Source: Acidobacteriota bacterium (lineage in GTDB: Bacteria; Acidobacteriota; Terriglobia; Versatilivoradales; Versatilivoraceae). Taken from it: a stretch of 64,000 nt of DNA. The stretch is from assembly GCA_028875575.1 (NCBI GenBank), contig JAPPDF010000084.1, forward strand, positions 12,666 through 76,665. Reading direction: 5' to 3'. The position numbers and the translations under genes were made by a program. The notes under the pieces were generated by a model. It had not been told where the DNA came from. It searched no databases and saw only the letters and a list, made by a program, of their open reading frames with translations. Positions 1 to 64,000 of this stretch are shown here, piece by piece (position 1 is the first letter of the stretch; every line of letters starts with the position of its first letter).

Positions 1-582
1 ACCGGCCTGAGCTCCACCGAGATCAACCCCTCCTACCTGGCTTCCAGGACCCCGGAGGCCCTCGGTGTCCTGCAGGGGCGACTTCCCCTGAGCTACAAGC
101 TCAATCGCTGGGTTCACGAGCAGGTTTTTGAAAAGGAAAGCCCGGGATTTCCCCTGGGTCAGGGGTTCTATCGGACGGTGGAGCGGTCCGGTCCGGGGGT
201 TCGGAAGGCCTTGCACGGGATGGAGCATGCTTTTAAGATAGTGGGCTTCGATTGCCGCGACTGCGGGGATTGCTCTCTGCCGGACATCGCCTATCTATGT
301 CCGGAGTCCCAGTGCGCCAAGAACCAGCGGAACGGTCCCTGCGGGGGGACCCGCCAGGGCAAGTGCGAGGTAGGTGAGAAGGATTGTATCTGGGCATTGG
401 CCTACGATCGTTTGAAAGCTTACGGCGAGGAAGAACGCATGCTGGAGCGTCCGGCGGTCTTTCGCAACGGAGCGCTCAGAGGCACCAGCGCCTGGGCCAA
501 CGCCTTCCTGGGACGTGACCACCATGCGGCTGGCGGAGAGACTGGGGAGGCCTCCCCAACCGGTCCCTCGAAAAGGCGCTGA
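1..582 (+). CDS. Methylenetetrahydrofolate reductase C-terminal-domain-like Cys-rich protein (5' partial, continues upstream of window)
   Basis: Frame 1 is open from base 1. Cys-rich motifs CRDCGDC and CPESQCAKNQRNGPCGG resemble the MTHFR_C/MetV zinc-ribbon domain. Confidence 0.5.
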   Translation, partial: TGLSSTEINPSYLASRTPEALGVLQGRLPLSYKLNRWVHEQVFEKESPGFPLGQGFYRTVERSGPGVRKALHGMEHAFKIVGFDCRDCGDCSLPDIAYLCPESQCAKNQRNGPCGGTRQGKCEVGEKDCIWALAYDRLKAYGEEERMLERPAVFRNGALRGTSAWANAFLGRDHHAAGGETGEASPTGPSKRR

Positions 583-672
583 CCCGCAAGCCTTCGAGAC
601 AAGGCGAAAACGGTACGCAAGACAAACGGTATTCGCAGGCCATATTCAGCCACGCGGCCAGAAAGCAGCGCT

Positions 673-1707
673 ATGAACAGGAACGGGAACCAGCTTCAGT
701 TCACGACCATCGGCGAAAACATTCACACCACCCGGGTCTTGTTGAGAAAGGGCAAGCGCATCGTCCAGAATCCCGACGGAGTGGAATCGGTACTCTACAG
801 GAACTCCGAAGGTGAGACCCGTTACCTGCCCATCCCGGAAGCGGTCAAGCGGACCCAGGACTACCAGGAGGGTCGGGTCAAGCATGTGAAAATCGCCGTC
901 CTGGCGGCCCAGGCGGGAGGTCCCGAGTCGGAAGAGGGACTCAGGTATCTCCGCTACCTGGTGGATAGGCAGTTATCGGCAGGGGTGGACTTCCTCGACC
1001 TGAATGTGGACGAGGTGTCCCTCAAGTTGAATGAGCAGAAGGAGGCCATGCAGTGGCTGGTTGGAACGGTGCAAGCCATGAGCCCTGTGCCGGTTTCGGT
1101 GGATTCCTCCAACATCGAGATCATTCAGGCCGGCTTGGAGGCCTGCCATGACAAGTCGGGGAGAAACCTGCTGAATTCGGCTTCCCTGGAGCGTCTGGAA
1201 GCCCTGGACCTGGCCCGCGAGCACGACACCAGGGTCATCGTGACGGCGGCCGGGCAGAAGGGAATGCCCCAGAACGAGGTGGAGCGTCTGGAGAATGCCT
1301 CGCGCATGGTGGAGGCGGCCCTGGCCAGGGGGATCTCTCTGGACAGCATCTACGTGGATGTCCTGGTGTTCCCCATCTCGGTCGACGGTCAGTTCGGCCA
1401 CCATGCCCTGGAGACCATTCGGCAGTTGCGGGCCAGGTACGGGGCGGAGGTCCACATCACCGGTGGGCTGAGCAACGTTTCCTTCGGACTGCCCCGCCGG
1501 CGGCTGATCAACGATGTCTTTATTCTTTTGTCCCTGGAGGCGGGCGCCGACAGCGGGATCATCGATCCGGTGGCCAGCAACCTGGAAGCGATCCTTTCCA
1601 TGGACCGCCAGGCCATGCCCTATCGCATGACGGAGGATCTGTTGCTGGGCAGGGATCGCCACTGCAAGAGTTTCCTGCGCGCCTATCGCAAGGGGGAATT
1701 GCAATAG
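673..1707 (+). CDS. Pterin-binding domain protein (methyltetrahydrofolate:corrinoid methyltransferase / DHPS-like)
   Basis: 344 aa. TIM-barrel pterin-binding signature (VDFLDLNVDE, HITGGLSNVSFG), typical of the MtrH/AcsE/DHPS fold. Lies next to the MTHFR_C-like gene. Confidence 0.6.
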   Translation: MNRNGNQLQFTTIGENIHTTRVLLRKGKRIVQNPDGVESVLYRNSEGETRYLPIPEAVKRTQDYQEGRVKHVKIAVLAAQAGGPESEEGLRYLRYLVDRQLSAGVDFLDLNVDEVSLKLNEQKEAMQWLVGTVQAMSPVPVSVDSSNIEIIQAGLEACHDKSGRNLLNSASLERLEALDLAREHDTRVIVTAAGQKGMPQNEVERLENASRMVEAALARGISLDSIYVDVLVFPISVDGQFGHHALETIRQLRARYGAEVHITGGLSNVSFGLPRRRLINDVFILLSLEAGADSGIIDPVASNLEAILSMDRQAMPYRMTEDLLLGRDRHCKSFLRAYRKGELQ

Positions 1708-1753
1708 TCACCACGCCGGGGACGGCGCAGTAGAGAGGGAGCAGGCAGGAATC

Positions 1754-2065
1754 ATGGCGCAATATCAGATTCTGTTCTGGAAAGACATTCCGGCCCAGAT
1801 CAAGGTCTACGAGGGCCGTCGCGGCGTTTCCAGGCCGTTGCCCGACCGCTTTCAGGTCGAGATCGACCGGGTAGCCATGGCCGAAGGCCTGGCCGGCACG
1901 GATGACTACCTGGATCAGTGGCAGTGGACGGCCAAACAGGAACGGTCCGGAACGACCCAAGAGATCCTGGACAGTCTGGCCGAGGAGCTCGAACGGGAGT
2001 TTGACGCCCGCAAGCGCAAGCGAACCGGACGGTCAGGCAAGTCCGGGAAAGATTCAGCGAGGTAG
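1754..2065 (+). CDS. Small conserved protein (virulence-factor family-like) often linked to pterin methyltransferases
   Basis: 103 aa beginning MAQYQILFWKDIPAQIKVYEG. RBS-like GAGGGAG upstream. Family assignment is from memory only. Confidence 0.4.
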   Translation: MAQYQILFWKDIPAQIKVYEGRRGVSRPLPDRFQVEIDRVAMAEGLAGTDDYLDQWQWTAKQERSGTTQEILDSLAEELEREFDARKRKRTGRSGKSGKDSAR

Positions 2066-2068
2066 CCA

Positions 2069-2857
2069 ATGGCAGCAGCCAGACTGAGACTGGAAGGGAA
2101 GGTGGCTCTGGTCACGGGAGCCTCTCGCGGCATAGGCAAGGCGATAGCCTTGGCGTTTGCCGGGGAGGGAGCCGCGGTGGCCGTCAACTACGCAGCCAAT
2201 CGGCGTTTGGCCGAAGAAGTGTGCGAAGCCATCGCTTCGGCCGGAGGCCGCGCCCTTTGCGTTCAAGCCGACGTGGGAGTCGCCGAACAGGTGGACTCCA
2301 TGGTACGGCAGGTACTGGAGGAGTACGGGCGGATCGACGTTCTGGTCAACAATGCCGGGCTTCTCAACCAGGAGCCGTCGCTGGAGGCGACCGGGGAGGG
2401 GTTCGACCGGATGGTGGACGTCAACATCAAGGGGGTCATACGCTGTGCCGCGGCCGTGGCCGTGGGCATGAAGCAGCGAGGCCGGGGGAGGATCATCAAC
2501 GTTTCCTCCATTGCCGCTCTGGGCACCTCCATGCCCGGAGTGACCGGTTACGCCATGACCAAGGCTGCGGTCAACATGTTTAACCGCCGGCTCGCCAGGG
2601 AACTGGGTCCCCACAACATCACCGTGAACGCCATTGCACCCGGATTTATCCTCACCGACATGTCTCGTGAGGGTGCCCGAGCCAGCGGGACCTACGTCGA
2701 CGGCATCGCCGACCGGACCATGTTGCGTCGAGTGGGCGCCCCGGCCGACATCGCGGGGGTCGCCCTCTTTCTGGCCTCGGACGACTCCTCCTTTATGACG
2801 GGGCAGGTGCTTACCGTGGATGGCGGGCGCATCGACTATCTCACCCACTCGGTGTAA
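2069..2857 (+). CDS. SDR family oxidoreductase (3-oxoacyl-ACP reductase-like)
   Basis: Rossmann motif TGASRGIGKA, NNAG motif, catalytic YAMTK. 262 aa. Confidence 0.85.
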   Translation: MAAARLRLEGKVALVTGASRGIGKAIALAFAGEGAAVAVNYAANRRLAEEVCEAIASAGGRALCVQADVGVAEQVDSMVRQVLEEYGRIDVLVNNAGLLNQEPSLEATGEGFDRMVDVNIKGVIRCAAAVAVGMKQRGRGRIINVSSIAALGTSMPGVTGYAMTKAAVNMFNRRLARELGPHNITVNAIAPGFILTDMSREGARASGTYVDGIADRTMLRRVGAPADIAGVALFLASDDSSFMTGQVLTVDGGRIDYLTHSV

Positions 2858-2932
2858 CCGGTCCGTCAGGCCCCGGGCGTCCGGGGTTTTCGGATGCAAT
2901 CACGAGACAGAGTCCAAGGAAAAGAATCCCTC

Positions 2933-3913
2933 ATGCAGCCTGAACGCATCGTGTCCATCGCTCCCATCGATCGGATAGCCATCGACATCCTGCAACAGGT
3001 GGCTCCGGTGGAGATCTCGCCCTCTCCGGATGAACCGACGGTGCTTACCCTGCTGGAGGGCACCATCGGGCTGGTGGCCCGAGGCACCGAAGGCGGCATT
3101 ACCCGAAAAATCATGGAAAACTGCCCGGGCTTGCGGGTCATCGGTCGACCCGGGGTCGGCTACGATACGGTGGACGTGGCCTTTGCCACCCAGCGGAAGA
3201 TTCCGGTGGTGTACGCTCCCATCGGAGGGTTCGCCGTCGCCGAAGCGGCCCTGGCGCTGCTGATGGCCATCGTCAAGAAGGTCCAGTTGGCCGACTCCAT
3301 CCTCAAGCAAGGTCAGTGGCAGCGCCGCTACCAGATGAGCACGGGGGATCTGACCGGGCACACCCTGGGGATCATCGGGCTGGGTCGAATCGGGGGTCGC
3401 CTGGCCGGGCTGGTGCGGAATTTCGAGATGGAAGTGCTGGGCTACGATCCCTTCCTGACGGAAGAAGCAGCCAAGGGGATGGGAGTCGAGCTGGTGCCGC
3501 TGGATGACCTGCTGCGACGTTCCGATTTCATTTCGGTGCACGTCCCCCTGGGGGAGCAGACCCGCGGCCTGATCAACCGGGAGCGGATTGCCCGGATGAA
3601 GCCGGGAGCCATCTTCATCAACACCGCCCGGGGCGGGGTGGTGGAAAGCCTGGACGTGCTGGCCGACGCCCTGGAGAGCGGCCACCTGGGAGCGGTGGGT
3701 CTGGACGTGTTTCCCACCGAACCCCCCGACACCTCCCACCGCCTGTTCAAACACCCCCACTTTACCGGGGCTCCCCATTTGCTGGGCGTGAGCAGTCTGG
3801 CCATGGAGCGCATCTATCGCTCCATGGCCAACGACATGGTGGCGGTTATCCAGGGGAGGCGGCCCCGCTACTGCGTCAATCCGGAGGTTTGTGAGGAGCT
3901 GTTCGAGTCTTGA
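2933..3913 (+). CDS. D-isomer-specific 2-hydroxyacid dehydrogenase (phosphoglycerate dehydrogenase-like)
   Basis: NAD-binding GIIGLGRIGGRLAG and the catalytic-domain pattern. The ORF opens at 2894, but the ATG at 2933 has a better RBS. Confidence 0.8.
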   Translation: MQPERIVSIAPIDRIAIDILQQVAPVEISPSPDEPTVLTLLEGTIGLVARGTEGGITRKIMENCPGLRVIGRPGVGYDTVDVAFATQRKIPVVYAPIGGFAVAEAALALLMAIVKKVQLADSILKQGQWQRRYQMSTGDLTGHTLGIIGLGRIGGRLAGLVRNFEMEVLGYDPFLTEEAAKGMGVELVPLDDLLRRSDFISVHVPLGEQTRGLINRERIARMKPGAIFINTARGGVVESLDVLADALESGHLGAVGLDVFPTEPPDTSHRLFKHPHFTGAPHLLGVSSLAMERIYRSMANDMVAVIQGRRPRYCVNPEVCEELFES

Positions 3914-3948
3914 CTGAAAGCACACCAAGGAAGGAAGGAAGGAAACTT

Positions 3949-4914
3949 ATGAGAATCGTGGTGCTTGACGGCTACACCCTGAATCCCGGAGATCTTTCAT
4001 GGGAGGGGTTGGAGAAGCTGGGAACCACCGAGGTTCACGATCGAACCGAATCCGAGCTCACCCTGCAGCGCGCAGGGGGCGCCGAGGTCGTATTGACCAA
4101 CAAGACCGCCCTGGACGCGGAGACGTTGCGTCGGCTCAAGGGCAAGGGGCTCTGTTACGTGGGGGTGCTGGCCACCGGATACAACGTGGTGGATATCCAG
4201 GCGGCCAGGGAACTGGGAATCCCCGTGACCAACGTGCCCACCTACGGGACGGCCTCGGTGGCTCAGTTCGCCTTCGCGCTGCTGCTGGAGCTCTGCCATC
4301 ATGTGCAGCTCCACAGCGATGCCGTCCGGGGTGGAGAGTGGTCCCGAAGTATCGAGTGGTGTTTCTGGAAGACGCCTCTCATCGAGCTGTCCGGACGGAC
4401 CATGGGGATCGTCGGATTCGGCCGCATCGGGCGGCAGGTCGGCCGCATCGCCGACGCCATGGGCATGCGGGTCATCGCCCATGACGCCATCACCGTCAAC
4501 CCTCCGGACTATGAAGGGTTTCGCTGGACCGGTGTGGAAGAGCTGCTCAAGGAATCCGATGTAGTCAGCCTGCATTGTCCTCTGTTCCCCGAGACCGAGG
4601 GAATGATCAATGCCGAGAGGCTGGCGATGATGAAGCCTACCGCCTTTCTTCTCAACAATTCCCGGGGGCCCCTGATCGTCGACCAGGATCTGGCCGACGC
4701 CCTCAATGCGGGTCGGATTGCCGGGGCGGGGCTCGACGTGCTGTCGGTCGAACCTCCGCTCGAGACCAACCCCCTGCTCTCGGCCAAGAACTGCCTGGTG
4801 ACTCCCCACATCTCCTGGGCGACCCGGGAGGCCAGGTCACGGCTGATGGACACCGTGGTTGGAAACGTGCGGAGTTTCCTCGAAAACCAAACCCGGAACG
4901 TCGTAAACCCCTGA
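3949..4914 (+). CDS. D-2-hydroxyacid dehydrogenase (glycerate dehydrogenase / hydroxypyruvate reductase-like)
   Basis: MRIVVLDGY N-terminus, GIVGFGRIGRQVG NAD motif. AAGGAAGGAAGG RBS precedes the ATG at 3949. Confidence 0.8.
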   Translation: MRIVVLDGYTLNPGDLSWEGLEKLGTTEVHDRTESELTLQRAGGAEVVLTNKTALDAETLRRLKGKGLCYVGVLATGYNVVDIQAARELGIPVTNVPTYGTASVAQFAFALLLELCHHVQLHSDAVRGGEWSRSIEWCFWKTPLIELSGRTMGIVGFGRIGRQVGRIADAMGMRVIAHDAITVNPPDYEGFRWTGVEELLKESDVVSLHCPLFPETEGMINAERLAMMKPTAFLLNNSRGPLIVDQDLADALNAGRIAGAGLDVLSVEPPLETNPLLSAKNCLVTPHISWATREARSRLMDTVVGNVRSFLENQTRNVVNP

Positions 4915-4983
4915 TTCTTGGATTGGAATCGCAGAGCCCAGGCTCCCAGCCTCGGTGCCGCCAGTAGCCACCAGGAGGTCTTG

Positions 4984-5991
4984 ATGGCCCGTATCCGATT
5001 ACCGTCACAGAACCTTTCCCGCGCATTCCTCGAGGTGGTGGAACAATCCGCCATCGCCGCCGCCCGCACCATGGGCATTGGCGACCGGGAGTTCTCCGAT
5101 CAGGCCGCGGTGGAGGTGATGCGGAAGATCATGGACAGCGTTCCCATGAAGGGGACCATCGTGATCGGAGAAGGCGAGCGGGACCAGGCCCCCATGCTCT
5201 ACATCGGGGAAAGGGTCGGCAAGCACAAGGACCTTGTCGAAGGCAAGCAGGTGACGCACGAGGTGGACATTGCCGTCGACCCGCTGGAGGGCACCAACCT
5301 TTGCGCCACCGGGGCGCCCGGAGCCATCACGGTGCTGGCCAGCTCCGAAAAGGGCGGGCTGCTGAATGCTCCGGATTGCTACATGGAGAAGATCATCGTC
5401 GGCCCCTCCTCCAAGGGGGTCATCGATATCGACGCCTCGGTCAAGGACAACCTCCGTGCCATCGCCAAGAGGCTGGACCGCGACGTGGAGAACCTGGTGG
5501 TGGTGGTTCTGGACCGCCCGCGGCATGCTCGACTGATCCAGGATATTCGGGCCGCCGGCGCCCGAATCCGGCTCATTACCGACGGCGACCTGTCGGCCGG
5601 AATCAGTGTGGCCCTCCGCGGGACCGGAGTCCATGCGGTCATGGGAATCGGCGGCGCTCCGGAAGGGGTGTTGACGGCGGCGGCGCTCCGCTGCCTGAAT
5701 GGAGAGATCCTGGCAAGGCTGGTGGTGAAGGACGAGGAGCAGGCCGAGCGGATGAAGAGCATGGGCATCGAGGACCCGGACAAAGTCTACGCCACCACTG
5801 AGCTGGCCTCGGGCAAGAACATCATCTTCGCGGCTACCGGCGTCACCGACGGCACCCTGCTGAAGGGGGTGCGGTTCTTCGGAGACGGCACCCGGACCCA
5901 GTCGATCTTGATGAACCTGGCAAACCGGCACGTCCGTTTCGTGGACACCGTCCACCTGGCTCAACGTCCCGACATCAGCGTCCACCTGTAG
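4984..5991 (+). CDS. glpX: Class II fructose-1,6-bisphosphatase GlpX
   Basis: [41 protein letters not shown] and GGAPEGV motifs are diagnostic of GlpX. AGGAGG RBS precedes 4984. Confidence 0.85.
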
Positions 5992-6097
5992 TCTTTTGCA
6001 AGCGCCGAATCGTTTATTCCTTCCGCATTGAGCCTGAATCCAACCCCTGATCGTTTGGGCATCCTCGGATGCTGTCCCTGTTTCCCGGAGGTCCGGC

Positions 6098-7000
6098 TTG
6101 GGAGTCCTGATCAGCGTCCTGATCGCCGCCACCATCGCCCTCTTTCTACCTGAAGCCGTGCTGCATTTGGAACCGGCGCTTGCGCCCGCCTTTGCGCTGA
6201 CCATGGTCCTGGTGGGAAGCCTGGTGCGTGCGGAACACAGGGAGAGCTTCCGGCGAGCCCCCCTGAGACCCATCCTGGGCCTGATCTGCCAGTACACCGT
6301 CATGCCCTTGACGGCCTGGCTGATTTCCCTGGCCTTCCAGGAACCCGCCCTTCGGATCGGCATCGTGCTGGTGGGGTGCATGCCGGGCGCCATCGCCTCC
6401 AACGTCATGACCCTGCTGTTCAAGGGCGACCTGATTCTCTCCATTACCTTGACCACCCTGGCCACCCTGGCCTGCCCGGTGATTCTGGCCTTCTGGCTGC
6501 CAATCCTGGCCGGCGCCCGTCTCCAGGTTCCGGCAGGTTCCCTGGCCGTGAGCGCGGTTTGGATGGTGCTGCTGCCGGCAGCCGCCGGGATCCTGCTGCG
6601 AACCTACCTTCCGGCGTTTCCGCAGTGGTGGGACCGGATGGCCGCGCTGGCGGCCTCGATCGCCATCGTCTTGATCATCATGGTGGTGGTGGCCGCCAAT
6701 CGGGAAAGGCTGGCCGAGACCGGCCCCTTCCTCATGGCGGCCCTGGTGACGCTGAACCTGAGCGCCTATGGCGTGGCCTACCTGGCCGGCGGGCTGCTGG
6801 GATGGCCCCCGGCTCAGCGCAGGACCCTGGTGATCGAGGTGGGCATGCAAAATGCCGGGCTGGGTTCCGTGCTGGCCATGGCTCACCTGGGACAGGCGGC
6901 TGCCATTCCGAGCGCATTCTATACGGCCCTGTGCGTGTTGACCGCCGCCGTGGGCCTGCCCCTGCAGCGGTGGCTGGAGGAACGGCGCTCCATTCGTTGA
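6098..7000 (+). CDS. Bile acid:sodium symporter (BASS/SBF) family transporter
   Basis: 300 aa, multi-TM. Motifs GCMPGAIASNVMT and MQNAGLGSVLA are typical of the SBF family. Confidence 0.7.
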   Translation: MGVLISVLIAATIALFLPEAVLHLEPALAPAFALTMVLVGSLVRAEHRESFRRAPLRPILGLICQYTVMPLTAWLISLAFQEPALRIGIVLVGCMPGAIASNVMTLLFKGDLILSITLTTLATLACPVILAFWLPILAGARLQVPAGSLAVSAVWMVLLPAAAGILLRTYLPAFPQWWDRMAALAASIAIVLIIMVVVAANRERLAETGPFLMAALVTLNLSAYGVAYLAGGLLGWPPAQRRTLVIEVGMQNAGLGSVLAMAHLGQAAAIPSAFYTALCVLTAAVGLPLQRWLEERRSIR

Positions 7001-7147
7001 CAAATCCCCATGAGATCTATAGAGTTAAGCTTCCCACGAAGGAGTGTGTCCGCAACAGGTACAGGTTGGCCCAGGGCCTTGCCGCCGAAGTTCTTTCTCG
7101 AGGCGTGAATTCTTTGCGGTAGGGCCGCTAAAGCCGAGGAGCAGAGC

Positions 7148-9154
7148 ATGGCGTTCCACAGATTCAACCGTTTCATGGTCGGGTTGTTCCTGCTGAGTCT
7201 GGCGGCGGGATTGGCGGCCGGCGCCGACCGGCCCAAGCCATCCTACTCCGAGCCCGAACTGCACACGCTGGCTCCCCTTGGCGGCAGGGCCGGCTCAAGC
7301 CTGGAGATCGAAGTTCGAGGCAAGTTCCTGGCCGGCGCCCACGCCGCCTGGATGGACCGCGATGTCTTTGACGCTCGGGTGAAATCGGTGGAGCCCGTGG
7401 CCGCCCCGGACGCGGAAGGCGACGAAAAGGCCAAGTCAAAGAAGGATGACGGTGAGTACCGCGTCAGACTTCAGATCGAAATTGCTTCCGACGCCACCCC
7501 GGGTCCGCACCCGCTGAGACTGGTGGCCGCGGGAGGAGTCTCCAACCGGCTCTACCTGCAGATCCACCAGGACCCCGTCATTGCCGAGTCGCCCCGGCCC
7601 CACCAGGAACCTGCCACGGCACAGCCGGTCGCCGTTCCGGTGGTGGTCAACGGCACCATCTCAAGGCAAGGGGAACTGGACTATTACAGCCTGGAAGCCT
7701 CCAAGGGGCAGGAAGTCGTGTTCGAGGTGATCTTCAGCCACGAGACCCTGTCCAAGGGCTTTCGCCCCCAACTGCGAATCTATGAGACCGCTGGCAGTTG
7801 GCTGGGATCTCGCCAACTCACCCAGTTGGCTTTTCACAGTGAAGTCCATGGAGAAATCAATTTGAGCCCGGGCGAAGCGGGCCCGCCCATCGGCACCACG
7901 CCGGTCAACTCGGGATTGAAGTATCGGTTCGGCAAGGCCGGCCGCTACCTGGTGGAAGTGGCTTCGGAGCGATTCCAGGGGAAACCGGAGTACGCCTACC
8001 AGCTCAGAATGGCCCCGGCAGGAGCAGACTACCAGAGCCGCCTCAAGGACTCGGAGTGGGGGCGATCCTTCACCCGCAGGATCGGCGCCGACCGCCTGGA
8101 AGCTCTCTGGGCGCGGACGGTGACCTCCAATCGCCCCACCGACCCGGAGGCCGAAGGACAGCCGGCCTCCGGCCGCCCCGATCCGGAGACCGCCTACGAC
8201 AACCAGCAGGGGAAGCGCCCGGCTCCCATACCCAACCGGGTAACCCACTGGACGGAAAAAGAACCCAACGATGAATCGGGCCGAGCCACCGAGGTGGCCC
8301 TGCCCGGTCTGATTCAGGGGTCCATCGACCGGCCGGGAGACGTGGACACCTACCGGTTCAAGTTGTCATCGGCCCAGCGCCTGGCGTTCGAGATCCAGAC
8401 TCCCGGGTTGAGTCCCCCCCATTTCACTCCCCGCTTCGAGATCAGGGACGCCGCAGGCCGGTCCATGGTGACCAACCTGCACAAAGTGAATTCGACGCTG
8501 AGCGAGGGACAGTGGGTGGTCAAGGACATTGAGTCCAAGGTGATCGAGACCTTTGACCAGGAAGGAGAGTACACGGTCGAGGTTCGCGACGTGACCTCCA
8601 GAAACGGCAGCCCGGAATGCCGGTACCGTCTGCTGATCAGGCCCCAGATTCCTCACCTGGGACAATTCACCGTGGAGACCCTGAAACGGGGGACGGAAGA
8701 CCGCCGGGTCGACCCGTTGCGGATCAATCTGGCTGCGGGAGAGGCCAAGGCCTTGATCATCACGGCACGGGTCGAGGAGATCGACGCCAGGATCACCGAT
8801 TCTCTGGGTGAGCGGGCCTTCGACTGGGGTACCGGAGAGATGATCCTGCAGGCGGAGGGGCTTCCCCCTGGAGTCCAGGCTCTGCCGGGCACGGGCATCC
8901 TCAAGATCAAGGGGAAACCGCGCTACCAGACCATTCGAAAGTACAACTATCTTCCCGACGTGCTGCAGGCGGTGATGGTGATCCACGCCGAGGACAGCGC
9001 CCGGGTGATGGCCCTGCCGGAGTCGGTCCGCCTCACGGCCCGCCCCCTGATCGGGAGCAAGCCCGGTCCAACCATTCCGGTGGCGGAGGTTCCGGTGATG
9101 GTGGTTGCAGGATCCGAGGCAAAAGCCGTTCCCGGGGAGGCGGTCGGGGAATAG
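7148..9154 (+). CDS. Secreted protein with two pre-peptidase C-terminal (PPC)-like domains
   Basis: Signal peptide MAFHRFNRFMVGLFLLSLAAGLAAGA. Two D-x-D-x-Y-x-F/L segments (GELDYYSLEA..VVFEV and GDVDTYRFKL..AFEI). Confidence 0.5.
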   Translation: MAFHRFNRFMVGLFLLSLAAGLAAGADRPKPSYSEPELHTLAPLGGRAGSSLEIEVRGKFLAGAHAAWMDRDVFDARVKSVEPVAAPDAEGDEKAKSKKDDGEYRVRLQIEIASDATPGPHPLRLVAAGGVSNRLYLQIHQDPVIAESPRPHQEPATAQPVAVPVVVNGTISRQGELDYYSLEASKGQEVVFEVIFSHETLSKGFRPQLRIYETAGSWLGSRQLTQLAFHSEVHGEINLSPGEAGPPIGTTPVNSGLKYRFGKAGRYLVEVASERFQGKPEYAYQLRMAPAGADYQSRLKDSEWGRSFTRRIGADRLEALWARTVTSNRPTDPEAEGQPASGRPDPETAYDNQQGKRPAPIPNRVTHWTEKEPNDESGRATEVALPGLIQGSIDRPGDVDTYRFKLSSAQRLAFEIQTPGLSPPHFTPRFEIRDAAGRSMVTNLHKVNSTLSEGQWVVKDIESKVIETFDQEGEYTVEVRDVTSRNGSPECRYRLLIRPQIPHLGQFTVETLKRGTEDRRVDPLRINLAAGEAKALIITARVEEIDARITDSLGERAFDWGTGEMILQAEGLPPGVQALPGTGILKIKGKPRYQTIRKYNYLPDVLQAVMVIHAEDSARVMALPESVRLTARPLIGSKPGPTIPVAEVPVMVVAGSEAKAVPGEAVGE

Positions 9155-9199
9155 TCAGGGATGATTGGTGAAGGTGAAAGGGAAATGGAGGCGGTCATG

Positions 9200-11812
9200 A
9201 CGAAGGGGAAGGTAGAGGGTCGACGCAGCCACTGGCGGCTGCCGATCCCGGGAGTCGTCCTGCTGGCGGGATCGGTGCTGGCGGCCATGGCGCTGCCCGG
9301 CGTGGCCATCGCCGAAGAAGCTGGGGCGGTGACGCCGCCCGAGGCATCGCAGCCTGTGGTGTCGCTGCGCCTGCTTCCCGACGATCCCCAGATCTGGGGG
9401 GCTGAGGCGTCCCAGCAGTTCCTGCTGCTGGCCCGGTTCGCCGATGGCCTGGAGCGGGATGTCACCGACCAGGGTCGCTACAACCTCTCCGACCCGCAGG
9501 TGGCCGAGGTGGATGGGGACGGCAAGGTGGTGGCCCGTTCCAACGGAAGGGTCGTGCTGACGGCCGCCTTTCAGGACCGGACCGCCAGCACCGGGGTCGT
9601 GATCGATGGGATCTCCGAGGAGCGGCCCTTCAGCTTTGCCCGGGACATCGGTGCCATCTTCACCAAGACGGGATGCAACAACAGCGAGTGCCACGGGGGC
9701 GTCAAGGGACAGGGAGGCTTGAAGCTGTCGGTGAATGCGCTGTTTCCCAAGGAGGACTACCGCTGGATCACCGAAGGGGGGATCTACCAGGTGATGTCGG
9801 CGGAGGCAGCCGGGGAGAAGACTCCCCGGGTCAATCTGAAGGAGCCCGAACAGTCGCTGCTGCTGCTGAAGCCCACGCTGGCGGTGCCCCACGGAGGAGG
9901 CCAGCGGCTCAATCCGGAGTCCTCCAGTTATCGCACTCTGTTGCGCTGGATCCGGGATGGCGCGCCCTACGGCGAGGAAGGCAGCGAAGAGATCGCTCGC
10001 ATCGAGCGTTTGGAGGTCCTGCCCCGAGAGGTGGTCCTGGACCGCAAGGGGCGGCACCGTCTGCTGGTCACCGCCCATATGTCCAACGGACGCCGCGAAG
10101 ACGTTTCCGAGCAGGTGCTCTACGAGTCCAACGACCACGAGATCGTGGAGGTGGACGAGTCGGGAGTGGTGAGGGCCATGGGGGTCGGTGAGAGCGCCGT
10201 GATGATTCGAGCGGCCGGGCAGGCCACCAGCGCCCGGTTCGGCGTCATTGCCAAACCCCTGCCTCGCTATCCCGAGGTGGCGAAGAGGAACTACGTCGAC
10301 GAGCACGTATTCGGAAAGCTGGAGCGCTTCAACATCATTCCCTCCGAAACCTCCAGCGACAGCGAGTTCCTGCGGCGCGTCTGCCTGGACCTGACCGGAA
10401 CCCTGCCACCGCCCGAAAGGGTTCGCGAGTTTCTGTCGAGCCGGGATCCCGACAAGCGGGATGCCCTGATCGAGACGCTCCTGAACTCCCCCGAGTACGT
10501 CGACTACTGGACCTATTTCTTCAGCGAGGTGCTCAGAGTCTATTCCGGGGCGACGCTCAATGCGGAGCATGCGCTCATCTACGAGGATTGGGTTCGAAAG
10601 AACATTGCCGGCAACGCTCCCTACGACCGGATGGCGAGAGAGCGGCTGGCGGCCCAGGGCTTCAGCGGTCCGGCCTGGTCCTATTGGACCTTCCGCGACC
10701 TGACCCCGGTTCCCGAGATCGCCACCGAGCAGATCCGGGTGTTCCTGGGACGGAGGCTGGGGTGCGCCCAGTGCCACAACCACCCCTTCGAGAACTGGAG
10801 CCAGGACCAGTTCTGGGGGCTGGCGGCCTTCTTCGGCGACATGACCCAGATCATGGAGGTCGAGAAGATACGGGGTCCCTATTTCGTGATCGACGACATC
10901 GGGGGGCATGGCCGCCGCAAGGATCGAAGTCCGGCCAAGATCCTCCATCCCAGGACCAAGGAGCAGGTCCGGCCCAGCTTCCCCGACGGCAGCGTTCTTC
11001 CCGACAGCGAACGGCGGGACCTGCGCATGAAATTGGCCGAATGGATGACCGCGCCGGAGAACCCCTACTTTGCCGAGGCCATCGTCAATCGCGTCTGGGG
11101 CCACTTTTTCGGAAGGGGCCTGGTGGAACCGGTGGATGACTTCCGCGCGACCAACCCGCCGACCCATCCCGAACTGCTGAAGGAGCTGTCCCGGAATTTC
11201 GTGGATCACGGCTACGATCTGAAGGATCTGTTGCGAACCCTCCTGCGCTCTCGAACCTATCAGTTGTCGGGGCGGGCCAACGAGACCAACCGGGACGACA
11301 AGGTCAACTATTCCCGGGCCTTGCCCCGCCTGCTGGAAGCGCCGGTGTTGCTGGATGCCATTTCTCGGGCCACGGGGGTGGATTCGGAGCTCATTGTCTC
11401 CGACGAACCCGATGCCTCCAGCGGTGCTCCTCCGGGTACGCGGGCCATCAGCCTGATTCCGGGAATGGTTCCTTCGCCCTTCTTCGAGGTCTACAACCGC
11501 AACGATCGCCGGGGCGTGCCGGAGAACAAGCCCCAGCTCACCCTGCTGCAGAGCCTGCACCGGCTGTCGGGACCGACCTTCACCACTCGGCTGACCCAGG
11601 AAGGCAGCCGGGTGGACCGTCTGTTGAAGCAGGGGGCCGGCGACCGACAGATTATCGAGGAACTCTACCTCTCGGCCTTGACCCGCTTCCCCTCCGACCG
11701 GGAGCTTTCCGGGATCGAGGCCAAGCTGGGCGAGCAGCCGTCGCGCCGGGAAGGGTTGCAGTCTCTGGCCTGGGCGCTTGTCAGTTCGCGGGAATTTGTC
11801 CATAATCATTGA
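9200..11812 (+). CDS. PSCyt1 / Big-2 / DUF1549 / DUF1553 (PSD1) domain protein
   Basis: Planctomycete cytochrome-c motif TGCNNSECHGG and DUF1553 motif CAQCHNHPFENWSQDQFWGLAAFF. Signal peptide starts at the ATG at 9200 (GGAGG RBS). The ORF is open from 9161. Confidence 0.85.
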   Translation, partial: TKGKVEGRRSHWRLPIPGVVLLAGSVLAAMALPGVAIAEEAGAVTPPEASQPVVSLRLLPDDPQIWGAEASQQFLLLARFADGLERDVTDQGRYNLSDPQVAEVDGDGKVVARSNGRVVLTAAFQDRTASTGVVIDGISEERPFSFARDIGAIFTKTGCNNSECHGGVKGQGGLKLSVNALFPKEDYRWITEGGIYQVMSAEAAGEKTPRVNLKEPEQSLLLLKPTLAVPHGGGQRLNPESSSYRTLLRWIRDGAPYGEEGSEEIARIERLEVLPREVVLDRKGRHRLLVTAHMSNGRREDVSEQVLYESNDHEIVEVDESGVVRAMGVGESAVMIRAAGQATSARFGVIAKPLPRYPEVAKRNYVDEHVFGKLERFNIIPSETSSDSEFLRRVCLDLTGTLPPPERVREFLSSRDPDKRDALIETLLNSPEYVDYWTYFFSEVLRVYSGATLNAEHALIYEDWVRKNIAGNAPYDRMARERLAAQGFSGPAWSYWTFRDLTPVPEIATEQIRVFLGRRLGCAQCHNHPFENWSQDQFWGLAAFFGDMTQIMEVEKIRGPYFVIDDIGGHGRRKDRSPAKILHPRTKEQVRPSFPDGSVLPDSERRDLRMKLAEWMTAPENPYFAEAIVNRVWGHFFGRGLVEPVDDFRATNPPTHPELLKELSRNFVDHGYDLKDLLRTLLRSRTYQLSGRANETNRDDKVNYSRALPRLLEAPVLLDAISRATGVDSELIVSDEPDASSGAPPGTRAISLIPGMVPSPFFEVYNRNDRRGVPENKPQLTLLQSLHRLSGPTFTTRLTQEGSRVDRLLKQGAGDRQIIEELYLSALTRFPSDRELSGIEAKLGEQPSRREGLQSLAWALVSSREFVHNH

Positions 11813-11854
11813 GGCTTGCGTGCCGGCTTGGCCGGACAAAAACAGGAGAATCCG

Positions 11855-13186
11855 ATGAAAAGGCAAGGAAGGCTCCAAGAACCCTGGCCGCATCCTTTGG
11901 GACGGCGGGAATTCCTGAGGGTGGGCGCCTTGAGCTATCTGGGCCTCAGCCTGAGCGAGTATTTCCAGTTGTCCAGCCTTATGGCCGCCCCCACCGCCAA
12001 ACAGGCCAAGGCGCAGTCCTGCATTCTCATCTGGATGCACGGCGGGCAGAGCCACCTGGATACCTGGGACGTGAAGGGAAACAGCGGCTTCAAGCCCATC
12101 TCCACCAACGTGCCCGGAATCCAGATCTCGGAGCTGCTGCCCCGGGTGTCCCGGCACATGGACAAGCTGTCGATCATCCGCTCGATGAAGAACGAGTCCA
12201 ACGCCCATTCCGAAGGTACCTACTACGCCATGACGGGGCATATGCCGACCACCACCACCCGCTTTCCCAGCGTGGGCACCGTGGTTGCCAAGGAACTGGG
12301 CACGCGCACCAGCGTTCCGGCCTACGTGACCACCGGACGGGGACGTCTGAACTGCCGCAGCGCCGGGTTCGTGGAGCCCCACTACGAACCGTTCATCATC
12401 CCGGAGCCGGGGTCCAAGGATTTCAAGGTCACCGACCTTGTCTTGCCCGATGAGGTCTCGGTGGACGCCCTCCATGCCCGGCACGCCTTCTTGAAGCTGG
12501 TGGACGAACGCTACCGGCGGATGGAGAACCACGCCAACTTCGCCAAGGTCGACTCCTTTAACGAGAGGGCGCTCAACCTCATTACCTCACCGGCGGTCCG
12601 CAACGCCTTCGATCTCTCCCAGGAATCGGAAAAGATCAAGGAGGCCTACGGCCCTGGACGGTTTGGACAGGGAACACTGCTGGCCCGCCGGCTGGTGGAA
12701 GCGGGATGTCGATTTGTGACCATCGACGGCTGGAACAAGGAAGCCAAGCACGATTGGGACACCCATTACAGGAACGACTACTACGTGAAGGAAGAACTCG
12801 TTCCGCCTTTGGATCGCGCCCTCTCCACTCTGCTGGTTGACCTCAAGGAACGAGGCCTGTTCGAGTCCACCATCGTCCTGGTAATGGGTGAGTTCGGCCG
12901 CACCCCCAACATCAATCCGGGTCGGGGGCGAGACCATTGGGGTCACTGCTGGTCCCTGGTGCTGGGAGGCGGCGGCATCAAGGGAGGCCAGGTGGTGGGA
13001 GCCAGCGATGAGCGGGGGGCCTACGTGGCGGAACGTCTGGTCACCATCGGGGACCTCTTCGCCACCGTCTACAAGGCCCTGGGCATCGATTGGACCAAGA
13101 CCTACCTGGGTCCCGGACGCCGGCCCATCTACATCGCCAACTCCATCGGCGACAAGCAGGGAGAGCCCGTCCACGAGCTGGTTTGA
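11855..13186 (+). CDS. DUF1501 domain protein (sulfatase-like, Tat-exported); partner of the DUF1549/DUF1553 protein
   Basis: Tat motif RREFLRVG. DUF1501 signature HWGHCWSLVLGGGGIKGG. AGGAG RBS. Conserved pairing with the upstream gene. Confidence 0.85.
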   Translation: MKRQGRLQEPWPHPLGRREFLRVGALSYLGLSLSEYFQLSSLMAAPTAKQAKAQSCILIWMHGGQSHLDTWDVKGNSGFKPISTNVPGIQISELLPRVSRHMDKLSIIRSMKNESNAHSEGTYYAMTGHMPTTTTRFPSVGTVVAKELGTRTSVPAYVTTGRGRLNCRSAGFVEPHYEPFIIPEPGSKDFKVTDLVLPDEVSVDALHARHAFLKLVDERYRRMENHANFAKVDSFNERALNLITSPAVRNAFDLSQESEKIKEAYGPGRFGQGTLLARRLVEAGCRFVTIDGWNKEAKHDWDTHYRNDYYVKEELVPPLDRALSTLLVDLKERGLFESTIVLVMGEFGRTPNINPGRGRDHWGHCWSLVLGGGGIKGGQVVGASDERGAYVAERLVTIGDLFATVYKALGIDWTKTYLGPGRRPIYIANSIGDKQGEPVHELV

Positions 13187-13233
13187 GGAGTTGACCGGCG
13201 CCGACCGCGGAATCCGGAAGGACGCCAGGGAGA

Positions 13234-13276
13234 AAAAGGGTCATCCACGAAATCCGTGGTTGACCCTTTTTTCTGT
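13234..13276. terminator. Bidirectional rho-independent terminator hairpin between convergent genes
   Basis: aaaagggtca-tccacg-aaat-ccgtgg-t-tgaccctttt forms a perfect 10-bp outer stem plus an inner stem, followed by a T-run. It sits between the DUF1501 (+) and enolase-superfamily (-) genes. Confidence 0.55.
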
Positions 13277-13386
13277 TTCACCCACCCATGATCCGCCCGG
13301 CGGGGTGGCAGGTCTCGCCCGCATGTCCCGGCGGGTCGCCAGGAGCCGCGGAGCTCCATCCTCGAGCCCGGCGCATTTCTTCCCGA

Positions 13387-14646
13387 CTACGTCCCGAAGT
13401 AAGTTTCCCCTTCCATCAGGTACTTCCGGGTCTCCTCTTCGTCCAGTTCCACCCCCAGCCCCGGACCCTCGGGGATATCGATAAAGCCGTTGCTGATCTT
13501 GGGCCTGTATCCCTTGAGGATGCGGTCCCAACCGGGCATGGCGTGGAACTCCAGCGCCAGCAGGTTGGGCATGGCGGCGCAGGAGTGAACCGCGGCGGCA
13601 ATGCCTATGGGGCTGGAGGCGTTGTGAGGACAGGTCTGCAGGTGGTGGATGTCGGCCAGGTCCGCAATCTTCTTGGATTCGGCAATGCCGCCGCTGACCT
13701 GGATGTCGGGGGCCACCATGCGGGTGGCCGACCGCCGGAAGAATTCCAGGAACTCGTGGCGCAGGTGGAGTCCCTCCCCAACCAGGGTCGGCGTGTGCGA
13801 GGATGCCGTCAGGGTCGCCCAGGCCTCGACGTCGGTAGCCGGGATGGGATCCTCGACCCAGGTGAGGTCGAAGGGCTCCACGGCCTTGAGGTAGCGCATG
13901 GCATTGGACAGGGTTCCGCAGCGGGCCTCGACCGAGATTTCCACCTCCTCGCCGACTTCCCGCCGGATGTCCTCGATCTGACGAACCAGCGTGCTCAAGC
14001 CCTTGCGCGTCAGGTGACGGTCCATGACGCCGCCCGGGACCCCAAGCACCTTGGGGGGCGTGGCATCGAATTTCAGGCAGGTGATGCCCAACTCCCGATA
14101 GACGTCGGCCATGCCCAGATAATCCTGCAGGTCTCCCACGCAGCAATAGAGACGCACCCGGTCCCAATGCCTTCCGCCCAGCAGCTTGTATACCGGGGCG
14201 CCCAAGGCTTTCCCGGCAATGTCCCAAAGGGCGGTTTCCACGCCGCTGGCGGCATGGGCGGCCACGCCGCTGTCGAAATGGGCGGCGCCGAAAGTGCCGT
14301 AGGCCCGCCCCATCATCCGTCGAAACAGCCTCTCGACGTCGGTGGGATCCTCGCCCAAAAGCAACGGGCGGTAACCCAGCACATGGGCTCGGGCGGCATC
14401 GTTGGCCCAGGTGTCGCCGTAGCCGCTGATTCCCTGGTCGGTATCGACGCGGATCAACATCCAGCGCCGCCGCCAGCCCCAGTCCACCTCCAGCATGGTG
14501 GTCTTCACGTCGGTGATGCGGATCTCGGGCTTGGGTTTGGTTCCGGCGGCATGAATGGAATTCCGATCATGACCGGAGCCCACCAGCAGGGCGCCGGTCG
14601 CACCGGTCAGCGATGACAGAAAGTGGCGGCGATCGAAGGCCAACAT
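13387..14646 (-). CDS. Mandelate racemase/muconate lactonizing enzyme family (enolase superfamily) protein with Tat signal
   Basis: N-terminal RRHFLSSLTGATGALLV Tat signal. The MR_MLE pattern is present (KFDATPP..., catalytic Asp/Glu region EDPIP). Confidence 0.8.
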   Translation of the reverse strand: MLAFDRRHFLSSLTGATGALLVGSGHDRNSIHAAGTKPKPEIRITDVKTTMLEVDWGWRRRWMLIRVDTDQGISGYGDTWANDAARAHVLGYRPLLLGEDPTDVERLFRRMMGRAYGTFGAAHFDSGVAAHAASGVETALWDIAGKALGAPVYKLLGGRHWDRVRLYCCVGDLQDYLGMADVYRELGITCLKFDATPPKVLGVPGGVMDRHLTRKGLSTLVRQIEDIRREVGEEVEISVEARCGTLSNAMRYLKAVEPFDLTWVEDPIPATDVEAWATLTASSHTPTLVGEGLHLRHEFLEFFRRSATRMVAPDIQVSGGIAESKKIADLADIHHLQTCPHNASSPIGIAAAVHSCAAMPNLLALEFHAMPGWDRILKGYRPKISNGFIDIPEGPGLGVELDEEETRKYLMEGETYFGT

Positions 14647-14832
14647 GACAGTCCTCCTATGTTTGGATTAAAGACGACCGGTCTTCTCCGGGGTTTCCCG
14701 TCCGGGTTGGCTTCCCGCCGAGGATGCGGCATAATTCGGCGGTCCAGCTTCCAGCATGCGCGGGTGCGTTCCACACCGGGGGTCTCTCTCGGGTAACCAG
14801 GTACCTGCAAGAATCGATCATCAGGAGGAATC

Positions 14833-16110
14833 ATGCAAGCGAGAAAAGGAGTTCCCGGTCTGGTACTGGCCCTGTTTCTGGCCAGCGGCGGTTGTTCCGG
14901 AACGAAGACTCCGCCCCGGAGCCAGCCGGTGGTGGAAGTGGGAGCCAGCCGGATCGTTCCCGGGGCTGCTGCCGGGGGACACTGGAGCGTGGGACCGCTG
15001 TTGTCTCTTCAGGACGGAACATTGGCTCTGGGGGACACCGGGCACTCCCATCGGTCCAGCGACGGTGGCGGCACTTGGCAGCAGGCGCCTGAACTTCCCA
15101 GCCGTCAACTGCTGCAGCTTCGGGATGGATCCTTTTGCGTGCTCGATCCCCTGACCCGGCATGCCGAAGAACGCGGACACTTCGTGGGCCGCCGACTGGA
15201 ACTGGCCGAACTGGATGATCCTTCCTCCTGGGCCGAGGATCGGTGGACGGAGCTGCCGGTGAGGGTGGAGCGCTGGACCGACCTGCACGGCGACGACGGA
15301 CGGCCCGTCACTACCTTCAAGTTTGGCGGCCCCATGCTGGAACTGGAGGACGGCACTTTGCTGACGGCCAAGGGTGGAAATTTCGTGGGCGACACGGCGC
15401 CGATGCCCGGGTTTATTCCGACCAAGGGAGAGAAGTGGTTCAAGTACCGCACCTTTCTGATGGCTTCCACCGACCGCGGCCGGAGCTGGCACTATCGCTC
15501 CACGGTCGCCTACGACGGCGTCAGCGGGCAGGAGAGCTTTTGCGAGCCGGCCTTGGTGGATCTGGGCGGGGGCGAGCTTCTCAGCGTCATGAGGACCGGG
15601 CGCTACGCACCCATGTACCAGGCACGCTCCATGGACGGAGGCAAGACCTGGGGGACTCCGGAACCCCTGAAGACGCTGGGGCTCTCGCCCATGATGGTGG
15701 TTCTGCCCAATGGCGCCCTGGTGTGCAGCTTCGGATGGAGACCCTTCAAGGCCATTCCTTCCCAAGTGGATGGCGGCGCCTATGTCGGGGCCCTCAGGGA
15801 CTATCGGCAGCGGTACCGGTCGCTGGTCGGCATCGAGGATCCCTCGGCGGTCGCCGGGGACTACGTCATGGCCAGTTTCGACAAGGGACACACCTGGAGC
15901 AGGCCCGTCAAGGTCGCCGATCCGCTCACGGTGGGCTATACCCTGCTGGCTCCGACCGGTCCCGACACCTGCCTGCTATTGTCCCGCCGGATCGTGATCG
16001 ACGGCCTGTCCAGAGAAGAGGTCCTTCAGAAGTGGGAGAGCGAATGGCACGACTGGAACGACAAGTCCGGCGCCGTCATTGAAGCCCGCGAGATCCGGGT
16101 GACGCGGTGA
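14833..16110 (+). CDS. BNR-repeat sialidase-like glycoside hydrolase lipoprotein
   Basis: Lipobox LASGGC. Several BNR motifs (STDRGRSW, DGGKTWG, DKGHTWS). AGGAGG RBS. Confidence 0.7.
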   Translation: MQARKGVPGLVLALFLASGGCSGTKTPPRSQPVVEVGASRIVPGAAAGGHWSVGPLLSLQDGTLALGDTGHSHRSSDGGGTWQQAPELPSRQLLQLRDGSFCVLDPLTRHAEERGHFVGRRLELAELDDPSSWAEDRWTELPVRVERWTDLHGDDGRPVTTFKFGGPMLELEDGTLLTAKGGNFVGDTAPMPGFIPTKGEKWFKYRTFLMASTDRGRSWHYRSTVAYDGVSGQESFCEPALVDLGGGELLSVMRTGRYAPMYQARSMDGGKTWGTPEPLKTLGLSPMMVVLPNGALVCSFGWRPFKAIPSQVDGGAYVGALRDYRQRYRSLVGIEDPSAVAGDYVMASFDKGHTWSRPVKVADPLTVGYTLLAPTGPDTCLLLSRRIVIDGLSREEVLQKWESEWHDWNDKSGAVIEAREIRVTR

Positions 16111-16140
16111 ACGGAAGCATTTGCGGGCCTGGCCGCAAGG

Positions 16141-16190
16141 GCAAAAAGAGTTGTCCACGAAGTGACACGAAGGACGACGAAGGGCCATGA
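16141..16190 (+). repeat. CACGAAGG-unit short interspersed repeat, copy A
   Basis: aaagagttgtccacgaagtgacacgaaggacgacgaagggcc. Same family as copies at 18201, 22882, 24759 and 45841. Confidence 0.7.
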
Positions 16191-16249
16191 GGAATAACTG
16201 AATCGGAAGGGGCTGTTTCGTCGAGAAGCGGCGGCAAGGAATCGGTTCG

Positions 16250-17020
16250 TCAAACCTGCATCGAGAAACCGCCATCGACCGGAATGGCCGCGCCGGTCAC
16301 GAAGTCGGAGCCGGGAGAGGCCAGAAAGACGGCCGTTCCCGCGCAGTCCTTCAGGGTTCCCCAGCGTCCGGCCGGAGTCCTCTTCAAGACGTGCTCATGC
16401 AGGGTGGGAACGTCCCGGCGGCCCTGCCGGGTGAGGTCGGTGTCGATAAAGCCGGGAAGGATGGCGTTGACCTGAATGCCGTCCGCCGCCCAGGCCGAGG
16501 CCAGCGACTTGGTGAGCTGCACCACCCCTCCCTTGCTGGCTCCATAGGCCGGGCTGAAGGACGCGCCGAAGAGGGACAGCATCGAGCCGATGTTGATGAT
16601 CTTGCCACCTCCGGCGCTCTTCATGGCCGGGTAAGCCGCCTGGGAGCAGAGGAAGGTTCCGGTAAGGTTGATCTGCAGGACCTCGGACCACTCGGGCAGG
16701 GTCAGCTTCTCGGGAGTCTTGCGGATGTTGATGCCGGCGTTGTTGACCAGAATGTCCAGGCGCCCGAAACGGTCCAGGGCGGATTGCATCAGGGCCTGGA
16801 CCGATGACTCGTCGCCGACGTCTACGTTTGCCGCCAGCGCCTCGCCCCCTTCCTCCTGAATTTCCCGGACCACCTGGCGGGATTTCTCCTCGTTTCTGGC
16901 CGCCACGACCACTCCCGCCCCCGCTTCGGCGAAGCCCCGGACGATCCCCAGGCCGATGCCTCGGTTGCCTCCGGTGACTATGGCGACTTTTCCACTCAGG
17001 TCAAACGACGCATATACCAT
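16250..17020 (-). CDS. SDR family oxidoreductase (gluconate 5-dehydrogenase / 2-deoxy-D-gluconate 3-dehydrogenase-like)
   Basis: VTGGNRGIGLGI, NNAG and YGASKGG motifs. 256 aa. Confidence 0.85.
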   Translation of the reverse strand: MVYASFDLSGKVAIVTGGNRGIGLGIVRGFAEAGAGVVVAARNEEKSRQVVREIQEEGGEALAANVDVGDESSVQALMQSALDRFGRLDILVNNAGINIRKTPEKLTLPEWSEVLQINLTGTFLCSQAAYPAMKSAGGGKIINIGSMLSLFGASFSPAYGASKGGVVQLTKSLASAWAADGIQVNAILPGFIDTDLTRQGRRDVPTLHEHVLKRTPAGRWGTLKDCAGTAVFLASPGSDFVTGAAIPVDGGFSMQV

Positions 17021-17288
17021 GGTTCAGGGTTCTCCAGTGGGGAAGGTTGCGGAGATCGAAGGGGTCTTGTTCAGGGCCACGCGATGAGAATTGAGGGCCA
17101 GGGCCGGCAACTCATCAAGATCCCGGCAGGGCCGCAGATCGCGTGTGGGCAGGTAGGTACCACAGCGCAAAAAGGGTTGTCAAAGGCAATTATCGACGGG
17201 GGTGAAGCCCCTGCGGCGGGTCCGTCGACCGTGATATAGTCTGCTGCGCCATTCACTTTCAGCCCCGCGGGTCAAGGAGGCCGCCCCC

Positions 17289-17810
17289 ATGGATGACTTC
17301 AAATCGCTGATCCGTCACGTTCCCGATTTCCCCAAGAAGGGCATTCTCTTTTACGACATCACCACCCTGCTCAAGCAGAATGGGGCCTTGAACGAGGTGA
17401 CGGAGCAACTGGTAAATCTCTACCAAGGCCAGGCCATCGACCTGGTGGTGGGGGTCGAGTCCCGGGGCTTCATATTTGCGCCTATGGTGGCCTGCCGGTT
17501 GGGGGCCGGGTTCGTGCCGGTCCGAAAACCGGGAAAGCTCCCTGCCGAAGCCATTACCGAAACCTACGACCTGGAGTACGGCCAGGACAGCCTGGAGGTC
17601 CACCGGGATGCCATCCGGGAGGGGCAGCGGGTTCTGCTGGTGGATGACCTGCTGGCGACCGGGGGCACCGCGGCCGCCACGGTGCGGCTGGTTCGGCGGT
17701 TGGGGGGGCAGGTGGTGGGCGCCGCCTTCCTGGTGGAGCTGGAGTTCCTCAACGGCCGCGCCCGCCTGCCCGACGTCGAGGTCCGTTCCCTGCTGCAGTA
17801 CCAGGAGTAG
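17289..17810 (+). CDS. apt: Adenine phosphoribosyltransferase
   Basis: 173 aa. PRPP-binding [14 protein letters not shown]-terminus [16 protein letters not shown] is typical of Apt. Confidence 0.9.
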
Positions 17811-17906
17811 CGCCTTCCCGACCTTTGGGCTGGATCTCCTATGTGGCGCTCTTGCCGATTCCGTCCCCCCCACCGGTTCGACTGCGGGCGGAGCCCTTGT
17901 CTCACC

Positions 17907-17988
17907 GACTCCCCCTCCAGGGGGGAGTGATTGAGGCCAGCACAAGGCTTCCAGTAGAACTCTATCACTCCCCCCTGGAGGGGGAGTC
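17907..17988. repeat. Perfect 25-nt inverted repeat pair (cruciform/hairpin-capable)
   Basis: gactccccctccaggggggagtgat at 17907-17931 and its exact reverse complement at 17964-17988. Each arm is itself near-palindromic. Confidence 0.7.
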
Positions 17989-18200
17989 GCAGAAGCCGAG
18001 CCGGATGGCGAAGGCTGATGCGGTGGGGGGCAATGCTCGGATCCGGACCGTGCGACAGCGCCTCTCAGACCAGTTGAAACAGAAGGTACTTCAGGTAAGT
18101 GCCGCCCCTGCCCTGGCGGCTCCTCCCGTCACTCTCGTTCCTCGAGGGCACGCAGGCCGGCTTGCCGGGACGCAGTCCTGCCGATGCGCCTGAGCCGTCT

Positions 18201-18234
18201 CACTTCGTGGCCCTTCGTGGATAACTCTTTTTCC
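18201..18234 (-). repeat. CACGAAGG-unit short interspersed repeat, copy B (reverse orientation)
   Basis: The reverse complement reads ggaaaaagagttatccacgaagggccacgaagtg. Confidence 0.65.
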
Positions 18235-18245
18235 CGCGGGCTCGC

Positions 18246-19289
18246 CTACGGGCCTCCCTGGTTTGCAGCCAGCATGCTGTCGATCTCTTTCTGCAGGGTT
18301 GGGGCGATGGGGGCGTCGGGGTGGTGTTGAAGGAACTGGTCCAGGAAGAACTGAGCCCGGATGGGGTCCTTGTTGAGAAGCTGTATTTTCACCAGCAGTC
18401 CGAATGAAGGCGCCGCTCGGACGGGCGCCAGCCGGGTGGCCGTTTCGAGGTGCTGCTCGGCGGCGTAGTGACGACCTTGCTGAAAGCGGGCTTCTCCCAG
18501 TGCCTGGTGGGCTTCAGCGAAGCTGGGGTCGTATTCCAGAGCCTGCCGGTATCGTTGAATGGCCCGGTCCAGCATGCCCTGGTTGTGGAAGATGACCCCC
18601 AGGTTGAAGTTGGGCCTGGCCGAGTTGCTGCGAAGCTCGATGGCCCTCAGGTAGGAGCGGGTGGCATTCTCCCACTGTTCCAGCGCCTGGTAGTGAACTC
18701 CCAGGTTGTAGTGGGCCTCAAAAAATTCGGGTTGGGCCTTCACGGCCTTCTGAAGGTGGCGGATGGCCTTGGCCCGGTCTCCCTTGGCGGCGGCCGCCGA
18801 GGCCTTCAAGTAGGCCCGACCCGCCTTCCTGCTGACTTTCTTTGACTGTTCCTCGGCCTTGCGGTCCGACGGAAGGGAACCGGAGGCCTTCACCACCTCC
18901 CGGAAGGAAGCGGACTCGTTGCCCTTGAGCCGGATGTCCAGGACCACCGTGCGGGGTTCCTCGTATTTCCTGATCTCCAGTGGACGTCCCACGGAGGCGA
19001 AATCGGGTCGCTCGATGGTGAGAAGATAGTCTCCCGAGGTCAGGGATTCGAAGACGAAGGAGCCGTCATACCCCACGGTTTTGCGACCAACCTGGCTGCC
19101 GTCCGGCCGGGAGAGAACGACGCTGATGGTCTGGCCCGGACGGCCGTCTTGGGTGAGGACCCGTCCGGCCACCGAATGGCGGATGGGTTCCTCCTGGCCG
19201 GCCATCGGCACGCCCGGCGCAGCCGACAGAACAAGGGCGAGAAACGCCGGAAAACTCAACGGCAAAACCCTGTTCCGCAGACTTTCCAT
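18246..19289 (-). CDS. Secreted TPR-repeat protein with N-terminal carboxypeptidase-regulatory-like beta-sandwich domain
   Basis: Signal peptide, then a CarbopepD_reg-like segment (GRVLTQDGRPGQTISVVL...GDYLLTIE). TPR repeats follow (AHYNLGVHYQALEQWENA etc). Start ATG at 19289 has an AGGGGA RBS. Confidence 0.7.
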   Translation of the reverse strand: MESLRNRVLPLSFPAFLALVLSAAPGVPMAGQEEPIRHSVAGRVLTQDGRPGQTISVVLSRPDGSQVGRKTVGYDGSFVFESLTSGDYLLTIERPDFASVGRPLEIRKYEEPRTVVLDIRLKGNESASFREVVKASGSLPSDRKAEEQSKKVSRKAGRAYLKASAAAAKGDRAKAIRHLQKAVKAQPEFFEAHYNLGVHYQALEQWENATRSYLRAIELRSNSARPNFNLGVIFHNQGMLDRAIQRYRQALEYDPSFAEAHQALGEARFQQGRHYAAEQHLETATRLAPVRAAPSFGLLVKIQLLNKDPIRAQFFLDQFLQHHPDAPIAPTLQKEIDSMLAANQGGP

Positions 19290-19420
19290 ACTTCGTCCCC
19301 TGCCTCTGCCCACGAATTTCGACTAACGCTTACCTCTGGAAATTCTAGGGCGCGTCCGGCGTCAAAGTCAAAATAGCCAACTCCACCAGAGCCCCACGCC
19401 GCCGCTTCGCGGCTTACGGG

Positions 19421-19446
19421 AACTCCCGGGCTGCAGCCCGGGAGTT
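19421..19446. repeat. Perfect 26-bp palindrome in long intergenic region
   Basis: aactcccgggctgcagcccgggagtt. The same region holds the direct repeat gagctgcgaagctgcgg twice and a second hairpin, ccccgggtggcaacccgggg. Confidence 0.6.
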
Positions 19447-19731
19447 ATCTGCTAAAAAATCCTGTCCCCCAAAAGTGTCGTGGGTTTGGGGAGAGCTGCG
19501 AAGCTGCGGTTGACGTGGGTTACCTGGCGAGACGCCACCTACGGGCCATCCTTATAGAGCTGCGAAGCTGCGGCTCAGGGTAGCCCCGGGTGGCAACCCG
19601 GGGTCGTTTCGGTTCCGCGCCAACCCAGCCGCGAATGCGGCGAATAGAAAGCACCCGTTCGCGAACCCACAACCTCTCCAGAACGCCGCCACCTGCGCGG
19701 TCCCTCCATACAGCCGCCTCCACCGCCACGC

Positions 19732-19761
19732 TTGACGGTCTTTCCCCGCCAGGTCTATGAT
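19732..19761 (+). promoter_or_regulatory. Putative sigma70-type promoter of uvrA
   Basis: TTGACG-N18-TATGAT lies about 45 bp upstream of the uvrA ATG. Confidence 0.4.
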
Positions 19762-19806
19762 GGCAGGTTTCGGTAATCCCCCTGTTTCACTCCTGGGTCG
19801 AGCGCG

Positions 19807-22617
19807 ATGGGTCTAGACAGCATTGTCGTCCGGGGAGCCCGGCAGCACAACCTGAAAAACATCACGGTCGAGATTCCCCACCGCCGGCTGACGGTGATCA
19901 CCGGCCTGAGCGGATCCGGCAAGTCGAGTCTTGCCTTCGACACCATTTACGCCGAAGGCCAACGCCGCTACGTCGAATCGCTGTCCGCCTATGCCCGTCA
20001 GTTCCTGGATCAGATGGAACGGCCCGACGTGGATTCCATCGAGGGACTCAGCCCGGCCATTTCCATCGAGCAGAAGACCACCAGCCGCAGCCCCCGTTCA
20101 ACCGTAGGCACCATCACCGAGGTCTACGACTATCTCCGTCTCCTTTACTCCTCCATCGGGGTCCCCCACTGCCACCGGTGCGGCCGATTGGTCGCCCGCC
20201 AGTCGATTCGGCAGATTCTGGAGCGGATTCAGGAACTTCCCCCGGGAGAACGCATCATGGTGCTGGCCCCGGTGGTGCGCGGCCGCAAGGGGGAATACCG
20301 TCAGTTCCTGGAGGACCTGTCCGGCCAGGGATTTGTCCGGGCCCGGATCGATGGCCGGCTGAGGCAGTTGGATGAGGATATTCAACTGGAGAGGCACAAG
20401 AACCATACCATCGAGGTTGTGGTGGACCGGCTCCTGATCAAGCCCGGCATCGAGCGGCGGGTAGAGAGCGCGATTCAGACGGCCATGAAGTTGACCCGGG
20501 GCATCGTGTTGATTGCGGTGGTCAACGGCCAGGAGCATCTCTACTCGGAGAAGCTGGCTTGCGTCGACTGCGGCATTTCGATCCCGGCGGTCGAGCCCAG
20601 GACCTTCTCCTTCAACAGCCGCTATGGAGCCTGCCCGAGCTGTTCGGGTCTGGGCACCCGTTTGGAGCTGGATCCGGTCAAGATTGTTCCGGACCCATCC
20701 AGGTCGCTGCTCAACGGGGGATTGGCTCCCTGGAGCAACGGTTTGCCGGCTAAGCCGAGGCGATTTCTCAAGGGAATCGCCTCCCATTTCAAGGTGGATA
20801 TGAGCCTGCCCTACCAGAGCCTGCCGTCCAAGGTACGCACCGCCATCTGGAATGGCGTCGGCGGCTCGCACGCTCTGGACGCGGGCATGCTGCAGCAGCT
20901 CAAGGAGTGGGGCTACCACGAGGAGGCCGATGCGACCCGGCTGAGAGCCTTTCTGACCCCCAGGCCCTGCTCGCCCTGCGGGGGGCGGCGACTGCGGCCC
21001 GAGAGCCTGGCCATCAAGGTGGCCGGCCATTCCATTGCGGACCTGACTGCTTTTCCCCTGGGAACGACGCTGCAAGTGATCAGGAATCTCAAGCTGACCC
21101 CCCGGGAAGAAACCGTGGCCGGCCGGGTCGTTCAAGAAGTAATCGACCGCATCGAGTTCCTGTGCGCGGTGGGCCTGGAATATCTGAGTCTCGACCGTTC
21201 CGCCTCGACCCTTTCCGGAGGAGAAGCTCAGAGAATCCGGCTGGCTACCCAGATCGGATCCAGGCTTCGAGGGGTGCTCTACGTCCTGGACGAGCCCTCC
21301 ATCGGCTTGCACCATCGCGACAACCGGCGCCTGCTGAAAATGCTGCAGCAGCTCAGAGACCTGGGCAATACGGTGCTGGTGGTCGAGCATGACGAGGACA
21401 CCATCCGGAGGGCCGATTTCGTGGTCGATCTGGGCGCTGGAGCCGGCAAGGCCGGAGGCGATCTGATTGCCAAGGGCACTGCCGCGGAGATATCGCACAA
21501 TCCTCGTTCCCTGACCGGGCGCTACATTTCAGGAGAACTGGAGATTCCGGTTCCCGACCGCCGGCGCAAGGGTGACGGCAAGGCCGTGGTGGTCCGGGGT
21601 GCCCGCCATAACAACCTCAAGGGAATCAACGTGCGCTTTCCCCTGGGTTTGTTTACGGTAGTCTCTGGAGTCTCCGGTTCCGGCAAATCCTCTCTGGTCA
21701 ATGACATCCTCTACTGCGCCCTGGCCAGGCGGCTGTACGGATCGCTGGCCGAGCCGGGCCGGCACCGGAGTCTTTCCGGCGCCGCTCTGATTGACAAGGT
21801 CATCGAGATTGACCAACAACCCATCGGCCGGTCACCCCGCTCGAATCCCGCCACTTATACCGGCCTGTTTACAGCCATCCGAGAGCTCTACGCCTCGCTG
21901 CCGGAATCACGCGAGCGCGGCTACAAACCGGGCCGCTTCAGCTTCAACGTCAAGGGAGGGCGCTGCGAGGCTTGCCAGGGGGACGGGTTGAGACGCATCG
22001 AGATGAGCTTTCTTCCCGATGTCTACGTCCAGTGCGACGTCTGCAGGGGCCGCCGCTACAACCGCGAGACCCTGACCGTTTGCTACAAGGGGCGCTCCAT
22101 TGCCGATCTGCTGGAAAGCTCGGTGGACGAAGCGCTCGAAATCCTGGCCAACGTCCCCTCGATCCGCATGAAGCTTCAGACGCTGAGCGAGGTCGGGCTG
22201 GGGTATGTCCATCTGGGACAGTCGGCGACCACCCTGTCCGGAGGCGAGGCCCAGAGGATCAAGCTGGCTCGGGAGCTGAGTCGCCGGGCGACGGGGCGGA
22301 CCCTCTACATCCTGGACGAACCCACCACGGGCCTGCATTTCGAGGATGTCAAGAGGCTCCTGGAGGTGCTCCACCGCTTGACCGATCGGGGAAACACCGT
22401 GATCGTCATCGAGCACCAGATCGACGTAATCAAGACGGCTGACTGGATCATAGACCTGGGTCCGGAGGGTGGCGAAAAGGGCGGACGGATCGTAGCCCAG
22501 GGGACTCCGGAAGAGGTGGCTCGGGTTCCCGGCTCCCATACCGGCCAGGCGCTGGCGCCGCTGCTGGTGCCGGCCGGTCTCAAGGCGGCCGAGGCCCCTT
22601 CGGCGTATCTGCACTAG
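19807..22617 (+). CDS. uvrA: Excinuclease ABC subunit A
   Basis: 936 aa. Two ABC ATPase modules ([28 protein letters not shown]), zinc-finger cysteines, LSGGEAQRI signature. Confidence 0.95.
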
Positions 22618-22860
22618 CCCGCATTTCTCACCAGGGGGCGTGATGATGGCGCAGGCCTTTTCCCCTCAGCGCGTGCTCGGGAGCGAAGAGCGTAGCGGTC
22701 ACTACGGTCGAGCGAGCATGGATGCGCTGAGGGGAAAAGGACAAGCCAGGGCACGCCCAGCGCCGTGTGTAACCGCAAGACGTACCAATCAGACCGATGA
22801 GGTGCTGAAAATAGATGGACTTTCCTCTATGAATCGAGCGGCCTGGTGAGAAATGCGGGC
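22617..22860 (+). mobile_element. MITE copy 1 (244 bp, IS630/Tc1-mariner-like, TA target duplication)
   Basis: TIRs gcccgcatttctcaccagg ... cctggtgagaaatgcgggc, flanked by TA on both sides, inserted in CTAG. The uvrA TAG stop equals the TA plus the first G of the TIR. Internal long imperfect hairpin. Confidence 0.85.
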
Positions 22861-22881
22861 TAGGCGAGCAGGACCGTCCAA

Positions 22882-22945
22882 CAAGGAAAAGAGTGATCCA
22901 CGAAGGGGCACGAAGGACCGCGAAGGGACACGAAGAAGGACTTGA
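22882..22945 (+). repeat. CACGAAGG-unit short interspersed repeat, copy C
   Basis: aaaagagtgatccacgaaggggcacgaaggaccgcgaagggacacgaagaagg, with roughly 10-bp periodic units. Confidence 0.7.
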
Positions 22946-23255
22946 TGATTCCCTTACTGCGAGCGTTCAGGCACGAATTCCGCCAAGCCGTCAAGGGGCA
23001 CGGGGGCCTCCCCTCCCTTGACACGTTCCTGGTGGGGGAACATAATTCGCTGCCCAAGCACCATCCGGAGAGAACCCAGATTCGCACCCGACACCAGGGA
23101 GAGTCGTTCACGAGGGCAAGCGCCAGCACCTTGAAGGAGTACACGGTGGAGGAGTCCCTGAAGACTATCCGGGAGGGAAGTGGGTTGCCGGTTGGGGCTG
23201 TGGCTCTGATCGATTAGTTTGGACCCTTCCCCGCAGCCGAGAAAGGACCCCCGGA

Positions 23256-23582
23256 ATGATCTACGAACTCAGAATCTACCGCTTTCACCCGGGGCGCAAG
23301 CCCACCTTCCTGAGGCACTTCAAGGTGGCTCGAACCTTTATGGAGAAGTACGGTGTCACTTTTGTCACGGCCTGGGAGAACGTGGAACGGGAGGACGAGT
23401 TCATCTGGATGCGTTCCTTCTCTTCCCTGAAACAGCGCCAGAAGGCCATCGACGCCTACTACGGCAGCCCGGAGTGGCTCGAGATCGTGGGCAAGATACG
23501 ACCCACCATCAGGCGGCGGGAAGTGCGTCTCATGAAGGCCCGCCCGGGGTCTCAGTTGCCTATTCCTGAGACAGGACACTAA
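23256..23582 (+). CDS. NIPSNAP family protein
   Basis: 108 aa MIYELRIYRFHPGRKPTFLRHFK...AWENVEREDEFIWMRSF, a dimeric alpha/beta-barrel NIPSNAP-like pattern. AAAGGA RBS. Confidence 0.6.
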   Translation: MIYELRIYRFHPGRKPTFLRHFKVARTFMEKYGVTFVTAWENVEREDEFIWMRSFSSLKQRQKAIDAYYGSPEWLEIVGKIRPTIRRREVRLMKARPGSQLPIPETGH

Positions 23583-23624
23583 TTGACACCCGTCCGACAC
23601 CGGACCCACAGGAGGTTTCGCTAA

Positions 23625-24701
23625 ATGAAGCTGGGAACTTTCATGATGCCGCTACATCCTCCGGAGAAATCCCGGACCGAGTGCTTCCAGGAGGACGTGG
23701 AGTACGTTCTTCTGTCCGAAGCCCTGGGTTTCACCGAGGCCTGGATCGGCCAGCACCACACGCTGGCCTGGGAACCCATTCCCTCCAACGATCTGTTCAT
23801 CGCCCATATTCTGCCTCTCACCAGCAAGATCCGGTTGGGCACCGGGGTTTCGATCATTCCCCAGCATCACCCCGCCAACATCGCCATCCGCCTATCGATG
23901 CTGGATCATCTCTCGAAGGGGCGGATCAATTGCGGCTTCGGTCAGGGAGGCGTGCCCACAGACTGGGAACTGTTCGACCTGCCGGACCCCCAGACCCAGG
24001 GCCTGATGACGCTCGAGGGCATCGACATGATCCTCAAGCTGTGGCAGACGGAGGTCCCCTTCGACTTTCAGGGGAAGTTCTGGCGTATCAGGATTCAGAG
24101 CCCCAGGCAGGAGTTGGGGATCGGGACCATTCTGCAGCCCTACCAGAAACCCCACCCCCCCATCGGGATGAGCATCGTGAGAGGAGACTCCCGGGCTGCC
24201 TTCATGGCCGGTCAGCGCGGTTATCTCCCACTCAGCACCAACCTGATACCGGACTCTACGGCGGCTCAGCACTGGCATCACTACTGCCGGGGCGCCGAAG
24301 ACGCCGGCCAGCCACCTCCCAGCCGCGCTCTCTGGAGAGTGTCCCGCAGCGTCTACGTAGGCGAGTCCAAGGACGAAGCCTGGGATCACCTCATGAACGG
24401 CAATGTGGCCCGCTCATTCGAGTACCTCTTGGGGCTCTTGAAGTCGGCCAAGATGCTTCATCTGGCCAAGCACGATCCCGAGGTGCCCGACGAGGAGGTG
24501 ACTCCGGAATATGCCGTGAAGCACCTCTGCATTATGGGCAACGTCAAGGATTGCATTCGGCAGTTGGAGGAGGTATGGGAGGTGACGGGCGGGTTCGGAA
24601 CCTTGCTGATGACCTCCAAGGACTGGGACGACAAGGACAAGTGGCACCGTTCCATGAAGCTGCTGGCCGAAGAAGTGGTTCCGGCTATGCCCAGTATCTG
24701 A
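23625..24701 (+). CDS. LLM-class flavin-dependent oxidoreductase (luciferase-like monooxygenase)
   Basis: 358 aa MKLGTFMMPLHPP...AWIGQHHT..., the bacterial luciferase-like TIM-barrel signature. AGGAGG RBS. Confidence 0.85.
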   Translation: MKLGTFMMPLHPPEKSRTECFQEDVEYVLLSEALGFTEAWIGQHHTLAWEPIPSNDLFIAHILPLTSKIRLGTGVSIIPQHHPANIAIRLSMLDHLSKGRINCGFGQGGVPTDWELFDLPDPQTQGLMTLEGIDMILKLWQTEVPFDFQGKFWRIRIQSPRQELGIGTILQPYQKPHPPIGMSIVRGDSRAAFMAGQRGYLPLSTNLIPDSTAAQHWHHYCRGAEDAGQPPPSRALWRVSRSVYVGESKDEAWDHLMNGNVARSFEYLLGLLKSAKMLHLAKHDPEVPDEEVTPEYAVKHLCIMGNVKDCIRQLEEVWEVTGGFGTLLMTSKDWDDKDKWHRSMKLLAEEVVPAMPSI

Positions 24702-24758
24702 GGAAGTGGCATTCCCCTTCGCCCCGGTGAAAAATGGAGGCCGGCAGGTTCTTTCTTA

Positions 24759-24817
24759 AGTTTTTCTTCGTGGTCCTTCGTCGTTCTTCGTGTCCCTTCG
24801 TGGATGTCTTTCTTTGC
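24759..24817 (-). repeat. CACGAAGG-unit short interspersed repeat, copy D (reverse orientation)
   Basis: The reverse complement reads catccacgaagggacacgaagaacgacgaaggaccacgaagaaaaac. Confidence 0.7.
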
Positions 24818-24846
24818 ACTGCCTGCCGTTCTGAGACTCGACACTA

Positions 24847-25090
24847 GCCCGCATTTCTCACCAGGGGGCGTGATCATGGCGCAGGCATTTTCCCCTCAGC
24901 GCGTGCTCGGGAGCGAAGAGCGTAGCCGTCACTACGGTCGAGCGAGCATGGATGCGCTGAGGGGAAAAGGCCAAGCCAGGGCATGCCCAGCGCCGTGTGT
25001 AACCGCAAGACGTACCAATCAGACCGATGAGGTGCTGAAAATAGATGGACTTTCATCTATGAATCGAGCGGCCTGGCGAGAAATGCGGGC
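24847..25090 (+). mobile_element. MITE copy 2 (244 bp, same orientation as copy 1)
   Basis: About 97% identical to copy 1. TA flanks, inserted in CTAG. The stop codon of the minus-strand aminotransferase gene (CTA on the plus strand) is the last TIR base plus the TA. Confidence 0.85.
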
Positions 25091-26454
25091 TAGACCAGCC
25101 GCCGAAAACCCGACTGCTTGACGGGGCATTCCAGGTACTTGACCGGATCGCCCTCGTCCACCGCCTTGCCCACTACGACCAGGGCTTCGCCAATCCTCTC
25201 CAGGGCCAAATCCAGGTCCTCCTGCGAGTGCTGCATGCAGAACATGAAGCCCGGCCCGCCAATCACACCTCTCTTGGCGGTTTCCTGCAGGTAAAGGGTG
25301 GACGCGGCGGCGTTCTGCTCGGCAGGAACCCCTTCAAAGACCATGGCGGGGAAGGAGGGTAGTCCAATCACCCGGAAGGAGAGCCCCAGCTCCCCGAAAA
25401 TCCCCCTCAGGCCCTTCATGAAGCTGAGGCCGATGTCCTGGATGATCGCACTGACGTTTCGGGCGCGGTACTCCTGCAGGGTGGCCTTGCAGGCTGCCAG
25501 GCCGGTGGCTTCGGCCCAGTAGACGCTGCTGATGAAAGAGTCCAGAGCCACCTGCATGATCTCCCTTTTGCCTACCACGGCGCCCAGGGCAAAGCCGTTT
25601 GAAATGCACTTGGCGAAGGTGGCCAAATCGGGGACGACCCCGTAGTACTCCTGGGCGCCGCCCAGAGCGGTGCGGAATCCCGTGACCACCTCGTCGAAGA
25701 TCAGAACCACTCCGTGGTCCCGAGTGAGTTGGCGCACTCCCTCCAGGTAGCCGGGGTCGGGGGTGTAGGTGCGAGCCGCCTCCATGATCACGCAGGCCAC
25801 CTCACCCCGGTTCTCCTCCAGCAGGTTTCGGAGCGAGTCCAGATTGTTGTATTCAAAGGCCAGGGTGGTGTCCATCAGACCCTTGGGAACTCCCAGAGGG
25901 GTAATCCCGTGCATCAGGTGTTTTTCCAGAGCCGCGCCTGGAGCCAGATTGGCCGACAGGTACCAGTCATGCCAGCCGTGATAGCCGCAAAAGGCCACCT
26001 TGTCCCTGCCGGTAGCCGCCCGGGCGATGCGGACGGCAACCATGTCGGACTCGCCGCCGCCCTTGCAGAAGCGCACCATTTCGGCACAGGGAACGATCTC
26101 GGCCAACAGTTCGGCGGCCTCGATCTCCAGGGGGTGATTGACGGTCAACCCGGTACCCCTGGCGGCCTGCTCCTGGACGGCCCGGACCACGCTGGGAAAG
26201 GCATGTCCCAGAAGGACCGATCCGGCGCCGAGGTTGAAGTCGAGGTACTCGTTGCCGTCCACGTCCCATAGCCGGCAGCCCTGCTGGCGGTGGCTGTAGA
26301 CGGGCGAGATCCCCTGCGCGTGCAGTTCGGCCCGCCTTCCGAACAGGTGGGTGCGGCCGGCGATCAGATTGTCGGCCCTCCGATAGAGCCGGGTGGATTC
26401 GGGGACTCGGGTCCCGCGGGTCAGCGTGTCTGAGCCCTGCATTGGTGGATTCAT
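25090..26454 (-). CDS. Class III aminotransferase (glutamate-1-semialdehyde 2,1-aminomutase-like)
   Basis: 454 aa. The PLP-dependent AT-III pattern is present (FDEVVTGFR, lysine region AKCISNGFALG). Confidence 0.85.
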   Translation of the reverse strand: MNPPMQGSDTLTRGTRVPESTRLYRRADNLIAGRTHLFGRRAELHAQGISPVYSHRQQGCRLWDVDGNEYLDFNLGAGSVLLGHAFPSVVRAVQEQAARGTGLTVNHPLEIEAAELLAEIVPCAEMVRFCKGGGESDMVAVRIARAATGRDKVAFCGYHGWHDWYLSANLAPGAALEKHLMHGITPLGVPKGLMDTTLAFEYNNLDSLRNLLEENRGEVACVIMEAARTYTPDPGYLEGVRQLTRDHGVVLIFDEVVTGFRTALGGAQEYYGVVPDLATFAKCISNGFALGAVVGKREIMQVALDSFISSVYWAEATGLAACKATLQEYRARNVSAIIQDIGLSFMKGLRGIFGELGLSFRVIGLPSFPAMVFEGVPAEQNAAASTLYLQETAKRGVIGGPGFMFCMQHSQEDLDLALERIGEALVVVGKAVDEGDPVKYLECPVKQSGFRRLV

Positions 26455-26724
26455 CGGTTCACCCCTTCTCTTGATTCCGCGGCAAAGGATTATATAAATG
26501 TTCGTTACGTGATAGATTCTTATTTCCGGGCATTGCGCCGAACGGCCCCAGTGGGATCTTCCGGTGGCTGGTCCGGGAAATGGAGTGTTAGCGCCGGCCC
26601 GAGTTTATCATTGGTGCGCGATCATGGCCCGGCCTCGCTTCCCGCGCTCGCCCCGATAGTGTCGACTCCGGCGGCGAATGCAACCGAACCGCGTCCGACG
26701 TGATTTCAGGGAAAGGTCTTGACA

Positions 26725-27072
26725 ATGAGCAGATCGAATCAGTTGCGGTGGAGCCCGAATTCCAAAATGGCTGGAAGGACTTCCCCGATGTCCGAAAGAG
26801 ATGCTGCCAACGCGTTTGACCCACGCAATCCAAGGCGGTCACCCTCGAGACCGCGTCCGGCTTGGTGGGTGCTCCTGACCCTCTATTGGCTTCTGTTCCC
26901 GCCGCCGACCTACGCCTACATCGATCCAGGGACAGGCAGCTACATTCTTCAGGTCGTGATCGCGGGCCTGTTGGGAGCCCTGGTTTCCCTCAGGATTTAT
27001 TGGGCAAGGATCAAGGCCTTCTTAAAGGGAAACCCGCCATTGGGCGGAAACGATCCGGACAAGCATGAATGA
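26725..27072 (+). CDS. Small two-TM membrane protein (hypothetical)
   Basis: Arg/Pro-rich N-terminus, then WWVLLTLYWLLFPPPTYAYIDPGTGSYILQVVIAGLLGALVSL. Its stop overlaps the start of the downstream methyltransferase. Confidence 0.4.
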   Translation: MSRSNQLRWSPNSKMAGRTSPMSERDAANAFDPRNPRRSPSRPRPAWWVLLTLYWLLFPPPTYAYIDPGTGSYILQVVIAGLLGALVSLRIYWARIKAFLKGNPPLGGNDPDKHE

Positions 27073-28456
27073 TTCGATCGAGGGTCTGCCGTCCTCCTTT
27101 CGCGACCCCAGTGGATTTCTGTTTCTCGATAGGGGTGTGCTCTACCGCCAGGTCAATCGCAGTTATCGGGAACATTTCGAGCACTTCGTGGACTCGGGGC
27201 TCTGTTCGAGACTGGTCGATGCAGGGCTCCTGGTGGCTCATGAGGAGGTGGACTTGCCACCAGCGGAGTCGCCGGAAGGTTTCAAGATTCTCAGGCCGGA
27301 TCCGTTACCCTTCATCTCCTATCCCTTCGAGTGGAGCTTCAGCCAGCTCCAGGATGCTGCCCTGGCCACACTGGCGATCCAAAAGCAAAGCCTGGACCAT
27401 GGCATGTCCCTCAAGGACGGCACCGCCTACAATATCCAGTTCCGCAATGGGAAACCCCTGTTTATCGACACCTTGTCCTTTGAAAGGTACTCGGAAGGCC
27501 GGCCCTGGACAGCCTATCGCCAATTCTGCCAGCATTTCCTGGCGCCCTTGGCCCTGGCGAGCTACTCCGATATTCGACTCAGCCAGTTGCTCCGGATTCA
27601 CCTGGACGGTGTTCCCTTGGACCTGGCCAGTCGACTGTTGCCCGTTCGCACCCGATTCCGGTTTTCCCTGCTGACCCACCTCCATCTTCATGCCAAGGCC
27701 CAGACGCACTTTGCCGACAAGCCGGAACGCCCAGTCCGCCGGTCCGTCAGCCGCAGGGCGCTGCAGGGCTTGATCGAGAACCTGGAATCCTGCGTGGCGG
27801 CGCTCAATTGGAAGCCGCCCCAACAGGAATGGGCCTCCTACTATGAAGACACCAATTACACCAGTGAGGCCTTTCGCCACAAGGAGCAACTGGTGGGCGA
27901 GTATCTGGACCGAATCACCCCCAAACCCGACATGGTTTGGGACCTGGGCGCCAACACGGGACTGTTCAGTCGTCTGGCCGCAAGCCGCGGGATGACCACT
28001 ATCGCCTTCGATCAGGATCCCGCCTGCGTTGAGCGAAATTACCGGGTCTGCCGGCAGGAAGGGGATACCAACATCCTGCCTCTTTGGGTCGACTTGACCA
28101 ATCCCAGTCCCAACCTGGGTTGGCACGGCCGTGAACGAATGTCCCTGTTGGAACGAGGCTCCCCGGACGCCGTCCTGGCCCTGGCTCTGATCCACCACCT
28201 GGCCATTGCCAACAACCTGCCTCTGTCCCGTCTGGCCGGCTTTTTCGGTGAACTGTGCCGCTCGCTGATCATTGAGTTCGTCCCCAAGACCGACTCGCAG
28301 GTGCAACGGCTGCTGGCTTCGAGGGAGGACATCTTTCCAAGCTACACCCGGGAGGCCTTCGAGCAGGCCTTCAGACGCTATTTCGAAATCAGAGAGGTCA
28401 GCAAGATCCGACAAACCGAGAGGACGCTGTATCGCATGGAGAGAAAACCACTGTGA
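27065..28456 (+). CDS. Class I SAM-dependent methyltransferase with large N-terminal domain
   Basis: 463 aa. Motif I is VWDLGANTGLFSRLAA. Translationally coupled to the upstream small ORF. Converges on the sulfatase-like operon. Confidence 0.7.
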   Translation: MNDSIEGLPSSFRDPSGFLFLDRGVLYRQVNRSYREHFEHFVDSGLCSRLVDAGLLVAHEEVDLPPAESPEGFKILRPDPLPFISYPFEWSFSQLQDAALATLAIQKQSLDHGMSLKDGTAYNIQFRNGKPLFIDTLSFERYSEGRPWTAYRQFCQHFLAPLALASYSDIRLSQLLRIHLDGVPLDLASRLLPVRTRFRFSLLTHLHLHAKAQTHFADKPERPVRRSVSRRALQGLIENLESCVAALNWKPPQQEWASYYEDTNYTSEAFRHKEQLVGEYLDRITPKPDMVWDLGANTGLFSRLAASRGMTTIAFDQDPACVERNYRVCRQEGDTNILPLWVDLTNPSPNLGWHGRERMSLLERGSPDAVLALALIHHLAIANNLPLSRLAGFFGELCRSLIIEFVPKTDSQVQRLLASREDIFPSYTREAFEQAFRRYFEIREVSKIRQTERTLYRMERKPL

Positions 28457-28520
28457 AAGAGCTGATGGTCCGGGGTGTGGACGAGCAAACCATGCACGTC
28501 CACGAGGCGATTCGGACTCG

Positions 28521-31055
28521 TTACCTGTCCTTCACATTCAGGCTGACTCTCACCATGGCCGCGGCCAATTTTCTGACATCCCTTCCACCGTCGATGGATT
28601 TGGGGGAGATGGCGTCGGGCAAGTCGAATTCGATCGTGACTCCCCTGGAGTCGACCAGTTCCTTTGGGATGGTCGCCTGCAACGTGTGAGTCTTTCTCTC
28701 AGTGGCTGTCCATTCACCGACCTTGTTTCTGTTGGCCAAAACACGGATGGTCTGCTTGGGCACCCGTTCTTCTCGCAGGAAGGGTCGAAGCACTGCCTGC
28801 AGGGTGAGATCCTTTTGAGGAACGGGCACTGGAATATGGAGGCTGGCGAGGTGTCCGCTGGTCCAGCGGAAGTTGTCCTCGGCCGATTTGCTCCACCCCC
28901 TGCCCATAAAGGCTTCAGCGTTGCCATTCCTTCCGAATCGGATCTCCGTCCCGTACCGATAGTCCGGCCAAGGATGCAGGCTGAGGGAACGCATCAATAT
29001 GGCCAATTGTCTCCTGTCTCCTCCGGCGCCAATCGACCTGGGCGAAACCGCATTGGGGAGATGGAATGCGATTTCTACGTCTGGAGAATGAATCAGTGCC
29101 TTTGGAATTACGGCTCGAAACTGGTGCACCTGCTGTTTACCGGCAGACCAGAGATCGATCTCTGTGCCATTGGCAAGGACGTGAATTTGTTGTTCCGGGA
29201 CCTCCGGTTTGATGTAGGGTCTGAGAGTGGCCTTCAAGAGAAGATCGTTTTCAGGTACAGCCAGCTTGATCTTCAAGCTCGAGTTGTGGCCATTGTTCCA
29301 GCAGCCGTTACTCATCGGCGAGCTCCACCCGAAGCCCAGAAAATCGTCCGCATTTCCCAACAGACCGAAGGTGATGTCGGTACCGAATTCGTACTGGGGT
29401 CTCGTTCTCAATACGGCAACAGGCTCGCCACCGTGGCATGCCGCCGGATCGAAAACGCTGCCTGTAATCAGGTACTTGGTGAGTTCCGGCTCTCCAGTGG
29501 ACGTGCGGTAGGTTACGAACGGACGACTTCGTGCCTCCCTGGGGGAGATTTCAAAAATGGGTCGTCCGGGAAACCCTCCATCGACTCCACTCGCTTTCAT
29601 GATGGTTGCCGCGATGTCCAGGAGAGAGGTTTGAGCCCTCGAAACCGTCAGGGCCCCCGAGCTTCCCGGGAGCTTCATCGTTAGCAGGGCGGCAAGCCGG
29701 GGGACACAGGTTTCGATCGTTTCCCCATCGATAACCGGAGGAATCTGGCTGCCGTGATCGCCCTGCAGAACAATGAGGGATGAATCGTAAAGATTCAATT
29801 CCTTGAGTCGATTCAACAACTTCAGAAAGAGTTTCAGGATTGCGCGCGCTTCGTTCCGATAATTTTCCCTGGTGTTGGGAAGGACCCGGCCGGCATAACT
29901 TCCGTCATCCCGCGTGACATAAGGAGGATGGGGCGGAATCAGGTGGAGGAAGTGATAGGCCGGTTGGGAATCGCCAACAAAAACATTTCCCGCATAATCG
30001 TTGAAGAACGCCTTTTTCTGGAAAGAAGAGACACTCCTGTGTCCGGCCACCAGCGGTGTGATCAACCAATTGTTGTCGTTGTAGACTCCATAGCGAGCCC
30101 AATGGGGAAGTTGCCGAAACAGCGCCACATCCATGAGGTGGGCGGCGCTGAGTTGAACCACATCCTCCGGCGAACCCATGTAAACGCGTGGAATGCGGTA
30201 GTAATTCGTGTACTTGCCATCCCGCATGGACTCCAAGGGAACCAGGTTCACTTTATATCCGTCATCGTGTAGACGGTTCTGAAAACCTTTGCGCACCGAT
30301 TCCCGGTAGTAGCTTCCCGGGAGTTGTTTCCCGTCAAAAATCTGACCGGAGAAGATGGCCGGTATCGAAAACGAAGTGTAGGGAGCAACCCCCATGTTGT
30401 CTTCGAACAGAACAAAGCCCTCCAGGTCGTCTTCCAGTTGTTGCTCGACCACCAGTTCCCGGAAAATGTCGGTTTGAAAGCTGTCCAGAATAATGTGAAC
30501 GATATTCCTTGAAGAGGAATAGTCCAGCAACTCGGCTGGAACCCGGTGCCGGGGAGTGTGCTCCTTCCACCACATTCCTCCTTCGGAAGTGAGGCTTAGG
30601 GCCAACATCAGAACCGATTGCAGACCAATCAGCGTCCAGCTGGCCTGTGAGGTGATCCTGATCAGGTGGTGTGAAAAACGCAGGCCGGCTGCCAGGACCA
30701 GGACCCATAGCGATGCATCCATCCAACCGCGCAAGCCAAACTGCGACCAATCGATTCCTCTCCCATCGAAGACTCCGTAGGTTCCCATCAGAAAACTTCC
30801 TTGAACCCAGAGTAGTAGGCCGAGGCAAAAGATTGTGCACGCGAGTCCCTTTAGGGCTCGGCTCGGTATCAGGAAGCCGATCAGAAGGAATGCGGTCGTA
30901 AGCAGAAGGCCGAATAGACCGTAAATGGGGAGAAGGCTCCCAAAGCCTACTTCAAACTCGTCGAGATTTCCCCGGTAGACGGAAAAAGTCCCGAAAACAA
31001 GTAGATTGGCGGAAACCAATAGAGAGGGTGGCAATACTTGTTTCAGCCTGTACAT
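28521..31055 (-). CDS. Membrane-anchored sulfatase / LTA-synthase-family protein with two C-terminal ~95-aa repeat domains
   Basis: N-terminal multi-TM, then sulfatase-fold motifs (NIVHIILDSFQTD, LQGDHGS). Tandem C-terminal repeats LKATLRPYIKPEVPEQQIHVLANG... and LQAVLRPFLREERVPKQTIRVLANRN... Confidence 0.75.
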   Translation of the reverse strand: MYRLKQVLPPSLLVSANLLVFGTFSVYRGNLDEFEVGFGSLLPIYGLFGLLLTTAFLLIGFLIPSRALKGLACTIFCLGLLLWVQGSFLMGTYGVFDGRGIDWSQFGLRGWMDASLWVLVLAAGLRFSHHLIRITSQASWTLIGLQSVLMLALSLTSEGGMWWKEHTPRHRVPAELLDYSSSRNIVHIILDSFQTDIFRELVVEQQLEDDLEGFVLFEDNMGVAPYTSFSIPAIFSGQIFDGKQLPGSYYRESVRKGFQNRLHDDGYKVNLVPLESMRDGKYTNYYRIPRVYMGSPEDVVQLSAAHLMDVALFRQLPHWARYGVYNDNNWLITPLVAGHRSVSSFQKKAFFNDYAGNVFVGDSQPAYHFLHLIPPHPPYVTRDDGSYAGRVLPNTRENYRNEARAILKLFLKLLNRLKELNLYDSSLIVLQGDHGSQIPPVIDGETIETCVPRLAALLTMKLPGSSGALTVSRAQTSLLDIAATIMKASGVDGGFPGRPIFEISPREARSRPFVTYRTSTGEPELTKYLITGSVFDPAACHGGEPVAVLRTRPQYEFGTDITFGLLGNADDFLGFGWSSPMSNGCWNNGHNSSLKIKLAVPENDLLLKATLRPYIKPEVPEQQIHVLANGTEIDLWSAGKQQVHQFRAVIPKALIHSPDVEIAFHLPNAVSPRSIGAGGDRRQLAILMRSLSLHPWPDYRYGTEIRFGRNGNAEAFMGRGWSKSAEDNFRWTSGHLASLHIPVPVPQKDLTLQAVLRPFLREERVPKQTIRVLANRNKVGEWTATERKTHTLQATIPKELVDSRGVTIEFDLPDAISPKSIDGGRDVRKLAAAMVRVSLNVKDR

Positions 31056-31342
31056 TGGTCAGTAGGATTGCGCCCCTTACCGGACTTGACTCCCACTTGC
31101 CGGGAGAAGGCTCTGAGAGACAGGTACAGAGCAGACGCAAATACAATGTCGAGAGGGCGGGACTTCAATCGGATCTTCCATCCTGGGTCGGGTCTTCTCC
31201 ACCAAGTCAATGACTCTCCAATCACAGAAAGCCCTCGCGGGTCGAGGCGATCATTGACTCCCTCACTTTCCTGGAAGAGGGGAATTTCCGAGGCCGGCCA
31301 AGACAGAGGGATACCGGTGCTTGAGGGGCCGCACCAGTCAGT

Positions 31343-33547
31343 TCAGGGTTCATGGCCGTCGTGCAACGTGATATCCCGAAAGCGGCCACCCAGCGTGCGG
31401 ACATCACGATTCATTCCTATTTCCTTGGGGGAGGTCGCATACGGAAACTTGAATTCGATCACGATTTCCTCGTCCTGGAAATGAGTTGCGGGAACAGCGA
31501 GGGAATGGGTGCGCAACCGTTTCTCGGTCAGCGTCCATTCACCCACGGGATTGTCATTGATTTGGATCAGCACGCGCTGGCGTGGGACCTTGTCCGGCAC
31601 AACGAAGGGGCGCAGTGTCGCGCTCAGGAGTACAGTGTCGCTGTTGGGAGGATCCACCTCCAACCCCAGTCTTGCGGCCTTGGCTCCTGTCCAGGTTCCG
31701 CCTTTATTGGGTCTGCTCCATCCATCCAGCAGAAATCGAAAAACGTTGCCCGTTCTCCCAAACCTGAGCACAGTACCCCAATGGTACTCTCGGCTAGAGT
31801 ACGCGGTCGGCTTGGGGTAGAGCCTTCCTTTTCGCCAGGAGGATTCCTGAAAAACGCTGCCCGAAATGACGTATTCCTGCAAGTATTCGAAAAATCCGGT
31901 CTTTGCAGCGCGATTCCGCTTAGACCCCGGGAGGTAGAATCTTCGCTGCCTCTCCTCTCCAGTATTTACTGCAAAAACGCTCTTGCCGCCAAAGTGCTCG
32001 GGCAAACCCAGCAGCGCAGCGACCGTTGCGGAGAAGTCATTGAGCTCAACCTGCGCCTCGGACACTTTTAACGGCTCCCGACTTTGCGCAGGCTTTGCCA
32101 GAAACAACGGCAAAAGGCTTCCCCATACCTGAAGATCGGATTTCATACTGTCAATCCACCGACCCGAATCGGCTGCTTGCATCTTAAACGAAAGTCCACC
32201 TCCATGGTCCGACTGAATGATGATCGTGGAGTCATCGTAGATTGCTAGGGCCCGAAGTTTGTCAAGGAAGGTGACGATCCTGTCGAGAGTATAGGCGGAC
32301 TGCCGTTTGTAGTTCTCCCGGGTTTTTTTCAAGGGAATCCTGCTTGGCAGGTTTCCATCGGCAACCACCAGCGGAGGATGGGGTGTAATGAGGTGAATAT
32401 ACTTGTAGACAGGTCCGTCTCTCCCCAGCGATGACTCTTCGGTGAAATGTCGGAGAAACTCATTCGAGGAAAAGTGTTTAAACTCCAGGCCCGACAGTTC
32501 CAGCATCATCGATGATATCGACCAGGCCTGTTGGTTATAAATCACTCTCTTGATGAAATGGGGGGCGGCTCGAAACAGAGACAAGTCCAACATAAAAGCG
32601 GCTTGCCATCTTTCCGTTTCCTCCTTTCCCCGGAAGGGTCGGCGGATATGAAAATAGGTCCCTTTTGGATAAAAGTTCAGCGAAAAATCCGTAGCCGAAG
32701 CGATATCGACCTGATAGCCGGCATCTGCCAGAACCTTGACTACATTTTTACCATCCAGTGCCTCTTGCTTGAATTTCCACACGGGAATGTGATTTCGGTA
32801 TGTCGCCCCGGTCATGAATGAAGGAACGCTCAAGTAGGTTACCGTCGACGAGGTGGTGGCTTCCTTGAAAAAGGTGAATCCCTGCAGGGCATCCCGATAA
32901 CGTTTGGAGTCCCTGACCATCTCTTCGAAGATGTCCGACTGAAACCCGTCCAAGACGATATGAATCAAATTCTTGGTGACTGAGAACCGGAAGAGCTTTT
33001 CGGGCGGATCCAAGTGGGTAATCGAGCGCCCGAGCTTTTCACCCGATTCGGCTCGTGGATCGGATTCCATTAACCACAGCGATCCCAACTGGACCGCGAA
33101 CAGAAACAGGCAGAGTAGCTGAACCACCGGAAAGAGCCGCCGCCGCCAGTAGACGGCAGCCACAAGGACCGCCACCCATATTGGGGTGTCCACATAGCCC
33201 TTCCACGCTTCCCGCGGCCAGTCTATGAATGTTCCATCCAGCGGGCCGTAACCCCATAGAAGGACATCGCTTTGCAACCACAAAAGAGCGCCAATCGCAG
33301 CGAGAACCGCGATGTAGCATTGGCCTGGCCCTCGTGGCAGAGCCAGGCCAAGACCAACGAGGATGGCCATGGACGCCAGGAACGGCATGAAATAAAGCGC
33401 GATGAGAGTGACAAACGCCACTCTCATCTCTGCTGCATTGGTGATGTAGATCGTGAGAGGACAGAAGAGGAATATCTTGAAGTTGATCCAGCCAACGACG
33501 AGTATCAAGGGAATTGCTGCGTGTCCTCGATCAGAAATCATGAGCAC
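31343..33547 (-). CDS. Membrane-anchored sulfatase / LTA-synthase-family protein (paralog) with one C-terminal repeat domain
   Basis: Multi-TM N-terminus. NLIHIVLDGFQSDIF and IIQSDHGG motifs. C-terminal LSATLRPFVVPDKVPRQRVLIQINDN... is homologous to the repeats in the neighbouring paralog. Confidence 0.75.
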   Translation of the reverse strand: MLMISDRGHAAIPLILVVGWINFKIFLFCPLTIYITNAAEMRVAFVTLIALYFMPFLASMAILVGLGLALPRGPGQCYIAVLAAIGALLWLQSDVLLWGYGPLDGTFIDWPREAWKGYVDTPIWVAVLVAAVYWRRRLFPVVQLLCLFLFAVQLGSLWLMESDPRAESGEKLGRSITHLDPPEKLFRFSVTKNLIHIVLDGFQSDIFEEMVRDSKRYRDALQGFTFFKEATTSSTVTYLSVPSFMTGATYRNHIPVWKFKQEALDGKNVVKVLADAGYQVDIASATDFSLNFYPKGTYFHIRRPFRGKEETERWQAAFMLDLSLFRAAPHFIKRVIYNQQAWSISSMMLELSGLEFKHFSSNEFLRHFTEESSLGRDGPVYKYIHLITPHPPLVVADGNLPSRIPLKKTRENYKRQSAYTLDRIVTFLDKLRALAIYDDSTIIIQSDHGGGLSFKMQAADSGRWIDSMKSDLQVWGSLLPLFLAKPAQSREPLKVSEAQVELNDFSATVAALLGLPEHFGGKSVFAVNTGEERQRRFYLPGSKRNRAAKTGFFEYLQEYVISGSVFQESSWRKGRLYPKPTAYSSREYHWGTVLRFGRTGNVFRFLLDGWSRPNKGGTWTGAKAARLGLEVDPPNSDTVLLSATLRPFVVPDKVPRQRVLIQINDNPVGEWTLTEKRLRTHSLAVPATHFQDEEIVIEFKFPYATSPKEIGMNRDVRTLGGRFRDITLHDGHEP

Positions 33548-33645
33548 GTTCCTGGGACGGGCGAAAGTCCTACGGATAATCTATTGTCGAAGGGTTTTCA
33601 ATCAGTGGGTGGCTCCGGAACACAACTTGAAAAGACTGACTGAAG

Positions 33646-35643
33646 TTACTCCTTGCGGAAGAATACTCTCACCCGAGAGAGGTCCAACAAAGAAGTATCG
33701 TAGTCGTAGCGGTCCAGGTGACCGACAATCTGCTGCATGGCCTCTGCCGGTGACGGACCATCCGCACATGGTCTTGTGTGACCCTTGACCTTCCACACGT
33801 TTAACACGTTCCTGCGCAACCGGAACTCGAAAGCCGTGTCACATTGAACCAGCGACACACTGCCGAGCGAAAAGAATGGAGGAACAATGTGGGAAGGGGT
33901 TATCTGCCTGCGGGCTATCACCCCGGTGCCATGTATCCGGTCTGCTGCGAAATTGGTGCGCTCGTGATTCGGGTCCTTCCCGATCAAGGATTGCCCCGTC
34001 ATCCATCCGGGACGATCCATCCCCAGGTAGTCGAGCAGGGTAGGAGCAATATCGAGGTTTTGAGAATTGGAAGACACTCGACGTCTTCGGTCATCGGTTG
34101 GAAACAGAAACATCAAGGGAATCCGTTTCCTGTTCGCATGCTTGATGCCGTGATCTGACGTGATCACCACGATGGTGTCCTGTAACAGGTTCCGGTCAGC
34201 CAAGCCGTCGAGAATTTTCTTCACGTGGGTATCAAACTGCAAAATGGCATCGTCATAGAAATCCGTCATCCAAGGTTCATCCTGTGTCTTGCCCTCGGAG
34301 TAAACGCGCCGGACAGGTCTGAATTTCGGCCCATGGGTTCCCAGCATGTGGAGGTAGACGAAGAAGGGCCCCTCTCCCTCGGCCAACCACCGCCAGAGTT
34401 GGACGATTCGCTCCGTATCGCCTCGTGACTGGTAGGGGACGTGAACAAGCTGATCGAACGCGTCACTCATCCGCTCAACATCGAAGACGTGCAGGAGCCG
34501 GCTCTCGATCCGGTCACGAATCTGGGTCAGGAAATAGGCGGCCCCCTGTCCAATGGCATCAGTGAACCACTCCGGCAGCAGGAATCCCTTCAGTTCTCGA
34601 TCATTGGCCCAGTCGAAGGAATGACGCATGTTGAGATCATAGGCATCGGCATAGTAGCGAAGGCCGATGTTTGCGCTGCGGTATCCAAGGGTTTTCAGGA
34701 TTGCCGGCAGGTGCTGGTAGGCGTCCTTTCCCCTCAGGATATCGGGTGGATAAATGAGGCGCGTCTCGGTGGGGAGCTTCCCCGTCAAAATGGAAGCTAC
34801 GGAAGCGGCCGAGGGTCCCGCATTGGGGAAGTTGTTCTCGCAAAGCAGCGATCTGTCGGCCAGTTGCCTGAGGTAAGGGGTCGTGTCCCTGTCGTAACCA
34901 TACAGCGACATATGCTCGGCCTCAACACCGTCTCCGACGATCAGGAGTATGTTGGGCAGCACTCCGTTCTTCACGTGTGGGCCGACCGGCGTGGACGCTG
35001 ATACTTTGTGAGTCCCCAGGTAGAGGGTCCCAACCAGCGTGATCGAAGCCATTGCGGCGCATGCGACGCCGAGCGAGCGACCGAGCCCGTGACGTGAAAT
35101 GGTCCGTATTGCCTGCCAAGTCAGGGTGTAGACCGCCACTGCAATCAACACGAGCAGAGCCTGATACCCGAGCAACCCCTTGGCCTCGACATGCCTGATA
35201 CCCCAGCCCAGCACCGTCAAGGTGAAGTTGTCGACCATCAGAAAGGCAGCCAGAGCCAGCACCCAGCACGGAAGCAGGAGGCTCACGGGGACCCATAGAG
35301 CGCGGACGGGGCCGGGAACCTGGAAGCCGGCCAACGCGGAGCCGTATCCAAGCAAGGCCCCGACCATCCAGTACAACACCAGGGGTGCGACCGTCGCCAC
35401 CAGCACTGGGCCGGAAGAAACCGCGAGAATGAGCAGGGACTCGGACAAGGGCAGCGAAGACATGAAAGAAGGCTTGGTGACAAAGAATAGCCATTCCATG
35501 AAAACGTAGAAATACACGGCCAGGAATGTGAGTCCGAAGACTCGTCCCAAAGATGCGGGCCCCAGGACTTCCGTCCATGAGTCCCGGAAGGGCTTTGAAG
35601 CAACCACGACCTGTTTACGCCATTCCCCACGAATCATTGACAA
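33646..35643 (-). CDS. Membrane-anchored sulfatase-family protein (alkaline phosphatase superfamily)
   Basis: Multi-TM N-terminus. NILLIVGDGVEAEHMSLYGY, TGKLPTE and VITSDHG motifs. It is the first gene of a three-gene minus-strand operon. Confidence 0.75.
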   Translation of the reverse strand: MSMIRGEWRKQVVVASKPFRDSWTEVLGPASLGRVFGLTFLAVYFYVFMEWLFFVTKPSFMSSLPLSESLLILAVSSGPVLVATVAPLVLYWMVGALLGYGSALAGFQVPGPVRALWVPVSLLLPCWVLALAAFLMVDNFTLTVLGWGIRHVEAKGLLGYQALLVLIAVAVYTLTWQAIRTISRHGLGRSLGVACAAMASITLVGTLYLGTHKVSASTPVGPHVKNGVLPNILLIVGDGVEAEHMSLYGYDRDTTPYLRQLADRSLLCENNFPNAGPSAASVASILTGKLPTETRLIYPPDILRGKDAYQHLPAILKTLGYRSANIGLRYYADAYDLNMRHSFDWANDRELKGFLLPEWFTDAIGQGAAYFLTQIRDRIESRLLHVFDVERMSDAFDQLVHVPYQSRGDTERIVQLWRWLAEGEGPFFVYLHMLGTHGPKFRPVRRVYSEGKTQDEPWMTDFYDDAILQFDTHVKKILDGLADRNLLQDTIVVITSDHGIKHANRKRIPLMFLFPTDDRRRRVSSNSQNLDIAPTLLDYLGMDRPGWMTGQSLIGKDPNHERTNFAADRIHGTGVIARRQITPSHIVPPFFSLGSVSLVQCDTAFEFRLRRNVLNVWKVKGHTRPCADGPSPAEAMQQIVGHLDRYDYDTSLLDLSRVRVFFRKE

Positions 35644-35940
35644 ACCATTCCATCCCCGGCGGGCGGATCAGTCGAGATTCCGAGTTGACTCATTGAAACG
35701 GTCCCGGCTCAAATTTCGAAAAAAACAGGGTGGCAGGCCGGAAATGCTCTCCACAAAAGGGAAACAGTGTAGTCTCGGGGGGCTTGATTATCAAGGGTGG
35801 CCAGTCAGGTGACAGCCGCCCTCGCGCCCGGCTGCTCCAGACGTGGCGTCATCCTTTCCAGGGATGCCCGGGAACAGTGCTCGGGCCATGTGCTATAGTC
35901 ACGCCAGCGGTCGTCCAAAAGGAAATCCCCGCTCATCTAC

Positions 35941-36279
35941 ATGCCCACCCTCAAGATCCTGCCGGAAGCGCGAATCAGTCAGGTGGCCAGTGGCACCAGT
36001 CTGCTTGAGGCCAGTCTGACGGCGGGTGTCGAGCTGCCCCAGTCCTGCGGCGGCCGGGCCTCCTGCACCACCTGCCGGGTGCTGGTCAAAGAAGGCTCGG
36101 CCGGACTTTCCCCTCTCCGGCTGGCGGAACGGGAGATGCTGGCCGAATCGGGTCTGTTGGGCAGCTACCGTCTGGCCTGCCAGGCCAGGGTTATGGGTGA
36201 CGTGGTGGTGGAGCGGCCCCCATGGCCCTGGCTCGAGGGCGTCCATCCCACGACGGGCGAAGGGATGTGCCGTGAGTGA
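35941..36279 (+). CDS. 2Fe-2S ferredoxin
   Basis: CGGRASCTTC...C cysteine pattern of plant-type 2Fe-2S ferredoxin. AAAGGAAA RBS. Overlaps the downstream ETF-QO start. Confidence 0.8.
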   Translation: MPTLKILPEARISQVASGTSLLEASLTAGVELPQSCGGRASCTTCRVLVKEGSAGLSPLRLAEREMLAESGLLGSYRLACQARVMGDVVVERPPWPWLEGVHPTTGEGMCRE

Positions 36280-37954
36280 GTCCCGCGAGCGGTTGGAGGT
36301 CGACGTTCTCTTCGTAGGGGCCGGTCCCGCCTGTCTGACTGGAGCCCTCCACCTCACCGATCTGATCCGGGCCCACAACCGAATGTCCTCTCCCGGCGAA
36401 CGGCTGGAGTCGGTCAGCATCGCCCTCATCGAGAAGGGCCGCGAAGTTGGAGCTCACAGCCTGTCTGGGGCCATCTTGGACCCCATCGCGCTGGCCGAGC
36501 TGATCCCCGACTACCGGGAGCTGAATGCTCCCCTGGGTCCGGCGGTCAGCGGGGATTCCCTCTACTACCTCACCGCGGGGAACCGGTTCCGGCTACCCTG
36601 GGTGCCTCCTCCGCTCAACAACCACGGCAACAGCCTGATTTCGCTCAGCCGGTTTGTCAGGTGGCTGGGGGAGCTGGTGGAAGCCCGAGGGGTCGATCTC
36701 TTCGCCGGTTTCGCCGGGACGGAGCTGCTGTTCGAGGGCGAGCGCTTGATCGGCGTGCGCACCGGCGACAAGGGCATCGACCGGGAAAACCGGCCCAAGT
36801 CCTCCTGGGAGCCCGGTGTCGACATCCTGGCCAAGGTGGTGGTGCTGGGTGAAGGGGTCCACGGTTCGCTGGCCGGGCAAGCGGTGAAGCGCCTCGGGCT
36901 GGATCGGGGCAAGGCTCCTCAGGTCTACGGCGTCGGCGTGAAGGAGGTCTGGGAGCTCCCCGAAGAATCCCCGGACAAGGGGCAGGTGATCCACACCCTG
37001 GGCTACCCCCTCAGGCAGGAGGAATTCGGGGGAGGCTTCCTCTACCACATGGGCCGCACCATCTCGCTGGGTCTGGTGGTGGGACTGGACTACAGGGACC
37101 CGTTCCTGGATCCGCATCGGCAGTTCCAGCGCTTCAAGGCCCATCCTCTGATCGCCTCCCGGCTGGCGGGAGCCCGGCTGGCCGCCTACGGAGCCAAGGC
37201 CCTGCCGGAGGGTGGCCATTACGCCATGCCGCGGAGCTGTTTCGACGGTGGGCTGATCATCGGCGACTCGGCGGGCCTGGTGAACTCCATGCGGCTCAAG
37301 GGTATCCACCTGGCCATGAAGTCGGGCATGCTGGCTGCCGAGACGATTCTCGAGGCCCTGCGTCGGGATGACTATTCGGAACGGACACTGAGCCGGTACC
37401 CCCAGTTGTTGGGCAAGAGTTGGGCGGGGCGGGAACTCTACCGGGTGCGCAACTTCCACCAGGGGTTTGAGCGCGGCCTGGTTTGGGGACTGCTCCAGGC
37501 GGGGCTGCAGATGGCGACGGGAGGACGGGGCTGGAAGGATCCGCTCCCGAGTCGGCCCGGCCACCGGCGAATGCGGCCCGTCGCCGCCTACCACGGCGCC
37601 GGCGCGGTTCCTCCGGGTCCACTGCAGGCAGACGGCAAGACCACCTTCGACAAGCTCACCAACGTCTATTATTCCGGCACAAGGCACGAGGAAGACCAAC
37701 CCTCCCACCTGCGAATCAGCGACCCCGGGATCTGTCAGGAGCGGTGTCCGCAGGAGTTCGGAAGCCCCTGCCAGCGTTTCTGTCCGGCCAACGTCTACGA
37801 GGTCGTTCCCCGCGAGGACGGCAAAGGACGCCGGCTCCAGATCAATCCCTCCAACTGCGTCCACTGCAAGACCTGCGACATCATGGATCCCTACCAGGTA
37901 ATCACGTGGGTGCCTCCCGAGGGCGGCGGCGGTCCCAACTACGTCATCCTCTGA
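36272..37954 (+). CDS. Electron-transfer flavoprotein:ubiquinone oxidoreductase (ETF-QO, FixC-like)
   Basis: FAD motif VLFVGAGPACL. C-terminal 4Fe-4S cysteines CQERCP...CPANVY...CVHCKTCD. GTG at 36272 overlaps the ferredoxin stop. The ORF is open further upstream. Confidence 0.85.
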   Translation: MSESRERLEVDVLFVGAGPACLTGALHLTDLIRAHNRMSSPGERLESVSIALIEKGREVGAHSLSGAILDPIALAELIPDYRELNAPLGPAVSGDSLYYLTAGNRFRLPWVPPPLNNHGNSLISLSRFVRWLGELVEARGVDLFAGFAGTELLFEGERLIGVRTGDKGIDRENRPKSSWEPGVDILAKVVVLGEGVHGSLAGQAVKRLGLDRGKAPQVYGVGVKEVWELPEESPDKGQVIHTLGYPLRQEEFGGGFLYHMGRTISLGLVVGLDYRDPFLDPHRQFQRFKAHPLIASRLAGARLAAYGAKALPEGGHYAMPRSCFDGGLIIGDSAGLVNSMRLKGIHLAMKSGMLAAETILEALRRDDYSERTLSRYPQLLGKSWAGRELYRVRNFHQGFERGLVWGLLQAGLQMATGGRGWKDPLPSRPGHRRMRPVAAYHGAGAVPPGPLQADGKTTFDKLTNVYYSGTRHEEDQPSHLRISDPGICQERCPQEFGSPCQRFCPANVYEVVPREDGKGRRLQINPSNCVHCKTCDIMDPYQVITWVPPEGGGGPNYVIL

Positions 37955-37979
37955 AGCGCGTCTTCCTGTCCCCTTTCCT

Positions 37980-39041
37980 TTACTCGATCAGCATGCAGTC
38001 TCCGTAGCTGTAAAAGCGGTAATCCATCTTCAGAGCTTCCCGGTAGGCCTCGAAAACCAGGTCGCGTCCGGCCAAGGCGCACACCAGCATGAGCAGGGTG
38101 GAGCCCGGCAGGTGGAAGTTGGTCAGCAAGGCTCCCACCCGGTGAAATCGAAAGCCGGGATAGATGAACAGGTCGGTTTCCCCGCGAAGCCGGGGTACCG
38201 GCCCGCGGAAGGCCGATTCCAGAACACGGGTCACGGTGGTGCCCACGGCTACGATGCGCTGCCCGGCGGTGCCGGCTGTCGAGATGGCTCGGGCGACCTC
38301 GGAAGTCATTTCAAAGGGCTCGGTTTCCATGCGGTGGTCCTCGATGCACTCGCTGACCACCGGTCGGAAGGTTCCCAGACCCACGTGCAGCGTCACCTCG
38401 CAGCGGGAGACTCCCTTGCGGCTCAGATCTGCGAAGACCCGGGGGGTAAAGTGCAGCCCGGCCGTGGGGGCGGCCACGGCTCCTCGCTTGCGGGCGTACA
38501 CCGTCTGGTAGCGGTCGCGGTCGTGGATCTCGTCGGGCCGGCGAATATAGGGGGGCAGGGGAACGTGGCCCAGCCGGTCCAGGATGTCATCGAAGTCACC
38601 CTCGTATTCAAAGCGAAGCACCCGCAATCCCCGTTCGCCCCGCCCCGCAACCACCGCCTTCAGTTGGCCGCCGCCGAAGAGCAGGTGCTCGCCAACCCGT
38701 ATCCTGCGACCCGGCTTCACCAGCGCTTCCCAGGTGTGCGGTCCCAAGGGCTTCACCAGGAGCACTTCGATGGGGGCTTTCAGTACGCCTCCCGGGGGTG
38801 GCCTGTCGCTGGTCAGTCCAGCCCGGTTTCCAATCAGACGGGCCGGGAAAACCTTGGTGTTGTTCAAGACCAGCAGATCCCGGGGGGTCAGCAGCTCAGG
38901 CAGTTCGGAGAATCGGTGGTGGGAGATCCGACCGGTAGCTCGAACCAGCCGCAGCAGGCGGGACTGGTCGCGCTTTTCGGAGGGGTAGAGAGCAATCCGG
39001 TCGCTGGGCAGCGGGTATTCGAAATCGGAACGTTGCATCCC
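37980..39041 (-). CDS. queA: S-adenosylmethionine:tRNA ribosyltransferase-isomerase
   Basis: Starts MQRSDFEYPLPSDRIALYP. PLPPYI and TAGLHFT motifs are diagnostic of QueA. Confidence 0.9.
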   Translation of the reverse strand, partial: GMQRSDFEYPLPSDRIALYPSEKRDQSRLLRLVRATGRISHHRFSELPELLTPRDLLVLNNTKVFPARLIGNRAGLTSDRPPPGGVLKAPIEVLLVKPLGPHTWEALVKPGRRIRVGEHLLFGGGQLKAVVAGRGERGLRVLRFEYEGDFDDILDRLGHVPLPPYIRRPDEIHDRDRYQTVYARKRGAVAAPTAGLHFTPRVFADLSRKGVSRCEVTLHVGLGTFRPVVSECIEDHRMETEPFEMTSEVARAISTAGTAGQRIVAVGTTVTRVLESAFRGPVPRLRGETDLFIYPGFRFHRVGALLTNFHLPGSTLLMLVCALAGRDLVFEAYREALKMDYRFYSYGDCMLIE

Positions 39042-39370
39042 AGTGTCCTGTCTGAGAAATCGGGTTGCCCTATTTCGGAGCGCAACGGTGCCGAATTCCA
39101 GGAGCGACGATGAGCCAATGCTCATTCATTGCGGGGAGGAGCGACGACGAAGATGGCGCCGTTGCGCCCGAACCCGGAGGGCCGATGGAGGTTCCGGCGA
39201 GGGGGAGCAGAATGGCGCCTGATTCGCTGAAACGCATAGGGTTTCTAGACCGACCGTTTTCCTCTGGAACCTCCATCGGAGAGGGTCATCCTATTTCTCA
39301 GACAGGACACTCGGCAGGTTGGTACCGCTCCGCACTCCTGTAGGGCGAAGCAAGCCCGCCAACGGCGGTA

Positions 39371-39829
39371 TCAAAGCAGGTGTTCGTTCAATTGAGGTCT
39401 TGGCTCAACCTCTTCCTTCGGTTGGGAAAGGACGGGCACGGGTTGCGGGGGCGCACCGGCGAGAAAAGTCGCCAGCTGGTCGTCCGCCCCGTCGAACCAG
39501 GTCCGGATCAACTCCGCAACCGCGCGGCTGCGCGACTCCTCGAAGGAGCATCGGGGGAGAAAGTAGTGGGCTTTGCCCCGCCGGGTTCGAGTCAGGAAGC
39601 CCTTCCGGGTCAATCGGTCCATGACCGTCAGGACGGTGGTGTAGGCCAGGGGATGGTCAGGCTGGAGGACTCGATGGACATCGCGCACGGTCTTGGCTCC
39701 CTCGAACCAGAGAGCCTTCATGCATTTCAGCTCGGCTGCGGTGAGCCTTCCCGATGCCGGTGAGCTTTCATCGGCCGAAAGGCGCCCGGTTCCGGCGGTG
39801 GCTTGAGTCATCTTGTTCGGGCGGTTCAT
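39371..39829 (-). CDS. BlaI/MecI/CopY-family transcriptional repressor
   Basis: Winged-helix region LTAAELKCMKALW...YTTVLTVMDRLTRKGFL. Start overlaps the yhaM-like stop (ATGA). No M56 BlaR1 partner is visible. Confidence 0.75.
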   Translation of the reverse strand: MNRPNKMTQATAGTGRLSADESSPASGRLTAAELKCMKALWFEGAKTVRDVHRVLQPDHPLAYTTVLTVMDRLTRKGFLTRTRRGKAHYFLPRCSFEESRSRAVAELIRTWFDGADDQLATFLAGAPPQPVPVLSQPKEEVEPRPQLNEHLL

Positions 39830-40782
39830 TTTGTTTTCGAGCCCTTGAAGAGCGGGCGTTCGAACATTCGATTATAGGCGGTCCACTCCGGGTCGGTGTT
39901 GGTATCGCCGGCAATCAGATTCAGCATGGAGGTCAGCTTGCTGTCCAGGTTATCGAGGTAGTGGAGCACCAGCGACTCGGGGAACATGGGAAGCTTGGGG
40001 CTTCCGAACTCGTATTCGCCGTGATGGGAGATGATCAGATGTTGGACCAGCGTCTTCAGCTTGGGAGGAAAGCCCTCGATTTCAACCATCTTGCGATTGA
40101 TGAGTTCCAGTTCCAGGATCATGTGGCCGAGCAGTTGGCCCTCGGTGGTGTAGGCGAAACTGCGGCTGTAGCTCAACTCTTCCGTCTTGCCGATATCGTG
40201 AAGGACGGCTCCGGTCAGGAGAAGGTCCAGGTCGAGGTCCGGATAGTGTTCGGCCATCCCCTGGCAGAGACGGCAGAGCGACAGGGTGTGTTCGAGCAAG
40301 CCGCCCAACCAGGCGTGATGGAGGGACTTGGCGGCGGGTGCCTGTTTGAACTTGAGCGCGAACTCAGAGTCGCTCAAGAGATTTTCGAGAAGCATTTTAA
40401 GGTGGGGATTCCCGATCCGGCTCACCTGAGCCAGCAGGTCCCCGAACATCTGCTCCACGTCCCTTGTCGTCTTGGGAAGATAGTCCCCCAGGTCGACCTC
40501 CGATTCCTGGCAGCGCCGGAGCCGATGAATGGTGAGCTGCTGCTTGTTGTTAAAGAGCCGGACCTGGCCCCTCACCTTGACGAAGTCGTCCCTGCCGAAG
40601 GTGGGCTCCACCTCAGCCACGTTGTCCCACATCTTGGCGTCCAGACTCCCGCTCTTGTCGCCCAAGGTCAAAGAGAGGTATGAGTTGCCGTTCTTGGCGG
40701 TACGGACCTCCTTGTCCTTCACCAGAAAGGTGGTGGTGACGTTCTGGTTGGGTTCAAGGTCGCTGACGAAATGGTCTTTCAT
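39826..40782 (-). CDS. YhaM-like 3'-5' exoribonuclease (OB-fold + HD domain)
   Basis: N-terminal OB fold (VTTTFLVKDKEVRTAKNGNSYLSLTLGDKSG). HD motif LLTGAVLHDIGK...ISHHGEYEFGS. Confidence 0.7.
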   Translation of the reverse strand: MKDHFVSDLEPNQNVTTTFLVKDKEVRTAKNGNSYLSLTLGDKSGSLDAKMWDNVAEVEPTFGRDDFVKVRGQVRLFNNKQQLTIHRLRRCQESEVDLGDYLPKTTRDVEQMFGDLLAQVSRIGNPHLKMLLENLLSDSEFALKFKQAPAAKSLHHAWLGGLLEHTLSLCRLCQGMAEHYPDLDLDLLLTGAVLHDIGKTEELSYSRSFAYTTEGQLLGHMILELELINRKMVEIEGFPPKLKTLVQHLIISHHGEYEFGSPKLPMFPESLVLHYLDNLDSKLTSMLNLIAGDTNTDPEWTAYNRMFERPLFKGSKTK

Positions 40783-40980
40783 GCCGCTGCATCCGTTCGG
40801 CGGGCGTCGGCCGGCCGACCTCCGAGTCCCGGCCTTGGGAAACTCCCGGCTCCGCTTTCGGTCCGGTCGCAGTCGGCCGAGAAGGGCCACCGACCGTCCC
40901 TATGGTATACTGAACGGCACTTTCGGCCGACCCAACAGGGTGCCCGCCCCGGCTTGAGAGTACTATAGCCAACCCGGCGC

Positions 40981-41634
40981 ATGAAGACAGAAAAAATCTC
41001 CGAATTCACCATCAATCGCCTCTCCATCTATCTCAGATGCCTGAACCTGCTGGCCGCATCCGGGGTGACCACCACTTCTTCCCAGGCCCTGGCCGAACAG
41101 TTTCAACTGAACTCGGCGCAGATCCGCAAGGACTTGACCTATTTTGGCGAATTCGGGGTGCGGGGCGTCGGCTACAACGTGACTGAGCTGCGAGCCCATC
41201 TCAACGAGATCCTTGGGCTGGACAGGCAGCACAGGATCGGCATTGTGGGCGCCGGCAATCTGGGGATGGCGTTGGCCAACTATCGGGGGTTCGAGCACGA
41301 ATGTTTTCAGGTAGCGGCACTCTTCGACAAGGAGGCATCGCGCCTGGGAATCACGTCCCGCAGTGGTGTCGTCGTCCACCACATCGACGAGCTCGATGAG
41401 GTGGTCGCCCGCGAGCGGATCGTCATCGGCGTGGTAGCGGTACCGGCGGAAAACGCCCAGGAGGTGGTCGACCGATTGACCGAGGCCGGAATCAGCGCCA
41501 TTCTCAATTTTGCGCCGGTGCGTCCCAACACTCGACCGGGAGTGCAGCTCAAGACCATGGATCTGGCCATCTCCTTCGAAAGCCTGTCCTATTTCCTTTC
41601 CGACTCGGGTCTCGACGGCCCTACTCCACCCTGA
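40981..41634 (+). CDS. rex: Redox-sensing transcriptional repressor Rex
   Basis: N-terminal wHTH INRLSIYLRCLN. Rossmann motif IGIVGAGNLG. 217 aa. Confidence 0.85.
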   Translation: MKTEKISEFTINRLSIYLRCLNLLAASGVTTTSSQALAEQFQLNSAQIRKDLTYFGEFGVRGVGYNVTELRAHLNEILGLDRQHRIGIVGAGNLGMALANYRGFEHECFQVAALFDKEASRLGITSRSGVVVHHIDELDEVVARERIVIGVVAVPAENAQEVVDRLTEAGISAILNFAPVRPNTRPGVQLKTMDLAISFESLSYFLSDSGLDGPTPP

Positions 41635-41666
41635 CCGGGCGCACCCGGCAGAAGACGCTAGCTGAG

Positions 41667-42443
41667 ATGACAGAGTCTCTGGAGCAACACCGCAAGGATA
41701 TTGTCGAGATCGGTAGGCGCATCTACCGGCTGGGCTACGTGGCGGCCTTTGACGGCAACATCAGCGTACGAATGGGAAACGGCAACGTGCTGGCCACCCC
41801 CACCGCCATGAGCAAGGGCTTCATGGCCGAGGAGGATCTGGTCATCGTCGATCCCGAAGGGCGGGCCGTGGAGGGCAAGCGCAAGGTCTCCTCGGAAATC
41901 GCCATGCACCTGCTGATCTATCAGCTCCGTTCCGACGTTCAGGCGGTGGTGCACGCCCATCCCCCCTGCGCCACGGGTTACGCTGCCGCCGGCGTCCCCC
42001 TGACCAAGGCCATCCTGGCCGAGGTGGTGCTGGTCCTGGGATGCATTCCGCTCACCCGTTACGGGACCACCGGGACTTCCGAGCTGACGGATGCCATTCG
42101 GGACTACGTCCCCAGGCACGATGCCTTGCTGCTGGCCAATCATGGCGTGGTCACCTACGGGAGCGACCTGTTCCTGGCTCACGCCAAGATGGAAACGGTG
42201 GAGCACTTCGCCCGCATCAGTCTCGCCACCAAGGTTCTGGGTCGGGAAACGCTGCTCAGCGGCGAAGATGTGGACAAGCTTCTGGTTGCCAGGGAAAAGT
42301 ACGGGATCAAGGGCCCCTCGCCGGTAGGGGAGGGGTGTCCCACCCTGGGAGAGGAAGAGTCCGAGCCAAGGATAACGTTGACCCGAAGTCAACTGGTCGA
42401 TATCATCCAATCGGCGTTGGTGTCTCTGCAAAAAGAGAGGTAA
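41667..42443 (+). CDS. Class II aldolase (fuculose/rhamnulose-phosphate aldolase-like) with C-terminal encapsulation-peptide-like extension
   Basis: Class II aldolase/adducin pattern (GNISVR, zinc-binding AVVHAHPP). The C-terminus has a Pro/Gly/Glu linker followed by an amphipathic helix, ITLTRSQLVDIIQSALVSLQKER. Confidence 0.85.
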   Translation: MTESLEQHRKDIVEIGRRIYRLGYVAAFDGNISVRMGNGNVLATPTAMSKGFMAEEDLVIVDPEGRAVEGKRKVSSEIAMHLLIYQLRSDVQAVVHAHPPCATGYAAAGVPLTKAILAEVVLVLGCIPLTRYGTTGTSELTDAIRDYVPRHDALLLANHGVVTYGSDLFLAHAKMETVEHFARISLATKVLGRETLLSGEDVDKLLVAREKYGIKGPSPVGEGCPTLGEEESEPRITLTRSQLVDIIQSALVSLQKER

Positions 42444-42503
42444 CCCGCACTGGCCAGGCTGCGAAGCTGTGAAGCCTGCAGCCCCCGGTGAGAAATGCGG
42501 GTT
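42442..42503. mobile_element. Degenerate, internally collapsed MITE-like remnant
   Basis: aacccgcaCTGG...CCGGtgagaaatgcgggtt resembles both TIRs of the 244-bp MITE. It begins on the aldolase TAA stop. Confidence 0.4.
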
Positions 42504-42618
42504 TGGGTTTGATTCCACGGAGCAGCCGGGGGAAGGTTCCCGGTGAGCTCGACGGACTCGGACTGGGTCGTTCGCAGCAACTGGCTTGTCGACAGATCAT
42601 CATGGAAAGGACGGGAAG

Positions 42619-42903
42619 ATGGGTGAAGCTCTAGGAATGATCGAGACACGCGGGCTGGTGGCCATGATCGAGGCGTCGGACGCCATGGTCAAGGCAGCCA
42701 AGGTGACCCTGGTGGGATGGGAGAAGATCGGGTCCGGGTACGTGACTTCCATCGTGCGCGGGGACGTGGCCGCCGTCAAGGCCGCCACCGACGCCGGGGC
42801 CGCCGCTGCTCGGCGGGTCGGAGAACTGGTCAGCGTTCACGTGATCCCCAGGCCCCATTCCAACCTGGAAGAAGTTCTCCCCATCGGCAAAGCGGGGGCG
42901 TAG
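42619..42903 (+). CDS. Bacterial microcompartment shell protein BMC-H (PduA/EutM-like)
   Basis: [30 protein letters not shown]...[19 protein letters not shown] is the canonical Pfam BMC-domain signature. Confidence 0.9.
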
Positions 42904-42957
42904 CCCGATTCGGTTGAGGAGGGCCGGGACCAGCGGTCCAGTCCCTGAGGGTGCCCC

Positions 42958-43227
42958 ATGCTTTTAGGTCGGGTTGTCGGAACAGTTGTCGCCACTCGCA
43001 AGGACCCGCGTCTGGAGGGCAAGAAGCTGCTTGTCGTCCGGACCATCGATCCCTCCGGCAAGGATCTGTCCGGTTACCTGGTGGCCGTGGATACCGTAAG
43101 CGCCGGCTTCAAGGAAAGAGTGCTGTTGGTCTCCGGGAGTTCCGCCCGCATGGCCGGGGGGTGCAGGGATTGTCCGGTCGACACGGCCATCGTCGGCATT
43201 GTCGACTCCGTAGAAGTGACTGCTTAG
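42958..43227 (+). CDS. BMC vertex protein BMC-P (EutN/CcmL family), paralog 1
   Basis: MLLGRVVGTVVATRKD...AVDTVSAG...AIVGIVDSVEV matches the EutN/PduN pattern. 89 aa. Confidence 0.9.
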   Translation: MLLGRVVGTVVATRKDPRLEGKKLLVVRTIDPSGKDLSGYLVAVDTVSAGFKERVLLVSGSSARMAGGCRDCPVDTAIVGIVDSVEVTA

Positions 43228-43239
43228 GGAGGCCCCGCA

Positions 43240-43509
43240 ATGCGACTGGGTCGGGTGGTCGGACCAGTGGTGGCCACACGCAAGGACGACGCGCTCGAGG
43301 GCAAGACGCTGCTCCTGATTCAACCCCTGGACAAGCAGGGGCGCGACCGCGGAAGAGCCCTGGTCGGAGTGGACGCGGTGGGCGCCGGGGCTGGAGAGAC
43401 CATCTACTGGTGCCGTGGCCGGGAAGCCTCCCTGGCCTGGCATCCTCATCATACCGTGCCGACGGAATGCGCCATCGTCGGCATCGTCGACTCGGTAACC
43501 ATCGATTGA
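43240..43509 (+). CDS. BMC vertex protein BMC-P (EutN/CcmL family), paralog 2
   Basis: MRLGRVVGPVVATRKD...GVDAVGAG...AIVGIVDSV. 89 aa. Confidence 0.9.
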   Translation: MRLGRVVGPVVATRKDDALEGKTLLLIQPLDKQGRDRGRALVGVDAVGAGAGETIYWCRGREASLAWHPHHTVPTECAIVGIVDSVTID

Positions 43510-43534
43510 TTCCTCAAGCGGGGCTTCAGCCACC

Positions 43535-43807
43535 ATGCTGATCGGCAGAATCATCGGCGAAGTCGTCGCCACTCGCAAGCACGCCTCCCACGAGGGACAG
43601 AAGATTCTTTACGTCCAGATGCTCAATCTGGACGGCAGCGAGCGTGGGTCACCTTTCCTGGCGGTGGATTCGGTGGATGCCGGGGTGGGTGACGACGTTC
43701 TGGTCGCCCAGGAGGGCTGGTCGGCCATGACATCGGTGGGGAAGCCCTACTCTCCGATCGACATGGCCGTGGTCGGTGTCATCGATCAGGTGCATCTGTC
43801 GGAATAG
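43535..43807 (+). CDS. BMC vertex protein BMC-P (EutN/CcmL family), paralog 3
   Basis: MLIGRIIGEVVATRKH...AVDSVDAG...AVVGVIDQV. 90 aa. Confidence 0.9.
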   Translation: MLIGRIIGEVVATRKHASHEGQKILYVQMLNLDGSERGSPFLAVDSVDAGVGDDVLVAQEGWSAMTSVGKPYSPIDMAVVGVIDQVHLSE

Positions 43808-43825
43808 CCCCGGGTCCCCGGACCC

Positions 43826-44440
43826 TTGCCCATGATTGCTCACCTCTCGGGCACGCTCCTCTCCAAGGAACCCCAACAGGTCGTAATCGACGTCAACGGT
43901 GTCGGCTATGAGGTTCACGTCCCCCTCTCCACCTTTTACGAGGTGGGCGAGGTCGGGTCCTCGGTTCAGCTTCGCATCCACACCCACGTTCGCGAGGATA
44001 CCCTCCAGCTATTCGGCTTCAGGAGCCTGGAGGAGAAGTCGGCCTTTGAGCACCTGACCTCCGTTTCCGGTGTCGGTCCCAGGCTGGCTCTGACCATCCT
44101 TTCGGGGATGAGCGTGGAGGAGTTGATCCCGGCCATCCGCCAGAGCAATTCGACCCGGCTTTGCCTGATTCCGGGGGTGGGGAAGAAGACAGCCGAGCGC
44201 CTGGTGGTGGAGCTCAGGGACAAGCTGGCCCGGACGGTGCCGGATGAGCCACGCCCGCAGGCGCCGGGCCCTTCTTCCCTGCAGGAAGACGTGGTCTCGG
44301 CCCTGGTGAACCTGGGTTACCCCAAAGCCTCGGCCGTGAGGGCTTTTCAGGAGTCTGCCCGGGAGGCTCCGGCAGACGGGAGCATGGAGCTGCTGATCAA
44401 GGCGGCCTTGCAGGTCCTCTCCCGGCCGAAACGAGGCTAG
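43826..44440 (+). CDS. ruvA: Holliday junction branch migration protein RuvA
   Basis: MIAHLSGTLLSKEPQQVVIDVNGVGYEV..., then HhH motifs LIPGVGKKTAERLVVEL. The TAG stop sits at the MITE junction. Confidence 0.9.
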   Translation: MPMIAHLSGTLLSKEPQQVVIDVNGVGYEVHVPLSTFYEVGEVGSSVQLRIHTHVREDTLQLFGFRSLEEKSAFEHLTSVSGVGPRLALTILSGMSVEELIPAIRQSNSTRLCLIPGVGKKTAERLVVELRDKLARTVPDEPRPQAPGPSSLQEDVVSALVNLGYPKASAVRAFQESAREAPADGSMELLIKAALQVLSRPKRG

Positions 44441-44684
44441 CCCGCATTTCTCACCAGGCCGCTGGAGGCATTACAAGAAGTAGATTATCTTCAGCACCTT
44501 GATTGGCTCAATGTCAAGGGCTTGCGCATCACAGACGGCGCTGGGCATGCCCTGGCTTGTCCTTTTCCCTTCAGCGCGCACAGGCTCCCTCGACCGTAGA
44601 AACCGCTACGCTCTTCGGTCGCGAGCACGCGCTGAAGGGGAAATTCCTGCGCCATGATCATGCCCCCTGGTGAGAAATGCGGGC
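44440..44684 (-). mobile_element. MITE copy 3 (245 bp, inverted relative to copies 1 and 2) between ruvA and ruvB
   Basis: Same TIRs and TA flanks, inserted in CTAG exactly at the ruvA stop. About 90% identical to copies 1 and 2. Confidence 0.85.
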
Positions 44685-44790
44685 TAGGCGGACTATCCAC
44701 TCGCCACGCCGCCGGCCCCGGTTGAATCGCTTCCGATCTTTGTGCTACCGTTGCGGCGAGTCTTCCGTTCTCATCCTCCCCAATTTCTCT

Positions 44791-45810
44791 ATGGACCAGG
44801 ATCGAATTATTTCCGGGGCTCCCTTCGAGGAGGAGCAGAGCTTCGAGCTCAGCTTGCGCCCCAGGGTTCTGCAGGAGTATATCGGCCAGAACCAAGTGAA
44901 GCAGAACCTGGAGATCTCGGTAGCGGCCGCCCGTTCCCGGGGCGAAGCCCTGGACCACGTGCTGCTCTACGGTCCGCCCGGCCTGGGGAAGACCACCCTG
45001 GCCGGCGTCATCGCCAACGAGCTGGGGGTGAGTCTGAAGACCACCACCGGTCCCATCATTCAGATCAAGGGAGATCTGACGGCCATTCTCACCAACCTGC
45101 AGCCCAACGACGTGCTGTTCATCGACGAGATTCACCGCCTCTTGCCTCACATCGAGGAGATTCTCTATCCGGCCCTGGAGGACTTCAAGCTGGACCTGAT
45201 CATCGGCCAGGGGCCCAGCGCCAGAAGCGTGGCGCTCAATCTGCCCCCGTTTACCCTGGTGGGCGCCACCACCCGAGCGGGGTTGATCTCCTCTCCGCTG
45301 AGGTCCCGCTTCGGCATCGTGCACCGGCTGGACTACTACACCGAGGAAGAGCTGGGGGTGATCGTGAGACGCTCGGCCGAAATCCTGGGCATCCGGATCG
45401 ACGCGGCGGGAACCAAGGAGATCGCCGCCCGCTCGCGCGGCACGCCGCGCGTGGCCAACCGCCTGCTGCGAAGGGTTCGCGACTACGCCCAGGTGAAGGC
45501 CGACGGGGTCATTAACCGGGAAGTGGCCCGCCAAAGCCTGGCCCTGCTGGCCATCGACGACACCGGCTTTGACGAGAACGACAAGAAACTGATCAAGACC
45601 ATCATCGAGAAATTCTCCGGCGGACCCGTGGGGGTGGCCACCCTGGCGGCTGCCATCAGCGAGGAAGTGGACGCCATCGAGGACATTTACGAACCCTATC
45701 TGATTCAGAGAGGCCTGCTGCAACGCACTCCCCGAGGCCGGATGGCCACCAAGCTGGCCTACGAACACTTCGGTCTGACTCCCGCCCCCGGCCAGCTCAG
45801 CCTGCTGTGA
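44791..45810 (+). CDS. ruvB: Holliday junction branch migration DNA helicase RuvB
   Basis: Walker [12 protein letters not shown] and the RuvB-specific sensor pattern. Start [15 protein letters not shown] at 44791. Confidence 0.95.
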
Positions 45811-45840
45811 GGGAAGCGAGTGATTTGCCGGAAGCATAAT

Positions 45841-45900
45841 AGGCAAAGAGAGTTATCCACGAAGGGGCACGAAGGACGACGAAGGGCCAGCAAGGGGTTG
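45841..45900 (+). repeat. CACGAAGG-unit short interspersed repeat, copy E
   Basis: aaagagagttatccacgaaggggcacgaaggacgacgaagggccagcaagggg. Confidence 0.7.
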
Positions 45901-45986
45901 GAGAAGCCTCAAGAGGAGTCCGCCAAGGGTTGGGAAGAGGGGGTAGAGGTTTCCACCGATTCATAGGACTTTGGAGAACCAGCGAC

Positions 45987-46214
45987 ATGGCGACTTCGAT
46001 TCGGCTTGCTCCTGAAACAGAACAACGGCTTGATTTTCTGGCCTCGCAGACCGGGCGCACCAAGGCCTTCTACCTGCGTGAGATGATTGAGCGCGGCCTT
46101 GAGGATATGGAGGACTACTACCTTGCCTCAGAGGCGCTGGAACGCCTTCGTAGAGGCACAGAGAAAACATACTCCTCCGCCGACGTGAGGAATGACCTTA
46201 ACTTGTACGATTGA
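45987..46214 (+). CDS. Ribbon-helix-helix antitoxin (RelB/ParD-like), apparently orphan
   Basis: MATSIRLAPETEQRLDFLASQTGRTKAFYLREMIERGLEDMEDYYLA is the pattern of RHH antitoxins of RelE/ParE systems. No toxin ORF follows; folK starts at its stop. Confidence 0.55.
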   Translation: MATSIRLAPETEQRLDFLASQTGRTKAFYLREMIERGLEDMEDYYLASEALERLRRGTEKTYSSADVRNDLNLYD

Positions 46215-46221
46215 CCACACG

Positions 46222-46701
46222 GTGCTGGCCATCCTGGGTCTCGGTTCCAATGTCGGCGACAGACGTTCCCGGTTGCAGCAAGCCATTGGCGACCTCGCTT
46301 CATCCCGACTGGAAATCGTCCGGACCTCCTCCCTCTATCTCACCGAGCCGGTGGACTATCCCGACCAGCCCTGGTTTCTCAACCAGGCCCTGCTCGTCCG
46401 CACGCGGCTATCGCCCTACCGCCTGCTAGCCTGCTGCCTGGAGGTGGAGGAGGCGCTGGGAAGGCAGCGCCTGCCGCCCAAGGGTCCCCGAGCCATCGAT
46501 GTCGACATCCTGCTCTATGCAGACCGGGTTCTCAGCGACTGCAAGCTGACCATCCCTCACCCCCGATTCCACCTCAGGAGGTTCGCCCTGACGCCGGCGG
46601 CCGAAGTCGCCCCTGAGTGCGAGCACCCGCGCCTCGGCCTGTCGCTGGCCGCCTTGCTGGAGCGCTGCCGGGATCCGGCCCAAGTTGTCCGATTGGCGTG
46701 A
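46222..46701 (+). CDS. folK: 2-amino-4-hydroxy-6-hydroxymethyldihydropteridine pyrophosphokinase
   Basis: VLAILGLGSNVGD...LDIDILLY...IPHPR are FolK motifs. GTG start at 46222 proposed. The ORF is open from 46192. Confidence 0.8.
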   Translation: MLAILGLGSNVGDRRSRLQQAIGDLASSRLEIVRTSSLYLTEPVDYPDQPWFLNQALLVRTRLSPYRLLACCLEVEEALGRQRLPPKGPRAIDVDILLYADRVLSDCKLTIPHPRFHLRRFALTPAAEVAPECEHPRLGLSLAALLERCRDPAQVVRLA

Positions 46702-46808
46702 ATTTGTTAGGCTATCGTCGGCGCCTGGATCAGTGACCTGACCGGGACGCCCACCGGGCCTTCAGGCCCAAACCAAGCATTCAATCCCGATGACAAGGAG
46801 CGTATCGA

Positions 46809-47669
46809 ATGAGCGCTACCCCTCCCCCTCGGACCGACAAGGTCACCGTACCCAACCTCCTCAATCGCAAGCACAAGGGCGGCAAGATTGTCTGTCTGAC
46901 CGCTTACGACTACCCCTTTGCCCGTATCCTGGACCAGGCGGGCATCGACCTGGTGCTGGTGGGCGATTCTCTGGCCACCACCCGCCTGGGTCACGATTCG
47001 ACCCTGCCCCTGAGGGTCAAGGATGTCCTGGCGCACCTCAAAGCCGTTCGCCGGGGGCTGCAGCGAGCCCTGCTGGTGGCCGATCTGCCCTACGGTTCCT
47101 ATCACTTGAGCAGCAAGGAAGCCCTCAAGACCGCCTTGAAGTTCGTCAAGGCGGGCGCCGAGGCCGTGAAGATCGAAGGCGGCGCCAGGCGAAGCCGCCT
47201 GGTCAGGAGGCTGGTTCGGGCTGAAATTCCCGTCATGGGACACGTGGGGCTGACCCCCCAGTCCCTGCATGTGATGGGGGGATACCGGGTGCAGGGCAAG
47301 AGCCCGGAGTCGGCGGAAGCGGTGATGGCGGATGCCCTGGCCCTGCAGGAAGCGGGCGCCTTCGCCGTGGTCCTGGAAGGCGTGCCCGAAGCGCTGGCCT
47401 TTCAGGTCACCCAGGAACTGCGAATTCCGACCATCGGTATCGGAGCCGGACCGCACTGCGACGGGCAGATCCTGGTCTGCGACGACCTCTTCGGCCTGTC
47501 TTTCTCTCGCAAGCCCAAGTTTGTCAGGCAGTATGTCGATCTCAGGGAAATCCTCTCCCAAGCCACCCGCCAATACATCAGTGACTCCCTCTCAGGGGAC
47601 TTCCCCTCCCGCAAGGAGACCTACTACCCGGCCGAGTTCCCCCGCTTGGAAGAGGCGCTGAAACGCTAG
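46809..47669 (+). CDS. panB: 3-methyl-2-oxobutanoate hydroxymethyltransferase
   Basis: LTAYDYPFARILDQAGIDLVLVGDSL...KIEGG...IGIGAG pattern of PanB. 286 aa. Confidence 0.9.
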   Translation: MSATPPPRTDKVTVPNLLNRKHKGGKIVCLTAYDYPFARILDQAGIDLVLVGDSLATTRLGHDSTLPLRVKDVLAHLKAVRRGLQRALLVADLPYGSYHLSSKEALKTALKFVKAGAEAVKIEGGARRSRLVRRLVRAEIPVMGHVGLTPQSLHVMGGYRVQGKSPESAEAVMADALALQEAGAFAVVLEGVPEALAFQVTQELRIPTIGIGAGPHCDGQILVCDDLFGLSFSRKPKFVRQYVDLREILSQATRQYISDSLSGDFPSRKETYYPAEFPRLEEALKR

Positions 47670-47758
47670 CGAGGCCGTGCCCTGGCCCGTACAAGCGGCG
47701 CCCAATCGCTCCTGCAATTTTGTCGCCTTGGCGTGACGATGTCATGGAATGAAGGCCA

Positions 47759-47965
47759 CCCGGGAGCGCGGGCGTCCCGACCGCACGATGCCCGGCAAAG
47801 CGCCGGATATCTCCCCGACGTGGATCAGCGCGGAACGGCGCCATGCCCCTCCCGCTGCATGACCGATGCGGTTCCCTCCGAAGGGGTGGCTGCCAGCGGC
47901 ATTGCGCTGAAGCTCGGCGGCGGCCAAAGGCGTAACGATGCGGGCGGGACGCCCGCGCTCCCGGG
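47759..47965. repeat. Perfect 21-bp inverted repeat flanking a ~165-bp spacer (between panB and the FGE gene)
   Basis: cccgggagcgcgggcgtcccg at 47759-47779. Its exact reverse complement cgggacgcccgcgctcccggg lies at 47945-47965. Confidence 0.7.
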
Positions 47966-48057
47966 TGGTCGCCGTCCCGGCGCACTCCGCTTCAATAGCA
48001 AGACCTTCTCACGGGCAGAGCGCTTCGTGCTAAGCTGTTCGGCTCCAGAGGCTTCCC

Positions 48058-49056
48058 ATGAAATCGCTCGCGAGCCTGACGCTATGGCATCTCTGTTCCC
48101 TGGCCGTTATGGTTCCCGCCGCTTCCGCTGAAATCCTCTACGACAAGCAGGGCATTTGGTTCCGCGGAACGGCCCACATCGTCTGCCTCAATGCCGCTAC
48201 CACCAATGCGCCAGAGGAAAATTGTCCTGCCGAGCAGTACGACGACGCCATCGACCTGATCGACCAAGCCGAAGGCCACCAGGCTCGGGGAAAGTCTGGA
48301 CCCGCTGCACCCGGAGGAGAAGGCCCCGAGCCGACCGGAATCCGGGTAGGGGAGACGGTGGTCTTCGACGGGATGGACTTTGTGGGAATTCCACCGGGAG
48401 AATTCGTGATGGGCTCCACCAGCCGCTATGCGTTCCAAGATGAGAAGCCGGTGACAAGGGTGACGATCGGCAGGGGGTTTTACCTGGGCAAGTACGAGGT
48501 GACCCAGGCCCAGTGGCGGGCGGTGATGGGGAAGAATCCTTCGGGCTTCGCCGGATGCATATACTGTCCGGTGGAGCAGGTCTCCTGGGAGGAAGTGCAG
48601 GTCTTCATCGGGAAGCTCAACGCCCGGTCGGGCGGGGGGCGCTACCGGTTGCCGACCGAGGCGGAGTGGGAGTATTCGGCCCGGGCGGGGACTACGGGTG
48701 ACACCTACGCGGGGGACATCACCCGACCGTTCGGCAGTGACCCGGTGTTGAACGGGATCGCCTGGTACGATGAGAACAGCGGCCGACGAACCCATCCCGT
48801 TGGGCGGAAGGCGCCCAACGGGTGGGGACTCCACGACATGCTGGGGAACGTGTGGGAATGGACGGGGGACTGGGCCGGGGCCTATCCGGGCGGGACAGTC
48901 ACCGACCTCGTGGCACCAGGATCAATCCCGAGTCGGGTGATTCGCGGCGGCGGCTGGAACCTCTTCGCCGGGGCCTGCCGGTCGGCGATTCGCACCGGGT
49001 TCCCGCCGGGAGACCACAACCATCTCCTGGGCTTCCGCCTGCTGAGGGAGGAGTAG
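48058..49056 (+). CDS. Formylglycine-generating enzyme (SUMF1/FGE-sulfatase domain) family protein, secreted
   Basis: Signal peptide. FGE-domain motifs (GIPPGEFVMGS, YEVTQAQW, RLPTEAEWEYSARAG, GGGW). Confidence 0.8.
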   Translation: MKSLASLTLWHLCSLAVMVPAASAEILYDKQGIWFRGTAHIVCLNAATTNAPEENCPAEQYDDAIDLIDQAEGHQARGKSGPAAPGGEGPEPTGIRVGETVVFDGMDFVGIPPGEFVMGSTSRYAFQDEKPVTRVTIGRGFYLGKYEVTQAQWRAVMGKNPSGFAGCIYCPVEQVSWEEVQVFIGKLNARSGGGRYRLPTEAEWEYSARAGTTGDTYAGDITRPFGSDPVLNGIAWYDENSGRRTHPVGRKAPNGWGLHDMLGNVWEWTGDWAGAYPGGTVTDLVAPGSIPSRVIRGGGWNLFAGACRSAIRTGFPPGDHNHLLGFRLLREE

Positions 49057-49382
49057 CCTTGGGGTCATTTACCCTTTTGCCCTTGGTGGGTCGCCCCAGG
49101 GAAAAGCTCGGACGGGACACCGCGAAGGCGGCGGCAGCAGTCATCCGTCGTGCTCCATCTCAAACAGGCCTGGGCAAGGCGGGACAGCCCTTGCCCTGAA
49201 ATCTGCCAGGAGTGCGTGTCCTCGGGCTCTCGCCGACGAGTCGAGCATGTTGCAGTAGCCACATTGGTCCCCGAAGGCGTCCAGCAGAGCCCGGTGCCCC
49301 CGGCATCGATGCCCGCCGAATCGGATAGTGATACCATGCTCTTTCATGCCGGGATGGACCCGGCGGGAAATGCGGGTGGAGC

Positions 49383-50228
49383 ATGGACGTGGTTCGATCG
49401 CTGGAGGCCTTCAGGGACCTCCGCCGGAGCTGGCCCGATCAAGGCCCGGAGGTCTGCCTGGTGCCCACCATGGGAGCCCTTCACGCCGGCCACCTCAGCC
49501 TGATTGAAGCGGCCGGTAAACGATCCGACCGGGTGGTGGTGTCCATCTTCGTCAACCCCACCCAGTTTGCGCCGGGAGAAGACTTCGAGCGTTATCCGCG
49601 GCCCCTCGACCGCGACTTGAAGGAGTTGGAGCGCCTGGGCGTGGGGACCGTCCTGGTTCCCGAGGCCTGCGAGATGTATCCGGCAGGCCACCGAACCCGG
49701 GTCCTGGTTGAGGGACTGGGCCGGAAGCTGTGCGGCGCCAGCCGTCCCACCCACTTCCAGGGGGTGGCCACGGTGGTGCTCAAGCTCTTCCACCGGGTGC
49801 GCCCGCAGGCCGCCTTCTTCGGACAAAAGGATGCCCAGCAGTCCATCCTGATTCGACGAATGGTCCGAGACCTGGATCTGGACGTCGAGGTGGTGGTTTG
49901 TCCGACGGTCCGGGAAAAAGACGGGCTGGCTGTCAGTTCCCGCAATCGGTATCTGAGTCCTGAAGAGAGAAAGGCCGCTCCGGTTCTGTTCCGGTCCCTG
50001 GAATGGGCCAGGCAGGAGGTGGCCCGGGGAGAGCGCCGGGCGCCGGTCCTGCTTGCCGGCGTTCATGGTCGCCTGGCTGCCGAGGCTGGGGTCCGGGTCG
50101 ACTATGCCGCCCTGGTGGACCCGGTCGACCTGGAGACGGTGGATCGGCTCGAAGGGAAATCGTTGCTGGCCCTGGCCGCCTTCGTCGGGACCACCCGCCT
50201 GATCGACAACACTTGGCTCACCTCCTGA
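49383..50228 (+). CDS. panC: Pantoate--beta-alanine ligase
   Basis: VPTMGALHAGHLSLI HIGH-type motif. FGQKDAQQ. 281 aa. Confidence 0.9.
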   Translation: MDVVRSLEAFRDLRRSWPDQGPEVCLVPTMGALHAGHLSLIEAAGKRSDRVVVSIFVNPTQFAPGEDFERYPRPLDRDLKELERLGVGTVLVPEACEMYPAGHRTRVLVEGLGRKLCGASRPTHFQGVATVVLKLFHRVRPQAAFFGQKDAQQSILIRRMVRDLDLDVEVVVCPTVREKDGLAVSSRNRYLSPEERKAAPVLFRSLEWARQEVARGERRAPVLLAGVHGRLAAEAGVRVDYAALVDPVDLETVDRLEGKSLLALAAFVGTTRLIDNTWLTS

Positions 50229-50258
50229 GCCGCGGGCTTCGGCTCTGTTGGCGCCGCT

Positions 50259-51452
50259 TCAGGAGATTCCTCTCAGCCGGCCGTAGTTCCGGCCGTAAGT
50301 GACCTTTCCCAGGATTGCCGCATGGCGGGCGCCGGTAGCCGAGGGAACGTTTCCGGCAGCCAGCTCCAGGGTCTCATTGGCCAGGACCGCGAATCCGATG
50401 GCCTCCTTGGCGTCGGCGGGAATCCCCAGGGAGTCGGTGGGCGCCACCTTCAGCTTGGGCAGGAGCTCTTGCAGGCGCTGCATCAGGTAAGCGTTATAAA
50501 CGCCTCCGCCGGAAACCAGCACGCGGTCCCAGTGGTGGGCAGGGTCGATGTGGTTCAGCACGGCGTCGCTGACGGTGCGGGCCGTCAATTCGGCCGCCGT
50601 GCAGACCAGGTCCGGGGGGCCGGACGCCTCCCTCGCCGCCAGCAGCCGTTCCACAAAGGCCCCGCCGAACTGCTCCCGCCCCGCCGACTTGGGCGGCCTG
50701 CGGCGGAAGTAGGGATCGGCCAGCAGTGAGTCCAGCAGGGCCGGGATGGGCTTTCCCGACAGGGCCAGGCGCCCCCCGGCATCGAACCTTGGCGAATCCG
50801 CCTCCAGGCGCCGGACCAGAGCGTCGATCACCATGTTGCCGGGTCCGCTGTCGAAGGCCCGGATCTGGTCGATGCCGCATGCCGGGGGCAGCAGAGTGAG
50901 GTTGGCGATTCCGCCCAGGTTCAGCAGCACCCGTCCTCTTTGGAGATCCCGGAACAGCAGAAAATCCACCAGCGGAATAAGGGGGGCCCCGGTCCCTCCG
51001 GCCGCCATGTCGGCGGGACGAAAGTCCGAAACGGTGGTCACGCCCGTCTCCTCCACCAGCACGGCGGCCTCTCCGATCTGCAGGGTGGAGGCCACTGGCC
51101 GGCCGCAGAAGTCGCCGGGGTCGGATTGGTGGAATACCGTCTGGCCGTGGGACCCGATCAGATCCAGCCGGTCGAGGGGGGCCCCGGCGGCCTGGCAGAC
51201 GTCCTTGACTGCTTCCGAGTAGAGACGTCCCAACAGGATTCCCAGGTGGCTGATGAAGCCGGCCGCAACAAGCTGGCCGGAAGCGACCCTCAAAAGCGAC
51301 TGTCGGACCTCTTCCGGATAGGGATTGGTAATGAAATGCTTGAGTTGAACCGAGCAGTCCTGCTCCGACCGGACAATTCGCACCAGGGCGGCATCCACTC
51401 CGTCCAGCGAGGTTCCCGACATGAGACCGACCACCAGCCTGGAGATTTTCAT
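50259..51452 (-). CDS. anmK: Anhydro-N-acetylmuramic acid kinase
   Basis: MKISRLVVGLMSGTSLDGVDAALV N-terminus is diagnostic of AnmK. 397 aa. Confidence 0.85.
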   Translation of the reverse strand: MKISRLVVGLMSGTSLDGVDAALVRIVRSEQDCSVQLKHFITNPYPEEVRQSLLRVASGQLVAAGFISHLGILLGRLYSEAVKDVCQAAGAPLDRLDLIGSHGQTVFHQSDPGDFCGRPVASTLQIGEAAVLVEETGVTTVSDFRPADMAAGGTGAPLIPLVDFLLFRDLQRGRVLLNLGGIANLTLLPPACGIDQIRAFDSGPGNMVIDALVRRLEADSPRFDAGGRLALSGKPIPALLDSLLADPYFRRRPPKSAGREQFGGAFVERLLAAREASGPPDLVCTAAELTARTVSDAVLNHIDPAHHWDRVLVSGGGVYNAYLMQRLQELLPKLKVAPTDSLGIPADAKEAIGFAVLANETLELAAGNVPSATGARHAAILGKVTYGRNYGRLRGIS

Positions 51453-51682
51453 GGAGTTGCCGCTTGGTTGAGTGGCCAGTGATTAGTGGTCAGTGGTTAG
51501 TGGCTAGCCGAGTCCCCAACGTGCCAGGCGGATCATAAGCTGTGACACAGGAGTGGCTCAGACAAGGCTTTACGTGTCAATCAAATCACTGACCACTATC
51601 CACTGATCCCTTACCTGAAACAAACGCTGGCGCCTAGTGGCTGGAAACCGGTTCAAAGTCGAGCATGGGCAAATTTTTTATT

Positions 51683-51836
51683 CACATCGATGCACAGGAT
51701 ATACAGGATTTTTTTCAGGAAACGGCTAGCTCTTCATGCCGGGAATCCGCAAAACCGCACCGGATCATCGCCTGAGCTGGCCTCTCGTGCTGGAAGCTCT
51801 TGTCCCGTTAATCCTGTGCATCCTGTGCATCGATGT
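51683..51836. repeat. ~26-nt inverted repeat with 100-nt spacer in unusually AT-rich intergenic DNA
   Basis: cacatcgatgcacaggatatacaggat at 51683-51709 against atcctgtgcatcctgtgcatcgatgt at 51811-51836 (2 mismatches). A T-run follows the first arm. Confidence 0.6.
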
Positions 51837-52009
51837 TCAATTAGGTGGAAAACCGTGCTAACGGAACAGGACCCTTTTCCCCGACAGGCTATGAAGATTC
51901 GTTGTTTCACCCTCCAATGATCCGCACGGCAGGGCGGAGGCGTCACTTGTCTGGAACGCCCCTGTTTCGCTCTGTATGATCCGTCCCGTCGTCGGGGAAG
52001 GGGGGCCGG

Positions 52010-54628
52010 CTAATCACTGGACACGCTTTCCTTGAGTCGGTGGATGGCCTGGAGCGCCTGCAAGGGAGTCATCCGGTCGGGGTCCATCCGTCGCAGCTGC
52101 TCCAGCGCCTCGTGTTCGGTGACCACGAACAGGTTGAGCTGCTTTCCGGAGTTGTTCTTTCTGCGCTGGTAGTTCCGGGTCAGATGGTCGCTGATCTGGT
52201 GCTCTCCCTGTTCATGCCCTCGCAGGATCTCCCGGGCCCTCAGGATCACCGGGCGTGGCAGGCCAGCCAGCCGGGCTACCTCGATGCCGTAGCTCTTGTC
52301 GGCGCTTCCCGGCTCGACCCGCCTCAGGAATACGATTTCGTTGCCCGATTCCTTGACCGTCACCTGGTAGTTCTTCACTCCGGGCAGCAACTGGGCCAGT
52401 TCAGTCAGCTCGTGGTAGTGGGTGGCGAAGAGGGTCTTGGCCTGGTTGCGGGAGTGGAGGTGCTCGACCACCGACCAGGCGATCGAGAGTCCGTCGAAGG
52501 TGGCGGTGCCTCGGCCGACCTCATCCAGAATGACCAGGCTCCTGGGCGTGGCCGAGTTCAGGATGACAGCCGTTTCGGTCATCTCCACCATGAAGGTGGA
52601 TCTGCCGCGCGCCAGGTTGTCGGAGGCCCCGATGCGGGTGAAGATCCGGTCCACGACGGGTAGCTTTGCCTCCTGGGCCGGAACGAAGGAGCCCATCTGG
52701 GCCATGACCGAGAAGAGCGCCGCCTGGCGGAGATAGGTGGACTTGCCCCCCATGTTGGGCCCGGTGATAATGAGGATCTGATCGGTGCCCTGATTCAGAT
52801 AGAGGTCGTTGGGAATGAACCGGCCGGTGGGCAGTTGCTCGGCCAGGCGTTCGATGACCGGGTGCCGTCCCCCTTTGACCGCCAGCTCCTCGCCGGTGTG
52901 GAGGCTGGGTCTTACGTAGCCGAACTGATGGGCGGCGCCGGCCAGGGTCACCAGGCAATCCAGTTGAGCCAGGGCGCGGGCCGTGTTGCGGATGCGCCGG
53001 CACTCCCGGCCCACGGCGGCCCGGAGTTGGCAGAAGAGCTCATACTCCAGCTCCACCAGGCGCTCCTCAGCCCCCAGCACCCGGCGTTCGTACTCCTTCA
53101 GTTGAGGGATGGTGAAGCGCTCCGCTCCCACCAGGGTCTGCTTGCGCTCATAGTCGGGAGGCACCAGTCCAAGATTGGACTTGGAGACCTCCAGGTAGTA
53201 GCCGAAAACCTGGTTGAACTTGACCTTGAGGTTGGGGATGCCGGTGCGGGCGCGCTCTCCGGCTTCCAGCTCGGCAATGGTCTGCTTCCCGGAGGAGCTG
53301 TCCTTGCGCAAGCTGTCCAGTTCCGGGTTGAACCCCGGCCGAATCAGCCGGCCCTCGGTCAGCACCACCGGAGGATCGTCGTTGAGGGCTTCTCCAATCT
53401 TTGCCGCCACGTCGGCCAGGGGATCGCTGGCCTGCTCCAGGCTCCGGAGCCGGACCGCGGCAAGCGGCTGCAGCCGCTGCTTGATTTCCGGGATCTGCTC
53501 CAGCGACTGCCGGAGCGCGATCAGGTCCCTGGCATTGGCGCTGGAGAGGGCAACCTTGGAGGCCAGGCGTTCCAGGTCATAGACCTGCTTGAGCTGCTCC
53601 CTGAGCTCTTCCCTCAAAACCAGGTTTTCGGTGAGCGCGGCCACCGCCTCCTGCCGGCTCTCGATCTCTTTCAGGTCGATTTCCGGCCGCATCATCCAGG
53701 TCTTGAGGAGCCTTCCCCCCATTCCGGTGCAGGTCTCGTCCAGGCACTGGAGCAGCGTGCCGTTGCGGGACCCGTCGTAGAGAGACTCCAGCAGCTCCAG
53801 GTTCTTTACCGTGGACTGGTCCAGCAGCATCGACTGGTCCAGCTCATAGTAGTGCAGGCTGTCCAGGTGCAGCAGCTCGCCCCGCTGGGTTTCCCGCAGG
53901 TAGTGCAGGGCCCCGCCGGCAGCGGCCACGGCCAGGTCCCGGCCCTCACAGCCGAATCCGTCCAGGCTGCCGACCTTGAAATGATCGACGAGCAGGCGCT
54001 GGGCAAAGTCGGGGGCAAAGATCCACTCCTCCACCACCGTCTTCAAAGCCGGCAGGTTGCGAGCCCAGGCGGGATTTCCATCGCTGAGCCGGGAGCACCA
54101 GATCAGTTCCTTGGGCCCCAGCCGTTCCAGTTCCGTTTGCAGCATCGATTCCCGGGCGCCGTCCCGAAACTCGGTAATTCGAAAATCTCCGGTGGAAACG
54201 TCCACCGAAGCCAGGCCCAGTCCGGAGCCGTCCGAGAAAACGGCGCTCAGGAAGTTGTTCTCCCGAGGCTCCAGCAGATTGCCGTCGCTCAGAGTGCCGG
54301 GGGTTACCACCCGGGTCACCTCCCGCTTGACCAGCTTCCTGGCGGTCTTGGGGTTTTCGACCTGGTCGCAGACGGCCACGCGGTAGCCTTTGCGGATCAG
54401 CTTGGAGACGTAGGCGTCGGCACTGTGGTAGGGAATCCCGCACATGGGGATCGGGGTCCCTTTTTCCTTGTTGCGCGAGGTCAGGGTGATCTCCAGCTCG
54501 CGGGCGGCCACCACGGCATCGTCGAAGAACATCTCGTAGAAGTCGCCCAGCCGGAAGAATAGAATGGCGCCGGGAACCGACTTCTTGATCTGATGGTACT
54601 GGGCCATCATGGGGGTGGAGGGTTGCAT
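52010..54628 (-). CDS. mutS: DNA mismatch repair protein MutS
   Basis: 872 aa. MQPSTPMMAQYHQIK N-terminus. Walker A GPNMGGKSTY. MutS domains I-V pattern. Confidence 0.95.
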   Translation of the reverse strand: MQPSTPMMAQYHQIKKSVPGAILFFRLGDFYEMFFDDAVVAARELEITLTSRNKEKGTPIPMCGIPYHSADAYVSKLIRKGYRVAVCDQVENPKTARKLVKREVTRVVTPGTLSDGNLLEPRENNFLSAVFSDGSGLGLASVDVSTGDFRITEFRDGARESMLQTELERLGPKELIWCSRLSDGNPAWARNLPALKTVVEEWIFAPDFAQRLLVDHFKVGSLDGFGCEGRDLAVAAAGGALHYLRETQRGELLHLDSLHYYELDQSMLLDQSTVKNLELLESLYDGSRNGTLLQCLDETCTGMGGRLLKTWMMRPEIDLKEIESRQEAVAALTENLVLREELREQLKQVYDLERLASKVALSSANARDLIALRQSLEQIPEIKQRLQPLAAVRLRSLEQASDPLADVAAKIGEALNDDPPVVLTEGRLIRPGFNPELDSLRKDSSSGKQTIAELEAGERARTGIPNLKVKFNQVFGYYLEVSKSNLGLVPPDYERKQTLVGAERFTIPQLKEYERRVLGAEERLVELEYELFCQLRAAVGRECRRIRNTARALAQLDCLVTLAGAAHQFGYVRPSLHTGEELAVKGGRHPVIERLAEQLPTGRFIPNDLYLNQGTDQILIITGPNMGGKSTYLRQAALFSVMAQMGSFVPAQEAKLPVVDRIFTRIGASDNLARGRSTFMVEMTETAVILNSATPRSLVILDEVGRGTATFDGLSIAWSVVEHLHSRNQAKTLFATHYHELTELAQLLPGVKNYQVTVKESGNEIVFLRRVEPGSADKSYGIEVARLAGLPRPVILRAREILRGHEQGEHQISDHLTRNYQRRKNNSGKQLNLFVVTEHEALEQLRRMDPDRMTPLQALQAIHRLKESVSSD

Positions 54629-54730
54629 GCCGAAGTCCGCTGAGACGGGTCGGGAAGAGCGACCCCGAGAGGCGCTGGAGGCGTGCCGGGTGTGGATCTC
54701 CCGGGCAGGAGCGGCACGCGCTGGACATTA

Positions 54731-54973
54731 GCCCGCATTTCTCACCAGGCCGCTGGAGGCAGGACAAAAGCAGTTTATCTTCAGGTCCTTGTTTGGCTCC
54801 GTGTCAAGGGGTTGCGGATTACAGACGCACTGGGCATGCCCTGGCTTGTCCTTTTCCCTTCAGCGCGCACATGCTCCCTCGACCGTAGTGACCGCTACGC
54901 TCTTCGGTCGCGAGCACGCGCTGAAGGGAAAATTCCTGCGCCATGATCATGCCCCCTGGTGAGAAATGCGGGC
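54731..54973 (-). mobile_element. MITE copy 4 (243 bp) in the divergent mutS / tsaB intergenic region
   Basis: Same TIRs. TA flanks within the palindromic TTAA. Closest to copy 3 in sequence. Confidence 0.85.
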
Positions 54974-55098
54974 TAAGCGATTGGCGATTGTTCCGTCAAA
55001 ATCCCGGAGTATATAATCTGCCCCGGGGGGTGTCAACGAACCCCGATCCCCATTGAAGTCGGGCTCGCGGCGCGCAGGTCCGCGGGGAGATCCCCACC

Positions 55099-55782
55099 GT
55101 GAAACTCCTTTGCCTGGACACCTCCGGCAGCGCCGGAAGCATCGTGTTGTCGGACGATGACACCATCCTGGGCGAGATCAACCTGGATTCCGCCTGCACC
55201 CACACGGCTCGACTGCTGTCCGGCATCCAGTACCTCCTCGGCCACTCGGAACTGACTCTCAACGACATTCAGGCCTTCGGGGTCATCTGTGGCCCCGGTT
55301 CCTTCACCGGCGTCCGGATCGGATTGACGACGGTCAAGGGTCTGGCGGAAACGCAGGAGAGGCCCACCGTTTCCGTTACCGCCTTCGAGGCCTGGGTGGA
55401 GAGGTTCCCGGAGTGGCAGGGGGTGATCGTCCCCATGATCGACGCCCGCCGGGGCGAGGTGTACGGCGCCATCTTCGAGCGCAACCGGAGTGGCCTGGTT
55501 CAACGGGACGCCGGCTTCGTGGGCGCCCCGGGGCAACTGCTGGATGGCCTGGGCGAAGAGACCGTGCTCTTCCTGGGCGGCGGGGCCCAGAAATATCGGG
55601 ATCTCATCCGCTCCCGAGGTCGGCCCCGGTGGCGGGTGGCCCAGACCGACCCCTTCCTGGGCCGCGCCCTGGCCGCCCTGGCCTCCTCCAAGGCGGACCG
55701 CGGGGAATGGACCGCGCCGGCGGACCTGCGTGCCTTCTACCTGCGCCGGCCCGATGCAGAGGTCAATTGGAAAGGACCCTGA
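55099..55782 (+). CDS. tsaB: tRNA threonylcarbamoyladenosine biosynthesis protein TsaB
   Basis: MKLLCLDTSGSAGSIVL...GPGSFTGVRIGL pattern of YeaZ/TsaB. Confidence 0.85.
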   Translation: MKLLCLDTSGSAGSIVLSDDDTILGEINLDSACTHTARLLSGIQYLLGHSELTLNDIQAFGVICGPGSFTGVRIGLTTVKGLAETQERPTVSVTAFEAWVERFPEWQGVIVPMIDARRGEVYGAIFERNRSGLVQRDAGFVGAPGQLLDGLGEETVLFLGGGAQKYRDLIRSRGRPRWRVAQTDPFLGRALAALASSKADRGEWTAPADLRAFYLRRPDAEVNWKGP

Positions 55783-55986
55783 GACGGCGCCATCCGCGTG
55801 CTGCGCACCGGCTTTTCGTCCTGTTCATAAGGCCCCGGGGGTCCCTTGTTTCACTCCTGTATGATCCGCCTGGTCGTGGGGGGCGGCGGCGCGACTTGTC
55901 TGCACGGATAGTGTCTGAATCTTCTTGCCGGTCCTCGGAGGGTGACGTCAGACGGAGCCCGAGAGTTGTCCGCCTCGGGGACAGGA

Positions 55987-56493
55987 ATGATTCTGCAGTG
56001 GGTCAAGCACATCCTCATCCTTCCGGGAACCGTCCTCCTGTACATACCCGGTGCGATCCTGTGGCTGGTGGCCGAGACGCCGGGCGCCATTGCTCCGGCA
56101 GGACCGGGACAGGTCCGATTCTGGATCGGCATCGCCCTGGCGACGACCGGCCTGGCTTTGTCCACCTGGTGCGCCAGGCTGTTTGTGACGGCCGGGAGGG
56201 GTACACCAGCGCCTTGGGCTCCACCGGCGAGACTGGTGGTGCAGGGCCCCTATCGCCATGTCAGAAATCCCATGATTACGAGTGTGCTATTCCTCCTCGG
56301 CGCCGAGTCGCTGCTCTTGGGCTCGCGGCACCTGGCCGGGTGGATGGGGGTCTTTTTCCTGCTCAAGACGCTCTATTTCCTAAGGTTCGAGGAGCCGGGC
56401 CTGGAAAGGCGATTCGGAGCCAGCTATCGGCGCTACAAGGCCAACGTGCCGCGCTGGATCCCCAGGCTGCGACCATGGGATCCGGGGGGGTGA
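55987..56493 (+). CDS. Isoprenylcysteine carboxyl methyltransferase (ICMT/PEMT) family membrane protein
   Basis: GPYRHVRNPMITSVLF motif, multi-TM. ATG at 55987 has a GGGACAGGA RBS. The ORF is open from 55942. Confidence 0.7.
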   Translation: MILQWVKHILILPGTVLLYIPGAILWLVAETPGAIAPAGPGQVRFWIGIALATTGLALSTWCARLFVTAGRGTPAPWAPPARLVVQGPYRHVRNPMITSVLFLLGAESLLLGSRHLAGWMGVFFLLKTLYFLRFEEPGLERRFGASYRRYKANVPRWIPRLRPWDPGG

Positions 56494-56693
56494 CAGGTTG
56501 ACTGGTTACCCTACGGGCTCCCCTTGCGCCCGCAGCGGCCCCCTTCCTTCCTCTGGACATAGCGTGATCCACTTCTCCTGTACCGCCTCACCGACTTGCT
56601 CAAATCACTGTCCGAAGTATTCGTAGGGCGGGGGGAGATCAACTCGGATCCTTGCGGCGACGCGTATACTCAGAAACGAAATTTCACGTTACC

Positions 56694-56918
56694 ATGAAGC
56701 GACAACTGACCATCAGCGTGGATGCCGAGCTGCTCCAAATAACCAGGCATTACGCGCGCTCCCGGGGTGTCTCGCTGTCCTCCCTGGTCGAGAAGGCTCT
56801 CAGACAGGTTGCTGGAGACCAGGCCCCGTCCTTTGGGACTCGGTGGAGGGGCCGGTTTCGGGTCCCTGGCCATGACGATCCACGCTATGACGTACTGGCC
56901 AAGAAGTACCTCCAATGA
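56694..56918 (+). CDS. Ribbon-helix-helix antitoxin (VapB-like)
   Basis: MKRQLTISVDAELLQITRHYARSRGVSLSSLVEKAL. ATGA overlap with a downstream PIN-like N-terminus. Confidence 0.5.
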   Translation: MKRQLTISVDAELLQITRHYARSRGVSLSSLVEKALRQVAGDQAPSFGTRWRGRFRVPGHDDPRYDVLAKKYLQ

Positions 56919-57055
56919 TACTTCTGACTACTGACGTTCTCATTGATACCGCCCTCGATCGGAGTCTCCATTCCGAGACTGCTTCCGACCTTCTGGGACA
57001 GGATCGAGAGTGGCGCGCATTGACGCCGATACCGGGGAAGTCCCTTGAAAGTTGA
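56915..57055 (+). pseudogene. Truncated PIN-domain (VapC-like) toxin remnant
   Basis: MILLTTDVLIDTALDRSLHSETASDLLG matches a PIN N-terminus with conserved Asp, but the ORF stops after 46 codons. The rimI start (TTG at 57045) overlaps it. Confidence 0.45.
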
Positions 57056-57584
57056 AATTCGCCGGATGGTGGAGGCGGACGTCGCTCAGGTGGTGGCCAT
57101 GGAGAACTGCTGGGACTACTTGAGCAAATGGGGAAGGGAGGGCTACCTGCAGGTGCTCAGGAAGCCCTTTATTTTCTGCCCACTGGTGGCGGAAGTGGAA
57201 TCCTCCGAGAGGATGTCACCGGGCGAGGCGGGGACCCTGGCCGGGGCGGCCGTGTTGGCCTTGATGGTCGATCATGGGGAACTCTGCAACCTGATGGTTT
57301 CGCCCCGATACCTTGGGAAGCGGGTGGGCCGGCAGCTCCTGGCGCAGTGTCTGGAAGTGGGCCGGCAGCGGCAACTGACCCGCATCTTTCTGGAGGTGCG
57401 CCATTCCAACCACCGCGCCATCCGGTTCTACCGGCGCAACGGATTCGAGATCGTCTCCCGCCGCAGAAACTACTATCGGGATCCCCCGGAAGATGCCTGG
57501 GTGATGGAGAGGGAAGCGCCCAAGGATCCGTTGCCAAAGGGCGGTTCCCGCGTCCTGAAGGGGATGGACGTCCTGCCGCGGTAG
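57045..57584 (+). CDS. rimI: Ribosomal-protein-alanine N-acetyltransferase (GNAT)
   Basis: GNAT motifs (MVSPRYLGKRVGRQLL, RFYRRNGFE). Close to tsaB. Start may be TTG at 57045 or the ATG at 57066. Confidence 0.75.
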   Translation: MKVEIRRMVEADVAQVVAMENCWDYLSKWGREGYLQVLRKPFIFCPLVAEVESSERMSPGEAGTLAGAAVLALMVDHGELCNLMVSPRYLGKRVGRQLLAQCLEVGRQRQLTRIFLEVRHSNHRAIRFYRRNGFEIVSRRRNYYRDPPEDAWVMEREAPKDPLPKGGSRVLKGMDVLPR

Positions 57585-57702
57585 TCCGACCCTCCGCCCC
57601 CTACCATCCTGCCTGCAGCCTGAATCGGCCTGCTTCTTCATTCTCTTCAACCTCGAAGCGGCGCTGTCTGCGTCCCTCGGATGACTTGGGAGGGCTCGCC
57701 TG

Positions 57703-58137
57703 TCACGCGGATCCCGGGGTCCTGGTCCAGGGCCGCAGGGCCAGGTGAGCTCCCAGGATCACGAAGACCAGAAAGGCCGAAAGCAGGCAGTAATCGCAGA
57801 AGGCCTGCAAGATGAATGCCTGCACATGGAGCAGGTAAAGGGTTACCAGGAAGGCCGCCAGGCTGGCAATCAGGCTGAAGCGGAACACCTGCCGGAAACC
57901 CGACAGGCCGAAGATGCCGGCGGCGGTCACCGCCAGATAAAAGGCGAAGCCGAACCAGGCGATGGAGACCCCGCCCCAGTGGGAGTAGGGGCTGTTGAGG
58001 ACCTGGTCGCAGCCGCCGGCAGGACCGCAGGGAATCAGCAAGCCGGTGAGGCTGTGGAAGCCGACATAGCCGGAATCGACCATTCCGGCAAAGCCGGCCA
58101 GCACCATCACACGAATCGACCAGGGATTGGTGCTCAC
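57703..58137 (-). CDS. Vitamin K epoxide reductase (VKOR) family protein
   Basis: 4-TM protein with CGPAGGC and a later CDYC motif. 4-bp overlap with the upstream dsbA-like gene. Confidence 0.75.
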   Translation of the reverse strand: MSTNPWSIRVMVLAGFAGMVDSGYVGFHSLTGLLIPCGPAGGCDQVLNSPYSHWGGVSIAWFGFAFYLAVTAAGIFGLSGFRQVFRFSLIASLAAFLVTLYLLHVQAFILQAFCDYCLLSAFLVFVILGAHLALRPWTRTPGSA

Positions 58138-58868
58138 TGGAGAGACCGGATGGCGGCAACGATGTTTTGTTCGAACTCGACTTCGTCCCTGGTGTTGGAA
58201 ATGGGTTTCCCGTTCAGAAAGAAGGCGGGAACCGAGCGGACCCGGGCCATCTGGCCTTCCAGGATGTCACGGTTGATCTTCTCTCTCACCTCCCGAGACC
58301 AGATATCTCGCCGGAAGCGGGCCAGGTTGAGCTGTAGTTCAGCGGCGTACCGGAGAAAGATGGTCTGGGCGTCCGGCACCTTGGCCCATTCGGGCTGGCG
58401 CTGTAGGAGCAGGTCGTGCATTTCCCAGAATTTGAACTGGAGTCCGGCGGCCTCGGCCGCCTGGGCGGCAATCATGGCGTTGCCGTGAGCCCTCCGCATG
58501 GGGTGGTGCTTGAAGACGATTTTCAACCGGGAACCGTGCTTTCTGGCGATATTGGCCACGCGGCTGCTGGCGGAGGCGCAGGCCCCGCACTGAAAGTCGA
58601 CGAATTCGACCAGGACCGCCTTGGCCTGGTTGTTTCCCTTGCTCCAGCCCTGAGGACTGATCAGGGAACCGGCGTTTCGAGAGCTTGGGGCTGGCGCGGA
58701 GGCCGCCTGGTCGTCAGCGCGGCGCTGCAAGTAGAATGCCGCCCCCAGGGCCACCACCACCACCGCGGCCAGGATGGCCAGGGGCTTGGCGACCGAAGGG
58801 TTCTTTCGCCCCCCGGGCCTGCCGCGAGCCCCTGAACGCTGTCTTTGAGAGGAGGATGCCTTGGGCAT
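58134..58868 (-). CDS. DsbA-family thiol:disulfide oxidoreductase (membrane-anchored thioredoxin fold)
   Basis: N-terminal TM. Active site FQCGAC with a thioredoxin-fold context. Translationally coupled to VKOR. Confidence 0.75.
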   Translation of the reverse strand: MPKASSSQRQRSGARGRPGGRKNPSVAKPLAILAAVVVVALGAAFYLQRRADDQAASAPAPSSRNAGSLISPQGWSKGNNQAKAVLVEFVDFQCGACASASSRVANIARKHGSRLKIVFKHHPMRRAHGNAMIAAQAAEAAGLQFKFWEMHDLLLQRQPEWAKVPDAQTIFLRYAAELQLNLARFRRDIWSREVREKINRDILEGQMARVRSVPAFFLNGKPISNTRDEVEFEQNIVAAIRSLQ

Positions 58869-58913
58869 CAGTGCATTCTCCGAATCCGAGCCATGATTCC
58901 GTTCGCTTGATCC

Positions 58914-59495
58914 CTAAGGCGACAGGGAGATGTCATCCTTATTCCCCCGGATGCCGTCGGCGCCCGAGGACAGGATCTGCACTTCCCCGGGACCGGTGCG
59001 CTGCAGTATGAGGGGGCGACCCCAGGCGTCAAAGCGAATCGAGGTGGCCATGTGCCCGGGAAAAAGCAGATCGTTCAGCCCGGACAGGTTGTCAGCCTTG
59101 GGGTACTCCCCATGGACTCTCTTGTATTCCTTGATGCCATGGACCAGCTTGCTCAGGTCCTGACGGGTCTGTTGTTCTCTGGTCATGTCCAAAGCCTGCC
59201 GCAGGGTCTCGACCTGAACCCAGTTCCCGTCCGAAAACCGGACCGCTTCCACCTCCCACTTCCCCCGAGAGTTGCGAGTAAGCTGAAAAACCATGTTCAA
59301 GCTGGCTTCGGCAACTGCTTGTTTGCCTCCGATCTGCCGCACTTTTTGGACTTCCAGCGTTTTGCCCTCGATCTCCATGAGCCCCAGCTTCAGAATTCTC
59401 GTTCGGGCGGTGTCGCGGCTGAGCTTGCGGGAAGAGGCACAGGAGGCAAGAGAGCAAACGAGCGCCAGCAGCGCAATAATCCGAAACCCGTTCAT
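58914..59495 (-). CDS. Lipoprotein with type II secretion GspG-like C-terminal domain
   Basis: Lipobox LVCSLASC. C-terminal DAWGRPLILQRTGPGEVQILSSGADGIRGNKDDI resembles the GspG pseudopilin C-domain, but no prepilin leader is present. Start ATG at 59495. Confidence 0.5.
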   Translation of the reverse strand: MNGFRIIALLALVCSLASCASSRKLSRDTARTRILKLGLMEIEGKTLEVQKVRQIGGKQAVAEASLNMVFQLTRNSRGKWEVEAVRFSDGNWVQVETLRQALDMTREQQTRQDLSKLVHGIKEYKRVHGEYPKADNLSGLNDLLFPGHMATSIRFDAWGRPLILQRTGPGEVQILSSGADGIRGNKDDISLSP

Positions 59496-59515
59496 GGGCA
59501 AATCATCCTGGATTC

Positions 59516-59974
59516 TCAGGGCGCGCCGGCTCTGAGGAGCTGGACGTGGACGGCTCCGTTGACCTGCTGGGAGACTTGCAAGGCCTCCTGAACCACGGGG
59601 CGGCAATCCTGGGGCACTTTTTCGATGGTCTGGATCAGGGAGGCATTGATCTTCTGGGTGGATTTCAGGAGTGCCTTCAGGAGTTTCTGACCCCTTTTCT
59701 GGTCGGGATCTTCCCTTGCAGCCAGGTCGTCGGCCCGGTTCAGGGCCAGGGCATAACCGGTCAGGTACCTCCGGGCCTGGTCCTGTTCGCATTTCCGAAC
59801 CAGGATTCGGAACTGTTTGAGCCGGTCAAAAACGATGTCCAGGTATACACCCAATTGCTTTCGGGGGGTTTTGGCCTTCTGCAGGGCCTCCGCTTCCGAT
59901 GGGGAAAACTTCTCGGGGGAGAAGGCGTCCTCGGAGGCCGAGGAATGCTGAGCCAAGCCGAAAGCTGCCACCAA
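59516..59974 (-). CDS. Hypothetical secreted protein
   Basis: 152-aa ORF. A hydrophobic N-terminal stretch suggests a signal peptide. Start uncertain: no upstream in-frame ATG, and a TTG start is implied. Confidence 0.35.
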   Translation of the reverse strand: MVAAFGLAQHSSASEDAFSPEKFSPSEAEALQKAKTPRKQLGVYLDIVFDRLKQFRILVRKCEQDQARRYLTGYALALNRADDLAAREDPDQKRGQKLLKALLKSTQKINASLIQTIEKVPQDCRPVVQEALQVSQQVNGAVHVQLLRAGAP

Positions 59975-60041
59975 TATGCCGAGGGCGACCAGCCCGCGGA
60001 CCAGTGGCGCGCGGAATGATACGGGTGGCGGCAGCAGGGGA

Positions 60042-61166
60042 TTACCTCTCGTTCATGGGAATGTAGGGTGCCGGATGAGGAGGGCCGGTGTATTCCGCCC
60101 TGGGCCGAATGAGGCGGTTGTTGTCCAGTTGCTCGAGAACGTGAGCGGTCCAGCCGGAGATGCGGCTGACTGCGAAGAGCGGGGTGAACAGATCCACGGG
60201 GATCCCGAGGTTGTAGTACACGGTGGCGGAGTAGAAATCGACATTGGCATTGATGTTCTTTTCGCGCTTCACCACCTCTTCGATCACCCGGGAGGTTTCG
60301 AACCAGGTGCGGGTACCGGAACTCTCGGACAGGTCGCGGGACATGCGGCGCAGGTGGGTGGCTCTCGGGTCTTCGGTCCGATAGACCCGGTGTCCGAAGC
60401 CGCTGATCTTCTGCTTTCTGGCCAGGGCTTCCTTAATATAGGTTTCGGCTCGCTCGGTCTCCCCGATGTCGATCAGCATTCGCATGACATCCTGGTTGGC
60501 CCCACCGTGCAGGGGACCCTTCAGGGTTCCGACGGCCGAGGCAATGGCGGAATGGATATCCGTCAAGGTGGCCACGGTCACCCGGGCCGCGAAAGTCGAG
60601 GCGTTGAACTCGTGGTCGGCATGCAGGATGAGAGCCACGTCCAGGGCTCGCTCGGCGGTCGCATCGGGCTTTTTCCCGGTGAGCATGTAGACGAAGTTGG
60701 CGGCATGGGAAAGCCCGGGATCGGGACTGACGGGCTCCAGGCCGTTGCGGATGCGGTCAGCCGTGGCCACGATGGAGGCGATCTGCCCGGTCAGACGATA
60801 GGTCTTTCTCAGGTTGGCCGGTTTGTCGTTGGCCGCGACGTCGGGGTCGAAATGGGACAGGGCAGAGACAGCCGTGCGCAATACATCCATGGGGGGAGCG
60901 TCCGCGGGCAAGCTGTTCAACAACTGAACCACGGGTTCCGGCAAGTCCCTGCTGCGACCCATGACCGCTTTCATTTCGTCCAGTTCCGCTTGCTTGGGGA
61001 GGTGGCCGAACCACAACAGATAGCAGACTTCCTCAAAAGTCGAATGTTCCGCCAGATCGTGGATGTCTATGCCTCGATAGGACAGAATCCCCTTTTGTCC
61101 GTCGATGTAGCAGATGGACGAGGTCGCTGCCACAATATCCTGCAAGCCTTCCTTAAACCTGGCCAT
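60042..61166 (-). CDS. gltA: Citrate synthase (short ~375-aa type)
   Basis: GFGHRVY catalytic His motif, LHADHE motif. 374 aa. Confidence 0.9.
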   Translation of the reverse strand: MARFKEGLQDIVAATSSICYIDGQKGILSYRGIDIHDLAEHSTFEEVCYLLWFGHLPKQAELDEMKAVMGRSRDLPEPVVQLLNSLPADAPPMDVLRTAVSALSHFDPDVAANDKPANLRKTYRLTGQIASIVATADRIRNGLEPVSPDPGLSHAANFVYMLTGKKPDATAERALDVALILHADHEFNASTFAARVTVATLTDIHSAIASAVGTLKGPLHGGANQDVMRMLIDIGETERAETYIKEALARKQKISGFGHRVYRTEDPRATHLRRMSRDLSESSGTRTWFETSRVIEEVVKREKNINANVDFYSATVYYNLGIPVDLFTPLFAVSRISGWTAHVLEQLDNNRLIRPRAEYTGPPHPAPYIPMNER

Positions 61167-61367
61167 TCACAACTCCTTCTCCATCCTGTCAAGTAACCGT
61201 GCGATGTGCTTCCTGCGGGAAAACCGGCGGGGCCAGCCTGAAACGGGACACGCGGTCTGAAAGCGAGGCCGGAATTCTAAACCAAAGCCCTCGGTTGTGG
61301 GAAGGAAATTCGTGACCGGCAGGCCGCCCGCGGGAAAAGAGCACGGTGGCTAATTGACCGCCACTAC

Positions 61368-61901
61368 TCAAAACCACCAGGCCTTCCAGAGGAGCAGACC
61401 CAGGGCTGCGGAGAATCCCAGCACCACCCGGTACTCGCGGTTGCGGCGGTAGTGTTGCAGGCTGAACGGTGCCGGGTCGCGGCCGGTCGGCCAGCGGGTG
61501 GGGAGAAAGAAGGGGACGGTCTTCCGGTAGCCCGGATAACGGAGGGGGAACAGTTGCTTCAGATGTTCTTCCTCGGCCCGCATGGCCGGTCCGTACATAA
61601 GGAAGAAGCAGGCCAGAAACAGGGCCAGGATCGTCAGGCTGCTCCCGGCCAGGCTGAATCCCAGGCCGATCACGAAGCTGCCCAGGTAGAGAGGATGACG
61701 GGTGAAGGAGTAAGGGCCGGAGACGGCGAGTCGGTCGTTCTTGAGGACGTGGCCGGCAGCCCATCCGCGAAAGAGCATTCCCAGGAAGGCCAGAGCGATT
61801 CCTAACAGCCAGAGAGGCCAGGTGGGGCGCGCCAGCCAGATGTAGAGGCCGGCCAGGAGAAAACCGGCGGGGACGCGGAGGCGGGTGAGGATCGGCAGCA
61901 T
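61368..61901 (-). CDS. Isoprenylcysteine carboxyl methyltransferase / phospholipid methyltransferase family membrane protein (second copy)
   Basis: GPYSFTRHPLYLG motif, multi-TM. 177 aa. Confidence 0.7.
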   Translation of the reverse strand: MLPILTRLRVPAGFLLAGLYIWLARPTWPLWLLGIALAFLGMLFRGWAAGHVLKNDRLAVSGPYSFTRHPLYLGSFVIGLGFSLAGSSLTILALFLACFFLMYGPAMRAEEEHLKQLFPLRYPGYRKTVPFFLPTRWPTGRDPAPFSLQHYRRNREYRVVLGFSAALGLLLWKAWWF

Positions 61902-61914
61902 GAGGCGTTCCCAC

Positions 61915-62985
61915 TCAGTTGGACCGGGGTGGAAGCGAAGCCTGTACCCGGGGTTGCTCCAGGCGCCTCACCACCGCGTCGAAGACCTGATCCACCGTGA
62001 CCAGGGTCATGCACTGGCGCCGGTACTTGCGACACGTCCTCTTGTAGCAGGGCCCGCAGGGAACCGGCTGGAACACCGCCAGGTCCTCCGGGTGCGGGGA
62101 CCCGTTCCTTCCCGGGTCGGTTGGACCGAAGATGCCGACTACCGGCGTCCGGCAGGCCGCGGCCAGGTGCAGCGGCCCGGTGTCGCCCCCCACGAAAAGG
62201 AGGGCCCGCCGGGCCAGGGCAATGAACTGGGGCAGGGTGGTCGAAAAGGTCGGAGGCGGATCGCCCGAACAGGCCGCTATCACTTCCCGGACCAGGTCCT
62301 CTTCTCCCGGGCCCCAGGTCAGCACGGTCTTCAGACCCAGCTCCCGACGGATTCGATGGTGGAGAAGACCATAGTTGGAGGGAGACCAGTTCTTGGTTAC
62401 CCAGCCTCCTCCCGGATTGAGGATGATGAACTCCTTCAGGCGGCGTTGAGTCAACTGCGCCTCGATATAGGCTCGGTCCGACTCTTCCACCCTCAAGTCA
62501 ACCTCGCCTTGGCCTCGGGTGGTCCCCTGGCTGGCCACCAACGCTCGATGAAGGTCGCTGACGTGGGGGGGCGCGGGGTCCGGTGACACCCGCCTGCCAT
62601 AGAGGATGCGGCAACCGGGCTCTCTGAGGTGAGGCTTGTCGAATCCCACCAGCAAACGTGCGCCGGAAAAGAGGCCGAATACAGCCGACTTCCAGAGTCC
62701 CTGGAAGTCAAAGACCACCTCGTACCGTTGCTGCTTCATCCGGCTCCGACACCGGTAGATCTCCCGCCAGGTCCGGGGTCGCCACAGCGCCCTCCTCCAC
62801 TTGCGGGTATCGACTTCAATCACGTGGTCGAGCCGGGGATGGTTTCTCAGCAGGACTGCTGCCGGCTTCTCCACCAGCCAGTCGATCCGGGCCCGCGGGA
62901 AAGAGGTCCTCAAGTCCGAAAGGGCGGGTAGCGTGTGGACGACGTCACCGATCGAACCCAGCTTGATGATCAGGATCCGGTTCAT
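61915..62985 (-). CDS. Glycosyltransferase family 9 (LPS heptosyltransferase-like)
   Basis: [23 protein letters not shown]-terminus and GT9 fold pattern. 356 aa. Confidence 0.8.
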
Positions 62986-63500
62986 CGATCGTTTTTTTTC
63001 GTGGAGGGGGGCGATTCCCGGGTCCTCATCAGTCCCTTCAGCAGGCTCCGGGTGGAATGGTCCTTGGGATCTCCGGTAATGGCGATCCGTCCCCCGTAGG
63101 AGAGAACCACCTCCCGCTCCGGAACCGTCTGCTCGCTGTAATCGGTTCCCTTGCAGTGTATGTGGGGCTGCAGCGTACGAAGCACCCGTTCCACGTTCAA
63201 TTCCTCAAAGACCAGCACGTAGTCCACGCAGGACAGGGCGGCCAGGATTTCCGCCCGTTCCTGTTGGTGCATCAGAGGACGCGGAGGCCCCTTGAGTGCG
63301 CGCACGGAGGCGTCGGCATTGACGGCCACCACCAGGCAGTCGCCCAACCGGCGCGCCTCCCGTAGGTAGCGAACATGGCCCACGTGGAGCCAGTCGAAGC
63401 ATCCGTTGGCCAGCACCACCTGGCGGCCGCGCTTCTTCAGGTCTGTCACCAGAGGCTGCAAGGCCTCCAGGGAGAGGATCTTAGCGTTTGTCTGGAACAC
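62982..63500 (-). CDS. D-glycero-beta-D-manno-heptose 1-phosphate adenylyltransferase (RfaE domain II)
   Basis: Cytidylyltransferase motif [14 protein letters not shown]. 172 aa. 4-bp overlap with the GT9 gene. Confidence 0.85.
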
Positions 63501-63663
63501 CCCTGCTTCGCTCCTTATGACCGGCCTCGTCGTATGAGACGGCGGCGCGGCCGAGTGAAAAGTGAAGAGTGCAGAGTGAAGAGTTATTCGACCGACACAT
63601 TACGCATGTCTGAAGCATTCTTGTTTCAAAGTGTACGGTCGGCACGGCGCGCCGCCGGCACGG

Positions 63664-64000
63664 CTATCCATGAGAGCTGCAGGCTCTATCCCGGGCTACG
63701 GCCTCCTTGAGTTCCTGGCGGCTCACGGTGGCGGTGCCGTGCTTCATGACCACGAGTCCACCGGCGTAGTTGGAGAGGCGGGACGCCTCCTCGAAGCTGG
63801 CTCCGGCGGCCAGGGCCAGGGTGAAGACGGCAATGACGGTATCTCCGGCGCCGGTGACGTCGGCAACCTGGTCGCTCCCGAAAATGGGAATGGAAAGCGA
63901 GGGCTTGCGGGGGGTGAAGAGCACCATGCCATCCCGTCCGCGGGTGATAAGGACCGCCTCCGACTTCAACCGCCGCAACAGGCGCCTGCCGGCCTTTTCC
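63664..64000 (-). CDS. PfkB-family carbohydrate kinase C-terminus (heptose-7-phosphate kinase, RfaE domain I-like); gene continues past window end
   Basis: PfkB C-terminal motif [13 protein letters not shown]. The reading frame stays open to the window edge. Confidence 0.65.

Follow-up and report, generated by a model that had tools for sequence, protein, structure and literature searches.

A small membrane protein, a soluble 463-aa methyltransferase and, usually, one membrane enzyme of the alkaline-phosphatase (AP) superfamily form a conserved unit across distant genomes. We infer that this unit is a widespread, uncharacterised two-compartment module for the phospho-modification of envelope glycans, a reading that we hold tentatively and at somewhat less than an even chance; the module most likely decorates a cell-surface sugar polymer. 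The window analysed here is a whole stretch of 64,000 nucleotides from an Acidobacteriota genome. All five reading frames of the locus were found in it where the first-pass annotation had placed them, with S1, S2 and S3 on the minus strand converging on the plus-strand methyltransferase gene. The features, with the evidence for them in brackets, are as follows.

26788..27072, plus strand: mini membrane protein, 94 aa (translation; identical public 94-aa protein P0226)
27065..28456, plus strand: soluble two-domain enzyme, 463 aa (ORF; more than 8000 relatives; family alignment)
27092..27814, plus strand: N-terminal domain of the methyltransferase protein, residues ~10-250, predicted protein-kinase-like (invariant columns, AlphaFold2, Foldseek)
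27890..28453, plus strand: C-terminal class I SAM-dependent methyltransferase domain (Methyltransf_23; WbdD PDB match)
28521..31055, minus strand: S3, 844-aa polytopic membrane AP-superfamily enzyme, LtaS-like (Pfam; eLtaS match; conserved columns)
~29586-30509, minus strand: S3 catalytic domain
28962..29393, minus strand: S3 predicted CBM-like beta-sandwich copy 1, residues 555-698 (internal repeat alignment; HMM mapping)
28524..28961, minus strand: S3 predicted CBM-like beta-sandwich copy 2, residues 699-844 (AlphaFold2; Foldseek; profile search)
31343..33547, minus strand: S2, 734-aa S3 paralogue (likely ATG 33541)
~32006-32974, minus strand: S2 catalytic domain
31346-31786, minus strand: S2 single predicted CBM-like domain, residues ~588-734
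33646..35643, minus strand: S1, 665-aa polytopic membrane AP-superfamily enzyme (likely ATG 35637)
~34018-34956, minus strand: S1 catalytic domain

Co-conservation of the module genes

A homologue of the mini-protein lies immediately upstream of the methyltransferase at every locus having upstream sequence (79/79). The pair spans Acidobacteriota to CPR bacteria and archaea, with 52-64% identity outside close relatives of the window, and the methyltransferase is encoded in at least 595 species-level genomes. Adjacency to AP enzymes was scored at 77 informative loci, each having 1.5 kb or more of sequence downstream. A membrane AP-superfamily enzyme directly adjoins the pair in 47 of these and lies within 10 kb in 54; at 42 loci its gene directly follows the methyltransferase in the same orientation, frequently with a 4-bp stop overlap. 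Since the pair has no such enzyme within 10 kb at the remaining 23 of the 77, mostly from Anaerolineae, an AP enzyme is not an obligatory partner. A reverse search from distant S3 relatives found the pair nearby in L085, L086 and L089; L087 and L088 have S3 relatives without it, and in L088 S1-like and S3-like genes occur together while the methyltransferase is absent. S3 relatives in other phyla also adjoin the pair. A functional link between methyltransferase, mini-protein and sulfatase-like membrane enzyme is thus supported by co-conservation across many phyla, but the full five-gene set, whose co-occurrence the first-pass annotation had proposed to check, is not conserved.

The next most frequent neighbours of the pair in other genomes are glycan-synthesis genes (NDP-sugar enzymes, GT2, GT4, STT3/AglB and Wzm/Wzt-like ABC transporter genes); none was found near the module in the window. 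Next to the mini-protein gene, L085 and L089 have genes for YidC-like insertase paralogues; P0225 is an S3-like enzyme with a fused YidC-like domain; and an APS-kinase gene adjoins the pair in the related genome L001.

Among close relatives, the three-gene AP cassette is a local, rapidly changing, hypervariable feature. Compared with the closest genome, which lacks S2, the S2 block (31061-33541) forms an exact indel of 2.48 kb; another relative has S2 inverted and a third has no cassette genes, while an S1 orthologue is present in L006. GC content dips across 28-36 kb of the window. The genes within the cassette are separated by 98 and 287 bp and, given these gaps and the S2 indel, its earlier description as an operon is unproven.

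The membrane AP-superfamily enzymes

The description of S1-S3 as proteins with a multi-TM N-terminus followed by an AP-superfamily domain held for all three. Several hydrophobic N-terminal segments precede each catalytic domain, and Pfam Sulfatase (PF00884) scores S1, S2 and S3 at 118.3, 63.6 and 36.9 bits, all above its gathering cut-off of 25 bits. The metal site is complete in each, and the nucleophile is Thr in S2 and S3 and Ser in S1. In S3 the active-site residues are D191, T227, H371, H376, D433 and H434; each of these columns is shared by 83-100% of the 66 proteins aligned (S1-S3 plus 63 module-associated homologues), and T227 is invariant in the S3 family. A missing catalytic nucleophile or missing metal ligands had been named beforehand as grounds for refutation; because these residues are intact in S1-S3, that test does not refute the AP assignment. 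Only S2 and S3, at ~28% identity, are clear paralogues as claimed, whereas S1 is a distant superfamily relative, nearer to true sulfatases by sequence, whose tail of ~110 aa is unrelated to the C-terminal domains of S2 and S3.

The Pfam Sulfatase matches, the carbohydrate sulfatases that are the best solved relatives of S1 (E 7e-13) and the APS-kinase gene beside the pair in L001 would all suit true sulfatases that scavenge sulfated glycans, with adjacency to the methyltransferase being coincidental. We consider this very improbable, as the C/SxPxR formylglycine motif occurs in none of S1, S2 and S3: S1 has S-A-A-S-V aligned with S-G-P-S-R of solved sulfatases, and S2 and S3 have Thr. Moreover, the polytopic membrane domain at the N-terminus of all three is a typical trait of the transferase branch, and a place beside the methyltransferase pair is found repeatedly in different phyla.

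With a profile of the S2/S3 family as query, the best PDB match was S. aureus eLtaS (2w5q, E 1e-12), a sign of relatedness, not orthology. In LtaS, GacH and OpgB, as in these proteins, a multi-TM domain at the N-terminus precedes an extracytoplasmic AP-superfamily domain, and with S2/S3 they share the Thr nucleophile and the Asp/Glu plus Asp-His metal ligands. The superfamily and membrane architecture of S1-S3 are also common to EptA/MCR, CptA, EptC and PptA. Among these there is a precedent for a periplasmic AP enzyme working after a cytoplasmic kinase: the heptose phosphate that CptA modifies is put in place by the kinase WaaP. Of the profile searches suggested in the first-pass annotation, only Sulfatase was matched. 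The NCBIfam LtaS model NF053595 gave 22.5, 16.1 and 19.7 bits for S1, S2 and S3 (cut-off 970), phosphoethanolamine transferase models reached at best 31 bits, for S1 only (cut-offs 400-1250), and the EptA and OpgB models scored far under their cut-offs. Short, weak EptA-type matches in S1 are confined to the first metal-ligand motif.

The position of LtaS as nearest solved relative of S2/S3, together with the Thr nucleophile and complete metal site, raises the alternative that S1-S3 are ordinary LtaS/OpgB/GacH-type phosphoglycerol (or PEtN) transferases fed by a bulk phospholipid donor. The pair would then perform a chemically unrelated step, on the same envelope component or a different one, and adjacency would reflect only shared regulation or a shared target, which fits the pair lacking AP enzymes in ~30% of loci and the existence of S3 relatives without the pair. 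However, the low NCBIfam scores speak against this alternative, as do the 42 same-strand loci immediately after the methyltransferase, which are spread across phyla including archaea and CPR bacteria. Since these phyla differ in their membrane lipids, the adjacency argues for a tight functional unit that is independent of any host-specific lipid donor, and we regard ordinary transferases as unlikely.

S2 and S3 differ from LtaS in carrying C-terminal domains beyond the coverage of the solved eLtaS catalytic domain; LtaS alignments stop near S3 residue 500. These extra domains had been recognised on two of the three proteins but measure ~145 aa each rather than ~95 aa, with one copy in S2 and two in S3 that are 47% identical. 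An AlphaFold2 model of S3 copy 2 (pLDDT 97.2) was matched by Foldseek to CBM35, CBM36, CBM6, CBM4, CBM16 and the BcsB carbohydrate-binding domain; most TM-scores were ~0.4-0.6. The domains are thus confidently modelled as CBM-like beta-sandwiches, with a predicted fold like that of DUF7024 and CBM35-CBM36-CBM6-type modules. A profile of the domain retrieves 12,486 representatives, and relatives retrieved in this way match DUF7024 (PF22895) weakly (E 6e-6 to 1e-8), which suggests a distant relationship; by contrast, the window's own three domains have no Pfam match with E-values allowed up to 10. Members of this domain family also occur as fusions with GT4, GT-C (PMT_2) and FkbM methyltransferase enzymes.

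A predicted kinase-methyltransferase

The 463-aa protein encoded opposite the cassette is, as first proposed, a class I methyltransferase, with its motifs in residues ~276-438. Motif I reads D293-L-G-A-N-T-G299, and the acidic residues D316, D318 and D343 are conserved in the family alignment. Of 23 family members, 22 match Methyltransf_23, with E 1e-5 at best; the window protein itself scores 20 bits, below the gathering score of 27. The best PDB sequence match of the C-terminal domain was the methyltransferase domain of WbdD, at a marginal E of 0.006, and this match was absent when a profile was used as query. No hydrophobic segments were found in the 463-aa protein.

Residues 1-270 match no family in Pfam or NCBIfam, in agreement with the earlier label "unassigned"; structure prediction now suggests a protein-kinase-like fold. 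Invariant in this domain are SFRDPxGF, R28, H59, SYPxEW, D118-x4-N123, D135 and YRQFCQHF, of which D118-x4-N123 resembles a catalytic loop and the following D135 a DFG motif. The AlphaFold2 model is mediocre (mean pLDDT 64.5, but ~70-93 over most of residues 20-160) and has its secondary-structure elements in the order of a kinase fold. All 50 of the top 50 Foldseek matches in the PDB were protein kinases, ROCK-type kinases among them, with weak E-values (4e-4 to 3e-3) and poor superpositions (rmsd mostly 10-16 A). The kinase assignment drew no support from any sequence or profile search.

WbdD of E. coli O9a works as a bifunctional kinase-methyltransferase, terminating O-antigen chains; its order is methyltransferase, kinase and C-terminal coiled-coil, and a likeness to ROCK-type kinases has been reported for it (PMC3482155). 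The window enzyme is predicted to combine the same two domains, a class I SAM-methyltransferase and a eukaryotic-type protein-kinase-like domain, in one polypeptide, with the order reversed. Action at the cytoplasmic membrane face, as proposed here, would be a further likeness, and one related module locus has Wzm/Wzt-like and GT4 neighbours. In contrast to WbdD, the window enzyme has neither a coiled-coil nor a membrane-binding region at its C-terminus, residue 463, and its module has an obligatory separate mini membrane protein, lacks an ABC transporter at most loci and reaches archaea and CPR bacteria. No kinase-methyltransferase link was found for LtaS or GacH systems in the literature searched. 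If the N-terminal domain is kinase-like, the likely chemistry shifts to phosphorylation plus methylation, as in WbdD. This would modify the initially suggested transfer and methylation of phospho-substituents, of which the AP assignment and the envelope-glycan setting still fit.

The mini-protein and the proposed function

The mini-protein reading frame is open from 26719, and its start is probably at 26788 because an identical protein is publicly annotated as 94 aa. Its predicted layout is a signal-peptide-like N-region ending in T-Y-A, the motif, one TM helix and a basic cytoplasmic tail (net charge +3.3). It matches nothing in Pfam or NCBIfam. The IDPGTGS motif reported in the first-pass annotation is part of YIDPGTGS (26917-26940) within an invariant Y-I-D-P-G-T-G-S-x-x-x-Q, in family form Y[IL]DPG[TS]GSxxxQ, whose Gln, four positions past the motif (+4), is shared by 79/79 homologues. 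Before the motif, Ala occupies position -1 in 53 and a small or aliphatic residue position -3 in 60 of the 79, so that the first hydrophobic segment has the look of a signal peptide that can be cleaved, not of a stable TM helix. The coupling originally described stands, with the mini-protein stop (27072) and methyltransferase ATG (27065) overlapping by 8 nt, but its "two-TM" topology probably does not.

The prediction places the best-conserved stretch of the mini-protein outside, across the membrane from the cytoplasmic enzyme; a role as a tether is therefore weakly grounded, and the tail that a tether would use varies in sequence. The mini-protein might instead be a substrate or carrier, its exposed motif (Tyr, Asp, Thr/Ser, Ser) being modified by the kinase-methyltransferase before export and by the AP enzyme after it, to give a lipid-like anchored modified peptide or a polymer primer. 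PptA and EptC modify protein Ser/Thr in this manner, adding phospho-forms to pilin Ser or flagellar-rod Thr. The strict one-to-one coupling with the enzyme, the hydroxyl and acidic character of the most conserved residues directly after a signal-peptidase-like site, and the YidC-like paralogues and fusion noted above would agree with such a substrate. However, the motif of an inserted mini-protein lies across the membrane from the soluble enzyme, the protein never occurs in multiple variable copies, unlike many RiPP precursors, and the CBM-like domains and glycan-gene neighbours indicate a carbohydrate target. We therefore regard a substrate role as distinctly unlikely.

In the glycan-modification module that we favour, the mini-protein would hold the kinase-methyltransferase at the inner membrane face. 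There the enzyme would phosphorylate a sugar in a glycan that is lipid-linked or nascent, and methylate the sugar or its phosphate, as WbdD does. Once the glycan has been exported, the Thr/Ser nucleophile of the LtaS-like enzymes would serve to transfer or exchange substituents that are attached to this polymer by phosphodiester links; the CBM-like domains of S2 and S3 may hold the polymer. The envelope-glycan role already suggested for the locus fits because of this CBM-like fold and the glycan-synthesis neighbours elsewhere; decoration of a cell-wall polysaccharide, the same role as proposed here, is carried out by GacH (bioRxiv 10.1101/337519). Turnover of AP paralogues could diversify the surface structure.

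A more specific version, which we offer as a quite improbable speculation, is that the module supplies itself with the phosphodiester donor that it uses. At the cytoplasmic face, a sugar would receive a methyl phosphodiester from the kinase-methyltransferase. This group would be attacked after export by the AP Thr/Ser nucleophile, with release of methanol, and the glycan-phosphate would be re-ligated to a hydroxyl of an acceptor, which could be a glycan, a lipid or Thr/Ser in the exposed mini-protein motif. If true, phosphodiesters would be formed outside the membrane independently of ATP and of lipid donors, which would explain how one set of three genes can serve bacteria, CPR bacteria and archaea alike despite their differing membrane lipids.

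Gene layout and the variable cassette

The five genes named in the first-pass annotation are all present in the window, by ORF table and translation:

26788 (likely start) to 27072, plus strand: mini-protein ORF, 94 aa, containing the motif YIDPGTGS
27065-28456, plus strand: MT, methyltransferase, 463 aa
28521-31055, minus strand: S3, membrane enzyme of the alkaline-phosphatase (AP) superfamily, 844 aa
31343-33547, minus strand: S2, membrane AP-superfamily enzyme, 734 aa
33646-35643, minus strand: S1, membrane AP-superfamily enzyme, 665 aa

S1, S2 and S3 are convergent on MT, the start codon of which is overlapped by the mini-protein ORF by 8 nt. For this ORF we took 26788 as the likely start, from the 94-aa annotation of an identical protein in public data. 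The public protein and a fragment with 100% identity to S3 are on one contig of an Acidobacteriota MAG, and the nearest genomes found were Terriglobia and other Acidobacteriota. The flanks are housekeeping genes (UvrA, a luciferase-like monooxygenase, a class III aminotransferase, ETF-QO, QueA, a BlaI-like repressor and Rex). Between 28 and 36 kb of the window, coinciding with the cassette of AP genes, GC content is 0.53-0.58 as against approximately 0.63 around it, which is consistent with horizontal acquisition or with differing selective constraints. Three close relatives (L005, L006 and L007) are syntenic with the window from the aminotransferase to Rex and diverge between MT and ETF-QO.

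Gene content from MT to ETF-QO in the window and its three close relatives
Window: S3, S2, S1
L006: S3 and S1, differing from the window by an exact indel at 31061-33541
L007: 40 codons left over from the 3' end of S3, followed by an inverted S2 orthologue on MT's strand
L005: AP genes absent, with decayed fragments of S2 found upstream of the mini-protein gene

The 2.48-kb indel relative to L006, the closest complete genome, comprises S2 and its 287-bp upstream spacer. No flanking repeats that might account for its insertion or inversion were found, the sole repeats being the paralogous similarity of S2 and S3. Because the cassette differs among close relatives and coincides with the GC dip, the slot between MT and ETF-QO is a hot spot of gene turnover.

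Several smaller observations were made at this locus. In L005, the S2 remnants upstream of the mini-protein gene are accompanied by a partial duplicate of the class III aminotransferase gene (L005:8655-8939; 95 aa, 82% identical), a further sign of rearrangement. The convergent MT and S3 genes end 64 bp apart, and this gap contains a 7-bp inverted repeat (GTGGACG, 13 nt, CGTCCAC; 28477-28503); the repeat lacks a T-run and could serve as a weak terminator in both directions. A terminator scan of the window returned 19 sites versus 9.8 expected, the majority within genes, while a promoter scan showed no enrichment over shuffles (4 observed, 4.1 expected), and Rfam and tRNA scans of the whole window gave no matches. 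Five putative large ORFs (442-1125 aa) had no Pfam match at E up to 1e-5: 5005-6465, 9155-12532 and 44491-45846 on the minus strand, and 7148-9154 and 13288-14616 on the plus strand.

Membrane enzymes and their C-terminal domains

Each of S1, S2 and S3 has multiple N-terminal hydrophobic segments and exceeds the gathering score of Pfam Sulfatase (PF00884). We aligned their active sites with those of 63 homologues adjoining MT genes in other genomes. The columns corresponding to S3 residues D191, T227 (Ser in S1), H371, H376 (100%), D433 (100%) and H434 are all conserved and are present in all three enzymes; the nucleophile and metal ligands, whose loss the first-pass annotation had named as grounds for refutation, are therefore intact. 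By sequence, S1 is nearest to carbohydrate sulfatases (E 7e-13). That these enzymes are true sulfatases is nonetheless very improbable and we reject it, since the formylglycine motif is missing: S1 reads S-A-A-S-V where solved sulfatases carry C/S-x-P-x-R, and S2 and S3 place Thr at the nucleophile position. The best solved relative of the S2/S3 family profile is Staphylococcus aureus LtaS (E 1e-12), and as membrane enzymes all three resemble LtaS and GacH, but their scores against the curated LtaS, EptA, CptA and OpgB models fall far below the cut-offs. S1-S3 are new members of the transferase-like branch, orthologous to no named enzyme. They had been described as three paralogues, which fits S2 and S3 (~28% identical) but not S1, a distant relative only.

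S1-like (39% identical) and S3-like (44% identical) genes also occur as a divergent pair on another Acidobacteriota chromosome (L088:3995-8139), with no MT within 6 kb; therefore, enzymes of the S1 and S3 types may cooperate without the pair formed by mini-protein and MT.

Extra C-terminal domains on two of the enzymes had been recognized correctly but at ~95 aa were made too short, as the repeat unit spans ~145 aa, with two copies in S3 (residues 555-698 and 699-844) and one in S2 (~588-734). These domains share 32-47% mutual identity and gave no match in a Pfam search. An AlphaFold2 model built from an alignment of 33 homologous domains is very confident (pLDDT 97) and forms a beta-sandwich; in the PDB it best matches carbohydrate-binding modules (CBMs), including CBM35 of cycloisomaltooligosaccharide glucanotransferase, CBM36, CBM6, CBM4, CBM16 and the carbohydrate-binding domain of BcsB. 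Searching 1.84 billion representatives with the domain profile retrieved 12,486 proteins (E up to 1e-3), many of which carry 2-7 copies in tandem; sampled fusions join the domain to GT4 multi-domain glycosyltransferases, a GT-C (PMT_2) enzyme, an FkbM methyltransferase and sulfatase-like enzymes, and some sampled carriers show weak DUF7024 matches. The predicted CBM-like fold, together with its fusion to glycan-type enzymes in the sampled architectures, speaks for a polysaccharide as the target of S2 and S3. A single domain of this type (residues 52-184) was also seen close to the N-terminus of a 498-aa protein ~6 kb upstream of MT in a gammaproteobacterial MAG (L040:2159-3655).

The mini-protein and methyltransferase across phyla

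MT belongs to a family of at least 8000 clusters at 90% identity. With each species represented by one genome, a pattern scan gave at least 595 MT relatives, of which the best 80 were taken for taxonomic range. They cover Acidobacteriota, Chloroflexota, Clostridia, Zixibacteria, Omnitrophota, Planctomycetota, Thermodesulfobacteriota, CPR bacteria (Parcubacteria, Woykebacteria) and archaea (Methanomicrobia, Methanoregulaceae and a complete Nitrosopumilaceae chromosome), with 52-64% MT identity outside the close relatives of the window.

A mini-protein homologue lies directly upstream of MT on the same strand at all 79 loci with upstream sequence, usually overlapping the MT start. Its conserved part is Y-[IL]-D-P-G-[TS]-G-S-x-x-x-Q (the Gln in 79/79), followed by one TM helix and a basic stretch of W-x-x-I-K type; the next 20 residues, in the tail, carry a net charge of +3.3. 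In most homologues a preceding hydrophobic segment ends in a signal-peptidase-like site (Ala at -1 in 53/79, small or aliphatic at -3 in 60/79), for which reason we favor a signal peptide plus a single-pass N-out/C-in peptide as the more likely topology. The overlapping tiny protein with its IDPGTGS motif was read rightly in the first-pass annotation and its two TM segments probably wrongly. Anaerolineae mini-proteins lack the preceding segment. Homology searches returned only proteins of 63-115 aa, with no fusions or named homologues; a motif search over all ORFs of 84 loci and the window found it in mini-proteins only, and searching the literature for the motif gave no relevant paper. That the mini-protein is itself the modified substrate or carrier is quite unlikely in our estimation.

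At two gammaproteobacterial loci (L085:11625-13543 and L089:49-1930) the mini-protein gene adjoins a paralogue of the YidC/Oxa1-type (60KD_IMP) insertase and does not overlap MT, being divergent from it in L085. In a protein of 972 aa (P0225), a YidC-like domain and an S3-like AP enzyme are naturally fused. These observations suggest a dedicated insertase link.

MT has no hydrophobic segments. The ORF and its class I SAM-methyltransferase motifs (residues ~276-438) support the methyltransferase proposed opposite S1-S3. The best PDB sequence match is the methyltransferase domain of WbdD, at only E 0.006, and it disappears with a profile. PADLOC gave a single weak match, mad2 (E 3e-5), over the same domain (MT, 27065-28456), which we read as generic methyltransferase similarity, and a defence-system reading was rejected. 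The most conserved part of the protein is residues 1-270, in which SFRDPxGF, SYPxEW, D118-x4-N123, D135 and YRQFCQHF are invariant. By sequence this N-domain remains unassigned, as first described: all 23 family members failed to match Pfam at E up to 10, NCBIfam gave no match, nor did PDB sequences with single sequence or profile, and hhalign of the family alignment against the aminoglycoside phosphotransferase NPTII was negative. Taken as a whole, the AlphaFold2 model is mediocre, with a mean pLDDT of 64.5, but values are ~70-93 over most of residues 20-160, and the order of elements (small beta-rich lobe, helix, hinge, helical lobe) fits a kinase, with the Asp-x4-Asn and Asp motifs placed as catalytic loop and DFG motif. 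All 50 top Foldseek matches in the PDB are protein kinases (E 4e-4 to 3e-3; MSK1, VRK3, PknG, PAK, ROCK and RIO among them), with poor global superposition. Since sequence searches of the N-domain were all negative, the assignment derives wholly from fold prediction and motif spacing, and we consider the domain probably, by a modest preference, kinase-like.

AP enzymes were located with an HMM iterated over all ORFs of the loci, and the nearest was scored.

Position of the nearest AP enzyme relative to MT
Directly downstream, same strand: 42 loci (usually 490-540 aa, often with a 4-bp overlap)
Adjacent and convergent on MT, as in the window: 5 loci
Elsewhere within 10 kb: 7 loci
Absent within 10 kb: 23 loci
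Downstream sequence unusable: 6 loci

These counts are conservative, as two loci were entered as having none: L007, where the gene is cut by the contig end, and L083, where it is in frameshifted fragments. Conversely, among five distant S3 relatives the pair was adjacent or nearby in three (L085, Wenzhouxiangella; L086; L089) and missing within 6-8 kb in L087 and L088. Because the arrangement recurs across phyla, chance adjacency is rejected. It is unlikely that the AP enzymes are ordinary lipid-donor phosphotransferases loosely tied to the pair. Of the expected five-gene co-occurrence, the pair with a frequent AP partner recurs, but the three-gene AP cassette varies even among close relatives. 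The commonest further neighbours are NDP-sugar epimerases/dehydratases (18 loci), GT4 (12) and GT2 (11); single loci hold STT3/AglB, or Wzm/Wzt-like transporter genes and APS kinase.

Two variants were noted. In a 5.2-Mb Acidobacteria genome (L001; 8973-9587, 12427-14768) the pair, with MT 75% identical, has no AP enzyme nearby and is flanked by an APS-kinase-family gene, GT2, GT4, DegT and Wzm/Wzt-like ABC transporter genes. In nine Anaerolineae-type loci (L024, L028, L032, L036, L038, L044, L058, L065 and L068) the AP slot directly downstream of MT holds a conserved two-TM protein of ~330 aa with a well-conserved C-terminal domain that has no Pfam assignment.

A possible envelope-modifying module

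WbdD phosphorylates and methylates O9a polymannan (PMC3482155). MT resembles it in domain content (a methyltransferase and a predicted kinase-like domain), but the domain order is reversed and the coiled-coil of WbdD is absent. The module's proteins fall outside every named family tested (WbdD, LtaS, EptA and sulfatases), and database and literature searches found no three-part module with an obligatory mini-protein. By analogy, we tentatively propose, with a confidence somewhat short of even, that a soluble kinase-methyltransferase, positioned by the mini-protein, would act at the cytoplasmic membrane face to phosphorylate and methylate a glycan intermediate in the manner of WbdD. The AP enzymes, with catalytic and CBM-like domains predicted to face outward, would act on the polymer once exported, transferring or exchanging its phosphodiester substituents, analogous to LtaS, OpgB and GacH, and turnover of their paralogues would diversify the product. 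The first-pass description is thus borne out with corrections, and its envelope phospho-modification reading is supported in part. We think it improbable that the pair instead makes a methyl phosphodiester that the AP enzyme uses as a self-made donor for extracytoplasmic phosphodiester ligation; if true, this would be a new solution for forming phosphodiester bonds outside the cytoplasm.

The MT family is large and uncharacterised, its N-domain having no Pfam or NCBIfam model or solved relative, and ~52-64% identity is kept from Acidobacteria to Chloroflexi, CPR bacteria, Thaumarchaeota and methanogens. With its obligatory mini-protein and frequent AP partner it forms a compact unit for envelope chemistry that may be common to both prokaryotic domains. 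With AP paralogues rapidly gained, lost and inverted next to an unchanging core, the locus looks like a hot spot of surface diversification, which is relevant to the phage and predator interactions of soil Acidobacteria.

What the first reader, a model, noticed from the sequence alone, without database searches (positions are those of the whole stretch)
40981..43807. Compact microcompartment locus (rex, EP-tagged class II aldolase, 1 BMC-H, 3 BMC-P) lacking the canonical aldehyde-dehydrogenase/PTAC core
One BMC-H and three tandem EutN/CcmL-type BMC-P genes follow a class II aldolase. This is the shell inventory typical of the Planctomycetes-Verrucomicrobia (PVM) fucose/rhamnose BMC.

The window contains no signature aldehyde dehydrogenase, phosphotransacylase, acetate kinase or lactaldehyde reductase, and the cluster runs straight into ruvAB. 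The gene immediately upstream, 33 bp before the aldolase, is the NADH/NAD-sensing repressor Rex. The described PVM loci have a DeoR-type regulator instead.

This is either a satellite shell locus whose enzymes lie elsewhere, or a reduced BMC type in which redox state gates shell expression.
Basis: partly seen in the sequence, partly recalled or inferred. Interest (0 to 1): 0.75.

Follow-up and report, generated by a model that had tools for sequence, protein, structure and literature searches.

The report
Acidobacterial ACI-type microcompartment locus behind rex
This is a real, intact protein-organelle (bacterial microcompartment) gene cluster, but it belongs to the "ACI" type already catalogued for Acidobacteria in 2021, not to a new reduced type; its one unusual feature is that in this species it lost its own promoter and sits directly behind the redox-sensor gene rex.

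Summary
No aldehyde dehydrogenase, PTAC, acetate kinase, Fe-alcohol dehydrogenase or extra shell gene occurs in the 64 kb.

The organism is an acidobacterium (Terriglobia, near Ca. Versatilivoraceae). The order aldolase(EP)–H–P1–P2–P3 recurs in 42 of the 80 closest species-level genome loci across Terriglobia, Bryobacterales and Vicinamibacterales. This matches the ACI type of Sutter et al. 2021, whose aldehyde dehydrogenase is reported to lie on a satellite locus. It is not PVM, which has two BMC-H and is confined to Planctomycetes and Verrucomicrobia.

The window's clade lacks two ACI accessories, the 2-hydroxyacid dehydrogenase and the small Cys-rich EP protein. Most Terriglobia loci lack them too.

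Rex is adjacent in only about 10% of such loci. No canonical Rex operator was found. Relatives carry a conserved promoter in front of the aldolase; it is deleted here, so the aldolase probably reads through from rex. All genes are under strong purifying selection.

Verdict: a new member of a known, still uncharacterised kind. Interest is modest.

The parts
40903..40911 (+). Extended -10-like box TGGTATACT upstream of rex. Probable promoter of the rex-aldolase transcription unit.
   Evidence: Conserved as ATG(G/C/A)TATACT in the window, L008-L010, L092, L093 and L090, although the surrounding intergenic sequence diverges. Promoter function is inferred.
40981..41634 (+). rex, the NADH/NAD+-sensing transcriptional repressor (217 aa)
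   Evidence: NCBIfam NF003995, 254 bits, profile positions 2-207 of 213. Pfam Put_DNA-bind_N plus CoA_binding. dN/dS is 0.04-0.12 against relatives.
41635..41666 (+). 32-nt rex-aldolase junction. The conserved aldolase promoter of relatives is missing here.
   Evidence: L009, L010 and L090-L095 carry TTGATG-N17-TAGAAT (..GAAAAGTTGCTAGAAT) about 90 nt upstream of the aldolase ATG. The window, L001-L007 and L008 lack about 135 nt including it. The motif occurs nowhere in the window.
41667..42443 (+). Class II (metal-dependent) aldolase with a C-terminal encapsulation peptide. Predicted signature enzyme and cargo.
   Evidence: PF00596, E=2.5e-45. The best solved relative is L-fuculose-phosphate aldolase 6btd over residues 5-213. 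E77, H96, H98 and H159 are invariant in 18 homologues. All NCBIfam equivalogs score below their cut-offs, so the substrate is unassigned.
42312..42440 (+). Aldolase tail (residues 216-258): an invariant Cys-Pro, a variable linker, then a terminal helix (residues 240-257, nt 42384-42437), which is the encapsulation peptide.
   Evidence: The tail extends beyond the FucA fold. It is conserved as C-P, a variable linker and (I/V)TLT(R/K)xxLVDxIQxA. The AlphaFold model gives an unstructured stretch at 212-239 and a helix at 240-257, but overall confidence is low. An HMM of the tail hits only this ORF in the window.
42619..42903 (+). BMC-H hexamer shell protein (94 aa)
   Evidence: PF00936, E=2.9e-30. 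EutM equivalog, 153 bits, above its cut-off of 133. PDB EutM 3mpw, 139 bits. The PRPH motif is visible in the sequence. It is 79-98% identical to the BMC-H of other acidobacterial loci. dN/dS is 0.014-0.054.
42958..43227 (+). BMC-P pentamer, paralogue 1
   Evidence: PF03319, E=5e-29. PDB 5v74 BMC-P, 78 bits. It is 58-84% identical to the first BMC-P of the ACI-like loci outside the window's own genus-level group.
43240..43509 (+). BMC-P pentamer, paralogue 2
   Evidence: PF03319, E=3e-25. PDB 5v74. It is 50% identical to P1 and 39% to P3. It is the best match to the second BMC-P in other loci.
43535..43807 (+). BMC-P pentamer, paralogue 3
   Evidence: PF03319, E=5.7e-24. PDB 4i7a and 5v74. It is 67-80% identical to the third BMC-P in Terriglobia and Bryobacterales. 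Orthology to the third BMC-P of Vicinamibacterales is ambiguous at 44-49%.
43832..44440 (+). ruvA. A co-oriented neighbour 24 nt after P3 and probably on the same transcript. It is not a BMC component.
   Evidence: TIGR00084, 207 bits. No terminator-like site lies before it; one lies after it at 44540-44556. ruvA follows the shell genes within 3 kb in 12 of the 32 GTDB shell-bearing loci with enough downstream sequence.

Best explanation
This is the main locus of an ACI-type bacterial microcompartment, the Acidobacteria-specific type catalogued by Sutter et al. 2021. It is in the trimmed form common in Terriglobia.

How it most likely works (inferred from how other BMCs work, not shown here):
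- BMC-H hexamers tile the shell facets.
- The three paralogous BMC-P pentamers cap the vertices.
- The class II aldolase is drawn inside by its C-terminal amphipathic helix.
- Inside, it cleaves a ketose or deoxy-ketose 1-phosphate of the fuculose/rhamnulose-phosphate kind into DHAP and an aldehyde.
- The aldehyde is then handled by an EP-tagged aldehyde dehydrogenase. In ACI genomes that enzyme is reported to be encoded at a separate satellite locus.

rex is a lineage-restricted neighbour, not a defining regulator of the type. In this species and its closest relative, a ~135-nt deletion removed the conserved aldolase promoter. At least the aldolase is therefore most likely transcribed by read-through from the rex promoter, possibly on to ruvA.
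For: Host: the closest loci are Terriglobia or Ca. Versatilivoraceae MAG chromosomes with 91-96% aldolase identity. Other homologues are Acidobacteriota.

Domains.

Colinearity: aldolase(EP)-H-P1-P2-P3 occurs in 42 of 80 GTDB loci and 26 of 80 metagenome loci. These span Terriglobia, Bryobacterales and Vicinamibacterales, and gene-by-gene best matches keep the same order.

Link to the archetype: Vicinamibacterales loci add, directly after P3, the ~80-aa protein with an N-terminal EP and Cys-rich end, plus a 2-hydroxyacid dehydrogenase. This is exactly the published ACI description. Relatives at 69-73% aldolase identity (L090, L091, L094) still carry the Cys protein between P3 and ruvA. They connect the window's form to the archetype.

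AldDh: no homologue lies within +/-10 kb of any of the 80 GTDB loci, within the +/-6 kb fetched around the metagenome loci, or in the window. This fits 'AldDh consistently on a satellite locus'.

Selection: dN/dS is 0.014-0.19 for all six genes, as strong as or stronger than for ruvA.

Promoter deletion.
Against: - Two ACI main-locus components are missing. The hydroxyacid dehydrogenase and the small Cys/EP protein are absent from the locus and from the window. The two tandem 2-hydroxyacid dehydrogenases at 2894-4914 are only 33-37% identical to the ACI enzyme.
- I could not locate the satellite AldDh or any other cargo in this genome, so the downstream chemistry is inferred.
- The catalogue says ACI occurs primarily in subdivisions 4 and 6, whereas this host is a Terriglobia lineage. 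The catalogue does label Ca. Solibacter and Sulfopaludibacter proteins as ACI.
- The colour-clade assignment of the BMC-P triplet (green, grey, orange) could not be reproduced.
- The aldolase substrate is unknown. Every NCBIfam equivalog scores below its cut-off.
Confidence: 0.8

Rival explanations
1. A self-sufficient, minimal 'aldolase-only' microcompartment whose expression is gated by Rex, that is, by the NADH/NAD+ ratio.
For: - The aldolase is the only EP-bearing protein detectable in 64 kb.
- rex is 32 nt upstream on the same strand, and the operon's own promoter is deleted.
- rex-aldolase adjacency recurs with three different left-hand neighbours: yhaM in the window clade, a metallophosphoesterase in L090, and frdAB in L080.
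Against: - No Rex box TTGTGAA-N4-TTCACAA with <=3 mismatches occurs anywhere in the window.
- None occurs with <=4 mismatches in the regulatory regions of six rex-linked loci.
- No TGTGA-N6-TCACA core lies near the locus.
- rex is absent from about 90% of orthologous loci, including close ones such as L091, L094 and L095.
- The published type has its AldDh elsewhere.
- An aldolase alone would release a free aldehyde with nothing to consume it.
Confidence: 0.1
2. A PVM-type (Planctomycetes-Verrucomicrobia fucose/rhamnose) microcompartment, either a satellite copy or a reduced derivative acquired by transfer.
For: It shares a class II aldolase signature enzyme and a BMC-P triplet with PVM. The window is rich in sulfatases and an FGE-type maturase, as in fucoidan degraders.
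Against: - PVM is confined to Planctomycetes and Verrucomicrobia and has two BMC-H. Its AldDh and PTAC lie in the locus.
- Among the listed homologues that carry an organism name, nearly all are Acidobacteriota; the three exceptions are MAG contigs labelled Bacillota or Acidimicrobiia.
- The locus sits in a conserved acidobacterial chromosomal position upstream of ruvAB.
- GC content at the locus (0.61-0.63) matches the surrounding genome.
- The triplet is not PVM-specific.
Confidence: 0.03
3. A decaying remnant of a once larger locus that no longer makes a compartment.
For: It lacks the hydroxyacid dehydrogenase, the Cys protein and its own promoter, all of which relatives have.
Against: All ORFs are intact. 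dN/dS is 0.014-0.19 against three relatives whose dS ranges from about 0.2 to saturation. BMC-H is 98% identical to that of a genome whose ruvA is only 76% identical. The same compact gene set is the majority form in Terriglobia and Bryobacterales.
Confidence: 0.04

Closest known systems
ACI bacterial microcompartment type (Sutter, Melnicki, Schulz, Woyke & Kerfeld 2021, Nat Commun 12:3809; Supplementary Data 2)
   Same: - Acidobacterial host.
- pfam00596 aldolase with a C-terminal encapsulation peptide.
- One standard BMC-H.
- Three adjacent BMC-P paralogues.
- No AldDh in the main locus.
- Colinear with archetypal loci.
   Different: - No 2-hydroxyacid dehydrogenase in the locus.
- No small Cys-rich EP protein and no other 'unknown' proteins in the locus.
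- The host is Terriglobia (Ca. Versatilivoraceae-like), not subdivision 4 or 6.
- rex lies directly upstream and the operon promoter is deleted. The catalogue does not mention Rex at all.
PVM microcompartment (Planctomycetes/Verrucomicrobia fucose and rhamnose catabolism; Erbilgin et al. 2014, as summarised in PMC8217296)
   Same: A class II aldolase as the presumed aldehyde-generating signature enzyme, a BMC-P triplet, and a likely carbohydrate-derived substrate.
   Different: [quoted passage not shown] Its AldDh and PTAC are encoded in the locus, and it occurs only in Planctomycetes and Verrucomicrobia.
HO and MIC3 microcompartments (Haliangium ochraceum type; uncharacterised Planctomycetes type)
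   Same: The catalogue states that the ACI aldolase is most similar to those of HO and MIC3, and the ACI AldDh to that of MIC3. The window's BMC-H and BMC-P give strong matches to the solved HO shell proteins (5djb, 5v74).
   Different: HO and MIC3 loci carry BMC-T proteins and an AldDh. They occur in other phyla.
Rex regulons (NADH/NAD+-responsive repressor with operator TTGTGAA-N4-TTCACAA; operator consensus from my own knowledge of the Rex literature)
   Same: The window's Rex is full length, with the conserved SAQIRKDL recognition-helix region and a GxGxxG Rossmann motif.
   Different: No operator of the canonical type occurs in or near the locus. No paper in the searched library links Rex to a microcompartment.

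Membership tests
ACI BMC type | Host is a member of Acidobacteria | tested here: met
   The closest genome loci are Terriglobia or Ca. Versatilivoraceae MAGs. The lineage is Acidobacteriota. Named homologues are Acidobacteriota.
ACI BMC type | pfam00596 class II aldolase carrying a C-terminal encapsulation peptide | tested here: met
   PF00596 covers residues 11-185. The FucA fold ends near residue 215. A conserved 43-residue tail ends in a helix at 240-257. The model has low confidence, so the helix call rests mainly on sequence conservation.
ACI BMC type | Triplet of distinct BMC-P genes encoded next to each other | tested here: met
   Three PF03319 genes lie in tandem and are 39-50% identical to each other. 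They keep the same order as in other ACI-like loci. The colour-clade assignment (green, grey, orange) could not be reproduced.
ACI BMC type | At least one BMC-H with standard interface motifs in the main locus | tested here: met
   PF00936 over the full profile. EutM equivalog above its cut-off. The PRPH motif and the interface lysine region are visible in the translation. It is 79-98% identical to the BMC-H of other loci.
ACI BMC type | 2-hydroxyacid dehydrogenase (pfam00389/02826) in the main locus | tested here: not met
   None lies between rex and ruvB. The ACI-type enzyme was found next to the shell genes in only 5 of 32 GTDB loci. The window's two enzymes at 2894-4914 are 37 kb away and 33-37% identical.
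ACI BMC type | Short (~80-100 aa) protein with an N-terminal EP and conserved C-terminal cysteines, plus other proteins of unknown function | tested here: not met
   tblastn and two HMM rounds find it in L058, L059, L064, L067, L086, L090 and L091, but not in the window or L001-L010. tblastn also finds it in L094, L142 and L158, but not in L092 or L093. It may be encoded elsewhere in the genome. The top 120 of 3958 family members included none on the relevant 4.8-5.8 Mb contigs, which is inconclusive.
ACI BMC type | Aldehyde dehydrogenase (pfam00171) with an EP on a satellite locus | not testable with these tools
   There is none in the window or in any fetched locus. That fits a satellite position, but the rest of the genome could not be scanned.
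PVM BMC type | Host in Planctomycetes or Verrucomicrobia | tested here: not met
   The host is an acidobacterium. The catalogue states that PVM occurs only in those two phyla.
PVM BMC type | Two BMC-H plus three BMC-P, with AldDh and PTAC in the locus | tested here: not met
   There is one BMC-H and no AldDh or PTAC in 64 kb. The presence of AldDh and PTAC in the PVM locus is from my own knowledge of the PVM literature and the catalogue's HMM table.
Rex-regulated operon | Rex operator (TTGTGAA-N4-TTCACAA-like inverted repeat) in the promoter region | tested here: not met
   There are 0 matches with <=3 mismatches in the window. There are 0 with <=4 mismatches in 2.3-2.8 kb spanning the locus in six rex-linked loci. 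No core site lies near the locus, and no suitable inverted repeat was found. A non-canonical operator cannot be excluded.

The most novel reading that the evidence does not exclude
In this species, and in the species represented by L008, the ACI organelle operon lost its own conserved promoter and was captured by rex. Aldolase and shell synthesis would then follow rex transcription and, if Rex autoregulates through a non-canonical site, the cellular NADH/NAD+ ratio. That would be the first microcompartment wired directly to a redox sensor. The recurrence of rex next to the aldolase in three different genomic contexts hints that the link is selected.
Probability: 0.15. Interest if true: 0.5.

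Novelty: new member of a known kind. Interest (0 to 1): 0.3.

Why it matters
ACI is one of the larger microcompartment types with no experimental work. Acidobacteria are abundant in soils and engineered systems.

This locus gives a very compact, well-conserved core: one enzyme and four shell genes in 2.1 kb. It comes from lineages that have complete long-read genomes. That makes it a convenient starting point for heterologous shell assembly, for testing the aldolase encapsulation peptide, and for finding the substrate.

The comparative data also sharpen the published description of the type:
- Outside Vicinamibacterales, the hydroxyacid dehydrogenase and the Cys protein are usually not part of the main locus.
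- The locus has a conserved position upstream of ruvAB in Terriglobia.
- Rex is an occasional neighbour.

None of this changes the classification. The finding is mostly a correct observation filed under the wrong type.

Tried and rejected
1. Canonical Rex operator. I searched the full 18-mer with up to 3 mismatches in the window, with up to 4 mismatches in six rex-linked loci, and the 5+5 core with 2 mismatches. Nothing lay near the locus. An inverted-repeat search of the two intergenic regions found only GC-rich chance palindromes.
2. Rfam scan of 40.5-44.8 kb. Only sub-threshold chance hits.
3. Conserved 60 nt upstream of BMC-H, including the palindrome TGTCGACA. It is conserved only within the genus-level group and not in L092 or L093. 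I dropped it as a regulatory candidate.
4. Locating the satellite AldDh.
   - tblastn with E. coli EutE, EutD and EutG found nothing in any of the roughly 170 fetched loci or the window.
   - I tested whether the ACI Cys-rich domain also occurs on AldDh-length proteins, using a profile search of 1.84 billion representatives. All hits but one are 60-135 aa. The exception is an 820-aa protein with 11 repeats of the EP-like part. That route failed.
   - A family search for the Cys protein returned no member on the 4.8-5.8 Mb chromosomes among the 120 listed. This is inconclusive.
5. Two exact-sequence look-ups of window proteins failed, probably because of start-codon choice.
6. AlphaFold model of the aldolase from an 18-sequence alignment. 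Mean pLDDT was 55, so I used it only for the tail's helix-after-linker pattern and ran no fold search.
7. The tandem 2-hydroxyacid dehydrogenases at 2.9-4.9 kb as displaced ACI components. Rejected at 33-37% identity, against 52-72% among true ACI enzymes.
8. Literature. No paper in the library links Rex to microcompartments or describes Versatilivoraceae.


Full report
**Observation.**
- rex (40981-41634) is a full-length Rex: NCBIfam subfamily model at 254 bits, with Pfam Put_DNA-bind_N and CoA_binding.
- The next gene (41667-42443) is a class II aldolase: PF00596, E=2.5e-45.
- Then come one BMC-H (PF00936, E=2.9e-30) and three tandem BMC-P (PF03319, E=5e-29 to 5.7e-24), each matching the whole profile.
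- Gene calls on public contigs that carry identical proteins start the BMC-H at the ATG at 42619, giving 94 aa.
- The shell proteins match solved shell components: EutM, PduA, the Haliangium BMC-H, and the BMC-P of the intact Haliangium shell.
- ruvA starts 24 nt after the last BMC-P with no terminator-like site in between. One such site follows ruvA.

**Core enzymes are absent from the window.** I surveyed the whole window in three ways.
- Pfam tables of colinear public contigs for roughly 23-52 kb.
- Pfam scans of every other plausible ORF.
- tblastn with E. coli EutE, EutD and EutG.

There is no aldehyde dehydrogenase, phosphotransacylase, acetate kinase, iron alcohol dehydrogenase or further shell gene in 64 kb.

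**Host.** The aldolase's close homologues come from Acidobacteriota. A scan of species-representative genomes found three complete MAG chromosomes with 91-96% identical aldolases. They are labelled Terriglobia or Candidatus Versatilivoraceae, a family of Acidobacteriota, class Terriglobia. All three have the same gene order from yhaM through rex, the aldolase, H, P, P, P and ruvAB. GC content at the locus equals that of its surroundings.

**What the locus is.** Sutter et al. 2021 (PMC8217296) defined an 'ACI' microcompartment type found only in Acidobacteria.
- Its main locus has a pfam00596 aldolase with a C-terminal encapsulation peptide, a BMC-P triplet, at least one standard BMC-H, a 2-hydroxyacid dehydrogenase and three unknown proteins.
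- One of the unknown proteins is about 80 aa, with an N-terminal encapsulation peptide and conserved cysteines.
- Its aldehyde dehydrogenase is consistently on a satellite locus.

The window's core matches this.
- Among the 80 best genome loci, 42 have a BMC-H directly after the aldolase, nearly always followed by three BMC-P. The best matches to the window's P1, P2 and P3 occur in that order.
- The same holds for 26 of 80 metagenome loci.
- These loci span Terriglobia, Bryobacterales (including Solibacteraceae and Sulfopaludibacter, whose proteins the catalogue labels ACI) and Vicinamibacterales.
- In Vicinamibacterales the third BMC-P is followed immediately by an 80-aa protein and then a 2-hydroxyacid dehydrogenase. 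The 80-aa protein has an N-terminal amphipathic helix and a CX7CX2CX2C end. This is the published archetype.
- Relatives at 69-73% aldolase identity (L090, L091, L094) still carry the Cys protein between P3 and ruvA.
- The window's clade, at 84% identity or more, lacks it.

The window therefore holds a trimmed ACI main locus. The trimming is ordinary. Of 32 shell-bearing genome loci with enough downstream sequence, only 4 have the Cys protein and only 5 have the ACI-type dehydrogenase nearby.

**The aldolase and its tail.**
- The fuculose-phosphate-aldolase fold ends near residue 215.
- Residues corresponding to the zinc ligands and catalytic glutamate of that family (E77, H96, H98, H159) are invariant in 18 homologues. 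The correspondence to E. coli FucA residues is from my own knowledge.
- Every NCBIfam equivalog, including FucA and 3-oxo-tetronate-4-phosphate decarboxylase, scores far below its cut-off. The substrate is therefore open.
- The 43-residue tail has an invariant Cys-Pro, a variable linker and a conserved terminal segment, ITLTRSQLVDIIQSALVSL.
- A low-confidence AlphaFold model (mean pLDDT 55) shows it as a helix at 240-257 after an unstructured stretch.
- Aldolase homologues in Terriglobales genomes without shell genes lack this tail.
- An HMM of the tail finds no other such peptide in the window.

**Function is retained.** Against three relatives, dN/dS ranges from 0.014 (BMC-H) to 0.19. That is as strong as or stronger than for ruvA. 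A decaying remnant is unlikely.

**Rex.** Adjacency is real but restricted.
- rex lies directly upstream of the aldolase in the window's clade (L001-L010, L092, L093), in L090 (69% aldolase identity) and in L080. L080 is a low-GC groundwater acidobacterium at 49% identity, where rex follows frdAB.
- This amounts to 4 of 40 GTDB loci and 2 of 19 metagenome loci with enough upstream sequence.
- Close relatives L091, L094 and L095 lack it.
- The three rex-linked groups have different left-hand neighbours. This gives some weight to a functional tie.

- No TTGTGAA-N4-TTCACAA with up to 3 mismatches exists anywhere in the window.
- None with up to 4 mismatches exists across the regulatory regions of six rex-linked loci.
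- No TGTGA-N6-TCACA core lies near the locus.

The Rex recognition-helix region looks canonical in the translation, so a canonical site would be expected if Rex acted here. A divergent operator cannot be excluded.

**A lineage-specific rewiring.**
- All relatives at 69-94% aldolase identity carry a strongly conserved promoter-like element about 90 nt upstream of the aldolase start, whether or not rex is present: TTGATG, a 17-nt spacer ending in TGC, then TAGAAT.
- The window's species and L008 lack about 135 nt including it. That leaves 32 nt between the rex stop and the aldolase start.
- The motif occurs nowhere else in the window.
- Upstream of rex, an extended -10-like box (TGGTATACT, 40903-40911) is conserved across the clade and in L090.
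- The deletion is shown. Transcription of the aldolase by read-through from the rex promoter is inferred.
- A promoter-like site inside the aldolase 3' end (42378-42406) could drive the shell genes separately. It lies in conserved coding sequence and cannot be judged by conservation.

- The PVM comparison fails on host range and on shell inventory, because PVM has two BMC-H. The BMC-P triplet is common to many types.
- By the catalogue's definition, a locus with both H and P is the main locus, not a satellite.
- The 'enzymes lie elsewhere' option is what the published type predicts. I could not verify it. No tool allowed a scan of the rest of the genome, and two indirect routes failed.
- The 'reduced type gated by redox state' option survives only as a minority reading.

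**Verdict.** This is a correctly observed, intact and selectively maintained microcompartment locus. It is a new member of the catalogued but experimentally untouched ACI type. Its minor lineage-specific feature is the fusion behind rex through loss of the operon promoter. Interest is modest.

Noticed in passing
window 41635-41666; compare L009:9840-10000, L010, L090-L095: A conserved promoter-like element (TTGATG-N17-TAGAAT, core GAAAAGTTGCTAGAAT) lies about 90 nt upstream of the aldolase in all relatives at 69-94% identity. It is deleted (~135 nt) in the window's species and in L008, so rex and the aldolase are fused into one unit.
   Followed up: yes
window 40903-40911 and 40956-40968: Two boxes are conserved upstream of rex across the clade: TGGTATACT (extended -10-like) and GAGAGTACTATAG, the latter 12 nt before the ATG. 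The second is flanked by short complementary arms that appear to co-vary in L092 and L093. There is no Shine-Dalgarno sequence before rex.
   Followed up: partly
L018, L021, L022, L025, L030-L033, L039, L040, L046, L053, L085: Many Acidiferrales and Terriglobia genomes keep an aldolase that still has the C-terminal tail next to ruvA, but with no shell genes between them. Of 36 shell-less loci, 20 retain the tail. The shell genes were either lost or moved.
   Followed up: partly
L090:11986-12288, L091:11996-12295, L058:12297-12545; P0121-P0240: The ACI small protein has four invariant cysteines, not three, arranged CX7CX2CX2C after an N-terminal EP-like helix. This suggests a metal or Fe-S site. 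The family has 256 representatives at 50% identity and 3958 clusters at 90% identity.
   Followed up: partly
P0243 (no window coordinates): An 820-aa protein matches the EP-like N-terminal part of the Cys-protein profile in 11 separate stretches. It may be a multi-EP scaffold protein.
   Followed up: no
L080:8483-11680: A low-GC groundwater acidobacterium has frdA-frdB-rex-aldolase(EP)-BMC-H and only one BMC-P before an opposing helicase gene. It is a still smaller version of the locus, or a split one.
   Followed up: partly
window 47670-49382: A ~1.7-kb insertion between panB and panC carries an FGE-sulfatase (SUMF1-like) gene at 48058-49056. It is absent from the otherwise colinear 4.85-Mb genome (L004), where panB and panC abut.
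   Followed up: partly
window 28500-35700: Three large sulfatase genes lie in a stretch of lower GC (0.53-0.58, against 0.61-0.66 elsewhere). Together with PSCyt2/PSD1/DUF1501, a BNR-repeat protein and an enolase-superfamily gene (13387-14646), this suggests degradation of sulfated glycans. That would fit a deoxy-sugar substrate for the compartment.
   Followed up: no
window 2069-5991: An SDR, two tandem D-2-hydroxyacid dehydrogenases and a GlpX-type fructose-1,6-bisphosphatase form a co-oriented block. The dehydrogenases are only 33-37% identical to the ACI locus enzyme.
   Followed up: partly
window 42378-42406: A sigma-70-like site (TTGACC-17-TATCAT, 10 of 12 matches) lies inside the part of the aldolase gene that encodes the encapsulation peptide. 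It could give the shell genes their own transcript with a ~200-nt leader.
   Followed up: no
window 42336-42341 (aldolase residues C224-P225): A Cys-Pro pair in the otherwise variable linker of the aldolase tail is invariant in all 18 aligned homologues.
   Followed up: no
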